A stretch of DNA of 64,000 nt from Tubiluchus corallicola. Its lineage: Eukaryota > Animalia > Priapulida. The stretch spans positions 1 through 64,000 of the forward strand of contig JAQGDQ010000199.1 of NCBI GenBank assembly GCA_030141605.1, read 5' to 3'. The position numbers and the translations under genes were made by a program. Numbering within the stretch: position 1 is the first letter of the stretch; every line of letters begins with the position of its first letter. Below the pieces are notes generated by a model. It was given only the letters and a program-made list of their open reading frames with translations. It did not search any database and had not been told where the DNA came from. Positions 1 to 64,000 of the stretch are shown piece by piece.

Positions 1-1008
1 TGTTCAGTCTAGTTTGAGTCATCGTACTCCGCAAATAAGTTTTTACTCTACGATAATCACAGAGTTTGATAGGCGTCTAGTATTTCAGCTTTGAGAATGA
101 GTAACAAAAACGAGTGCGTTATTCTGTTTGCTGATTGGATATAATAATGAAGTCTAAACCAAAATTGCTTCTTTTAGCTTCGAATAGAAACGATTTATGT
201 GCTTTATTGTTGTCTTTATAAATAATGAAGGGGAGATGTCTAGGCACGTACGGCAGAAAAAGTGGTCCGGCCATGGCCGGACCGGCCGGACCGCCGACTA
301 TGGCCTTGATTATTTCACAATTTAAAACTAATTGGAATGACATCAGTTTTATAGTAACGAAACGCCAACGATAAACGCCTCGTTAAAAATGGCACGAAAT
401 TTTATGTAAACAATGTGTTATAAGCTTGCAGTTACAAACGTAATTATAAATGTATACTTCACAATTAATTAAATACATGTGACACATAGCTAGCAATATA
501 ACCAACTCAGCTAGTTAACCTGACAAAGTAACAGAATAATTATTTTAACAAACTAAAACTGAACTGTATGAACTACGCAACTTGCCCGGTGTGTTGACAG
601 ACTTCCCAGAATTCCATGCTCAGCTGTAGCTATATTGTCTACAGCTAAACACGAAGATTTATTCAGGCAGATTGGTGAAACTTCTGAGTGAACTGCAGAA
701 GATTTTTTTAAACTTGCTTTCGTGCTGTCCACCAGCTAAAGCCATTTTTTTACATTGCCGTAGCAAGGTTTGTTTGGCGGCAAATAAGAATGATTTAAAT
801 TTCTTTTGGATTTTTAGCAAGACATGTTTGCGCCTGTATTGTGTGTGGAAATTTCAATATAAAAATTGAATACTAAAATACAATGAATGTTTGTTCGATG
901 GTCGGTTTTTCTTTCAAGTTTATATTTTTGTCCAAGTTATAATTAACTTTTACGTAAAGTACATGATTTCCATTGCCAGATTCTTATTTTTTCTTTCAGA
1001 ATAGCATA

Positions 1009-1061
1009 ATGTCTTCGAGAAAGAAGGTTTTACTAAAAGTTATTATTCTAGGAGACAGTGG
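1009..1061 (+). CDS. RAB7: Rab7 coding exon 1
   Basis: Translates MSSRKKVLLKVIILGDSG (start of the P-loop). Acceptor ttctttcag ends at 999 and donor GTAAGT starts at 1062. Confidence 0.96.
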
Positions 1062-1291
1062 GTAAGTACACGCTGCACACATGGATCTTAAAGTTTTTAT
1101 GCTAGTCGGTACCTAAATCACAATAGTTTGCTATATCAGTCTTTTCATTGTTTTTGGCAAGTTGGGCTTTTGTATTTTGGCGCTGTGTATTTGTGTTGAG
1201 GCCAAAGCCACGAGGGCATCTTACCTTCTTATTGAAAAAATGTGCCAATCTTGTTGCGTTGTCTTCATTTTTTTGTTTTTTTTCATTTCAG

Positions 1292-1418
1292 AGTTGGCAA
1301 AACTTCGCTGATGAATCAGTACGTAAATAAGAAATTTAGCAATCAGTACAAAGCAACGATAGGCGCTGATTTTCTAACTAAAGAAGTCATGGTAGATGAT
1401 CGCTTAGTTACAATGCAG
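1292..1418 (+). CDS. RAB7: Rab7 coding exon 2
   Basis: Translates [46 protein letters not shown] boundaries, and the phase matches exon 1. Confidence 0.97.
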
Positions 1419-1792
1419 GTAGGTGGAGCCACCTATTCTGAGCATCTGCTCCGTTTGCGTGATATCAATAATTGTCTAGTTTTTGTTCACATTTAAAATG
1501 TATTTTGATGAATGCTTGAACTAAAATTGATTCAATTTTTATTTTACCAGGTACCTAGTTTTGTAGCAAGCAAGTTTTTTTTTTGAAGTCAGTGGATACA
1601 ATTATATCAGTACTGAAAAAATAGTAGTTAAAGTGGGTCTTTATTTAAAACCTTGTCAGAACCAGCCAAGCAGCTGCACCACATTATTGTGATTTCATAG
1701 TGGTTCATGTTGTGAATCACTATGCTATCCTTGCAATAATATGGAAATTTTGACTGGTTTGGCAAAAATCATTGTTTGAACTTTGAAGTAAT

Positions 1793-2463
1793 TTAAAGGA
1801 CAAGAAAAGGGGTTCCTGAAGTAGGTTTCAGAAAAATCACCTTAAAAGTTATATTGCTTTATAGCAGTTTTATGCGTATATCGTACTCGCATTGAAAGGA
1901 ATTTTTGTTTGCTTTCATTTTTAATCTCCTGATTATATTACTTTATAGCCTTTTTATGTGTATATCGTACTCGTATTAGTTCCGACGGCACCATTACATG
2001 ACGTCACTACGCAAACGTAAATCTGGGGAGGAAAAGGCAGTGTTAAATTATGTCCCAAGAAACTTTCCTTGCAAGTTTATATTGCTTACAATTTTGCTTA
2101 CCTGCTTTTAACACTTACATAACTAGAAATAATAATTTAAAATGGTAAAATGTGACTGACTCATCTGGCTAATCAAAAACGTATTTTTAATCTTATTGAC
2201 AAAAGACACTATAATTTAAAATTTTACTCAGTTAGTGACGTGTACTACAAAGGCTCTGATTATTTTGTCAAACTTCACACAATATTATCTAAACTTGTTT
2301 CATACGACTTACCATTTCGAACGACCTACCATTAGAGTTTAAATTTACAAGTTTTATACAGTGTTACTTCTGATGCAAGCCCTGCATGCAAAAAAGCTCT
2401 GTATGTAAGTGGTGTAAAATTTCAAGACGTTTCATGTAAGTGCAGGGTTTTCTTGTGCTTTAA
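1793..2463. mobile_element. Non-autonomous DNA transposon with TTAA ends (Kolobok-like), in Rab7 intron 2
   Basis: Imperfect terminal inverted repeats ttaaaggacaagaaaaggg and gggttttcttgtgctttaa. A related end occurs inverted at about 24770-24880. Confidence 0.5.
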
Positions 2464-2551
2464 CTTAACTCGCGTTCCATGCATCGCTTCCAGATAGACT
2501 TTGCTGCCGTGCAATAAATTGTTAGTAAGATCTGTATAGATCTGTAAATGA

Positions 2552-2935
<384 letters not shown>

Positions 2936-3511
2936 TAGGGCAGCAATACAGTAAATAGAGTGCTTCTACAAATTTCCCGCTGTGTACTGTAGATATGTAA
3001 CAATTAGTCCAGTGCGCACAGCAGTAGTTAACTTGACACACTGTAGTACACAGTAGTACAGTAGTAGCAGAAGTAGTAATACAGTTGTACACAGCTGACG
3101 TAGGAAGCATGAGCCGTTGAAAACACAAGATTTTTAATCAGCAGTAGACTAATTACATGTTTTGCATGTAATCACATTTTCTATAGATGCAAGAACATCT
3201 TTAAATTTAAAGCAGTGTGAAATGAATAAAGTAATAAAAGTCAAACAGTTTGTCGAGCTACTTTATCATGAAGCACTCCGAAAATTATTATTGATTGATA
3301 AATATGTTGATTACTTACTAAAACAACTTGATCTAGTTTTTTTATGAAATCTGCAAATGTTAACTCAGATGTATCATGGTATGTATCGTATCATGACCTA
3401 GGTGTATCGTTACAGCTGTACTAGTCGACTAGTTAAGGGGACATGTCTCATTGATCTTCAGTTCTTTATTGAGTGTTCACGTTATGTTTAATTTTGTTAT
3501 TATTATTAAAT

Positions 3512-4230
3512 ACCCGGTGACGTAGCTCAATTGTAGCGCATTCGCTTACCACCCGGGAAGTCTCGAGTCATAACGTAGACTTGAAAAATGGTACCCGCTG
3601 GTTCTTCGACCAAGCACGCAGGTTTATCGAAGTAAAGTGTGGATACGTAACAAAGTAATATGTGTGTAAGATATTCTTCTTCTTCTTCCCAGCTTTTCCC
3701 TATGCGGGGTCGCCGTTGTGAATAAGTCTTCTCCATGCATTCCTGTTGTTGGCCATCTCTTCATTTATGTTCTTCCCTCTAAGGTCTCCGTTAATAGCCA
3801 TTTTTCATTTTCCTTAATGCTAATTCCACCTCCTGTCTTGCCACCCCTGTTACCTCCAGATCATTCGGTTCTCCATCATCCCTAACCAGTCTTTCATTTT
3901 CCTCGTTCAGCAGCTTCTCGTACTATTCCTTCCACCTCCTCAGGACAGGTGGCGTCCTAGCATTAGGTTCACTTCTCTGATTTTGACTCATTCATAAAAG
4001 GTTTTGCGCAGTTTTTACAGGCGGATGCCCTTCCTGACCCTAACCCTCCCTATTTATCCGGGTTTGGGACCGGCACCGAGTTGGGCTAGCTTGCCCCCGC
4101 CAGTGTGTAAGATATTATTATTAACGATAATAGTAATCGGGACCACCTTGGAAATAAGTATTGAGTTACTTGAAGTGCTATCATTGGACTATGACCTAAA
4201 CGAACTGATAATTATTGTTATTATTAATTA
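3512..4230 (+). mobile_element. tRNA-derived SINE interrupted by an RTE-type insertion
   Basis: Segments 3512-3660 and 4117-4230 are colinear with the uninterrupted SINE at 50513-50760 (A box tagctcaattg, core gacttgaaaaatggtacc, tail gaccaccttggaaataagtattgag). Confidence 0.75.
3676..4102 (-). mobile_element. Short RTE-like non-autonomous retroelement with a (GAA)n tail
   Basis: Perfect 14-bp target site duplication GTGTGTAAGATATT at 3662-3675 and 4103-4116. Both ends are shared with the copy at 18562-18867. The RTE assignment is inferred from the tail type. Confidence 0.7.
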
Positions 4231-4427
4231 AACATTTTCTCTTTTGTTCATCCTCTTTTAAAATATTTTTAGTCTGAATTTTGAGTTTATATTGTAGCTA
4301 GATTTGTGACTGCAAATGCAGCTGCATGCTGTTGTTGGGTTTTATGCTTTCAATCACAAATTTGTTTCTTCGTGAGTTTATAATTATTCTCTGAATTATA
4401 AATTTATTATTTTATTTTTTAATTCAG

Positions 4428-4649
4428 GTGTCTGCTAAGAGGGCACAGGGCTGGTGTCATAGTAAAAACGATATACCGTACTTCGAGACTTCGGCGAAGG
4501 AGAGCATCAATGTTGAACAAGCTTTCCAGACGATCGCCAAGAACGCCCTAGCACAGGAAACTGAGGTAGAGCTGTATAACGAATTCCCGGATCAAATCAA
4601 GCTCGGAGGAGAAGGCCAGAAGCAGCCGAGTTCAAGGAGTTGTTGCTAG
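4428..4649 (+). CDS. RAB7: Rab7 last coding exon (protein 206 aa)
   Basis: Translates [10 protein letters not shown]...FETSAK...SSRSCC then TAG, with a C-terminal CC prenylation motif. Exon lengths sum to 621 nt. Confidence 0.96.
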
Positions 4650-7600
4650 GGGGGTCGTCGTTGTCACGGTAACGCACGCGCTGCTCGAGATGTACAGATA
4701 TTGAACGTTGATTGCTTGCGTTGGCCGTTACATTATCTTCTCTCTTTGTTGCTTAGTTCACAAACTCATCAGCATTGTTAACCTATTTTCATTTATCCAT
4801 TAAATCTGCATTGTTTCAATTGATATTATCCCATTGTGCATTGCTTTCTTCAAAAAATGCATATCAGAAGTCCTGCTAGTACATAAATAAGCAGTGACTC
4901 TTGTAGAAATGGTCTTAATTTCATTGCATCGGAACAAAAGCCATTGTTTGCATTATTGTCAAGGTTGTACATGCTTGTGTCTATGCTTCGCTAAGTTTGC
5001 AGATTTCTTGGTAGTAACAGTCAAGTACCATATGTCTAATCCTTGGTACCATGATGTAGTAATTCAGTATGTTTAATGGACCCCAATGTTTGTGCTTTCT
5101 GTTTTTGGACTGGCTTCTTTCCTGTTGCTTAAAAGTAATGTTGCTTCGTTAAATAGCATCTTGGCAACTTTTCTAATTTTCATTCGGGTAAGTGATGCTA
5201 AATACTATATGAACAGGCAGAAGTGTTGAAGTAGGATACGTGGTCAAAAACCACTAGTGTCACCTATGATCAGGATTACAAATTAAATTTGGGAAAACTT
5301 GGTATTTAGATAGACGAACTTCTGATAACAGAAGTGAAACATTTTTTTCGATTTCCTTGAATGCACTAACTCAGCTTCACAATTAGAATTTTTTAATTAG
5401 TACAATGCACCAACGATAGAGATAATAGCATATCATTGTTCCCGTCTTGTATTGTTTTCTTGTTTCTTGGTACCATTGTTTCTGAAAATCGCCTCACTGT
5501 TTGTTAGTAGCCTGATTGTTGCTTTAGAATAGTAAGTATTGTTCCATCATAGCTTCTCAGTATTTCGCAGGTGACAAAGCTACATCTTTTGTACATCCCT
5601 AGTCCATACTCACTCCACAGGCATTCTTGTTGTTAAACCTCCATTTTGTAAAAATTGCTGTGGCGAAAAATTGTACAACTAAATTTGGATGAAATATGAC
5701 TGTTAAAAAGTGATAACTTTCGCTTAAACAGTATCCCAACAAGCACGAAATATTCCGCCCGCAAGGAAAAAAGCAAGATCTCATTTAAGTTTATAGTTAT
5801 TTTTGAGCAAAATAAACACTTCTCTCAAGCATTAGGCATCCTGGTTCAAGTCTGCAGAAAGAATTTGGTGAAGTTAAAATCCTGCATTCCCTATTATGCT
5901 GTAGTTCATAGATTCACAGATTTATATTCAAATTTAGCTTGCCCTTTCAGTAGCTTTCATACGTTTGAATGTTGGCCAAAAAATGAACACATCACAGATC
6001 GAACAACTTTATACCGTCATTGTTAAATTTCAACTTTTCTAGAAACACGTTTTCACTTTATTTTCTGTTTGTCACGAATGTTAAATTTTTAATTGGTAGC
6101 TGCACTGTAGTAGCATAATTGTATATAATGTGCACTCAAAATTAAATGTTCATATTTAAATTGTTTAGATCATGGTCTTTACTGTCACAAACTTAAAAAA
6201 AATTAACGGATTCCCAATGTGAACTCACCAAAAATCGAAGCTGTGGTAGTAGCGTGTTTACGTGTTTTTGTACTGTGCTGCTATCGTGGTTAAGTCGCCG
6301 TCATTCCATACTAACACCGGTCACTAACTGTATTCAACATACTCGGTACACAGATACAGTATTAGACTGTTTACTTGTAAAGTAGCATATGTATACTTTT
6401 GTCACCATTTTTGGAGCGACATTGCTAGTAATGAACTGTAAAAACATGTATTATGCCTTTGCTGATATAATAATAATAAAGCTTTGCTTATCTGTGACGA
6501 TGTAGCTTACTTGTGTTAAATGTAAAGGTGTTCACTCTTGCTTTGCTGATAGTATTATAGTTGTAAACTAAGTTTGCTAGAAACTACTAAATTTCTACGA
6601 TGCTGCGACTAAAAGCATTTCTTAAAACCAAGTCAACAAAATTCTTAAAGCAAGAAATTTGTGCTTATTTGTCACAATTTCTAAGCCTTCTGGTTTACTT
6701 GGTACTGACTAACTGGTCTACCAAGCTCAGCAATGTTATGATATCTTTCAAAATCACAATTTAGGTGACTCTAGGAAGACTTTGTGCCTGTCAACTCACA
6801 AAAAAGTTGACAAAACTTCTTCGCTTCAAACTGCCAGTCAAATCCTACACTCTATTTATACTTTTTGCCCAATATCCAGACGCTCGCACAACAAACAGAT
6901 GGGTAATGCTAGAGGATCTTGAATTCTAGCAGCTCAAGGTTAACACGTATGCTCGACTGTTTAAAACTTTTTGTCGGAAAACTGTCTGGGTAAAAAAACT
7001 CGTTTTCCATGTCTGGATTTCCGAAAAGCACTTCAGATAGATTCACAATCTACTGTTTGGCCCTGTCTGCTCCTGTTTAGCACTGTCTACTCCGCTCATT
7101 ACACTGTAAAATGTTGTAAAAATTATTGCAGCGGTAGTGTAGCTGAATGACTCAACAAGTACTGGTTCTTGGTGTACTGTCAAATGATGCTGTTGGAAAA
7201 TGTTATTGTTACAAATTCGTTAAAGATCAGCGATGACAACAATGCTCTGCAAATGTAACTAGTTGAAAAAATAGTTCTAAAATTTTGGAACTGTAGCTAG
7301 TTTCAGTTTTTTAGAGGTAACTGCAAGTTGTTCCTTTCTGTTGTAATTTTTCGGGGAAATTTGGTTACGGTTACTTTTCTGTCTCATTTGTCTGGAATCA
7401 AACCAGAAGCCCATTAACTACACGTGATATAAATATTATATCCATGCTCGTTCCACCATTTCTTTTACTACTACATTCTTTCAGTACTATGCAGTCGTTT
7501 GTTGTTATACAATAGTTTCTGCTGTACGAGTCATTGAGTATTTCAACAAATAGTTTTCTTCAAATTTCTTTTTAAGGTTAGTTCCCATCATAACATTGAT

Positions 7601-10600
7601 TTACATATACAAATTTGACAAAGTCGTGTGGTTTATTTGTGTACATAGTTAATATGTAACTAAGGGTGTCATGCTTACTGCAAATGCATCCGTATCATTA
7701 CAAAATGTTTATTATAACAATGTAATGTTACTCGATTTATTACTATGTTTATGACTAAATCCGTTATTGGTTCTTGGCCTCCAATATTAAGCTAAATAAT
7801 TACGTGTGAAAAGTCTTTAGACTGTTTGTAAGGTTAAAATAGCAATCCTTCGAACCATTTTAAGATATGAACCAGCTCTCATGTAAGGGGGAGATAATGT
7901 CTTATGCGAATTATTTTGTAACTTTTGATGCTAGTAAGAAGATTGCTGTGTTTCGCTTGCTTACCTATTTGTTTAATTGGCTGTTACATACAGCCACATG
8001 TGTAACATAATCGTACAAGGTTGTTTCGGAATGTACACTTAACCAGCTCAAATAACTATATGTTAATGCATAGATATCCATGCTAAATTGTCAAACTCAT
8101 CAATGCCACGAACGGCTGTGGTTGGCGGAAGTTTGACGTGCGTGTTGTAATTGTGATATACTTTTGAAAATGCAAATAAAAACGTATGAAAGTGATTACC
8201 CGAGGGTGTCCAAAATAATTTCAATGCAATGTTGTATAATACATTTAATTTTAATACATTAAGTATTAAACAATAAGTTTAATACATTACAAATGTGTAA
8301 AAAAATAATTTTGCTGTGCTGTAATTAGTTACTTGCAAAAAAATTTTGCACAGGAAGAGAATCAGGATGATTCCTTTTGGAATGCCGGATTAACAATATC
8401 CACCAAAATGCTGTTTAAGTGCTGTTATTGGAAACTAATATTTAGTTCATTGCAGTCTTGCTATAGTTATTTATAAGTGCAAATAACACTGGAGTCAGAA
8501 CAGCTCCCTGGAGAACTCCAAGTAGTACTGTAAGGCTAGATTCTGTTTCAGTGCAACCGTGTGAATTAGTTAGTACTAAACTAAAAATTCTCTCTTACTG
8601 CAGTTGTAATTAATTACTGGCCAAGTTTACCTTTATTCTTCTAGTGTTAAATAAGGATAACAACTGCGAAAGGATGTTAATACATGAGATATATATATAT
8701 ATAGGTATTATATACAAACGTATATTATATATATGCCAAGCGATCTTCTTTATTAATAAAATCTTATGATACAAAATGACTTTTCATTCTTTTTGCAAGT
8801 AATCTGTGTAAATTCAATTAAACCAATCATTCCTGACCAGAACTTCAAAAATGTTTAGTATTTGGCAGTATTGCAGATTAGTAATAAGAGATTCTGTATA
8901 AAGTATCCTGAACAACTTGAATCATCAAGTCTGACCTATGAAATGGATATACATTTTAGCGCATGTTGCTGACACTAGTAATATAATACTGATTCAGGCT
9001 CTCAGTAAAAAACGGGGTTATTGACGTAGCTTATGAAAATTTGCAACACATAAAGACAAAATAAATATGCTAACACATATTATTATTAGCAATTCTGAAA
9101 AAATTGTGACTTATTTCCATTGATTTGCACTGATTATCACATTTGTTGGTATCACCCCTATTGATCCTGGCTTATCTAATTATGATCAGATTATCTAATC
9201 TGATTCAGGCTTATTTCATTACCTTTGCTAATTATCATTTTTGTTGATTAGATTCGTGTTTTTGATTATTGTTGTTCCTGATTATCTTCTTCATCAATTA
9301 GACATTTCAGTGATTCAAATCTACAAACTATCATCTTCGTTGGTTGTTCTCAGATGTCTCTATTGATTTATCTTGATACCTTTGTCTTCAGCATCATCTT
9401 TAAGGTCTAAACTTTATTCGGCTCATGTTTATATATCACACTAAAATGCACAAAAATGTGTCTTCACTTGTATTTACATGTATTAATGTCCGAGATGATG
9501 CAGAGATTCGTCTGTTATTCCTCTAAAGCAAGTTACGGTTTAGCATCTTAAAGCCTCCTGAGGTAGCTCATTTCAAATGTTTACCACTCTCTTCGAGAAA
9601 GAGTTTAGTTTCCGCCTGATGACTCCAAAAACCTGTATTTGTATTTGTTTTTTGTATTCCTTATTCCTTCCATAACATATTCCTCGCAAAATATTATAAC
9701 TATACGTATACAAAATTTCTCTCCATTAATACAAACTATTTTATAATTATAATTACACTCCTGCAAAAATGAGAATATAATCACCTCTCAAAAAACTAAA
9801 ACTATAATATGTAAACCTACTCCCATGACCCTCTTTCTCCAAACTGTTTTTTTAGTGCTATCCTGTTCTTACTGACCTACCTAACTTTTCCTTTTTCACA
9901 TTTATTACATAATTCTTTTCTCTCTAGTACAACTACATATACTAACAATTGCCAGGTGCCACTAGCTGGTCGGCCGCTGCTTAGCGATATACTTCAGTAC
10001 AACCTAAAGACATGTGCTCGCACTCAGCATAACTGCTTTAGTTATCGCATTTCAAGGACCAATTTTTACATTGGTTTTCATAAACAAAAAAGTTCAGTCT
10101 GCTTTGCTTTTTGAATAGTTTTTCGTGTGCTCTTGAGTTCTAGTATATGTGGCTTTTGTGAAGAAATTTTCCACAGCAATTTTATCTATGTTATTTACTG
10201 TACGATACACTACGTTTCAGGTCATCATTCATTTATTAACGATTATCTCTAGCACTGATTTGATCTGCTTATTGTCACGTTTGTTGATTCATATCTCTTG
10301 ACATAGGTCTGTTAACTATAGTCTCTACTGATTATCTTTCCTTTGACCTGAACCTGTTAATAATATCTTTACTATTATATCTATTGATTAGGGTGTATGG
10401 ATTATTAGCATTATTGCTGATACTTATATTATTATGATATTATTGTACTCTTTGATTAGGGATTTTGATTATCCTCTTTGATAATTGATATATAGTTATT
10501 TTCAAGCTATTCCCTATCTTCCTAGTGACGATCAGTGATCTTTCTCTACTTCGTGGATGTATTTTACAATGGCGTCGGTTTTACTATCCTCGACATTATT

Positions 10601-11283
10601 ATTGTGTTGCCCAACTTTCGGTGCTGCAATCCAATGATGTCTATGACTGTAAAGCCAAAATGCTGCTGATCTAATTTCTTGCCGTAGGCAGCATGTCATT
10701 GTACCATTTAACTGATTTTGTCTGAGATGATTGACCTTAACACTTAACCACATTTCAGTTCCAGTACAACCACTACATTAAGTAGGTCCTGTCATTAAAT
10801 ACGAGACCTTTGGGTTACCGCCAAACTGCAGTATAAAATTGAAATCCATGGTCTCATCATTTACAATGCTCTGAGCTCCACGCAAATAGACTAACGTAAC
10901 ACGTTTTTGCCAGATCCATTTCCGCTGTTTTTAGTTGCTGCTAATGTCAGAAGATGGACTGTTTGTCAAGCTGTCTAACTGTTTGCAGATAAAAGGAGAA
11001 CGCTGAAAAACAAACATAAACAAACACTGTTACGGAAGTTTACACAAAGCAAGCCAAATAAATTATCACCGTAAATGCTGCTGCAATTATGCTAAAAGCA
11101 TCATTCTGTGCCTGCATTTAGCAAAATGGTTAAACAGTACGAAAACCTCAACATGGGTTTGTAAAATCACAGCAATACTTCTGGCTTTGTCAGTACTTAA
11201 TTTGTTAGCAGTTGAAAGGATTTTATACATAAAACCTGGTAGCAAACTAGAAACACTTGTTGGTTCGCCGTTGCAACCAAATC

Positions 11284-12255
11284 ATGTTCTCAAACAACAG
11301 TGGTGCCAGTGCTGCAAACTCAAACTGTACAACAGCTAATTTCACAACAAGTTTTGGGACGGAGTGGATGCAGACCGTAATAATAACTGTGGTGCTACAG
11401 TTACTTGCAGTCACAATAGCCCTTTTTAATGCCATAGTTGTCTGTACGATCATCAAGTATCAGAAACTACACACCACAAGCTACTGGTTCATATGCAACC
11501 TCTCGGTCACGGATCTGTTCATGGGTATCATGCTAAGCATCTTACACTTTGTGTTCTCCGACCAGTTTCTCTCACAATACAGCATTGCCAAACGTTGTCT
11601 CTCAGGCTATGTCATAGTCCAAGTTCTCAGCATTGAATCGCTCTTAATGCTTCTGGTTGTGACTGTGGATCGCTACATAGCTATTGTTCACCCACTTAGG
11701 TACCCCGTCATTGTCAAATTGGGGAGAGTAAAGACGGTAATTGGTGGTACGTGGGTTTGCGCTGTAGTAACAGGCTTGCTCCTGCTGTACATCAATCGCT
11801 CCATGTTGCACGTTCAGACGTGCATGTACTTCACGGCCGTGAATGCCATCACCACCTATACAGCGAATGGATTGTTCCTGTTGATCATTCTGGTAATGTT
11901 GATCGTTTATTTTAAAATAATGTCCATCGTTCGCCGCCACATGGCTCAGATTAACAAGGCTAAGCAGCAGGACGCCACCTTCACACAAAGTGTAAGGCAG
12001 GCAAAGATGATGTTCATCGTAATCGGTGCTTTCGTTGTGTGCTGGTTACCACTGAATGTCACCCCAATGATGACTTCTGAGAAAGTTCACAAGAATGTAC
12101 TTCTTGCATTGCAATCATTCGTGTTCTTCATGCTTTACTTAAATTCGCTGATGAACCCTCTGATTTACGCCTGGAAGAATGAGGACCTCAGACGAGCAAT
12201 TCGACACATGATAACCTGCAAAGCAGGAAGTCCAGTTGATACAGACATTCCATGA
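11284..12255 (+). CDS. Intronless class A (rhodopsin-like) orphan GPCR, 323 aa
   Basis: Seven hydrophobic segments with NLSVTD (TM2), DRY, CWLP and NPLIY motifs, plus N-terminal N-glycosylation sequons. First ATG is at 11284. Confidence 0.93.
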   Translation: MFSNNSGASAANSNCTTANFTTSFGTEWMQTVIITVVLQLLAVTIALFNAIVVCTIIKYQKLHTTSYWFICNLSVTDLFMGIMLSILHFVFSDQFLSQYSIAKRCLSGYVIVQVLSIESLLMLLVVTVDRYIAIVHPLRYPVIVKLGRVKTVIGGTWVCAVVTGLLLLYINRSMLHVQTCMYFTAVNAITTYTANGLFLLIILVMLIVYFKIMSIVRRHMAQINKAKQQDATFTQSVRQAKMMFIVIGAFVVCWLPLNVTPMMTSEKVHKNVLLALQSFVFFMLYLNSLMNPLIYAWKNEDLRRAIRHMITCKAGSPVDTDIP

Positions 12256-14364
12256 AAGAACTACAGTAAATCGTATAGAGTCTTGTACTCAACTTGTATG
12301 CAAATTTGTTTTGCTCGCTTACTCTACCACGGATAAAATCAGAGTATGTATGTGAAAACATGAAGACAGGTTATAATGTATAGCAGGACAGTTCTTACAG
12401 ACATGCCGTAAAGGCAGTTCAGTAATTCGTATTATGAGTCTTTATCTGCAAACAAAGCTAATGCATATTTTTTGCCTACATTTGTAGAAGAAATCAGTTT
12501 GTCCAGTGGCTTCTCGTGTATAGGCACTATGAAGCTGCAACACCCCCTATTTTCACTCGATATTATCAATAACGTTCAATATAATGAGTCTTTTTTCTTT
12601 AATTCTTATTTATACTTGCACATTTGTAAGCCCTTGTACAGAACCAGAGCACGTGGCGGAACTGTGCACTTCATAGTTCCAGCGATGCGGTGTCTGGCTG
12701 TTGTGCGCATGCGCACATGTCCGAGTTAAGAAGCTGCACGCTAGCTAGAGACGGCACTGTCGCTCACGCAGTACCAACCCTGTTGTGCCAGGAGCGTTTC
12801 TTTTTTATTTTGATTCAGCATCATGTGTTGTGCTCAAAAACCATGTACCATATTCTTGAATGTGATAAACTCTAGAATTAGATGATTATCACGATTTCTG
12901 CTATTTTATTTGGTTCATTTTTTGCAGTTCTTTTTATTTTACAGCAAGTTTCAATACTTTAATCCTTGCCTTCCTTGCACTCCCAAGAAATAAGCTGTGT
13001 CATTGTGAGCATCAAGACTGTTTTACACAATATTAAAACATACGTAATTTTGTTTCTGAAGCAGCACTACCACTAATCCTAGCTACGAGCCGCTACTGCA
13101 TATAACAGCGCTTGTAAAAAGGCAATGCCTTATAACTTCATATAAGTGACGTTGGCATGAATATATAGATCTTGATTTACGCGTATTTTTCTTTTTGAGT
13201 TTCACTAAAGCGCTTTAGACATGGTTTGCTAAAGCACTACTGCAGAAGCAAAATTATTTTTAATTAAATGTATAAAATGAATAAAAACTGATAACCTGAC
13301 TTTTTACTTCTAGGACAAGTAGGGCTACTCTACGTTACTGTACACAAACCGAAAATCTACCTGTACTAAAGGCAATAGGATGAATTTTCATACCCATTTT
13401 GAAGTACGGCAAAAAGTACATCCTATCATAATGCCAAAATGTTTCTTATAATTAAATGATAGATTAAAAACTAAATTAACGGCAAGCGAACGCAATTAGT
13501 GAACCCAATTCTTTAACGCACACTATTGGTTATACAGCTTAGAAGATTATCTTAGATAATAAGTAGGATTCCCGTTCCTCACAACTAGCTACAATCTGGA
13601 TCCTGTCATTGTGTGCAAAATTCCGGCTTACAAGATGCCACATTGTAAAAATAAGAGATATCAAACTTAGTCAAAAATTAATAACTAAATACATTTCTAA
13701 CTGATACGTATTGTAATGCGGACAACGGAAACTCGGATAATGTAGATCAAAATGTGCGTTATACAAAATTGTACAAGTAACCAAGCTCACCAGCAGGTCA
13801 AGAGCACTTAGCATAGCAGTCCATAACAGTTGCATATCTCTGCTACGAAGTGCATGGGCAAACGTTCCACAATTGTGTTTGCGAAAGCGAAAATTGAAGT
13901 TCAGTGTTACCTGTACAACATTCCGTGTGATGCACAAGAACTTGGCAAATTTAAAGTTTAAAATTCAAATTTCAGGTTCTGCTGTGCTCACATGAGCTTT
14001 CGGATGTGTGTAGTACATCACAACCGAACATCTGGGAACTGCAAGGTACGGGACCCGCTTTTTGTGCAATGCGTTTTCGAAATGTACGTGTAACTAGCGA
14101 ATGGCGAAGTGCATGTAACAGCGAAGAACTGGCTTCGCAAACACGAAATTACGTTTGTGTGGTAATAGTTCTTTCACGTAAGTCATTCTTGAAAAAAATA
14201 GCATGTTCCCATTGAATATTTTACGGGGTAAATTGTTTTGAGCTACAGTTTAGGACTGGGCTCGGTTTTCCTTTAACAACAAATGAATAAATGACTATAA
14301 AATAGTTGAAGACCTTATCATTATCCATCAGTTGACTTTACGATGACAGTCGCAAAAACTTCAG

Positions 14365-16332
14365 GTATCTACGTCACGGTATTCTAGTTGGCATGGCAAA
14401 GCTTACACAGTAGAGATAAGAAGTATCTACATCACGGTATTCTAGTTGGCATGGCAAAGCTTACACAGTAGAGATAAGAAGTACCTACATCACGGTATTC
14501 TAGTTGGCATGGCAAAGCTCACACAGTAGAGATAGGAAGTATCTACGTCACGGTATTCTAGTTGGCATGACAAAGCTCACACAGTAGAGATAGGAAGTAT
14601 CTACGTCACGGTATTCTAGTTGGCATGGCAAAGCTCACACAGTAGAGATAAGAAGTATCTACGTCACGGTATTCTAGTTGGCATGGCAAAGCTCACACAG
14701 TAGAGATAAGAAGTATCTACGTCACGGTATTCTAGTTGGCATGGCAAAGCTCACACAGTAGAGATAGAAGTATCTACGTCACGGTATTCTAGTTGGCATG
14801 GCAAAGCTCACAGTAGAGATAAGAAGTATCTACGTCACGGTATTCTAGTTGGCATGCAAAGCTCACACAGTAGAGATAGGAAGTATCTACGTCACGGTAT
14901 TCTAGTTGGCATGGCAAAGCTCACACAGTAGAGATAAGAAGTATCTACGTCACGGTATTCTAGTTGGCATGGCAAAGCTCACACAGTAGAGATAAGAAGT
15001 ATCTACGTCACGGTATTCTAGTTGGCATGGCAAAGCTCACACAGTAGAGATAAGAAGTATCTACGTCACGGTATTCTAGTTGGCATGACAAAGCTCACAC
15101 AGTAGAGATAGGAAGTATCTACGTCACGGTATTCTAGTTGGCATGGCAAAGCTCACACAGTAGAGATAAGAAGTATCTACGTCACGGTATTCTAGTTGGC
15201 ATGGCAAAGCTCACACAGTAGAGATAAGAAGTATCTACATCACGGTATTCTAGTTGGCATGACAAAGCTCACACAGTAGAGATAAGAAGTATCTACGTCA
15301 CGGTATTCTAGTTGGCATGGCAAAGCTCACACAGTAGAGATAAGAAGTATCTACGTCACGGTATTCTAGTTGGCATGGCAAAGCTCACACAGTAGAGATA
15401 GGAAGTATCTACGTCACGGTATTCTAGTTGGCATGGCAAAGCTTACACAGTAGAGATAAGAAGTATCTACGTCACGGTATTCTAGTTGGCATGGCAAAGC
15501 TCACACAGTAGAGATAGGAAGTATCTACGTCACGGTATTCTAGTTGGCATGGCAAAGCTCACACAGTAGAGATAGGAAGTATCTACGTCACAGTATTCTA
15601 GTTGGCATGGCAAAGCTCACACAGTAGAGATAAGAAGTATCTACGTCACGGTATTCTAGTTGGCATGGCAAAGCTCACACAGTAGAGATAAGAAGTATCT
15701 ATGTCACGGTATTCTAGTTGGCATGGCAAAGCCCACACAATAGAGATAAGAAGTATCTACGTCACGGTATTCTAGTTGGCATGGCAAAGCTCACACAGTA
15801 GAGATAAGAAGTATCTACGTCACGGTATTCTAGCTGGCATGGCAAAGCTCACACAGTAGAGATCAGAAGTATCTACATCACGGTATTCTAGTTGGCATGG
15901 CAAAGCTTACACAGTAGAGTTAAGAAGTATCTACATCACGGTATTCTAGTTGGCATGGCAAAGCTTACACAGTAGAGATAAGAAGTATCTACATCACGGT
16001 ATTCTAGTTGGCATGGCAAAGTTCACACAGTAGAGATAAGAAGTATCTACGTCACGGTATTCTAGTTGGCATGGCAAAGCTCACACAGTAGAGATAAGAA
16101 GTGTCTACGTCACGGTATTCTAGTTGGCATGGCAAAGCTCACACAGTAGAGATAAGAAGTATCTACGTCACGGTATTCTAGTTGGCATGGCAAAGCTCAC
16201 ACAGTAGAGATAAGAAATATCTACGTCACGGTATTCTAGTTGGCATGGCAAAGCTTACACAGTAGAGATAAGAAGTATCTATGTCACGGTATTCTAGTTG
16301 GCATGGCAAAGCTTACACAGAAGAGATAAGAA
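14365..16332. repeat. 58-bp tandem satellite, about 34 copies
   Basis: Unit aagtatctacgtcacggtattctagttggcatggcaaagctcacacagtagagataag, highly homogeneous. Confidence 0.97.
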
Positions 16333-16876
16333 CACAGAAAACATAAACCATCTAGACATAGAAACCATGCATCAATTGTGTTTTTGAAAACGTTCTACAA
16401 GTCGATGTTTAGAACAAGCTGGAACTACAATCGTTTTCAATAGCTTGCAATACTTGTCTGCTTCTTTCAATTCATGGCAATTTGCTTGCATTTATTATTG
16501 CAATTACGTTTTCATTTGCTTCTTTATGTTAATGTTATTTTGATTTGTTGTGATTTTGTTTTGCTTGAAATTCGTTTTAGTTAAGTTTTGTTAAGTATGC
16601 AACTGTTATGAATCTTTTTTTCATTTTGAAGTTTGCTAGTTTGCTTTACAGAGTAGCATTAGCCACCTTAACATGAGATAACAGCAGTGATGACTGTATG
16701 GTCTCTCTGTCATTCCGTCTCACAAGTTATATATGAAAGCTATTGTTACTTGTATCTGTTATACAGTATCTAGAGAGACAATAAACTATTATATTCTATT
16801 CTATGGATGTCACCTACTGCTAGCTTTGTGGCAAGTATAACATTTGAAATATATATGCACATGCTTTAAATCAGTA

Positions 16877-17035
16877 AAAGCAGTGCTAGACAAATGTTAG
16901 TCACTGTATTCTACGTTAAAGCAGTGCTAGACAAATGTTAGTCACTGTATTCTACGTTAAAGCAGTGCTAGACAAATGTTAGTCACTGTATTCTACGTTA
17001 AAGCAGTGCTAGACAAATGTTAGTCACTGTACTCT
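16877..17035. repeat. 41-bp minisatellite, about 4 copies
   Basis: Unit aaagcagtgctagacaaatgttagtcactgtattctacgtt. Confidence 0.93.
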
Positions 17036-18561
17036 ATCAACTGCTACTTAAATAATATCATTGACATTAGAAATACAGCTGTTTTTTGTTAATTACATGT
17101 AGATTATGACTGTGCATTCCAGAAAATACATCCGTTTTAAGGATAATTTCCAAAAGTTTTCACAATTTTATCTCATGTTCGTTTTTGAAATTTTCCTGGT
17201 GCAAGTTTCTGGGCAAATGCCACAGCATGATTTTATTTATTTTTTGTACAAACGAGCAGTCTTACGGAACTATTATACCTACATAAGAAATGAATTTGGG
17301 CAATTTTTAAAGTAGAGAAATATATAAAGTATCTCGGGCAGTGAAGACTCGATTACATCACTTGTTGTAACATTGAATTGCAACAACATACTTGTATCCT
17401 CTACTAATTATACAACTGTAAAACCACAAAATGATATGGTATGTAAAACCACAAAAATTATAACCATAGTAAAGCAGCAATTGCCAGACAAACATTTGCA
17501 ATGCTTTACATTCTATGGTACTTCTGTCCTGGGCATAGACATTAAACTGCATCCAGTGTTGGTGTCACTTAAAAAGCACCAAAATATAAACTGAATTAAC
17601 ATGTTCTAAGAGAACTCATGGTACTTGTTACTCATCCTAGACTTGGAGTTTTTGGCTTGAAGCTCCTGGGCCTGCTGGTCAAGCTACGGACTTCTACCAT
17701 TCTTTTAGAATCTTCTTTTGAATCTTTGTGCAGGAAACTTGAATTTTGTTTGTAACTGAGCTGCATCTGAAGTATGCCTGTAACTTCCAACAATTACATC
17801 CTGCCAAACCTCTCTTATTTAAGAGTATTCTCTTGTTATTTCTATTTTGTGTAAAACATTACCACCTCTGTACTTGGCTCTTGGAATAAACAAGACAAAC
17901 AATTAAACCCTGAACACAATAACAAAATCTGGATTATCGGGTAACCACACTGCCATCAAGATAGTGATGGTCCCAACAACCAGGTTTCTATCATTTGCTG
18001 TGTCAGGTCGCTCTGGTATTGCAAGAACGTCACCGATGAAAGTTGGGTTTGCACCGGCATTTTTATCTGAACAATTCTGGGTGGGGCTTCTGGGTAATTT
18101 TACATCACTTGATTTTAGCCAATAGACTGTAAATGAATGGACGAGCACCGGAAAAATTGCTTAAAGACAGTTTCGATCATCTGCCATCGGTCATTTAACT
18201 TACCGAGGAAAGATGTTTACAAATTCGAATGTTATGTGAGATGCCTCCACTGGTTAAGTGTAACCGCTTAGAGGATATATTTACAATAAAGTAGATTCCA
18301 GTCCCGCCACAACCATCCAGTTAAACAGGATCTGCCTTTGAGCGCTGGTACCAGTTTGCAAGATGTATAAAAACTGCAACCTCCACAGTAACGTTTGCTA
18401 GCATCTTATTTCTGAGATTATTTCTCACTAGGAATTGCCAAGAAATATCTCTGTGCTACCTGCTTACCAAAGACTACAACGACATCATTGTATAATTTGC
18501 ATCGTTTAATCTGAAAACAGTGATTGCCTTCATATAATTTTGCTCAATTTTTCTGTGAGAT

Positions 18562-18867
18562 CTTCTTCTTCTTCCCAGCTTTTCCCTATTCAGGGTCGCC
18601 GTTGTGAATGAGTCTTCTCCACGCATTCCTGTTGTTGACCATCTCTTCATTTGTCTTCAATTCCCACAAGATCTTCACCGAGTCTTCTTTTCAGGTGTCC
18701 ATACCATCGCAATCTTGCGAGGCTTTCACTACTTTTACTGTTCCTCTGATATTATTATTTCTAATTTTATCTCTTCTTCTTATTCCCACCATTCATCTCA
18801 ACATCCTTATCTCCACCACACCCGTTTTCTTCTCTTCTCTTCTGGCTTGCCCCCCCCCCCCAGTGGC
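18562..18867 (-). mobile_element. RTE-like short retroelement, second copy
   Basis: Shares (TTC)n-ccagcttttccctat...gggtcgccgttgtgaat and the gcttgccccc..cagt end with 3676-4102. Flanked by TGAGAT on both sides. Confidence 0.65.
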
Positions 18868-19397
18868 TGAGATATTTAGACAAATTTGTTCTACCTATCT
18901 TCAAACAGCTTCTTTATGTAAATCAAATTATACAATCTAATAATCTGATTGCTTGAGTCTAGGAAAAAAAGGTTAAACAGATTGATTAATCAAGTAGCAC
19001 TGTGATCCTCTATAAATGTAATTATAAAATTAGAACTAACAGCTTGGCATTTGTGGACAACTTATTGATGCAGTGTGTGAATGCCTGAGTGACCTCTATC
19101 CACAGATAGTGGTTTTTACAGTTAAAAGTGCTGGTCATGATGTGACCGGTGTAAATGGGAAAAACTATAATAATAGAAGAATGAGGGCCTGTATGAATTC
19201 AAGCTTAATCAGCACAATTTCACTTGGCCTTTCCTGCCTTGGAAATCGTCCAAAAGTGCTCAGCCTCATTGATAGCTCAGCCTCGGTTAATTTTTTAAAA
19301 TCTCTTTTTACATTGTAGCTTCTTATTCAAAGTAATACCTGCCAAAAGGAAATCCTCGGGAAAACTACTACACTTTTTCAGAAAGCTGCCTCAAACG

Positions 19398-20201
19398 ATG
19401 TCTGCACTACCATCGTACCCTTGGCACTTGGTGAATATCTGGTGGAAATATCGCAGACCTACGACAGATTTCAAAAAGATTGAAGTCGATGTGACCATTG
19501 ATCGAGACATACCAAGCACATACAATTTGTACATTGCTCCAATCAGCAACGCTTATCTAAACGGAATCGGATTTTATGGGGGACTTCAAACCAACATTGA
19601 CGGATGGGAAAGCAGTGAAGACCGCGTTCGAGTTTACCCCGGAAAGGGAGCAATATTCTCCCGTTGGTCCGTCGACGGATGTCCCATATGCCTTGATCAT
19701 GTGAAAGTTGCAGCAGGAGGACTGTGCGAAAGTGCCGGTTACGAGGGTGAATTCTGCAGCGTACGAAGACCATTCAGTTGGTCGAAAGGAGTCTACACTT
19801 TTTGTGTTGAAAAAAGCAAAACGGAAATGGTAGATGATAAACCACAAACTTGGTTCGACTGCCTAGTGAAATGTTGCTCATCGAATATGATCACCCACGT
19901 GGGCAGCTTGCGTTTCGAAGGGAAAGAGTTCGTGCTTGGTGACTCCCATTGCTCTTTTCTAGAGATCTACTCCACGGAAAATGTCAAAAAACCCGACATA
20001 CCAACAGTTCGGGTCACTTTTGGCTATCCTCGTATTAACGGCCAGTGCGTGCCACTTGAAAAAGCTTGGGTGAACTATAATGACAAGGCAAAATCGGCTT
20101 CGCCCTACGAGGCTACCGTGCTGCGCCACCTATCATCTGCTGTTGTAAAGATCGGCAAATCATTCCGTACTAACAATAGTTCACATGCACTGGATTTATA
20201 A
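19398..20201 (+). CDS. Uncharacterised 267-aa beta-rich protein resembling microbial DUF3472-type proteins
   Basis: Uninterrupted ORF, more GC-rich than its flanks, with motifs FYGGLQT, GAIFSRW, GYEGEF, PFSWSKG.Y.F and SFLEIY. Splice acceptor ends at 19381 and AATAAA lies at 20469. Confidence 0.75.
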   Translation: MSALPSYPWHLVNIWWKYRRPTTDFKKIEVDVTIDRDIPSTYNLYIAPISNAYLNGIGFYGGLQTNIDGWESSEDRVRVYPGKGAIFSRWSVDGCPICLDHVKVAAGGLCESAGYEGEFCSVRRPFSWSKGVYTFCVEKSKTEMVDDKPQTWFDCLVKCCSSNMITHVGSLRFEGKEFVLGDSHCSFLEIYSTENVKKPDIPTVRVTFGYPRINGQCVPLEKAWVNYNDKAKSASPYEATVLRHLSSAVVKIGKSFRTNNSSHALDL

Positions 20202-22619
20202 GGTCACTTATGTCAGTGGATGGGAATCGTTAATTGCACTGTAGATTATCAAATATCTGTGCATGAATCTGCTCAAATATTACTAAATTTTGTAAATGCT
20301 TCCTTTAATTTCTTCCATTCCAGTGTAACAGCTACAGTGTACTCTACTATGCCATCAAATTACATTTGTTCTCATGTTGATAGAACAAACGAATTCCCCT
20401 GAGTGACACTTCACAAGTTTGTTGGGGTGTTCGTACGTGGTACCATTACCACTTAAATATCCAATAACAATAAATATAATTTATAATAGCCCGTTTAATA
20501 ACAAAAATACGTTAGAGTATCAAATAGAAAATGACATATGATTCATTGTAAACACTAATGAAATAATAACTCTATAGAGTGTCTGCCTAACGATGATGTA
20601 AATGTAAAAGAAAATGATACCTGATTTTATTTTACTTTATGGAGCTCATTAATAATCTTTTGCTAATAATAATTTCTTTTTTAACACGTGTCATCAATTC
20701 CTGACAATAATTCTGTACTAAATATAATACAATAAACTCTGTACATAGTATAATAATAATAAATAAAATTGAAAAATACCTATGATTCTCATAATTGTTC
20801 TTGATTACAAATGCATCTTGCAAGTTGTAACGACTTTTTTCTCTGTGACAGGACTAGATAAGTCAATAGTTATAAAAATAAATGAACGACATGACTGCTC
20901 ACAATTATACAACGTGAACAAAATCTTGGTAATAAAGAATTTCAACATAACATAAGTCTATCAGCAAAATCACTGCAGAGATTATTTACAAAAAAAACCT
21001 AAGAATTTTGGAAACTGTTGTATTAGACACCTCTGGTATGATTTTATACCTTTATGGGTCGTTTACAAAGAAAACGTAATGCACAATTACTTGAGGTGTA
21101 TTAGTAGCAGTATTACATACATGTACTTGGTTGTTACATATGACGCTTATATAAAAGCGGGAACTCAGTAACTGCTTGTTGTGTGTTATAAAATAACGCG
21201 CTTTATATAAATGTGAATATATTTTCCGCGAATAACACTTTTTAACACTAGACCCGTAAAATCTGATGCCTAGGCTATAGCCTAGTTAGCTTATTGGTAA
21301 GTAGGCCCCTGTTAATAGAGGATTATAGTTACGAGTGTTGTTATGTTCAAAACTGTTCATAGAACAAATTGTAAATCAACTGTCATCACTGAGGTAGTTC
21401 AACACACAGTTCAGTACAATTTCTTTTCTACAAATATTTATAATTTTGCACAGTTAACTTGTTAAAGCTAAAATTTCCACAGAATGAATACTTTACTAGA
21501 TGATAAATTGGTCTTTCGCTGCCCTTTCTTCACATTTTTGTCACCAAATTAATTGTATTAATATTACTATGACAATCTCAACACAGTAGTAGTGTTACAC
21601 ATGACTGGAAATTACTACATGTACAAGGGCCCAGCGAGAGGAGGATGCAGCCGGTACATTTTGCCCTGGAGCCCATAAATATTAAATTTTGCACTTTGTC
21701 ATGACCAGTACACCTGAATCAGATGCCCTACTTACACGTATGTACTCTTCTTACAATATCTTTTAATGTTGCCTCTGAAAAGTGCTCATTCAGCAAACTA
21801 AAACAGATTAAAATTTGTTTAGACCCACAATGACACAGGGATGGCTTGTAGACCAGGCAGATTGAGCGTTGAAGCTGAACTTGCAAAGAGAGTCAATTCT
21901 GATGAAGTATTTCGTTTGTTTTGCAAGAAAAAAGCGACAAAACCCCATATATTTAGCAAAAAATGAACTGGGACATATTTTGGTTCACTGTGAATCAACA
22001 TATTTCATATATTAAGAAATAAAGACCAACAAACATAAATTACTGTACATGCATTTTATCGTTTCATGCTCTTCGTACAGGTGAGAAAGGGCGCCCAAAA
22101 TTTGTCTTGTTCTGGTAGATAAAAATTCTTTCGCTGGCCCTGCACATACATTAGTCACAAATTAAACAGACTGCTTTAACGAGATTCATATTAATTACCT
22201 TTAACGGTTTTTTTAATTTCTTTTCTCCATTGTGACTTCAATAATTCGTCTTGTTTTAATTTGTTCAAGAAACATTGCATGTTTACTTCACATACCCATT
22301 TCGGGTATTTTTTATTGCAATAAATTATTATGTTTATGGTGTTCATAAATGATTATATGTGCCTCTAGGGTTATTAGCCCAGTAGTAGAAATAACGCTAA
22401 AATCACGATTTGTGGAAATTGGAACACATTTGCTTTTACCTTTAGTTTTTTCCTGGATCAGTATGTTAATTGTTATGTACTATTCGGCAGAATCGCCCCC
22501 TCATGGGTTGACATTGGCTACTTCAATGAATCATGCCATTTTCAGCAAAGGACAATATTAATAGTGAAAACCAGTAGATTTTTTATGAGGGAAATATTAG
22601 ATTATGCAAACCTGAATAA

Positions 22620-22783
22620 CAGTCATACATAATCAATACTTTGCGCCTGCAAAAAAGTTGGCATTATGATGAGTTTGGCATTACATACATGCGTGTCTAT
22701 GCAAATAGGGATATTTTGTTTTGCTAAAAATTTGTTCATTAAGAGAAGTTGACATTACAAAATGTTATAACGAGGTTTGACTG
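22620..22783. mobile_element. Degenerate Tc1/mariner-type MITE
   Basis: CAGTC...GACTG ends. Internal sequence gcaaaaaagttg..gagtttggcatta is shared in inverted orientation with 45194-45300. Confidence 0.4.
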
Positions 22784-23322
22784 CAGTGCATAGAGAACAA
22801 ATTGTGTAGAACACAATACATTGTTGTGCGGAATTAAATTCCCTACTAAAATTCAATACCCTCACTGCAACAATCTAACAGCCACAGCTTTAAAATTAAC
22901 AACGAATTTATCCTTACTACAAAAATAATTCATTAATTAAATATGCTTACAGCAATCCGCTGCAGCAAGATGACCTGGAGTATTCTTCTCTCTCTCCTTT
23001 AGTTGCCAAAATGCTGCGTAGATAATACCTATCTAGAATGATCCGGCATGCATTGACAATCACGACATTACCACTACCTTGAAAAAAATAAAACACAAAA
23101 GTCAAGTCCTAAAACATTTTCAGCCGTGCACATCACACTTTTTCCTGTAAAACATACTCACCTTTGTAAAATCATTCTGAATTTTTTTTTGCTGAATTAC
23201 TAATTTGGATATGATTTTCAATAAAGATAGGTGTGTTGTAATTTAGCAGAAGAAAAAATGACCAATAAAATGTCCTTAGTGAGAAGTTAACTCAGTAGCC
23301 AATAAAAACTTGACTCATAAAA

Positions 23323-23768
23323 ACTTGGATGGGTGACTGCCTAGGAATACCAGGTGCTGTAGGCTTGCAGGATGCCCACACTGTATCTCGACACTAGGCG
23401 GAGGAGCTGCACAAGCAGCCTACGGCTAGAAGGCGGAAGAGGTCAAGTAACCAACGGCCATGTGTGGAGGAGTGGAGCCCCGAAGGCGGACCAGTGCAGC
23501 ATGCTCACTGACTCCAGCAGCTCCTGCAGCCAACCTGGTGCCAAACGTATCGCACCGCTTTCCTTTGGACTACACCAGCAAGGAAGAGAGGGGGGGTTCC
23601 TGTTGTCTGGACAACTCAGGATCTCCATACACCTTGCCCAGGAGTGCGCCCTGGAGACGTTCAAGGATCACACTGCTCAGCCACAGCTGCAGCTCCATCA
23701 ATGTGATCAAAAACTGACTCTCTTGGCACACACTCCATTGTCTTCCGAGACAGAAGGATGCCAACAAC
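23323..23768 (+). mobile_element. 5S rRNA-derived SINE, 5' truncated or degraded
   Basis: The 3' half of 5S (acttggatgggtgactgcctaggaataccaggtgctgtaggct) is followed by a body colinear with 57368-57866 and the tail cagaaggatgccaacaac. Confidence 0.85.
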
Positions 23769-23917
23769 TGGTTAGTGAGAACAGTTTTTCATGAACCCAT
23801 GCAAAATGCAGCAAACGCTTATGATCCTGAAGGAGTTACCTGCCTAAATCCCACATGAAACCAAGTACGTATGCACGTTTAAATAACATTTCCCTTTAAT
23901 ATGGAAATTCTCGGTGT

Positions 23918-24133
23918 TCACAGACACGAGTTCCACACCGTGAACTTGATGGGATTGAAGTGATAATTAATATATCGTCGTACCTCCACCAGTCGATCCA
24001 GAAGGTGCTCATTTGCATTCCGACGTGCACTCAACTCGATCAATTTTTCATCTATTGCATTCAATTTTTCCAGAAACTCTGTACTATGTGATTCTAAATC
24101 TTCCGCTGGTACATCATGCAAGTTATCACACAC
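23918..24133 (-). CDS. Probable terminal coding exon of the ankyrin-cGLR gene (helical or coiled-coil tail)
   Basis: Acceptor ttttttgtgttcag precedes GTG at 24133 in phase 0, matching the phase-0 donor CAG|gtagat at 25063. The 71 open codons read VCDNLHDVPAEDLESH...WNSCL. Confidence 0.55.
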   Translation of the reverse strand: MCDNLHDVPAEDLESHSTEFLEKLNAIDEKLIELSARRNANEHLLDRLVEVRRYINYHFNPIKFTVWNSCL

Positions 24134-24769
24134 CTGAACACAAAAAAATTATCGGTCATAAATACTGTTACGGCACTTATGTGAGTTTTCATAGGAATTG
24201 CTGATTTCAAATGAATCAGTTATCACCTATTAAGATATCACAACACTGTTAAAAATACGTTAATCAATCCTCGAGAAAATAATCGGGGGCATGACTTGTA
24301 AGGCATCGGAATTTTCCCCGAAGACAATACCATTTTTAAGTTGTATGAAGCTTTTAATTTTTCTAGAGCATAAATTGCATTTTTGAGTTAGGCAATGTAA
24401 ATTACATGTATCTAAGGGACCATAATTTTTTATTTAAATTACACGAAATTTTGAAATGTATATTAAGCGATGTTTTTTTGTGAAAAAAATGCAGGATTTC
24501 ATTTTAAATTATTATTTTATATATTATTTCATTATATATATTTTATAAAGAATTTTTTAATAATATATTTTAATATATTATTTCTAGTTACATAAGCCTT
24601 TCAGCAGATAAGCGAAATGCTAAGTAAAACAAATTCGCTTGGAAAACCTTATGTGATAATTTAACATTGCCCTTTCTTCCCCTGATTTACATTTTCATAG
24701 GTGACCCTGAAGTCATGTAATGGCGACTTTGCAACAGTGTCATGGGAAATTAAAATGAAAACAAACAAA

Positions 24770-24880
24770 AAATCCTTTTAACGCGAGTACGATATATGCA
24801 CAAAAATGCTGTAAAACAAGATAATCTTTAAGGCGTTTTTTCTGAAACCTACTTCAGGCATGCCTTTTCTTGCCCTTTAA
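24770..24880. mobile_element. End of the TTAA-terminated DNA transposon family
   Basis: Reverse complement of about 1793-1900 (ttctgaaacctacttcagg...ttttcttgccctttaa). Confidence 0.55.
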
Positions 24881-25015
24881 ACGCCAACATGCACAGAGAA
24901 TTGCTAGATATCAGCAAATTGTGAGACAAACAATAGGTGCCATGCTCTAATACAATCTCTAATGCAAGTTATACTAAACTACAAAATACGGTAGCTAATA
25001 ACGTCATTTAATCTC

Positions 25016-27280
25016 TCAACTGTGAATGCCGTAAAGGTCTGCACCTAACTTTTTTATATCTACCTGTTCCAGCTTTTTCCAAACGGATACAAAACCACCG
25101 AACCACAGCATTGACGGACGGTTCTTTTCCCAGAGATTACTAGCCATTACCATCTTCATCGCACCCAGGTAGCCCAGCGACAAAACTCCGTTTCTCGTGG
25201 GCACCGAGTCATTTCCAATGCGGCCATCGATTGCTTTGGCACACAGATTAATCAAGTACAGAAGTGGTATGGACTCAATGTCTTTCCTTGAGTGCTCTTT
25301 GAGTACATTTACGTCCCTCAGCAAATTATGTGGCATGCAGCCTTTCTCGGAGCATAAGCTTATGTATTTGAGCATGTTTCGGACTCGCAGAACAACGTTC
25401 TCTTCTGTCCAGCAGCGGTCATCTGAGGCTGTAACCGTCTCACGCAGAAAAGCGGTTTTTACTAAATACGAGTCGATTATTTTATGCGGAGAAACTCGTA
25501 GAGTAACAAAAAGATTTAAAACATCAACATCGGCAGCCATTGCTTTCTGGCGATTCAAATCTTTTGCAACATGCTCTCCAAATACGCCCTCTGGCGGAAA
25601 AGTTTCTGGAGCATACAAATGACTCTTTAGTAAAGCTTTTGCCATTATCATTGCACGTTTTCTTGACTTGGGCTTTTGGCGTATGATGTGACACTCCATC
25701 ACGGCTAGGGAAACTGTCCAAACTACTTCTGGAACATCCAAGTATGACTTGCAGACAACATGATGAGGTATATGAAACGCCATCTCTTGAGGACGAAGAA
25801 AACCTTGCGGTGGTTGTGATACCTCCAATGCAGGGGAAATATCCACCGATATCAGTAAAGACTTGTAATAGTCTCCTTTATAAACCAAATGAAAAGTAGT
25901 ACAGACTTTGTTCCATTCGAGGTCTACTAAAGAAAAACAAGACGTTGTTGAAGTCTTCTCTTCGAACACTGCATTCACTGCTTTGCAGATCAAGGTTACG
26001 AATGCTGCCTTGATTTTAGTTGAAAGAAAACTGGTTTCTACGACAAAGTCTGAAAATCGGTGCCGCGTTGCACCGTCTTGAATCAGAACCGTAGCGAACC
26101 CTGGACTTGCTTCAACGACTTTTACGTGTCCGTCCAAAGCCCGTAAAACTAAGAAAAAGTCAAACTCATCCGGTAATCCACACTTAACTCCGCAGGCGCT
26201 GCTGCCCACCAACTCCGCTGTCGACTCAAATCTGCTGTCGAGTTCTTTCAGTTTGTCGCAAATGCAGTCTACTAACTGCAGCACTTTTTTCTTGATGAAC
26301 TTACTTTCAGTTGTGTTTCGAAGCAGACCGATTGCCGGAATCTCTAGAATGTCTTTCACTGACCCACAATTGGCAATGGATTTTCTCATTTCCTTATCGA
26401 ACAAGTTCTCACAAGCAACATTTTCATCTGCTGTGACATACCGGGACTTCAGCAGATAACCAATCATAGCTCTGATCTTCTTGTTCAGAGCCATATTTGT
26501 TGCCAAAAGTATGTACCATTCCATAGCCGTCTGACCTGCATTGTTCTTCTTGTCAACGTCGATTCCATATTCAACCAACACGTTAACCACACCACTTTTA
26601 AGGCCCAAACCACCATCGTTAACAGAATAATGAAAGGCTGTTTCTCCTTTATCATCGCAAGCATTGACATTTGCACCATTTTCCAATAGCAGCCTGACGG
26701 TGCCTTTACTACCACTACTGGCTGCATAATGCAGAGGTGTACACTTTTTATTATTAGTGCAATCAACAAAAGCACCTCCGTCTATTAATAATTCTACTAC
26801 ATCATAATATCCATGACTGGCAGCACAGTGCAAAGGAGTATTTCCAGCATTGTCAGCAGCATCCATGTGTGCGCTTCGTTCTACCAAAAGCTTTGCAACG
26901 TCTACATGACCACCAGTAGCAGCAGCGTGTAGCAATGTCTTCCCAACAAGCGGTCCATCTTTCGCGTAATAATTAACGTCCATATTTTGTTCCAGCAACA
27001 ACCGAACCATGTTGATGTGCCCGCGGTGAGCAGCAAGAAACAATGCCGTTGCGCCCTGCTTATTAACGACATCAGTATCGGCACCTGCGGCCAGCAACAT
27101 TTCAAAAACATCCGTCTGCCCCAGTCCAACAGCAAGCATTAGAGGGGTGTTGCCTTCGCTGTTTTTAATGTTAATTTTTTCAGAATCACTAATAAGTCGT
27201 TTTAGTTTATTAATGTTGTTAAGGCGGATCGCCCAGTGCATTGACGTCCAACCAAAAATGTTTGATGTTCCTGCCCCCAT
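25016..27280 (-). CDS. Ankyrin-repeat plus Mab21/cGAS-like nucleotidyltransferase (cGLR-like) protein
   Basis: Seven to eight ankyrin repeats (for example GNTPLMLA, GNTPLHCA, CTPLHYA) followed by LVGSSACGVKCGLPDEFDFFLVL, ISVDISPAL, WTVSL and SYLVKTAFL, which parallel cGAS GS..NEFD, ISVDITLAL, WRLSF and SYHVKTAFF. ATG at 27280 is in an ACCATGG context; the ORF-track start at 27349 is a GTG. Confidence 0.9.
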   Translation of the reverse strand: MGAGTSNIFGWTSMHWAIRLNNINKLKRLISDSEKINIKNSEGNTPLMLAVGLGQTDVFEMLLAAGADTDVVNKQGATALFLAAHRGHINMVRLLLEQNMDVNYYAKDGPLVGKTLLHAAATGGHVDVAKLLVERSAHMDAADNAGNTPLHCAASHGYYDVVELLIDGGAFVDCTNNKKCTPLHYAASSGSKGTVRLLLENGANVNACDDKGETAFHYSVNDGGLGLKSGVVNVLVEYGIDVDKKNNAGQTAMEWYILLATNMALNKKIRAMIGYLLKSRYVTADENVACENLFDKEMRKSIANCGSVKDILEIPAIGLLRNTTESKFIKKKVLQLVDCICDKLKELDSRFESTAELVGSSACGVKCGLPDEFDFFLVLRALDGHVKVVEASPGFATVLIQDGATRHRFSDFVVETSFLSTKIKAAFVTLICKAVNAVFEEKTSTTSCFSLVDLEWNKVCTTFHLVYKGDYYKSLLISVDISPALEVSQPPQGFLRPQEMAFHIPHHVVCKSYLDVPEVVWTVSLAVMECHIIRQKPKSRKRAMIMAKALLKSHLYAPETFPPEGVFGEHVAKDLNRQKAMAADVDVLNLFVTLRVSPHKIIDSYLVKTAFLRETVTASDDRCWTEENVVLRVRNMLKYISLCSEKGCMPHNLLRDVNVLKEHSRKDIESIPLLYLINLCAKAIDGRIGNDSVPTRNGVLSLGYLGAMKMVMASNLWEKNRPSMLWFGGFVSVWKKLEQVDIKKLGADLYGIHS

Positions 27281-28399
27281 GGTCCAATCACTAAGCCGCA
27301 GCTGTGTTAGTGAACTTGGTGAAAAGTTCACATCTTGATGATTCTGCACATTCTGACGCTCACATTTTCATAATTCTTTATCCTACTAAAATAAAAAGTG
27401 TTGTTACTGCACAAAACAAAATAATTAAACTAATGACTTTTACTAATTACAGGAAACGGGCTACCCCCCCCCTACATTGCTCTTGGGTTTCTGAAACTAA
27501 AAGATATTTATAAATTATAAATGGCAAAATTCATATATAACTACCACTTGGGAATATAACCTTATTTGTATAGCAACTACTTTACGAAAATATCTGATGT
27601 TCTTAAATACAGCACTAAGGCCTCAGTAAATAGTTACTTATATTCCGTACTAATCAAGGTTCATGCACAATACAACATTGTGGAACTATTTTATGGAATG
27701 CCCTAAGCCCAGGTATAAAACTTTCCACATCCATTTCATTCATTTTGATTCCTTTGAAATCGTTAATCTACCCTCCACAAAAATTTGGCAAGACTGTATT
27801 ACTTTTCTCATTTTGCTTACTATTATCATTCTATTACCTAACCTCACTTTCGTTGTATGTATATATAAGTATGAGTGTAGGTTATGTACGCATATATAGA
27901 CATGTTTACATTTTTATGAATTAACATAATTATGACCTTGACTAATTGCTACTAGGCCACTGTTAATGTTAATAACATCTAATGAGAGGTGACTGACTGG
28001 GTGACCGTATGGTCTTTCGTCACGTCTGCTCATATTTATCTGTATCATATGCACTAACATCTTAACTACCGTATTAAGTTCATGAAGTTAAATAAATATT
28101 TATTACTATTACTATTGGTTTTGCGAACTCGCGCAAATTCATTCATATTCAATACCTTTCATCAACTGTCTTTGTCTAATTGCAGCGAGTTAGACAGCAA
28201 GAGTCAGAATAATGTAACTCGTCTGGGACTAGGCTACTTCACTCAAGACTTCCACTAAAATGGTCAAACAGCATTGTTGTTATTTAATTACAAATCTTAC
28301 TGGTAATTATGAGGCTTGACAATATTTCTCATCTCGGAGACTACAGGCAAAAGGAAAACAGTCAAGACTCCAAGCACACATTCACGAAAATTGCACATC

Positions 28400-28475
28400 A
28401 ACCAACGTGCGACGCACGTGTTTGTTTGCAAACACGGGCTTCCGGTGGTAATTGCACGTGCAGTTTCCGGTAGGC
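28400..28475. promoter_or_regulatory. Putative bidirectional promoter between the cGLR-like gene and cathepsin C
   Basis: CpG-richer patch between divergent genes, with two CACGTG E-boxes (about 28416 and 28455) and two TTCCGG ETS-type cores (about 28440 and 28465). Confidence 0.45.
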
Positions 28476-28562
28476 GTACTGTAGGGGCTGTAGTTTTGCT
28501 GCATTCAAAGTGGCAAATAGATGATCGTTGGCAGTGTTTTTTCTTTTGCAAATTCTTCAATC

Positions 28563-28713
28563 ATGTTGAAAAGTTGCTTGCTTTTCGTTTATTTCCTAGT
28601 CTGTGTTTGGGCTGATACGCCTGCAAATTGCACGTACGATGATATTCTTGGGACGTGGACTATTTTGGAAGGAGACAGAAATCATGATCGTACCATTCCT
28701 TGCGAGTCTGTTT
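28563..28713 (+). CDS. CTSC: Cathepsin C (dipeptidyl peptidase I) exon 1
   Basis: Signal peptide followed by DTPANCTYDDILGTW, the start of the exclusion domain. Donor GTGAGT. Confidence 0.95.
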
Positions 28714-31359
28714 GTGAGTCGAATTTTGATTATGCTTATTGTTTGTAATTCGATGAGCTGCATAGGTCTCTGAATTTTTTTGTTAAAGCGAAGTTGCAAC
28801 TTAGATTTATTTAAATGTATGGTGCGTCTCACAATCAATACTATCATTAGCTTAATTACATGTACTGCGAAATCAAACCGGATTTTTTCCACATCCCTTG
28901 CGTGTATTTTTCCTCCTTTTGCTCTTTTTCTCGTCTTTTCCACAGTGTATATTTTTAGCAAAAACTCAATGGCAAAGTTAACAAGTGTGTAAAAATTATT
29001 TTTTGAACACAAAAACGTTTTTGAAGAAATACGTCAGAGTAGCAATGTACTTTAACGTTTCCTTTACTTAATCTGACGGGTATTTCAACGACGTTTGACT
29101 TTTAGACATCCTACATGCATTGTGTGCTGTAGGTTAAACATTTTAGTCCAGCCAGTTCATTAACCAGCTGCCAAGCTCTTTATGAGGTCATTTGTTTATA
29201 CAATTGCTAAAGTGTAGAAAGAGAATTTAATACTAGAGTTTTATCAAGTTTAGTACAGTGAAATATTCACCTCAAATTACCGTTTTGCACGAGTATGCTA
29301 GCAGTTGGAACTACTGGATTCATTTGGTGAAATATTAGGAATGAATTAATGTCTGCATTGACCAAAAGGCTCTGTGCAATCTAGTGTTAGTGGCATTGAT
29401 TTACACTGCAATTGTCCTTGTCTCAAATTTAGGCTCATCCTCAACTTTCGCACCTTTCGTTTTTGCTCAAGTTTGGTATCAAAGATCTCACAATTATTAT
29501 GAGTTCACCCTATCGTGTCTGCCTTTTACTAGGATTATCCATTCTCATCAGAACATTTTGACTTTTTTAAATGACTGTTCACAACTTTGTGCAATTCTGT
29601 CTACAAAATTAGGGGCATTTCAATTCAATTCAGTTTTATTTGCACAAATGCATACAGTGTGCGTTGGCAAAATAATCTAATATGCATGTCAAATATTACA
29701 TAAACTGAAAATAATAACGCAAAGTTCTTTTATAGACAAATATTAAGATGTAGTATACTGATCCAAATATCGCAGTTAGATATTGCATCATGCAGCAATG
29801 AAAAAAGAAAAACGACTTAAGAGTAGTATCCGTTCCAGCTTTTTAGATGAAAGATTACAAAGATTGAAATGATGAGAGTTGAAAATAGTTGCGGTTAGAG
29901 TCTGCTGCCATAATACTGATTTCTTCTTCCCTAGGGCCAGAGTTATTGCCAAATTAAGTTTCTTGCCTTGATGTCATAAATTTATGCATAAAGTGTAACC
30001 ACAAAGCCTATAAAAAACAGCATTAAAAACAATTAACAACTATACATTATCTAACATTCAGAAGAAAACACTCCCCCAAATTAACTCATAAGTTTATTTC
30101 TGGTAAAAGCATTTGTAATTTTTAGAAACCTAGTGTTGTGTTTTGTTTCTCTTGGAAGGCTCGTAGAGAAAACCAGAGAACACGTCGTCAAATTAAACTA
30201 GTTTATTATGCGAGAATTCTACAACACAAAAGTATGAAGGAACGCGAAATGATTACAGTAAATATGATAATCTGGAAATGTGAACGCGAGAAAGCGTATC
30301 TGAGAACACGAGGAGGATACAAGAGAATAAACTCCAGCGGCCAGCTCTGCCTTATATATCAGGGCAGGGGAACAATCTAGAAATAGAAAGTTCTCGAAAC
30401 TTCTACAAGGTAAGAAGATTGTTCTACTATAGTATGGAATATTCCAGAATAAACTCCACAACACCTAGATCACTGTGAAACCCCCGCTTCTCTTTCCAAG
30501 GAGCTACAAATTTCCTGCTAAGTGCTGCTAAAACACTTTTTCTACATAGTAATACAAATAACAAACTAACATACTATAACAAAAACTGCGATTTTGGGGG
30601 GTATTCCCCCCGCCGTTCTTAGAGGAACGTGTGGTAGTGGCATTTAGTGGAAGGGGTCTAGGAGAGAAATTCGTAGCTGTTTGGAAAGGGGAGAACCTGA
30701 GATACAGGGTGGTGTGAGTTTTCTCTACAAATGCATCTACCAGAATGAAGGATTGTGAGTTAAGTTGGGGGAACATTTTTTCTGAGCAACCCTACATATC
30801 AGTTAAATAATGTTTTTGGAACATTTGCAACATCGAAAGTTGAAATTTGCATAAACTTTTGAATGGAAATAGTGAACCTTACGGTAGTTCCCTATATTAT
30901 TTCAGTTGCAGGGCTCATACTCGTCCTATAATTCATATGTTTTTTGAAAACGTCCTATAATTCCTATAAAACTTGATAAAATTATAAAAATGTCTTATAA
31001 TTCCTATAAAATCATGCATGCTCAATGAAATGAGAATGTTATTGGTATTTTTCATCGCTCATAACCACAATTAGATATTATAAGTGCATATCTTCATGAT
31101 TTGGGCATTTTAGTGAATGTCAATAACAGTTGTCTGTTGCGAAGTATGTATGTTTTTACAGAGTTGGTATTCTCATTGCGTGATTACAGGTAGGAAAAAT
31201 CATTTACTTTTGCAAAGAAATTGTAAAAAGTGTAAGGTTAGAAACGTTCATTTTTAAGGGAAAATCTCCTATAATTCCTATATTTTTTCAAAAAATGTCC
31301 TATATTTTTTTACAATAATGTACTATATTTTTGAAAAGTTGTTTCATTTTTTCTTTCAG

Positions 31360-31511
31360 CTCCGTTGAGAAAATTTAAGGTCAACTTGCACTTTCCGGAC
31401 TTCGCCGTTGATGAATATGGAAATGAGGGATTTTGGACTCTCATATACAATCAAGGATTTGAAATCGTTATCAATGACAGGAAGTACTTTGCTTTTTCCA
31501 AATACAGCCAG
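31360..31511 (+). CDS. CTSC: Cathepsin C exon 2
   Basis: Translates [32 protein letters not shown]; splice phases are consistent. Confidence 0.95.
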
Positions 31512-32215
31512 GTAGATTATTGCTTTCTCTATTTTTTGAAATTGAAAACTTTTTTGACTAACGTTTGCTCTTGTCAGTGTTGAAAGTAGATCTCGTACAA
31601 GCAAAATTGATACAAGCATAAATCAAGCATGTGGGAGAAAACATTCTTGAAATAAACAATTTTATATAATCAATTATGTCTAACCCAACTTTGCTATACC
31701 TTTCATTTTAATGATAAATAAGGAGGCTATCCACAAACCAGTGTAACTCTCAAGCAATTTAAATTGAGCACTGAATGTTGTACTTTAATTTTCACCTTCG
31801 CAAACACGTGCAATACACTCGCGGAAGTTCGTGCTGTTGAAAATTATGTTCATTTGTGACGTCTTAACTAGTTTGGTAATAGCCTTTATAGGCGCTAAAA
31901 TGTATACTTCATACTGTACTTCAAAATGGAGTAGAATAAAAAAATCGCCCTGTTTTCTTTTAAACTCTAATAAAGTTTTACTGTATAAATATAGTAAACG
32001 GTGATAGCGGAGTTATTCTTATTCAGTTTAATGTTCCACAGGATACAGTGACAGGACCAACCTGTTGTAAATGATTGTGGCAAAATCAGAACTAATTTTT
32101 ATGGATAAACATCGGTGATGAAGCCCGGATGTGGCAGCGTTGTTTTAGCTATGTATGCACGTGAATTCTTGTTCAAGGAGAGTAACATATTACATTTGTC
32201 CACTTGTTTTCTTAG

Positions 32216-32352
32216 GTAGGAGAAAATGTAACAAGTTATTGCGATCAAACTCTACCTGGATGGTCACATGATGTACTAGGTCACAACTGGGCATGCTATT
32301 CTGGTTTAAAGGCTGAATCGGTTGCACCAAAAAAACACTTAGTCAGCATAAA
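32216..32352 (+). CDS. CTSC: Cathepsin C exon 3
   Basis: Translates [30 protein letters not shown]. Acceptor cttag, donor GTGAGT. Confidence 0.93.
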
Positions 32353-32999
32353 GTGAGTTTGTAACTACAGTTATTCGTGTCCCGTTCACGTTTATCCTAT
32401 AGAAATTTATCCAACTTATATCCACAGTTGTTGCTGTTAGTGTGGCAGTGGTGGCGAGACAGCAAGAGTTTCTCTAGGTAGCTGTAATATTATGATGTGT
32501 CTTGCATTATGTACATCACAAATTCACAGGACAATGTGCAGGAGACTTATGTATCTTTCTGGGACTTTTTGTAACATTGCTTCCGAATTTTGTCTTTCAT
32601 TGCAGTTTTTAATTCAGAGGCAACAATACTTGCTGAACTAAGCAGCATAGCTTCACATGTTGACAGAAGCATAAATCCTTGTTTGCGAAGCGTACTATTT
32701 TAACAAATTACCCGCTCTTTATTCACTGAGCCTGCATATCCTATCAAGTCTAATCTATATCTTCTATATTAGAGTGTTCTGCTATAGTCAAACAGCAAAA
32801 AATTCTGATTCTGAAATCTGAAATGACGTCACTACAGCCACAGTTAGAACCACGTTTTGCTACACTTACTGACTCTACAAACAAATTTTTGAAGAATTCA
32901 AATGATTGAACTTTCTTGACATCATGATGCGACACAAAACGTACAATTACAAACTAAAACTACAAGTGTTAGTGCTACCTTGTTTGAAATTGTGTAAAA

Positions 33000-33482
33000 C
33001 AGGGGTGTGCAAATTATCTGACTAGCTGGGCCACATTAAACTTTCCCGCAATTCCTGCGGGCCACATGCAGTTTGGTCAAGGAGCCAAGTACAGAAAGAC
33101 CTAATAAAGATTTTTTTTGCATCCGACCTGCGTACATCATTACTACTACACTCAAGAAACTATTTTAGACGTTATTAAAATTTATATTACAAACCATATA
33201 TTTCTACTTTCAGGACAGATAGTGATAATTTCATTACAATGCATATTAGTAATGCGTATCACACAGTCTGTGTAGTACAGTGACATTAAGCTACAACCGT
33301 CTTGTAAAGGTTAATGGCATCCGATCTAGTAGAAAAAATTACCCGCACTATCTTTGGGATCGTGGCACGTACTTCAGCTGGATACACTCACTTAATCGCC
33401 CGGGCCGCACTTTCATTAGGTTGACAAATCTCTTTGCGGGCCGCACGAATTCTCTCGGCGGGCCGCAATTTGCACACCCCTG
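33000..33482. mobile_element. hAT-like MITE
   Basis: 16-bp terminal inverted repeats caggggtgtgcaaatt and aatttgcacacccctg, with repeated gcgggccgca subterminal motifs. Confidence 0.75.
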
Positions 33483-33642
33483 GTCTACGATGATCGTGAC
33501 TGTAGGATGATGCCAGTTCCGCTCTCACAGTCATGAAAAAGTTTTCCGGGATCGTGGTGGAAACTTTTTATCGAGCAACAGCATCCTGTGATTCTTTGGC
33601 TTTTGGTAATCACCAGCCATTTCAATTGAATTTTGATGTTCA

Positions 33643-34103
33643 CTTCTGCTTACAGTACCTCAGACTTCTACTTACAGTACCTCAGACTTCTACTTACAGT
33701 ACCTCAGACTTCTACTTACAGTACCTCAGACTTCTACTTACAGTACCTCAGACTTCTACTTACAGTACCTCAGACTTCTACTTACAGTACCTCAGACTTC
33801 TACTTACAGTACCTCAGACTTCTACTTACAGTACCTCAGACTTCTACTTACAGTACCTCAGACTTCTACTTACAGTACCTCAGACTTCTACTTACAGTAC
33901 CTCAGACTTCTACTTACAGTACCTCAGACTTCTGCTTACAGTACCTCAGACTTCTACTTACAGTACCTCAGACTTCTACTTACAGTACCTCAGACTTCTA
34001 CTTACAGTACCTCAGACTTCTACTTACAGTACCTCAGACTTCTACTTACAGTACCTCAGACTTCTACTTACAGTACCTCAGACTTCTGCTTACGTTTCCT
34101 CAG
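33643..34103. repeat. 22-bp minisatellite, about 20 copies
   Basis: Unit cttctacttacagtacctcaga. Confidence 0.96.
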
Positions 34104-35289
34104 ATGAAAAAGGCCAGCCCAGTACCTATCTGTACGTGCAATGTGCTTCAATAATTGTGAGTGCAATCACCCTATTGTCATATAATATGATGTATTTACT
34201 AAAGTCTAATATCGTGACATCAGAGTCACGTGATCAAGTAAATTAGGGACCACTCAATCTGGCATGCCTCCTTTTCTTGTTGCTCCTGTCGTGTTTTACC
34301 TTCCCCTTTTAAATATTAAAATAAAGTTTGTAGCCATCTACATTTACCTGTATGCTATTGTGACTGCACTTTCATCACACTTATGGCACATAGGAAAAAC
34401 CATTAATCACCTCTATTACTGACATATGCCCATACAGAACATTTACACACAAAACAGACAGTGTTCAAAATGAAAAATAAATTCATTAAATGCAGTTACT
34501 TCTATTTGTACCCAAACCCTGCAAATAGGGGGTAACTGTGTTTAATGAATCAATTTTTTATTTTGAAAAGTGTCTGTAGTGTTGTAGAAAACTGTATAGT
34601 AGACAACGTAGGATAATTGAATTTGTACAGAGCTTGAAGTATATTAGACTGAAGTTAGGGTAGACTGTTGTAGACTGGTTCACTCTGGTGGCTGAAACAA
34701 AGAACTTGAAATTGTGTTGAACTATGAAAGACTTTATTTCTATAAAGAATATGAAATTATGTTGAACTGTGAAAGACCTTATTTCTGTCTACACATAGCA
34801 CTATTATTTACAAGAAAGAAGACACATAGTGAACATTCAACAGCTGTGCTCAACCAGGCTGGGGCCTTGACAGAGCTGCCCAAGTCACATGTACCCACCG
34901 AACTTACCTGATTGGCTAATAAAACATACAAGCAGTCAACACTACCATATATGGGAAGCCCAGTGGCCGAGCAGCACTGACCAAGGCCACAATCTGGATT
35001 AAACTTGACTCAATTCAGTAATAAATAATTTTAAATGTAGGTGGCAGCACATATTAAATTATTATAGTAGTACTTTAAATTAATTGCAAATGAAGTGCGC
35101 GACAATTGTATATAAATATTATTTATTATCTGAGTAAAGATTTATAATAATGATAATAAAACCCTTGCTAACAAGATGGCATACTGTTTTTGGCAAGATG
35201 CACAAACATTTTACATGAACGAAAAATGACAAAAAAAACGTTAAAGTCTATTTTAATATTTCTAAATATTTTCAACTAATAAGTTATTG

Positions 35290-35440
35290 AACCCTAACCC
35301 TAACCATAATCCTATCCCAGCCCTAAACCTAGCCTCAACCCTAACAATAATCCTATCCCAGCCCTAAACCTAACCTCAACCCTAACCATAATCCTATCCC
35401 AACTCTAACCCTAACCTCAACCCTAACCTTAATCCTAATC
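35290..35440. repeat. Degenerate (CCCTAA)n-like hexamer repeat with a 42-bp higher-order unit
   Basis: aaccctaaccctaaccataatcctatcccagccctaaacct repeated about three times. Confidence 0.75.
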
Positions 35441-36087
35441 CGCGGTTCGACTTATTCAAGAACAGGTCTTGAAATGTACAAAATATTAAACTAAAACAAC
35501 AGAAGGGCTGCTGCCATATAAAAAGTGTATCTCCCACAATAAGCCTTTTCACAGTTCCAGCGATCGGTGATGATCGTGAAAAGGTCAAAGGTTAAGTTTA
35601 CCAGACAACATATTTGTGTGTGTACGCTTGATAATACCTTGCAACCCATACTATTGTACTAGTAACAGTTTTAACAGCTAGCTAGAACCTTACCTAGTTC
35701 ATTTTTTCTTTTTCCCAAGCAAGAGCCTGCTAGTAAATCACTCTATGCACAGACTAATGCATAATTAACCAAAGTCCACGTAAAGCAACTGAAGTTACTG
35801 AACTGATTTGGAAGAAGATTTTGTTTTACACACAAGTCACGTGACGGCTGTAGTTAAGACTCATTGCTGTGGTACACTTAACCTTCGACCTGCAGCAACT
35901 GCGCGTGCGCACAATGAAACATGTAAAGACTTATTGCTCCTAACATAGGTTTTTTCATACTTTTTGTTACACTTATTATTTTGATAGGTTTGCAGGGTAG
36001 TGGCTGATGCAGGATGCCTCGTAAAGTGATTACAAATAAAAAGCAAATTTTACATCTAAAATAATTAGATATTGCAATTTAAATGAG

Positions 36088-37059
36088 CTAAACGACATCA
36101 CTGAAAACCGGAGTTGCCGATCGGCAACTTAGTATATACTGGACTGCCTTCCTTAAATCCTTATTTTTCCATGCATAGATGAAAGGATTAAACAATGAAT
36201 TCAGCATAAACAAAATATAAACTACTGGTCTTGCGTGAGCATCCAGATAAAAAACATCCGTGCTTCGAGCGTACACAATACCGACAATATTGAGAGGTAA
36301 ATAACATACAATAAAAGCTCCAATTATAATAAACATCAACTTTGTCTGCTTTACATTTTGCGCAAATGTAAAATCCTGCTGAGTTGCTTGATTAATTCTA
36401 ATTATATGTTGCCGTATTATCACCATTATTTTCACATAAACAGCAGACATTATTGTCACAATCACTACAAAGTGAATAGTTGATATATATATTAGTGTCT
36501 TATTGTTGTTCATTACTCTCAAATAATCACACGTATAGCTATCGTTTATTCGTTCCACGTCGTTGTCGTATGCTACCAACAGTGCCATAAGAAATGAGTA
36601 ACACCATGACACGGCTATAGCATTTTTCGCCCTCTGTAATTTAACAATTCTGTAATAATGCAATGGATGTATAATTGCTATGTACCTGTCAACTGTCACC
36701 ATCATCAACATAACAAGTGCTTCCACTTGCGCCATTTCCATGACAATCATTAAACATAGACACACCCATTTTGCTTTCGTTTCATTGCTGTCGAAAGCAT
36801 AAACTTTCTCCATATTTACCACAAATCCCACAATTCCTATAATTATATCAGTCGCAGACAAGTTGCAGATGAACAAGTTACTCGTGTTACACAGCTGAGG
36901 ATATCTGAAAAAAGCTCCGACCACAATTGAATTCAAGAAAACTATAATGCTAGGAATTAGGAAAAAAAATGGCCCGTATATGTGATTGTACATATACACT
37001 GTAGAAGCGTTGATACTGTCATCGGTCCGTATTTCATCTGTGGTGTTATTAGAAAACAT
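36088..37059 (-). CDS. Intronless class A orphan GPCR, 323 aa, nested antisense in cathepsin C intron 3
   Basis: Seven TM segments with NLSATD, DRY, CYLP and NPFIY motifs. Clear paralogue of 11284-12255 (shared MFSNN, VTVDRYIAI.HPL, QQD.TF.Q.V.Q.K.MFI and YAWKN.DLR). Confidence 0.93.
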   Translation of the reverse strand: MFSNNTTDEIRTDDSINASTVYMYNHIYGPFFFLIPSIIVFLNSIVVGAFFRYPQLCNTSNLFICNLSATDIIIGIVGFVVNMEKVYAFDSNETKAKWVCLCLMIVMEMAQVEALVMLMMVTVDRYIAIIHPLHYYRIVKLQRAKNAIAVSWCYSFLMALLVAYDNDVERINDSYTCDYLRVMNNNKTLIYISTIHFVVIVTIMSAVYVKIMVIIRQHIIRINQATQQDFTFAQNVKQTKLMFIIIGAFIVCYLPLNIVGIVYARSTDVFYLDAHARPVVYILFMLNSLFNPFIYAWKNKDLRKAVQYILSCRSATPVFSDVV

Positions 37060-37511
37060 TTTTACTCTCGGTTTTTATTCCCAAATGCCTTTGATGAGCC
37101 TGCCATCGTGTAAGTTACTCTAGTTTTATTATGCAAACCAAATGCCCACGTACAACCAACAACAAGATGCTGTTTTATTGCCTTGTTAGTTTAGTTTTTA
37201 TTGAAACCTTTCACGTGTATCTCTCCCATGTCATAGTTAACAATGACGTGTTGTTTGCATTCGCGCAGTTTAAACATATGCTGTGATCCGTCACATCTCA
37301 TAATTGATACCTTACTGTTCTTTTGTTTGCGCTATTGTTTACTTTTCATTGAATCCCTTTGCACTTTTATCTCTCATATCATAGTGTACAATGACATGCT
37401 ATTTGTTTTTATGCAAATCAAACAAATTAGCCACTGAATGCTTCTGTGTACTAAATACTGTTATATAGTATTTAGTATATAGTATATACTCATTGGCTGT
37501 CCCTCATTAAA

Positions 37512-37725
37512 TCGGGAGTGACCAACTATGAGTCCAGGCGCATCCAAGTTAGGCAGGAGAAAAGACAGCTTCGAAAAGACAGAGAACGCAATGCCTATCA
37601 AGGTACACCATTTTCATGTCCTCATTGCAGGAGGTTCTCAGCAAGAATCGGGCTCATAAGCCACCTCCTTACCCGCCCTACGGAGTCATGGTCCTCTTCG
37701 ACTACGAACAACGACAACAACAACT
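37512..37725 (+). mobile_element. 3' end of an RTE-clade LINE
   Basis: Encodes CPHC..FSARIGLISHL, a C-terminal zinc-finger-like motif typical of RTE ORFs, followed by a short 3' UTR and an (AAC)n tail. Confidence 0.7.
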
Positions 37726-37844
37726 GTTATATAATAATAATATAACAGCATTAATCTTTACTTAAAATCAGCTTTTATTTAAACAATTAACATGATTTCT
37801 GCTAACTGTAAATAACAATAGTACAGCTACATAAGAGAGACTAT

Positions 37845-37985
37845 TATTACCCCATTTTGCCCTAAATACCAGGCACCGGGCAGGACAACAGCAGGTACTG
37901 TTTCTAAAGTCTTGTATGACCCGGAGGCAATATCAAACTCACGACCTCCCAGAGGAAAAGCGGACGCGTTACCACTAGACTATAC
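37845..37985 (-). mobile_element. Degenerate tRNA-derived SINE
   Basis: Reverse complement gives tagtggtaacgcgtccgc...ggtcgtgagtttga...gtcatacaagacttt..aacagtacctgctg, similar to the core of 50513-50760. Confidence 0.55.
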
Positions 37986-38329
37986 TCTCTGGTCTACATG
38001 CTCATGTTCATTTGCTTTTTGCTTTTTCTAATGTTTATAGGTAGTTAGTTGCTACAAACCCAGGTTTTCTAAACATTGCTAGATTTGTCGCTACGTATAG
38101 TTTTATATATATAATCTTTATCTGCCACTAAAATACATTGATAATCACTGAAAAAAGACGGTCAATCAGTGTTAGTTACTGAAAACTTACATTGCTAAAG
38201 GTAAATGCATCAGTGCAATCTAAACTACTGTGTAGTAGCAAAAAGTAGTGACGAATAAAAATATAACGTATTTGCACTGTGCGATGCCTGGCTTAGTTTG
38301 ATAATTATTTTAAAGACATTGATTTTCAG

Positions 38330-38488
38330 GACCTACGACACGAGCCTGCACCGGATCAACGTTGACATGATATCTGAGATCAATTCCATCCAGAAAAGCT
38401 GGAAGGCAGGGATTTATCCTGAATATGCTACGATGACAGTTGAGGACATTTTGCGCCGTTCTGGTGGTCGTAATTCACGCCTGTTTAG
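38330..38488 (+). CDS. CTSC: Cathepsin C exon 4 (propeptide)
   Basis: Translates INSIQKSWKAGIYPEYATMTVEDILRRSGG; splice phases are consistent. Confidence 0.93.
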
Positions 38489-38747
38489 GTGATTTAAATG
38501 CGACTTTGGTTAGAACACGTTTCAGTTTTATGCGTTTTTTAGTCCGTCCATTAAGGCAGTCCATAGTGGATTGTCAAAAAGATATGATTCATTGTTTCTA
38601 ATTGTTTGGCTGTACTTGGAACTTTTGTACATTGTTTACTTTTCGTACGTGCAATTTCGCTAATTGTACAACTTTAGTTTTTGTGCAGGTGCACCTTTTG
38701 ATCAATTGCCATGAAAGGTTCTTTGGGCAATTTTTTTTAAAATTGCG

Positions 38748-39096
38748 CAGTCGACCCTCGTTAAACCGGACCTCGTTAGCCCGGATATCGGATAAGACGG
38801 ACGTCATCCGTGGTAAAGGAAACTGACCGATTTTCGTCCGAGCCGGAGCGCTAAACACAACACGGCCTACCAACTGTACAATAATTTCTTTATCCTCACA
38901 GGTTAACTATTTTAAAGTAATATACAGTATAGTATATAGTGTACAGTATATAGTGCAATGTATATAGGCCTTATTAAGGTGATTTTTCCTGTATAATATA
39001 CACCATATGTAGGCATATCGGATAAATCGGACAATCGGCTAAACCGGACCACCCCCCCCCACCCCCCAATTAGTCCAGTTTAACGAGGGTTGACTG
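38748..39096. mobile_element. Tc1/mariner (pogo/Tigger-like) MITE
   Basis: Terminal inverted repeats cagtcgaccctcgttaaac and gtttaacgagggttgactg followed by TA. An inverted copy lies at 45507-45822. Confidence 0.85.
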
Positions 39097-39161
39097 TATA
39101 TTCTTTCTTCCTTTGTTCAATCATTCATTTGTTTACATTGTTTTTCTTTGGTTATTTTTAG

Positions 39162-39280
39162 CGCGCCGTCACCTGCTCCAGCGACAAAAGAGATAACAAA
39201 GCAAGCGGACGAGCTCCCTCTAGAATGGGACTGGAGAAACATAGACGGGATCAGTTATGTGTCACCTGTACGAAATCAAG
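39162..39280 (+). CDS. CTSC: Cathepsin C exon 5
   Basis: Translates [22 protein letters not shown], the start of the mature chain. The donor GTCCGG is weak. Confidence 0.92.
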
Positions 39281-39741
39281 GTCCGGTCCAGCGCCACTCA
39301 ATTTTCCACAAACCCTGAATTACATAAACAGTTTTTCTTACTAAACAAAAGATTGACGAATTTAAATTTACTGATTTTTCAATATATACACATGTACACT
39401 TCAGACAGCAAAAAGTTTGAAGTATTTAGTAGAATTTTGCAGTAAAAAAGTATTTGAGTGTTGTGGTCATGTATAGGTGGCCACAGGTGACCCAAACAGG
39501 TGGCTGTTTGGAAATAACACAACCAGAAAAAACAAATTTCAACCTCTTCGACAATTTTTTTTCTTTAAAGCAGTAACATTGACCTTCCAAACCTTGACCA
39601 AGCTGCAACTTCAACAGTGAGTAGCCAGAAATCTTGATTTTCTGGCGCTCTGCCAACATGCTAAATTCTTGCAATCCATTTTCCGTAACAAGTTCTGCAA
39701 AGAAGAGCTGTTTTAGTGAGACTTTTTTGCTTTATTTTTAG

Positions 39742-39873
39742 AATCTTGCGGCAGCTGCTATGCATTCTCCTCTGTCGGAATGGTCGAGGCTAGATTGCGC
39801 GTCCTCACCAATAACAGTCAGAAGGTTGAGTTGTCGCCACAAGATGTCGTCGAATGCAGTGAATACTCGCAAG
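39742..39873 (+). CDS. CTSC: Cathepsin C exon 6 (catalytic Cys)
   Basis: Translates [43 protein letters not shown]. Confidence 0.96.
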
Positions 39874-41729
39874 GTACTCGGCATTACGTGTGCTCAAAAA
39901 TGGGCAACTGAGTAGCAGCATTGCATAGAAATTTGGCATAAGCTATCTAAAGCTGTAGAGTGTCGTCAGTTTTTTTCCTTATTACTTTTATTTACTTTAT
40001 TAACAACTATTTGTTTAAATTTATTTAAAATTATCCACAATTTTCCCAAACGTTATTAAGTTTCGTGATCGTAGTTAAAACACGGGATTTTATTAATTAT
40101 TTTTTCAATTAAAAAGTGCAGGCAAATGAAACTTTAAAAATTCTCTGCCCCGTCAATTAAATTTGTAGCCATACTGATAAAAATATGAGTTTGCAGGTTA
40201 GAGCAGTACAGAAACTGCAGCTCAGCACGACTTAATTTTTATTGTCGGAAACGATGTTATGTTGTTGAAAGGTGGAAATCTACCATTATAAATTGTAATT
40301 GGTTTATGAATTTATGTATGATTATATCATATGGAAAGCAACACTAAGTTGCACAGTCTGAAAAAAATTTGCACCTCCACTGGGGAGTCGAATCATTGAC
40401 CTTCTGCTTTCCGGACAGCTATGCCAACCAGGCATGTGGCAATATATGTAGCTGTCTGGTAGAGTGGTAATGTACTATGTACAAGTTTCGTAGCGTATCA
40501 TAAAAATGTTGTACTGTGTATAAACTGAAGTAATCACTATTTCTCATCGTTCCTACTTTAACAAATACGAGGATAACGAGATAACGTGGCGCATATGGCT
40601 GCGTTTGGGTTCCACTTGCCAGTAAACCAGCCACACGGCCTGCTGGAGAATCATTAAAATTTGCGTAGAAGGTCGCGTTCTCTCACTTCTTAAATTGAGT
40701 CTAACCCACTGATGACGCGAAAGTTACGTTTAAATGTGATTTTGACACAATCTGAATACGAGCAAATAGAATTTGTGCACATTGGAGGCATAACCTGTTT
40801 GGAAAATTCTTTCAACATATCAATGGTGTGGCCCGTTTTGTGCAGTAAGTTTTGAGGGTGGTTTAACAAGCAGCATTCATCTTGACGCTTGTTCGACCGC
40901 TTCGCTGTGTCATATTCTGGCAAAGTTTCGCGATTTGGTTGACAGGCGTCGCCACCAGTATGCTGTCAAAATTTCTGCTGATTTTATTCAGAATTTTGTC
41001 CTGTAAATGTGTCCAAAATCGGTTGAATTTTCAGATTGAAACTCCCGATTTTTTCGAAATTTTGGTCAAACAGCCTATAGAGAAAAAACATTCTAGCGGC
41101 ACTTAGTGTGGCTCTAGCAAGGAGATATATAGCTCTTTATAAAGAGGAAGAACAGGGCTGCACGATGATGTGGGCTATATTTTAGTACACATCCACTAAG
41201 AGGAGTATCGAGGAGTTAATTAGATGTTCTATTTTTGGCTATTTTTGCTTGGAAAACTGCTGACGCAAAGCCATTGTTCTGACATCATCCATTATACTCT
41301 GTCTATATGCCATATTGAAATGACTGATGCGACATCTGGCGGCACAGCTGGAACACGATGCGCCGCTTGCTGTGTGGTTATCTCAATATGTGTGCTATAA
41401 TTTGCGATAATGTATAAATGGTCATTTTCGAAATGGGATATCATCTTCATTACATATAATTTAAAATTATAAAATATTTTCGAAAACGGCCATATTCATT
41501 AAGTAAAACAAATTCTAGCAGCACTTTATAAAATTCTTTATATCCAACTTCAAACTATTTACATGCCTTGGGATTTTTGTCAAATGTGACATCATCGTCG
41601 CCATCTTGGAATTGTAATATCCTACCAAAAATGAGCCAATCCGTAGTATGTAGTAGTATCACTATCGCCCTGTATATTGTGTCCTATGACTAAATTGCTT
41701 GCATTGATAAACATATTGTTGGTGTTTAG

Positions 41730-41901
41730 GGTGTGAAGGCGGGTTCCCATATCTCGTCGCAGGTAAATACACCCAGGATTTCGGAATGGTGGCAGAGGAG
41801 TGCAATCCATATAAGGGATTTGATGACAAATGTCACACCAATCAGACTTGCTACCAACATTACACTGCTGACTATAAATACGTGGGTGGATTCTACGGTG
41901 G
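41730..41901 (+). CDS. CTSC: Cathepsin C exon 7
   Basis: Translates [19 protein letters not shown]...YKYVGGFYG. Donor GTGAGT. Confidence 0.95.
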
Positions 41902-42104
41902 GTGAGTGTTGTAGTCACTGTTTTTTTTGTCATATCAGTGTAGAAAAAAATATTTGTATTTCTGAAACTTTTCTTCAAAACACATTTTGTTTGGTTTTGC
42001 CATTAACAAACTGTTAACTCAAATGTTGTGGTGAAAGTGAAATTCAATATTTATCTGATTACAAAATTTTATGTTAAGATAAACTAATAAAACATGAAAT
42101 CGAC

Positions 42105-42107
<3 letters not shown>

Positions 42108-42150
<43 letters not shown>

Positions 42151-42179
42151 CAGACAGAGAGACAGAGAGAGAGAGAGAG
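42108..42179. repeat. (GA)n microsatellite
   Basis: GA and GACA runs are directly visible. Confidence 0.95.
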
Positions 42180-42319
42180 TTTTATGAAAATTGTAGTGTT
42201 TTAACTAGAAATTATTTTTATTTGAAAAACTGAGAGCTAATGCGTTTTATGATCTACATTATTATGTCGTCTTTTTGTACTCAAAGATGACTCCTGCTTA
42301 AATCTTTTGCGTATTTCAG

Positions 42320-42411
42320 TTGCAATGAAGAACTCATGAAGATACAATTGGTCAAGAATGGCCCAATGTCCATATCATTCGAAGTCTACAGTGATTTTCA
42401 ACAGTACACAG
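42320..42411 (+). CDS. CTSC: Cathepsin C exon 8
   Basis: Translates CNEELMKIQLVKNGPMSISFEVYSDFQQYT. Confidence 0.94.
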
Positions 42412-42489
42412 GTGAAATAATAGACATGGATGTACCTAGTATTAAAATCATTTTGGAGATTAGCCACACACACTCTATTGTAAACTTAG

Positions 42490-43047
42490 ATTAGTTTAGT
42501 TTAGTTTAGTTTAGTTTAGTTTAGTTTAGTTTAGTTTAGTTTAGTTTAGTTTAGTTTAGTTTAGTTTAGTTTAGTTTAGTTTAGTTTAGTTTAGTTTAGT
42601 TTAGTTTAGTTTAGTTTAGTTTAGTTTAGTTTAGTTTAGTTTAGTTTAGTTTAGTTTAGTTTAGTTTAGTTTAGTTTAGTTTAGTTTAGTTCAGTTCAGT
42701 TCAGTTCAGTTCAGTTCAGTTCAGTTCAGTTCAGTTCAGTTCAGTTCCGTTCCGTTCCGTTCCGTTCCGTTCAGTTTTAGTTTAGTTTAGTTTAGTTCAG
42801 TTCAGTTCAGTTCAGTTCAGTTCAGTTCAGTTCAGTTCCGTTCCGTTCCGTTCCGTTTTAGTTTAGTTTAGTTTAGTTTAGTTTAGTTTAGTTTAGTTTA
42901 GTTTAGTTTAGTTTAGTTTAGTTTAGTTTAGTTTAGTTTAGTTTAGTTTAGTTTAGTTCAGTTCAGTTCAGTTCAGTTCAATTCAGTTCAGTTCAGCTCA
43001 GCTCAGCTCAGCTCAGTTCAGCTCAGCTCAGCTCAGCTTAGTTTAGT
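42490..43047. repeat. Compound pentanucleotide microsatellite (TTTAG/TTCAG/TTCCG/CTCAG)n
   Basis: Successive blocks of variant pentamers are directly visible. Confidence 0.97.
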
Positions 43048-43170
43048 CAGGATCTCCATACATACACCATGCCCTGGCGTTCGCCCTGGAGACGTTCACG
43101 GATCGCACTGCTTAACCACAGTCGATGCTGCAGCTCCTTCAATGTGATCAGTAACAGAAGGATGCCAACC
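43047..43170 (+). mobile_element. 3' fragment of the 5S-derived SINE
   Basis: caggatctccata...cgccctggagacgttca..gatc...cagaaggatgccaac matches 23617-23765. Confidence 0.8.
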
Positions 43171-43434
43171 ACTTATATATGATGCTTTTAAAATTAGCTC
43201 ATTGGTCAACTAACAAATGATAAATATATAAGCTTAACTCTTGGCAACATATGCTGGTGAATAAATTGATGGACTTCTATACCTTTGCATCATAAAAATA
43301 TCTAATTCTAGGCTTGATCAAGCTTCACTAGTCCTATACTTTTTTTTTATACTGCTTGTAAATAATAATGTTATGGTTTCCCTTTGTATATTTTTGTGAC
43401 AATATACTTAACTAAGCTATGAATATTTTTCCAG

Positions 43435-43667
43435 GTGGTATCTACCATCACACCGGGGTGGTCGATAAGTTCAACCCTTTCGAAATCACGAATCATGCTG
43501 TGCTGCTAGTGGGCTACGGGCACGATCACGAGACCCTAGAGAAGTTCTGGATTGTCAAAAACAGTTGGGGTGAGTCGTGGGGCGAGCGCGGCTACTTCCG
43601 TATCCGGCGCGGTACCGATGAGTGCTCGATAGAGAGCATCGCCGTGGAAACGTTCCCAATTCCGTGA
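43435..43667 (+). CDS. CTSC: Cathepsin C exon 9 (catalytic His and Asn; protein 448 aa)
   Basis: Translates [14 protein letters not shown]...[30 protein letters not shown] then TGA. AATAAA at 43752. All nine exons sum to 1347 nt in frame. Confidence 0.97.
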
Positions 43668-45506
43668 GAGTTATCTGTTGTCTCTTACTACCATGTTGGC
43701 TACACAGTAGAACTCTGCTGCTCACATAGGATACTGTCAAAATTTGCTTACAATAAAGTTTTATGTATGCTTCGTTTGTCTGATTCCAAGATCACGACCT
43801 TCAGTTTTGCTTAAATATAACTGCAAATAAGATCACATTTGTTCAAGTAGCCGGCCAATGAGAACTGCTCTAACAAGGTGCTATGATTTCATGATTTATC
43901 TACATTTATCAAAAACGTTTCAGTATTGAAAAAGATCTGTGATTAACTGTGTTTTCAATGTGCAAAATGAGCACTAGTCTGTATAAGGTGACTGAAGATT
44001 AGTATTAATAAAATTCACATTTTAGTACAACAGGCGTGTGACATATGCAATTGGCCTTATGTGCTATGATACAGTATAAAATCATTATAGGGATCCTGCT
44101 AGGGATTCAGAAAAAATACTGTCAGTTTGGATTAGTGTCTGTGTGTACGCAATAAACCAAGTTTGCCATGGGGGTGTCAAACAGGTCATTTGCCCTCCCC
44201 CTCCTGGACAAGGGGTTTCGAAGTTGAAACTTTATAATTAATTCCCTAAGGAGTGTCGAGTCTTGGACATTTCTATTCTCTGCCTCACTCAGTAGTACGG
44301 TAAATTATCTGATATAAGCTATTGTCACTCTGGCTTAAGAGGCCAGATCCGGGGTTCAGGCGGTCACTACGGACAGTGACAGCTTAGGACAAATCACAGC
44401 CGCCAATACAAAGGGGAGGATTAGGGTCTTCAGCAGCGACAAAACTGTGCAGTCTCAGTCATATCATTTTACGTTTGTGTGGACTGTACGTGGTGAGTGT
44501 TCAGCAAGCAGCGAGGAAACGTTCTTGAATGAAAATGATCAAAAATAATCAGTATAATGTGTATTTACAGTGCTCCAAACCCACCCTCTAGCTACACTTG
44601 CCCGACCCCACCCACACTACTCCATACGGTGGCCCAGAGGTACAATAATTTTAAACAATAATTGTGATAGTACAAGTCCTTTTGTCCCCCCTGGAAACGT
44701 TGCAGAGGACGGCCATGATGTTTGCTATAATGGTGTTATACTGTATGTTGTTTTGCAAATGATTTCCCAGTTCTTAATTTGAATGCATTAGATGTGTATT
44801 AAACTTTGGATAGATTTTAAGTTTGTAATTTCACTCAACTTGCTGTCATACTGAAGTAAACACTGCCAATAATATAAGTGAAAAGTGTTAATCTAAACAC
44901 TTTTTTACTCGATGATGTGTATCACTAAATCAAATATGCGAATTAACAAAACCGTAACTATACGTAATTTCTAATGATTGAGATTTGTGATTATGGTTGT
45001 CCTTATTGTAAATTAAACGTTATTTAATTTAATATTGACTTGTGTAAATAAGTATTTAGCATGTCAAATTTTTTATGCATAATTTCTCAAACGAGTAATC
45101 CTAAGGTATGTGAATAAGAGATGTTGTTCGAGAGTTGAAACTACGATGCAAAGTAGTGCAACTTAGATTAATTTCAGTGCCGTTTTATTTACTACAGTCC
45201 AGCCGCTTGTGATTTACAACACCCATTTATAATGCCAAACTCGCTATAACATCAACTTTTTTTGCAGTCCCAAAGTAGCTGGTATAAAGAAGTTTGACTG
45301 ACTCAGAAATTTAATTTACCAGATGGTCTATACATTTTATAGTGTTTTGCTCACACAGGTAGTAAATATTTACAAAATGGTTATTATAGTCAAAATATGT
45401 TGCACGTTCTTGCCGAAGGAAGTTATAAATTCAATATTGTCATATTACTGCTTGTTAATAGCTCTTTACCAACCCGATTTTGTGTCAAAATTATTACAAA
45501 TACGTA

Positions 45507-45822
45507 CAGTCAACCCTCGTTAATACGGGGGGTGGTCCGGTTTAGCCAATTGACCGATTTATCCGATATGCCTATATATGGTCTATATTATACAGGAATA
45601 ATCACTTTAATAAGGCCTATATACATTGCACTATATACTGTACTGTATATTACTTTAAAATAGTTAACCTGTGAGGATAAAGAAATTATTGTACAGTTGG
45701 TAGGCCGTGTTGTGTTCAGCGCTCCGGCTCGGGCGGAAATCGGTCAGTGTCCTTTACCACGGATGACGTCCGTCTTATCCGATATCCGTGCTAACGGGGT
45801 CCGGTTTAACGAGGGTCGACTG
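45507..45822. mobile_element. Tc1/mariner (pogo/Tigger-like) MITE, inverted copy of 38748-39096
   Basis: TA-cagtcaaccctcgttaa ... gtttaacgagggtcgactg, with a highly similar internal sequence. Confidence 0.85.
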
Positions 45823-48800
45823 TGTATAGGAGCCGTGATTATAGTCAAAATCATTTATTGCCATAGTTATACGCCTACTAGTTATAGTCAAACAGTTTTA
45901 TTGCCTACTGTTTGTTGTTAATTGCACTTGCCTATGTGATTTTATTATTATATGTTATATATGCCATTAAAGAGCAAATTAAAATACTTGAAAGGGATTT
46001 TTATTAGGCATGTCCAAAGTTTTGGCTAATTTTCATGTGCTTTATAAAACTTTGACTACTGTATTTTGCTATTAGACATTTCATCAGGTTTTGTACTTGA
46101 ATTGAAACATTTGTTTATCAGCTCTGCATCATGTGCAGCTGCTGAGAAACAGAATGGTGCAGAAATAAATGAATTGCTAAGGACAATTCACATGACCACC
46201 ACGGAATTTCTTCCAACAGGGATCAAGAAAAGTTTGTTGCAGGAGTCCAAACCACTACTCCATGCAAATCTTTGGTATACTGCGTGGCAAAACCTAGCGT
46301 GTTTCTACATTGGAGGCAAATACGCAAGGCACTTCATAATTTCTTTGCAATTCTTTTGTTTGACTTTTATCATGAACCGGCATGACTGTGATACAAAAGT
46401 ACAAGTATTTTGTAATAAAAAATTATCTTGTTGCACATGGTTGTTGTTCTTATATTAACTCTTTGATATTTATTGGATGAAATTTGTTTATGAGAATCAA
46501 GTCACACTCACAAGACAAACTTTTCCCATGTGAAAGAGTTTACACGTTTCATGCATTTATGTAGTGCTATAGCTCCTGTATTAATTTCTTTGTTTGTCAC
46601 CAGATGGCCACACAAGTTACATTTATAACAGTTGGTATAAATAAATTATTGAACATCTACTACTGTCATATTTAAACTTTTCTTATATGTAAATCTAGAT
46701 TTCATTAAAGTTTGCGTATTTCACGATAAACTAATTTGGCAGATAGGCACAACTGCCAGGAAACCAGAAGGCAAGGTTCGACTCCCAGTTGAGGTTCATA
46801 TTTTTTCAGGCTAACTTAGTCTTGCTTTTGTGCAATTTATTAGTTCATTTGGCCATACACCCTCATTTTTTCAGACTAACTGGCACGAGTCGTAATGACC
46901 AATTCATGCTTTTCGTTTCACAAAAATCCAGCAAACCAGAGAAATTAGCCAAGTGTATCAATCTTAGTTCATACAATATCTTACAATTGAAAATGGAAGA
47001 TGGATTAAAACAGACTTGTAATTTTTGTAACTTACGGGTTAAACAAACCTTGCTCCGTGCCATTATGGAAGGCCTTGATACAAAATGTGAAGTTTCAAAT
47101 AAGGCATATTTTTCTGAATGCCTCTATCGAGAAAGTTAGATATTATAGTAACAGTTAGCTGGTACCTGTTAAATATGTTTTCACTTATGCATGTAATGTT
47201 GTTTTCAAAGCAGTTTGTAAACAAATGTTTGCAGATTGTGTATTCATGGAGCAGTGGCTCACCCGCGTATATCTTGTGCAAGGCTCATGTACTAATTATG
47301 TTGTGATAGTCTTCTGTTACTGTCGTTGAAACTTGGAATTGCTAAAGTACCGCAGCTTAACTGTCTGTAATTCTTGGACAAGCTCTATGCAGATAAATCT
47401 TGAACAACTGACTAAAGAAAAAGCACAAAAACAACCAAAGATGATTTTTCCATTTCTTTTATGTATAAAATACCAAAGATTTCTGATTACAGCAAAATGT
47501 ACACAAAAAATATATTAGAAAGTGTTTTCGTTAGTTTACTTATAGTATGTTCTTATATAATAATCACTTCTCATAATTAGCTTTATTTGCAGCACAAACA
47601 CTAATAAATTCAGCATTTTCAACACTTCCTAAACTCAATTAAATCAGTGGTCACTAAATCCTTATCTATAAGTCTTTTCGCTATCCTTTCTCTAGTTCTA
47701 AGTCTATCTATACATTTTAACCATTCTTCAAAACTTATTAGAGATTCTTTTATTAATCATGTTTTATTGTAGCATTATAAAGAGGTAAATAAATTAAAAT
47801 TGAATTGAATTGAAAAAATATAAGCTATTAATGCCATAATTTGGTTACGGAATCTAACTAAAACAACTGTTTATGACATAAAAAAATGTGGTAGGTTTAG
47901 ACGTAAACGCATGGTTTACACGATAGTAGACCTACGTGTCACAATTTTAGGAAAGTATAGTTATCTATAATGTAGAAAGATTAAATTTTGCAATCTTTCC
48001 AGTGTCGGGAATTTTCCCATTGTCACTACATTTGATAACCAGAAAGTGATCTTACACACAGGATGGTACATTCGTAACAGTGCAAGTCTTTTTACTAATT
48101 TCAATACTGGGCAAGTAAAGTTATAACACTATACAACACATTATTTCTGTTGCCGGCACAGATGCGCATGCACTACGGGTGAGCATCGAAGTTTCTAATT
48201 CAATTCGAACAAGCTTTTTCTAGTTTGAATTCGATTTGAACCTAAGATTATAGATTCGAATGATTTGACACTTCAACTACATACTTTCTTTACCTATAAA
48301 ACGTGTGAAACATCGTGCAATCGGCATAACTTAGTTGTGGTTTCTACGTACAATTTTTAAACAAATTATTAGTGTTCTTACTGCAGACTAAAATTAAGCA
48401 ATATGCATGATCTTTGTGAAACCATTTTTATTAGTGATTAAAAACCGCCCTCATAGCTAAATTCGACTTGGATTTAAGATCGGTTTAATTACAGTTTGAG
48501 GGTCATAAATTCAATTCGATTTGAATTTACTTTCTGGTAAAGAATGCTCACCTCTACTGTGTACTATACCAGGCATGGAAGATCTTATAACTTCATTATT
48601 TAATGAAAATCAAAAACAACAAACAGTTTTGGTTCTATTTACTCTTGACTAATAATCAATATTTAAAAATGGTTTAGATAAATACCTACAATCCATAATT
48701 ACAACTATTTACAATCATTTTGTGGAATATAACTTATCGTATAATGATAAATAACAAGTATATACACTTTATAATAACAATAGTTATACTACGGGAATAT

Positions 48801-49169
48801 GTACTTTCACTCGATATACATAAAAAAGGATTAATACCAACGTGTTAGAAAAAGTAACCGTGATTAAAATACACTAACGAACCAAAATCATATTAAACAT
48901 ATACACGATTGATTGCAAAGGCATTAAATAACAGTCACTGCATGCTACGCGTAATGAAAATGCATTGCATTTGGCACAAAAATATAATATAAAACTATAC
49001 AGAAAGATTTTAATAGATCTGTTATTGAAAATATCAGTAAAACACAAATTTTAAACAGATACATGAATGAACTGATGGAAAAGCATGCTTTTATTTCACT
49101 AACAAAACGGACATTTTGCAACCCATTAACGGGTCGCTTCTATTTGCAACCCATTAACGGGTCGCTTCT

Positions 49170-49735
49170 TCAGTAAGATCTTGTTAGTAAAGTAAAAGCA
49201 GGATTTTTTATTAATTCACCCACGTATCTGTCTATAATTTGTATTTTATTGAAACTAAACTCATATCTCGGTTTGTTGGATAAAAGCGGGGAGACGTCGG
49301 TCTGAATTTGTCGATTGTCCGTATTTACCGATACTAAGCTAATACAGTAGGTGCCGTGTATTAGACTCACGGTAATGTAGAATCAATCACCTAATTGTCT
49401 TAAAAACGTTAATTACATGTTACAAGTACGGACCGCTTCTATGCAGAAGTATATAAAGACTGTCGGCAATTGACTCAAATAACTCCGTGTAATTGACTCT
49501 AAATCGCTTACACACGCTGATTAAACCACTAAACACACTGGCATACAAGCTACACACGTATGGCTACATGCTGCTCGGATGTAAACAAAGTGACAGCCTG
49601 CCAACTAGCGGTCAGCGCGCGAAACAGCGGACTGTGCCTATAGTATGCGGAACTTTTTAACGGTCCCGATTATGTCTGGTTTTCCGATATCTGTAAAAGC
49701 GAGGTCTGGCAAACCAAGACTTGAGTATATACGCC
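49170..49735. mobile_element. MITE family with CACTCATATCTC ends, copy 1
   Basis: actcatatctcggtttg..aaaagcggggagacgtcggtc is shared with about 50820-51277 (inverted) and 57901-58244. Confidence 0.65.
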
Positions 49736-50104
49736 TACAAAAGCTTACTAAGTTTAATCAGATCCGAGGAATCAGTTACAAAGCTGTTGTCACATGTAAT
49801 TACTACTACGATCTATTCCAAGCACCCAGCTCTAGAAATGTACGGAGAAACTTTGGAATTTTGCACAAATATTGCAAGGTCAACAATGCCTAAAACTGCA
49901 CTAGAAAACAATAATAATAAAACTGTGACTTGTTTACACACGTCATAGATATTCGCAGTTTTATAACCGCACTTCAATATATTAAGCAGTTACCGCTTCC
50001 ATGACGGTTACAATTACACATCAAGTTACTAGCAGTATCTTATTATAGAAAGATCATTGCTACACATCAATTCCTAGCAGTAACTGGTTTTACATGTTAA
50101 TTTC

Positions 50105-50233
50105 CTAGCAGTAACTGCTGCCGCGATGATTGCCTCTGTGTTCTGCAGCAGCCATGGTGTCAAAGACGTGAGCAAGCTTAGCAGCCAGTTTATGTTTCTT
50201 AGCAAACTCATCTTCTTGTAGAGTGAACAAAAT
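50105..50233 (-). CDS. Plexin last coding exon
   Basis: Acceptor tttttag, then ILFTLQEDEFAKKHKLAAKLAHVFDTM...GSSYC and TAG, in phase with the preceding exon. Confidence 0.85.
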   Translation of the reverse strand: MLFTLQEDEFAKKHKLAAKLAHVFDTMAAAEHRGNHRGSSYC

Positions 50234-50512
50234 CTAAAAACAAAACACAAAACTAAATTATAAAATTTCAACTTGCACAAATAGGTAGCAAGAGGAGCAA
50301 CCTCTCCTCCAAGCACATTTTTTAAAATTGGCACCTTTTAACAATTTTTTTAACTCTTTAGTTCACTTGTGCAATAAAAGTCAAATCTCCTTTTTTATTT
50401 TTTTAATCACATGGCCTTGGAAGAATCTTCTGGAATCATTACTTTATCTGACCAACCTGCCTCCCGTGTTTTTGAAATGAACACAACTCATTTGTCAAGG
50501 CTGGCTGATTGA

Positions 50513-50760
50513 GACCGGGTAGCACAGTTCAATGGTAGCGTACTCGCTTACCACCCAGGAGGTCACGGGTTCAAGTCTCGAACGAGTCATACCAAAGACT
50601 TGAAAAATGGTACCGCTGGTTCTTCAATCAAGCATGCGGGTTTAACAAAGCAACATGCAGGACATAATAATCGTGACCACCTTGGAAATAAGTATTGAGT
50701 TACTTAAGGTGTTATCCTTCGACTATGTCCTAAACGAAATTATTATAATTATTATTATTG
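50513..50760 (+). mobile_element. Full-length tRNA-derived SINE
   Basis: A box (cagttcaatgg), B box (gggttcaagtc), core gtcataccaaagacttgaaaaatggtacc and an (ATT)n tail. Another copy starts at 3512. Confidence 0.85.
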
Positions 50761-50819
50761 AGCCAGGGATCAACCTGATCCAAATCTAATTACACTCACA
50801 TCTCTCTGTTTGCCGGATC

Positions 50820-51277
50820 TCACTTTTATGTATATCAGAAACATCCAACAAAATCTGGACCAATAAATGTCCTGCATACTACGGACACAATCCATGGTTT
50901 CGCAAGCTGACTGTTAGTTGGTTTTGTTTACAACATTACATCACTGTAACCAAGCAGCGTGTAACAACACATGTGTGGCTTTTATATCAGGTGCTAGATG
51001 TTTTTGAGACGATTAGACGATTAATTCTACATTACCATGAGTCTAATACACGGCGCCTAGTGTATTAGCCAAGTATTGGGAAATCTGGACAATCGGCAAA
51101 TTCGGACCGACGTCTCCCCGCTTTTATCCGACAAACCGAGAAATGAGTGTAGTTTCAATAAAATACAAATTATAGACAAATACGTGGGTGAATTAATAAA
51201 AAATCCTGCTTTTACATTACTAACAAGTTTTACTGAAAGTCTCCCCGCTTTTGTCCGGCAAACTGAGATATGAGTGT
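50820..51277. mobile_element. MITE family with CACTCATATCTC ends, copy 2 (inverted relative to copy 1)
   Basis: 51020-51240 is the reverse complement of about 49170-49390 and the element ends in gagatatgagtgta. The left boundary is approximate. Confidence 0.65.
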
Positions 51278-51709
51278 ATTATACTACATTCTTGTCAGAT
51301 TATCTAGCAGTAGGCCTACTGTCAATTACACACAGTACGACTGTCAAAAATTGTTTGTTATGTGTCCAGACTCTTTTGCTGCTCCACCTAACTTTAAAAC
51401 CTGCTTATGCTGCTGAAAAACTTTGGTAAGATTCTGTTCTTAGTTTAAACAGCAGTTTTTGTTTCGTTTTGAAAAATGTTTTTCAAAATAATTAAGAATA
51501 TGTACATAAGTACTGTTGTATTTGACACAAGTTCCCATCAAATCGAAACTCGCCAGTTTTCGACTCACTTTTTGACCAAACACAGGTCAACGTACATCGC
51601 TCACTTTCCCTCATTCAGACCTTTCATTTGATATACTACAAGATATTAAAATTGGAAATTGTCATTTTTCACCCTTGGAGTACGCAATCAACTTCAGTTT
51701 TTCACTCAC

Positions 51710-51860
51710 CTGTTCATTGTACTTTGCAGCGTATCCATACAGCATGAACAAAGCTACGTCACTGTTGAAGTCGTTCTTGTGCTCCTGGGACTCACGGCTC
51801 AACATGGCTGTCATGTCCTGATCACTCACCCCCGGCTGTTGCTTTAACTCATTGTAATAC
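51710..51860 (-). CDS. Plexin exon (cytoplasmic RasGAP region)
   Basis: Translates YYNELKQQPGVSDQDMTAMLSRES...ALFMLYGYAAKYNEQ. Acceptor ctcag, donor GTGAGT. Confidence 0.92.
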
Positions 51861-52447
51861 CTGAGCAGAAGAACAAAACCAATTAGAACCATGATCATGG
51901 TGCTCGACTTATAATCGTAAGATCCTTGGTTCGAATCCGGTTTTCAGATTTCTGAGTTCACATCTCTTAATTTTTAGTGAAAAAATTAATAACTGAGGGC
52001 TTTAAATTAGCATTATAAACAATTAAAGGGAAGAAAAAGAAATTTCAAAGTATGTCCCAAAAAAAGTTTTATACAAAGTTATATTACTCGGCATTGTACT
52101 TACCTGTTTCAAAAACATAGTATTATGCGATTCAAAAAAGAAATTCCTAATAATTTAAAGTGTATGCGGCAACTGGTACAACATCACAGTTTCACATATC
52201 CCTATATGCAGCACAAAATGTGACTGGTTCACCAAAAAATATTATTAATCTTACTAATAAAATAAAGTAACTTTCGCTTTTGCTTAGTTAGTGAAGTGTG
52301 TTACGAAAGTTGTAATTATTTTTCAAACTATATGCAATGGTATTTAAATTTAAACTTGTTTCAGTTTTTGGCTCAGTGATCAAATGATCAATGGCTGCAC
52401 CAAACTGTCAGTGCAGAAGTTTAAATTTACGAGTTTTATACGGCATT

Positions 52448-54903
52448 ACTGCTAATAGAAGTTCTGTGTGCAATAAGACAGCATGTGCTAATAGAAGTTC
52501 TGCGTGCAATAAGACAGCATGTGCTAATAGAAGTTCTGCGTGCAATAAGACAGCATGTGCTAATAGAAGTTTTGTGTGCAATAAGACAACATGTGCTAAT
52601 AGAAGTTCTGTGTGCAATAAGACAGCATGTGCTAATAGAAGTTCTGTGTGCAATAAGACAACATGTGCTAGCAATAAGACAGCATGTGCTAATAGAAGTT
52701 CTGCGTGCAATAAGACAGCATGTGCTAATAGAAGTTCTGTGTGCAATAAGACAACATGTGCTAATAAGACAGCATGTGCTAATAGAAGTTCTGTGTGCAA
52801 TAAACACATGTGCTAGCAATAAGACAGCATGTGCTAATAGAAGTTCTGTGTGCAATAAGACAACATGTGCTAATAGAAGTTCTGTGTGCAATAAGACAGC
52901 ATGTGCTAATAGAAGTTCTGTGTGCAATAAGACAACATGTGCTAGCAATAAGACAGCATGTGCTAATAGAAGTTCTGTGTGCAATAAGACAACATGTGCT
53001 AGCAATAAGACAGCATGTGCTAATAGAAGTTCTGTGTGCAATAAGACAGCATGTGCTAATAGAAGTTCTGTGTGCAATAAGACAACATGTGCCAATAGAA
53101 GTTCTGTGTGCAATAAGACAGCATGTGCTAATAGAAGTTCTGTGTGCAATAAGACAACATGTGCTAGCAATAAGACAGCATGTGCTAATAGAAGTTCTGC
53201 GTGCAATAAGACAGCATGTGCTAATAGAAGTTCTGTGCGCAATAAGACAGCATGTGCTAATAGAAGTTCTGTGTGCAATAAGACAGCATGTGCTAATAGA
53301 AGTTCTGTGTGCAATAACACAGCATGCAATAAGACAGCATGTGCTAATAGAAGTTCTGCGTGCAATAGACACAAATCTGGAATAAGAAGCATGTGCTAAT
53401 AGAAGTTCTGTGCGCAATAACACAGCATGTGCTAATAGAAGTTCTGTATGTAATAAGACAGCATGCGCTAATAGAAGTTCTGCGTGCAATAAGACAACAT
53501 GTGCTAATAGAAGTTCTGCGTGCAATAAGACAACATGTGCTAATAGAAGTTCTGCGTGCAATAAGACAGCACGTGCTAATAGAAGTTCTGTGCGCAATAA
53601 CACAGCATGTGCTAATAGAAGTTCTGTATGTAATAAGACAGCATGCGCTAATAGAAGTTCTGCGTGCAATAAGACAACATGTGCTAATAGAAGTTCTGCG
53701 TGCAATAAGACAACATGTGCTAATAGAAGTTCTGCGTGCAATAAGACAGCACGTGCTAATAGAAGTTCTGTGCGCAATAACACAGCATGTGCTAATAGAA
53801 GTTCTGTATGTAATAAGACAGCATGCGCTAATAGAAGTTCTGCGTGCAATAAGACAACATGTGCTAATAGAAGTTCTGCGTGCAATAAGACAACATGTGC
53901 TAGCAATAAGACAGCACGTGCTAATAGAAGTTCTGTGCGCAATAAGACAGCATGTGCTTATAGAAGTTCTGTGTGTAATAAGATAGCATGTGCTAATAGA
54001 AGTTCTGCGTGCAATAAGACAACATGTGCTAGCAATAAGACAGCATGTGCTAATAGAAGTTCTGCGTGCAATAAGACAGCATGTGCTAATAGAAGTTGTG
54101 CGTGCAATAAGATTGCATGTGCTAATAGAAGTTCTGTGTGCAATAACACAGTATGTGCTAATAGAAGTTCTGTGTGCAATAACACAGCATGTGCTAACAG
54201 AAGTTCTGTGTGCAATAAGACAGCATGTGCTAATAGCAGTTCTGTGTGCAATAACACAGCATGTGCTAATAGGAGTTCTGTGTGCAATAAGACAGCATGT
54301 GCTAATAGAAGTTCTGCATGCAATAAGACAGCATGTGCTAATATAAGTTCAGTGTGCAACAAGACAGCATGTGCTAATAGAAGTTCTGTGTGTAATAAGA
54401 CAGCATGTGCTAATATAAGTTCTGTGTGCAATAAGACAGCATGTGCTAATAGAAGCTCTGCGTGCAATAAGACAGCATGTGCTAATAGAAGCTCTGCGTG
54501 CAATAAGACAGCATGTGCTAAAGCATGTGCTAATAGAAGCTCTGCGTGCAATAAGACAGCATGTGCTAATAGAAGCTCTGCGTACAATAAGACAACATGT
54601 GCTAATAGAAGTTGTGCGTGCAATAAGATTGCATGTGCTAATAGAAGTTCTGTGTGCAATAAGACAGCATGTGCTAATATAAGTTCAGTGTGCAATAAGA
54701 CAGTATGTGCTAATAGAAGTTCTGTGTGTAATAAGACCGTATGTGCTAATAGAAGTTCTGCGTGCAATAAGACAGCATGTGCTGATAGAAGTTCTGTGTG
54801 TAATAAGACAGCATGTGCTAATAGAAGTTCTGTGTGTAATAAGACAGCATGTGCTAATAGAAGTTCTGCATGCAATAAGACAGCATGTGCTAATAGAAGT
54901 TCT
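52448..54903. repeat. 36-bp tandem array (about 65 units) in a plexin intron
   Basis: Unit gctaatagaagttctgtgtgcaataagacagcatgt with partial units. A 180-bp higher-order repeat occurs three times at about 53401-53900. Confidence 0.97.
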
Positions 54904-54943
54904 CTTTTCTCGTCCTGTAAAAAGGTTAGACATCGTAACTCAC

Positions 54944-55326
54944 CTAGTGACTAGTTGCTTGTATTTGGGAATGTCTTTAGCATACAACAATTTGCTAGTG
55001 GACGAATCTTTGCCCAACTTATGTTCAGTAATTGAACAGCTGTCCATAAAGGTTTGTGCTATCACAGACAGACAGGCGTCGACCGTCTGAGACTTGCCAA
55101 CGTCGAACACAAAGTCCGGGTTCTTGATGAGGTTGACCCAGAAGCGAAGCGGAAGACTGTTATTCTTCCACGTGTAAACAACGTCGGGATCGACAATCTC
55201 GTGCTGAAGCGCTTGATCGTCCAGGAAGTCAAACATGTACTTTATAGGAAGGACAGCAGCATTCTCGCCTTCGCCTGGATCAAATATGGCGTCGATGAGA
55301 TCGTCGACAAACTGCTGAAGCGCACC
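54944..55326 (-). CDS. Plexin exon (GAP domain, LPLRFWVN motif)
   Basis: Translates [10 protein letters not shown]...[10 protein letters not shown]...[24 protein letters not shown]...[10 protein letters not shown]...KLLYAKDIP, which is diagnostic of plexins. Confidence 0.96.
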
Positions 55327-55519
55327 CTGGTGGAAGAAAATGTTATTGTCAAGAACATAAACAACAAAACTCTATTTGGAGCTACACACTTATCTAGCAT
55401 TAGGTGGTATGCAACATTAGTAATAGCTTTAAAAAATTGGAACAAATTTTTTACCCAGTTCCCGATTTTTATCGAAATCTCTTCAAAACTCCAGTTGCGC
55501 TTTTTAAGAGTCGAATAGT

Positions 55520-55900
55520 GCAATATTTAGACAAAATGACCTCTGTTGCAACAATATTTAAACAATTTACTGACCACTCTAAGACATCATCTTGAGACAT
55601 TTAGACAAAATGGACAATGTGACAGCAATGCTTAAACAATTAAATGACCACTCTTAAGACATTATCTTACGGTCTTTAGACAAAATGACCACTGTTGCAA
55701 CAATATTTAAACAATTTGCTGACCACTCTAAGACATTATCTTATGATCTTTAGACAAAATGACCAGTGGGACAGCTATATTTAAACAATTTATTGACCTC
55801 TCTAAGACATTAACATCATCTTGCAATATTCAGACAAAATGACCAGTATAGCAGCAATATTTAAACAATTTATTGACCACTCTAAGTTATTAACATCATT
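55520..55900. repeat. About 75-bp diverged tandem repeat, 5 copies
   Basis: ttagacaaaatgacc...aatatttaaacaattt..tgaccactctaagacat recurs near 55526, 55601, 55676, 55750 and 55830. Confidence 0.85.
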
Positions 55901-56141
55901 TTTTACATATCTGTGATTCAACAAATGCAAAGCTTACCAGTAGGGCTGGCGGCAGGACTGGAGCTCAGCGCACCTTGAAGAACAAGCCTCTATGAAGAGC
56001 TACCAGAAGTATGCTATATTTGGGCACCCGCTGTTAGGACTATAAACTTACAAAATAACAAAACTGATAATAGTCAAGAAAGCATTAAAAAGCTACTAGC
56101 TTCATAAAAAAAATAAAAAAATATTTTTAATTTTTACTTAC

Positions 56142-56243
56142 CTTTGTGTACAGTAGCCGGTTCAAGTAGATCTCGGAAACCAGCTTGTTGAGTCTTTGCG
56201 TGGGCGTCTTCTCCGCTGGGGTGTCAGAATCTGCCGGCTTTAT
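56142..56243 (-). CDS. Plexin exon
   Basis: Translates IKPADSD...KLVSEIYLNRLLYTK, matching the plexin EIYLTRLL.TK motif. Donor GTAAGT. Confidence 0.93.
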
Positions 56244-56777
56244 CTGCAAAAATAGCCACTTAATTATTTAATCAAAATTAAGTAGTCGAGAATCAATTTA
56301 AAAAAAATTACTCAGCAAAAAATACAGAACAGATGTAATCATTTTTGCAATTACAGGAATTTAGATATGGAAGTTTTACATATATAGCAATTTAACAACA
56401 AAACAACTGCAAGGCTACTTGACAATAATTACTAAACAATTTCCATTTATTTCTGCAATAGTTCTGCTAATTAATTTTTCAATACACATTCTGGGGCACC
56501 AGTTCAATCAATGTCAGCGATTGTCAACATCAGTGTCATGAAATGCTTGGTGTACGGTAGTGTTATCTGTGTGTTATCGTAATTGGACAAAGTTTTTACT
56601 TTGCAATTTGGAGATAAAGTTTAATGTGGTTTTCTTATCGCAGCAGGTATTAAATAAAATGGAGACAAATTTGTTATTCAGTTTTTTGTTCCTTCAATTA
56701 ATGAAAAGGCAAGAATTCTACAGTCTTCCACTGTGAACATCTTTACGGAATCGTACTTAAAAATGATGTCTACTTAC

Positions 56778-56890
56778 CAAATGCCAATATTTGACCCCGC
56801 GCTCTACAGCCGACTGCATGTCCGAAAGACTTGGCTTGTTTGTAATGGGGCTCTGTGGGGGTGTGCACATCTGCAGGGCATGATTCTCTG
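56778..56890 (-). CDS. Plexin exon
   Basis: Ends ERGVKYWHL, matching the plexin G.K.WHL motif. Donor GTAAGT; the NAGNAG acceptor leaves the start uncertain by 3 nt. Confidence 0.85.
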
Positions 56891-56937
56891 CTAATTAAAA
56901 TAAAATCAGTTGCAATGTTTAAATGACTGGGCTGTAA

Positions 56938-57020
56938 TGTGTGTGTGTGTGTGCGCGTGTGTGTGGTGTGTGTGTGTGTGTCTGCGTGCGTGCGTGCGTG
57001 CTGCGCGCGTGCGAGTGTGT
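56938..57020. repeat. (GT)n/(GCGT)n microsatellite
   Basis: Directly visible alternating purine-pyrimidine tract. Confidence 0.93.
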
Positions 57021-57367
57021 TTCTAAAAATATTACTGGCTTAGCATAACTGGAATGGCATGACAATTTCTTTATGATAATGAAGTCTGGCAGACATACAT
57101 AGATTTACTTCCCTTGACTTCATCAACTTAATCTCTAAATGATGTTAAGAGCTAAATGAGTTTAATCTCTCAGCAATTTTCAGAATTCAATTTTGCAACT
57201 CCTTAATTAAAAATCAACATTTTAAAACCAACATTATTTCAATTAACTGATTTTGAAATCAACTTATTTATATAATAAAGTCGTTTCTATATAACAGATT
57301 ATAGCAGAATAATTAGTTTGTGAAGTTTTGATAAATTGTCAATCTGTAACATGTAATAGAGCATAGT

Positions 57368-57866
57368 TGTTGTTGTTGGCATCCTTCTGTCTCGGAAGAC
57401 AATGAAATGTGCGCCAAGAGAGTCTGATCCTTGAACGTCTCCAGGGCGCACGCCTAGGCAAGGTGCATGGAGATCCTGAGTTGTCCAGACTGCAGGAACC
57501 CCCTCTCTTCCTCCCTGGTGTAGTCCTAAGGAAAATGGAGCGATATGTTTGGCACCAGGTTGGCTGCAGGAGCTGCCGTAGTCAGTGAGCATGCTGGACT
57601 GGTCCGCCTTCGGGGTTCCACTCCTGATTTGGAAGGTTTACTCCTCTACACATGGCCGTTGGGTCACTTGACCTCCTCCGCCCTCTAGCCGTTGGCTGCT
57701 TGTACAACTCCTTTGCCTAGTGTCCAGATACAGTGTGGGCATCCCGCAAACCTACAGCACCTGGTATTCCTAGGTGGTCACCCATCCAAGCACTAACCAG
57801 GCTTTACGTTGCTTAACTTCGGTGATCAGACAAGAACTGGTGTTTTCAACGTGATTTGGATGTAGT
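57368..57866 (-). mobile_element. Full-length 5S rRNA-derived SINE
   Basis: The reverse complement of 57750-57866 is a diverged full 5S rRNA (gatcaccgaagttaagc...ttggatgggtgacc), followed by a body of about 380 bp and an (AAC)n tail. Degenerate 12-bp target duplication atagagcatagt / atagcgcacagt. Confidence 0.88.
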
Positions 57867-57900
57867 ATAGCGCACAGTAACTCAGCAATTATAGACTATA

Positions 57901-58244
57901 CACTCATATCTCGGTTTGCCAGACAAAAGCAGGGAAACGTTGGTCCAAATTTGCCGAATGTCCATATTTATCGATAATAAGCTAATAAAGTAGGCGTCGT
58001 GTATTAAGCTCACGGTAATGTAGAATCATGCTTAATAGTCTCAAAAACGTCTAGTACAGGCCCCACCTGACATACAAGCTACACACGTGTCGTTACACAC
58101 TGCTTGGTTGCACTGATGTAAAAAAAGTGACGGCCCACCAACTAGCAAAACCACAGAATGTGTTCGTAGTATGCGGGGCTTTAGATTTTGTCCGATTTTT
58201 CTGATATGTATATAAGTGAGGTACAGCGAATTGAGATATGAGTG
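57901..58244. mobile_element. MITE family with CACTCATATCTC ends, copy 3
   Basis: Terminal inverted repeats cactcatatctc and gagatatgagtg, preceded by TA. Confidence 0.75.
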
Positions 58245-58351
58245 TCATTTTAAAGAACTTAAAAGCATAAGCCCAATTACATGATATCACTAATGAAAGT
58301 TTAACAAATTTTAGGTAGCGTAAAGGAATTATGAAATAGCATAATGCTCAC

Positions 58352-58436
58352 CATATGTAAAAATACTGTGATCCTGAGAGTTGTTTAGAAGGGCTGATTG
58401 CTTTGGCACCAAGTAAAAGGAAGCACCGTCACTGAT
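58352..58436 (-). CDS. Plexin exon (end of the Rho-binding domain)
   Basis: Translates ISDGASFYLVPKQ..., matching plexin V.DGS.VALVPKQ. Acceptor acag, donor GTGAGC, phases consistent. Confidence 0.88.
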
Positions 58437-58699
58437 CTGTGAAAAAGATACAACGCAAAATAATTAAAAATACAATGACTTTGTAAAGGTTTGAAGTTGT
58501 CAAAAGTATACCAGACTCGTAGAAAGAACAAATAAAAGGGGTGACTCAGATGCTAGGACAACACGGCTAAGCACATGGAAGTCTGATTTTGCAAACTTTT
58601 GTGTACCAGTCTATCAAATTGTGAAACCAAGGCAAGCAAAGACAATTCATTGCTCGAACTGTTAGCTAAGCATCATGGGATTTCTCTGATATATTCTGA

Positions 58700-59013
58700 A
58701 GTACATACAAGTACATGCAAGTACACACAAGAACACAAGTACATACAAGAGCACACAAGTGCATACAAGTACATACAAGAGCATACAAGTACATACAAGT
58801 ACATGCAAGTACATACAAGTACATGCAAGTACATACAAGTACATACAAGTACATAAAGAGCATACAAGTACATGCAAGTACACACAAGTACATACAAGTA
58901 CATGCAAGTACACACAAGTACATACAAGTACACACAAGTACATACAAGTACATGCAAGTACACACAAGCACACAAAAGTACATACAAGCACACACAAGTA
59001 CATACAAGTACAT
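58700..59013. repeat. 10-bp minisatellite (ACAAGTACAT)n
   Basis: About 30 degenerate units are visible. Confidence 0.93.
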
Positions 59014-61800
59014 GAATTGTGAGTTGAATGAGTAGATAGAGCAGAGTCAGTAGATATGAGAATTCATTGATTTAGTTAAAATTCTGTAAACTCTGACGCA
59101 GTTTCAAATATCACATAACGCGTCGAGAACTATTGAGACGGGCTTCTATTAATTTTTTTAGAATGTAACAAAGAAAAGTGTGCAGGTGCATAGGAAAAAT
59201 GCATTATAATCACAGAATTCTTTTTCATGATTGTCATGGGACCTGACGTCATCCTACTGTCACGATGATTGTCATTTGTACTCTAGAGCACATTTACAAT
59301 CACAAGCAGATTGTTGATTTTTTTACAGTCAACGTCCATACTTTCTGCATGATTCCCAGCTAGGCAACACCAACACGCATACTATAGTTTATATTGTGTT
59401 TTTGTCTCGTCTCGCGATGGATAGCTGAAAAATTTAAAGTAAAAGCCCAGCCTCGCCAACATTTTCTAGCAAAAGTTTAAGGAACACCTGTTGAAACGAT
59501 AATCCATTTGCTTTTGTAATATAATTAAGTAATTACATAAATAATTTAGGGATTTTACTTATGCCAATTGCTGTATACATGCAATTCAGTGGTTGGCCGA
59601 CCATTCACTGATGACGTCAAGACAGGAAACTATAACACTTCGTTTACATGCAGGAAACTGTTGCTAGCCCTTTACCGCCTGCTTCCGGGTCAGGAACTCG
59701 GAGTAGTTTACACAAGTATAACGCACAAAAAATTGGCACAACGCAAAATTGAACTTCTGTGTTACCAAACAGTACAACACACGACAACTCATCAGACAAG
59801 TTAGTACAGTAACTAGTGTATCATTTGCTATGTAAATACAGGTACAGACATCCCATAATGCTTTTTGGACAATCCTGCTGTGACGTCGTTCACAATACAC
59901 AGCTGAAGTTTGCTATGAAGAAGTTCTGAGGGTAATTGCTAAGACACTAGAATACAGGTAGAATTCAAGTAGAATACAGGTGAGCTTTATTTATATAAAT
60001 CATTAATAACACTATACATTGCTCTCTCAGTTTAAGTCACATGCTTACTCAATGATCTCTGAAAGCTAACTGCCCGGGTAAGTTTTTTCCATGAAGCAAG
60101 GAAGCCAGCAATTCAATGAAGGTAAATGTTATGCATACTAGTTCAAGGATGAAAGTTTAGACTGTATATAAAGAAATAGACTTATTTTATAGCTAAAATT
60201 TCTTGTGTGGGATTTTTAATGTTTTAACGAGAGAATGTAATAATATAACTAATGATCATAATTAAGAACTAATAAAAAATAAGATAAAGAAATCGTGAGC
60301 TTCACGACATTTGCCGAGTGCAGATGCAGTACCGCAAATGTTGAACAGGTGAGATCTAATGTGTTTTATTAATTCATTCATTCCGAGAGTCCCACCAGGC
60401 GACGCTAGAACGTTTTTTCCGCAGGCTGTTTGGTCAAAATTTTGAAAAAATCGCGAGTTGGGTCCAGGAAAACGCCCGTTGCAGGACGCCGTGATCCTCT
60501 CGGGAATTCTAAATAGGCCTACTACACCCACCGCTGAACGGGCTATCTATCTATACATAGAACCACCCTCGGCCCATTCCCGTTCTCCACATCTCAGGGG
60601 TATAACTTTTGCAAAAAACGACCGAAAAAGGGCCATTTTTGGAGGTTTTTCGCCCCCCTTTCTCCCGGTGGGCCCGATTCGAAAAATAAACCCCCAATGA
60701 GACGACACTAGATCGAGACCTTTCTTTTGATATATAGATCGCCGCAAATCGTGCCCTCGTCCGGGCTGTAGCCTCGAATCTGATATATAAATATATATAT
60801 TAAGATACCAAGAATATTAATATAAGAGATGTAGCTGCACGCATAAAAACTAGGGCATTTGATTATTTTTTTCTGCTTAAGTTCTTGGTTTTCGTAATTA
60901 TAAAAAACTGACCAGGCATTTATTTAAACCATTTAAATTCTTCAGAAATCCATCCATGCAGTCACGGCTGGATGTGATTATGACTATGACTGTAGTGCGC
61001 CATTTCAGAATTCGAATTTTTTCTTGTTCCACTGTAGCACAAACTTTCTAATAACTTTTATGAAAGACTGTAATCCATGATGATAAAGACATGACACAAA
61101 GAATGTAACAGCAAATTTACTATGCGATACAAAAACTTATGAATGCCACGATGAAATGATAAAATATATAGCCATAGACATAGACATTATTTTCTCCAAA
61201 TGTGTCACAAATTTCCATTTTACGAAAAATAACTTTATCCGTAGAGATGGGACGAGGAAGGACCATAGGTCATCTAGTCACTCACCCCTTATAATTTAAT
61301 ATTGATCACAGAAAAAAGAATTGATGACACAGGATGCAATTATTGTTAATTACTTAAATAAACTAATCAAAATAAAGCAATAACAAAAGCAAAAATATAA
61401 AAACAAACATAACAACAATAGCATAAGTGAAAAAGAATAATAATAAATGAAAATGATGAATAAGTATCACAACAATTAGTTACGAATTAAATAAAACGAT
61501 AATAATGCACAGTTGTTTACAAAATTCTCGGCAAGAAAAAATAATGGGAATTTTATATAATGCGAATGATTACATAACAGAAAAAAAGAAATATAAAAGC
61601 AAAGCAGAGCAGGTAATTTATGTCACCGTCCAAACGTAATCGCTAATTGGGTATAGTGCATACACAAAAAATGTGTTCTAGCAGTTTTTCTTAAGTTTTA
61701 GTGCAATGATATCATATGAATAATCAAACCAACTAGTGCAATTTCAAGAAGAAATTTAAATAAAACCTCTCTGTTAAAAGTGACATTCTTTATTACTTAC

Positions 61801-61904
61801 CTTATAATCATTTAAGGTATTTAACCGTTTCCACTCTCCATCTGACTCCGTGATCGTGTCTACGTCCTGTAGAATCAACTTGCCCTGATAACCAGCTCTC
61901 CAGA
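61801..61904 (-). CDS. Plexin exon (Rho-binding domain); the gene continues beyond the window
   Basis: Translates WRAGYQGKLILQDVDTITESDGEWKRLNTLNDYK, matching plexin ILQDED...WKRLNTL.HY. Acceptor ttgcag, donor GTAAGT. Confidence 0.92.
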
Positions 61905-62249
61905 CTGCAACGAACAATGCACAAAATGAATATGCTCCATCTAGTGTCAAAAAACAGAAGCACTCACATATGCACCAGCTTCAAATGCGAACAAGACAAC
62001 TGAAATGTGCTATAAATCATGCATGCCGTACTTAGAATTTTTTGATAGTGATATACAGATATTCATCCACTTACAACCTATGCAACTTACGACTGTGCAC
62101 TGCCATACGTATACAACACCTTACACATAGCTACACTTTTGTCTACACACATGACTTCTTATATGTGTAGAGAATCTCCATTTGATTAAAAGGGTCCGAC
62201 TTGGGTGTAAGTCGCCTCACAACCAATTGTATTCGTAAATCGACGACGA

Positions 62250-64000
62250 CTTGTAATTAATGCAATTTAACTGGGTCCCACAGCTCAATGGTAGCGTGCT
62301 CGCTTACATTTGTAATTAATACAATTTAACCGGGTCCCACAGCTCAATGGTAGCGTGCTCGCTTACACTTGCAATTAATACAATTTAACCGGGTCCCACT
62401 CCTCAATGGTAGCGTGCTCGCTAACACTTGTAATTAATACTATTTAACCGGGTCCCACACCTCAATGGTAGCGTGCTCGCTTACACTTTTAATTAATACA
62501 ATTTAACCGGGTCCCACAGCTCAATGGTAGCGTGCTCGCTTACACTTGTAATTAATGCAATTTAACTGGGTCCCACAGCTCAATGGTAGCGTGCTCGCTT
62601 ACACTTGTAATTAATACAATTTAACCGGGTCCCACAGCTCAATGGTAGCGTGCTCGCTTACACTTGTAATTAATACAATTTAACCGGGTCGCACAGCGCA
62701 ATGGTAGCGTGCTCACTTACACTTGTAATTAATACAATTTAACCGCGTCCCACACCTCAATGGTAGCGTGCTCACTTACACTTGTAATTAATACAATTTA
62801 ACCGGGTCCCACACCTCAATGGTAGCGTGCTCGCTTACACTTGTAATTAATGCAATTTAACCGGGTCCCACACCTCAATGGTAGCGTGCTCGCTTACACT
62901 TGTAATTAATGCAATTTAACCGGGTCCCACACCTCAATGGTAGCGTGCTCGCTTACACTTGTAATTAATGCAATTTAACCGGGTCCCACACCTCAATGGT
63001 AGCGTGCTCGCTTACACTTGTAATTAATGCAATTTAACCGGGTCCCACACCTCAATGGTAGCATGCTCGCTTACACTTGTAATTAATGCAATTTAACCGG
63101 GTCCCACACCTCAATGATAGCGTGCTCGCTTACACTTGTAATTAATGCAATTTAACCGGGTCCCACACCTCAATGGTAGCGTGCTCGCTTACACTTGTAA
63201 TTAATGCAATTTAACCGGGTCCCACACCTCAATGGTAGCGTGCTCGCTTACACTTGTAATCAATGCAATTTAACCGGGTCCCACACCTCAATGGTAGCGT
63301 GCTCGCTTACACTTGTAATTAATGCAATTTAACCGGGTCCCACACCTCAATGGTAGCGTGCTCGCTTACACTTGTAATTAATCCAATTTAACCGGGTCCC
63401 ACAGCTCAATGGTAGCGTGCTCGCTTACACTTGTAATTAATACTATTTAACCGGGTCCCACAGCTCAATGGTAGCGTGCTCGCTTACACTTGTAATTAAT
63501 ACTATTTAACCGGGTCCCACAGCTCAATGGTAGCGTGCTCGCTTACACTTGTAATTAATACAATTTAACCGGGTCCCACACCTCAATGGTAGCGTGCTCG
63601 CTTACACTTGTAATTAATGCAATTTAACCGGGTCCCACACCTCAATGGTAGCGTGCTCGCTTACACTTGTAATTAATGCAATTTAACCGGGTCCCACACC
63701 TCAATGGTAGCGTGCTCGCTTACACTTGTAATTAATGCAATTTAACCGGGTCCCACACCTCAATGGTAGCGTGCTCGCTTACACTTGTAATTAATGCAAT
63801 TTAACCGGGTCCCACACCTCAATGGTAGCATGCTCGCTTACACTTGTAATTAATGCAATTTAACCGGGTCCCACAGCTCAATGGTAGCGTGCTCGCTTAC
63901 ACTTGTAATTAATACAATTTAACCGGGTCCCACAGCTCAATGGTAGCGTGCTCGCTTACACTTGTAATTAATACAATTTAACCGGGTCCCACAGCTCAAT
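62250..64000. repeat. 59-bp tandem satellite derived from the tRNA-SINE head, about 30 copies up to the window edge
   Basis: Unit ttgtaattaatgcaatttaaccgggtcccacacctcaatggtagcgtgctcgcttacac. About 38 bp of it aligns with the SINE head at about 50514-50551. Confidence 0.95.

What the first reader, a model, noticed from the sequence alone, without database searches (positions are those of the whole stretch)
25016..27280. Ankyrin-repeat cGAS-like receptor with an intact-looking catalytic triad
Seen: 7-8 N-terminal ankyrin repeats are fused in one exon to a Mab21-type nucleotidyltransferase. It has GS (about 26200), DEFD (26159-26170) and a third Asp in ISVDISPAL (25841-25843), plus C-lobe motifs (SYLVKTAFL, PHNLL..VNVL). 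Known: in cGAS and cGLRs these three acidic residues bind the catalytic metals for cyclic dinucleotide synthesis, and vertebrate cGAS carries an H..CC zinc thumb after WRLSF, which is missing here. Inference: this is an active second-messenger synthase whose ankyrin array may sense a protein ligand or autoinhibit the enzyme, instead of classical dsDNA sensing. Ankyrin-Mab21 fusions are not necessarily unprecedented in invertebrates, but I know of no defined ligand or product for this architecture.
Basis: partly seen in the sequence, partly recalled or inferred. Interest (0 to 1): 0.85.

Follow-up and report, generated by a model that had tools for sequence, protein, structure and literature searches.

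The report
Ankyrin-fused cGAS-like receptor, remodelled pocket
This invertebrate gene joins ankyrin repeats to a cGAS-like enzyme with its catalytic residues intact, a layout already catalogued, and it likely acts as an immune alarm that would make a cyclic nucleotide messenger other than the usual cGAMP, though trigger and product are untested.

Summary
Confirmed. One 754-codon minus-strand ORF (27280-25016) carries seven ankyrin repeats plus a degenerate eighth, fused to a Mab21/cGLR core. Both Mab-21 Pfam models pass threshold, and the AlphaFold model (pLDDT 92) matches cGAS at Z 29.8. G359-S360, E372, D374, D480, K511, K548, Y605 and K608 are invariant in the query and its ten closest relatives.

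The architecture is not new. Li et al. 2023 list ankyrin-cGLRs, and a clade-mate (Priapulus caudatus XP_014668761) is in their curated table. Of 150 listed relatives, 101 carry ankyrins. The scan also found an ankyrin-cGLR array on other (flatworm) DNA.

What is new is the sub-clade. All 11 members have WNKVC in place of the small-residue GSPA loop and Asp at the cGAS S434 position; 10 of 11 lack the cGAMP-binding R376. No member was in Li's screen, and none of their 15 active enzymes carries ankyrins.

Best reading (0.45): a ligand-gated cyclic-dinucleotide synthase controlled through its ankyrins, with a non-2'3'-cGAMP product read by STING. Activity, ligand, expression and autoinhibition are untested. 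Interest 0.42.

The parts
25016..27280 (-). Coding sequence, 754 aa ankyrin-cGLR; ATG in ACCATGG context, TGA stop
26438..27256 (-). Ankyrin array, residues 9-281: seven canonical repeats plus a degenerate capping repeat (252-281)
   Evidence: Pfam; repeats; helix pairs, pLDDT mostly >90
26366..26437 (-). Linker, residues 282-305, lower model confidence (74-87)
25181..26365 (-). cGLR/Mab21 nucleotidyltransferase core, residues about 306-700 (N-lobe and helical C-lobe)
   Evidence: Pfam; model; Foldseek and VIA vs cGAS
26201..26206 (-). G359-S360 activation-loop motif, preceded by V358 (human T211 position)
26159..26167 (-). E372-F373-D374, first two catalytic acids (human E225/D227 positions)
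   Evidence: invariant 11 of 11
25901..25915 (-). W456-N-K-V-C460 clade signature, in place of the small-residue GSPA/GPA loop of cGAS and active cGLRs
   Evidence: 11 of 11 clade members; W at this column in 1 of 113 other relatives
25841..25843 (-). D480, third catalytic acid (human D319 position)
   Evidence: 11 of 11 and 113 of 113 others
25715..25717 (-). T522 at the cGAMP-binding R376 position (WTVSL for WRLSF)
   Evidence: Arg in 1 of 11 clade members vs 91 of 113 others
25457..25474 (-). D603-S-Y605-L-V-K608: Asp at the human S434 position, base-stacking Tyr and Lys kept
   Evidence: D in 11 of 11 (G in a twelfth member, P0272) vs 0 of 113 others
25019..25180 (-). C-terminal helical extension, residues 701-754, last 8 residues low confidence

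Best explanation
This gene encodes seven to eight ankyrin repeats fused to a cGAS-like nucleotidyltransferase with all three catalytic acids in place, and it likely works as an innate-immune sensor whose ankyrin arm would bind a non-nucleic-acid (probably protein) trigger and switch on synthesis of a cyclic dinucleotide predicted to differ from 2'3'-cGAMP. Shown: the ORF, the two domains, the cGAS fold, and conservation of the catalytic and phosphate-side residues across a divergent clade. Inferred step by step: (1) the enzyme is catalytically competent and cyclises two NTPs (about 0.7); (2) it is off at rest and gated through the N-terminal array, by release of autoinhibition or by ligand-driven clustering (about 0.55 given 1); (3) the pocket changes (R376 to T, S434 to D, T211 to V, GSPA to NKVC) alter base or linkage choice, 3'3' linkage being my first guess (about 0.6 given 1); (4) a STING-family protein reads the product (about 0.7 given 1).
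For: G359, S360, K366, E372, D374, D480, K511, K548, S604, Y605 and K608 are identical in 11 of 11 clade proteins that share only 26-39% identity overall. The core model has pLDDT 91.9 and matches cGAS at Z 29.8, rmsd 2.8 A over 321 residues. The best sequence hit among solved structures is the active coral enzyme Sp-cGLR1, 8gjy. Clade-mate XP_014668761 passed Li et al.'s curation as a cGLR with a putative active site. A second allele or copy in run X1 differs at 13 codons, 8 of them synonymous, against 23-28% expected (p 0.003-0.013). The repeat number varies from 3 to 15 within the clade and the repeat positions are 26-38% identical, as expected of a variable binding arm. Core pI exceeds 8.5 in only 2 of 11 members and is below 7 in 5, whereas Li et al. 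report >8.5 for nucleic-acid sensors. The K384 and K411 positions are basic in 0 and 1 of 11, while K411 is basic in 13 of Li's 15 active enzymes (read by eye). N-terminal autoinhibition has a precedent in Drosophila pseudoobscura cGLR2 (Cai 2023, passages). Of the five cGAMP-binding residues listed by Wu 2014, K362, S378 and Y436 are kept and R376 and S434 are changed. The only one of Li's 15 actives without a basic residue at R376 is Sp-cGLR1, which makes 3'3'-cUA. Priapulus has 5 STING genes (Table S5).
Against: No activity, ligand or expression data exist. The strict Li motif is missed twice: V instead of Q/T before GS, and 103 residues before the third Asp against 50-90. K407, the third cleft lysine, is K or R in 9 of 11, and Wu 2014 notes that K384 and K411 are conserved only in vertebrates. 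These two positions are also non-basic in most other relatives (basic in 24 and 26 of 113), so their loss is not specific to the clade. The query's pI reaches 8.66 for residues 320-754, and it was computed with a different algorithm from Li's. An acidic auto-active enzyme (Pd-cGLR) still has a basic K411 position, so that marker is not clean. The ankyrin part is not more diverged than the core (26-38% vs 25-44%), so there is no sign of faster evolution. Many cGLRs with good motifs were inactive in vitro, and MB21D2 has the triad yet showed no activity. The role of R376 in linkage choice is recalled (Kranzusch 2014, not held).
Confidence: 0.45

Rival explanations
1. It is an ordinary dsRNA- or dsDNA-activated cGLR; the ankyrins only localise it or recruit partners.
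For: 9 of Li's 15 active cGLRs are nucleic-acid activated. K541 (K407 position) is kept, within a basic stretch RQKPKSRKR. pI is 8.2-8.7 for some domain boundaries.
Against: 5 of 11 clade cores are acidic with net negative charge; the K384 and K411 positions are non-basic; the aromatic pair after GS is replaced by small residues in 10 of 11.
Confidence: 0.25
2. It is an active nucleotidyltransferase that does not make a cyclic dinucleotide: the ankyrins bring in a protein or RNA substrate to be nucleotidylated, or the product is a linear oligonucleotide.
For: The acceptor-side residues differ most from cGAS: bulky WNKVC for GSPA, loss of R376 and T211. The triphosphate-side residues are invariant. 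Ankyrin arrays commonly select substrates for fused enzymes (general knowledge).
Against: The two-lobed caged fold with the C-lobe SY..K motif is complete. No solved Mab21-family relative is described as a protein nucleotidyltransferase.
Confidence: 0.15
3. It binds nucleotides but is catalytically silent or non-immune, like Mab21L1, MB21D2 or MiD51, and acts as a scaffold.
For: Departures from the strict motif. MB21D2 keeps a triad but showed no activity. The Atlas neighbours include Mab21-like clusters.
Against: All three acids and the lysines are invariant over branch lengths of 0.5-1.3 substitutions per site. cGAS and active cGLRs outscore Mab21L1 (1e-35 to 1e-53 vs 5e-26). At least five paralogues in Priapulus fit an immune-type expansion.
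Confidence: 0.12
4. It is an unexpressed retrocopy or pseudogene.
For: It is intronless and lies among interspersed repeats.
Against: The 754-codon frame is intact, synonymous differences are in excess, and an intronless layout is common in relatives (16 of 34 loci have both domains in one stop-free frame).
Confidence: 0.03

Closest known systems
Ankyrin-fused cGLRs of Li et al. 2023 (PMC9980059, Fig. 1C, Tables S1/S2), above all Priapulus caudatus XP_014668761.1 and XP_014666123.1
   Same: Same architecture and same WNKVC clade; 32% identity over the core to XP_014668761, same VGS..E.D..D signature
   Different: Different animal and sequence; neither Priapulus protein was in the biochemical screen, so there is no known ligand or product to transfer
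Stylophora pistillata Sp-cGLR1 (PDB 8gjy; dsRNA-activated, makes 3'3'-cUA)
   Same: Best solved sequence match (E 4.5e-8 single sequence, 4.5e-53 profile); no zinc ribbon; also lacks Arg at the R376 position
   Different: No ankyrins; small-residue GGTA loop; basic at the K384 and K411 positions; Lys rather than Asp at the S434 position
Vertebrate cGAS (e.g. PDB 4k9b, 6ct9)
   Same: Fold (Z 29.8, rmsd 2.8 A, about 21% identity), triad, and K362, K407, K414, S435, Y436, K439 positions
   Different: No zinc thumb; T211, Y214/Y215, GSPA loop, R376, K384, K411 and S434 changed; ankyrin array in place of the disordered basic N-terminus
Drosophila pseudoobscura cGLR2 (Cai et al. 2023, bioRxiv 2023.05.08.539652)
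   Same: Precedent for N-terminal restraint of a cGLR: truncation gave ligand-independent synthesis
   Different: Its N-terminus is a short basic disordered tail and it responds to dsRNA

Membership tests
cGLR (Li et al. 2023 criteria) | G[S/G] activation loop and [E/D]h[E/D]...[E/D] triad (methods wording) | tested here: met
   G359-S360, E372-F-D374, D480 (criterion)
cGLR (Li et al. 2023 criteria) | Strict motif letters h[QT]GS and 50-90 residues before the third acid | tested here: not met
   LVGS and a spacing of 103. The authors did not apply this strictly: they accepted LVGS-bearing XP_014668761, and most of their 15 active enzymes have neither Q nor T there. So it does not exclude membership.
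cGLR (Li et al. 2023 criteria) | [quoted passage not shown] | tested here: met
   PF03281 and PF20266 above cut-off; profile match to cGAS and cGLR structures over both lobes
cGLR (Li et al. 2023 criteria) | Predicted structural homology to cGAS/CD-NTases | tested here: met
   pLDDT 91.9; Foldseek E 1e-15; VIA Z 29.8
cGLR (Li et al. 2023 criteria) | Three acids converge in space | tested here: inconclusive
   They lie on the equivalent strands (372-379 and 473-487) of a superposable fold, but the tools gave no coordinates, so distances were not measured
cGLR (functional) | Ligand-dependent cyclic dinucleotide synthesis and STING signalling | not testable with these tools
   Needs biochemistry; no whole genome is held for a STING search
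Vertebrate-type cGAS | Zinc thumb H..CC..C and K384/K411 DNA cleft | tested here: not met
ANK-cGLR architecture (Li Fig. 1C) | Ankyrin repeats fused to a cGLR domain | tested here: met
   clade-mate annotated Ank_2 in Table S2
Mab21L1/2 developmental proteins | Single-domain, with no predicted functional active site (Li Fig. 1 legend) | tested here: not met
   Multi-domain, full triad; Mab21L1 scores below cGAS and cGLRs

The most novel reading that the evidence does not exclude
WNKVC-clade ankyrin-cGLRs are protein-sensing synthases that make a private, non-cGAMP cyclic dinucleotide for effector-fused tandem STING proteins (caspase-STING-STING, HEPN-STING-STING). Unchecked scan notes report such proteins in this same genome and in Priapulus, the one named animal holding this clade. 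That would be a CBASS-like two-gene sensor-to-killer circuit in an animal.
Probability: 0.15. Interest if true: 0.88.

Novelty: new member of a known kind. Interest (0 to 1): 0.42.

Why it matters
How cGLRs with appended domains are triggered, and whether animals sense non-nucleic-acid ligands through this family, are open questions in Li et al.. None of their 15 active enzymes has ankyrins. This intronless 754-aa gene, from a clade with a distinct invariant pocket, is an easy construct for testing ankyrin gating and product chemistry. It is one of more than a hundred such fusions, so the locus itself is not exceptional.

Tried and rejected
Ankyrin domain vs core co-folding: no verdict (score 0.00, alignments not used); not used as evidence either way.

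Expression: no RNA holder listed. Run X2 laid only 3 short repeat pieces. Neither says anything about expression.

Whole genome not held, so STING and paralogues could not be searched; within the window there is no second ankyrin or NTase ORF.

Metagenome scan: 34 loci, 0 of 34 with WNKVC.

Placing the animal by its plexin-A exon failed: about 69-74% identity to many invertebrate phyla alike, 71% to Priapulus caudatus. It is an invertebrate of unresolved lineage and not P. caudatus.

RNase L-like nucleotide-binding ankyrins: RNase L appears only among generic ankyrin fold hits and is not in the top 60 sequence hits. No support.

V before GS also occurs in PDB 7lz3 and 7kxs. I recall these as designed constitutively active cGAS, but the paper was not held and a keyword search found nothing, so this is only a lead.

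A PDB profile search with A3 was swamped by ankyrins and was repeated with NTase-only rows. NCBIfam gave only sub-threshold ankyrin matches. A bacterial promoter scan was irrelevant. PMC10402079 had none of the residue terms.

Full report
Observation. The minus strand holds one stop-free frame of 783 codons, with an ATG at 27280 in an ACCATGG context and a stop at 25018-25016, giving 754 aa. Shuffled local sequence never exceeded 164 codons in 200 trials. Pfam finds ankyrin repeats (E 4e-51), Mab-21 (residues 364-490, 32.2 bits) and Mab-21_C (600-670, 28.6 bits), both above the 24.1-bit cut-off. The full-length AlphaFold model (60 sequences, pLDDT 90.3, pTM 0.87) has eight helix pairs in residues 13-281, a lower-confidence linker and the core. 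The catalytic acids are E372, D374 and D480. Neighbours are spliced Rab7 and plexin-A genes and two GPCRs, so this is an invertebrate animal genome. The plexin exon could not place the lineage, and no whole genome is held.

Fold and family. The core alone (residues 300-710, 75 sequences) models at pLDDT 91.9 and pTM 0.91. Foldseek's top matches are cGAS and Cv-cGLR1 (E about 1e-15). VIA-align gives Z 29.8, rmsd 2.8 A over 321 residues to mouse cGAS 4k9b. By sequence the best solved relative is coral Sp-cGLR1 (8gjy), then cGAS, with Mab21L1, MB21D2 and MiD51 lower.

Relatives. The core found 186 relatives at E<=0.001 among 1.84 billion representatives, of which 150 were listed. With an iterated ankyrin profile, 102 of 151 proteins (query included) carry two or more repeats, and 96 of the 105 that are 600 aa or longer. 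Ten full-length hits stand far above the rest (E<=2e-33, 28-42% identity; next full-length 4e-18). With the query they form one branch (SH-aLRT 99) in a quick tree of 56 rows: the 11 plus the first 45 of 113 other usable cores; 27 of 151 proteins lacked a usable core, and motif columns were not removed. Four of the ten are Priapulus caudatus RefSeq proteins and six are unnamed; a fifth Priapulus paralogue turned up. All ten carry N-terminal ankyrins, 3 to 15 by my count. In 34 metagenome loci, none had WNKVC and 16 had both domains in one stop-free frame.

Active site. Human numbering was counted by eye on the cGAS construct in Li Table S3, and positions were mapped by motif anchors. Invariant in 11 of 11: G212, S213, K219, E225, D227, D319, K362, K414, S435, Y436 and K439 positions. 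Changed: T211 is V or A; the two tyrosines after GS are mostly small residues; the GSPA loop is NKVC preceded by W (W in 1 of 113 others); R376 is Arg in 1 of 11 (91 of 113 others); S434 is Asp in 11 of 11 (0 of 113 others; the twelfth member P0272 has Gly). Wu 2014 names K362, R376, S378, S434 and Y436 as the cGAMP-binding residues (passage), so two of five are changed in a clade-specific way. Reading Li's 15 active enzymes by eye: all have a small-residue loop, 14 have a basic residue at R376, and none has Asp at S434. The exception at R376 is Sp-cGLR1, which makes 3'3'-cUA. That R376 governs 2'-5' linkage is my recall of Kranzusch 2014, which was not held. I infer a competent enzyme with a different product. 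A second allele or copy in DNA run X1 shows 8 synonymous and 5 non-synonymous codon differences (expected synonymous share 23-28%, p 0.003-0.013; low depth, partial cover), consistent with purifying selection.

Ligand face. K384, K407 and K411 are needed for human cGAS signalling (Kato 2013, passages). Here K407 is kept (K or R in 9 of 11), while K384 and K411 are basic in 0 and 1 of 11. Core pI is 7.95 for the query, above 8.5 in 2 and below 7 in 5 of 11; Li et al. report >8.5 for nucleic-acid sensors. Against this reading: Wu 2014 says K384 and K411 are conserved only in vertebrates, most other relatives lack them too, the query's pI is 8.66 with other boundaries, and the ankyrin part is no more diverged than the core. 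So non-nucleic-acid sensing is favoured only moderately. N-terminal restraint has a precedent in Dp-cGLR2 (Cai 2023, passages). The zinc ribbon is absent in non-vertebrate cGLRs generally (Slavik 2021, passages).

What is known. Of Li et al. 2023 (PMC9980059 preprint) I read sections 5-7 in full and other passages, and searched Tables S1-S5, reading part 1 of 8 of S3; the supplementary figure PDF was too large to read. The paper states that some cGLRs carry ankyrin repeats and draws them for Stylophora; Table S2 has 304 'ank' occurrences. Clade-mate XP_014668761 is in Tables S1, S2 and S4 but not in the screen table S3. WNKVC occurs in two rows of Table S1, both Priapulus, and in none of S3 (long cells are cut at 400 letters). 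All 15 active accessions were checked in Table S2 and none has an ankyrin entry. I did not check the other 125 screened proteins, so an ankyrin-derived core may have been screened and been inactive. Five literature searches (search listings only for the other titles) returned no paper devoted to ankyrin-cGLRs; subscription papers, including the final Cell version, are not covered. The scan itself noted a flatworm ankyrin-cGLR array on other DNA.

Mechanism. Best reading (0.45): a resting, ankyrin-gated cyclic-dinucleotide synthase that responds to a non-nucleic-acid cue and makes a product other than 2'3'-cGAMP for a STING-family reader. Rivals: a nucleic-acid-activated cGLR with accessory ankyrins (0.25), a non-cyclising or substrate-modifying transferase (0.15), a silent scaffold (0.12), a pseudogene (0.03). 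Priapulus has five STING genes. Unreviewed scan notes describe caspase-STING-STING genes in this genome and in Priapulus, and a HEPN-STING-STING gene in this genome. I could not test them and use them only for the novel case (0.15): a CBASS-like sensor-to-effector circuit in an animal.

Verdict. The feature is real and well formed. It is a new member of the published ANK-cGLR kind, in an uncharacterised sub-clade with a distinctive pocket. Interest 0.42; 0.88 if the coupling to effector-fused STING were shown.

Noticed in passing
window 19398-20201 (+): Intronless 267-aa ORF with no Pfam or NCBIfam hit, but 41-56% identical, mostly over nearly its whole length, to genes in 18 bacterial loci, best Verrucomicrobiales; Atlas top clusters are DUF3472-type and bacterial. 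It lies next to high-copy repeats in an animal contig: candidate horizontally acquired gene. Animal homologues and expression were not checked.
   Followed up: partly
window 27263-27280 (-): The protein starts MGAGTS, which fits the N-myristoylation consensus MGxxxS/T (recalled). None of the other 150 relatives does, so it may be chance or a private membrane anchor.
   Followed up: partly
window 1030-4600 (+): Multi-exon Rab7-type GTPase gene; shows the contig is an ordinary spliced animal genome.
   Followed up: partly
window 11251-12255 (+) and 36088-37074 (-): Two related intronless rhodopsin-family GPCR genes.
   Followed up: no
window 51674-61902 (-): 3' exons of a plexin-A gene, with long tandem repeats in its introns (about 52400-54950, 58660-59070).
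   Followed up: partly
window 33500-34250: Tandem repeat array giving repetitive ORFs on both strands.
   Followed up: no
P0013, P0014: Giant relatives of over 2,200 aa combining ankyrins, Mab-21 domains and a MYND finger; P0013 is from Ruditapes philippinarum.
   Followed up: no
Priapulus caudatus proteins P0004, P0006, P0007, P0011, P0272: At least five WNKVC ankyrin-cGLRs in this species, while Li Table S5 counts 2 cGLR genes: the clade is under-counted in the published survey.
   Followed up: yes
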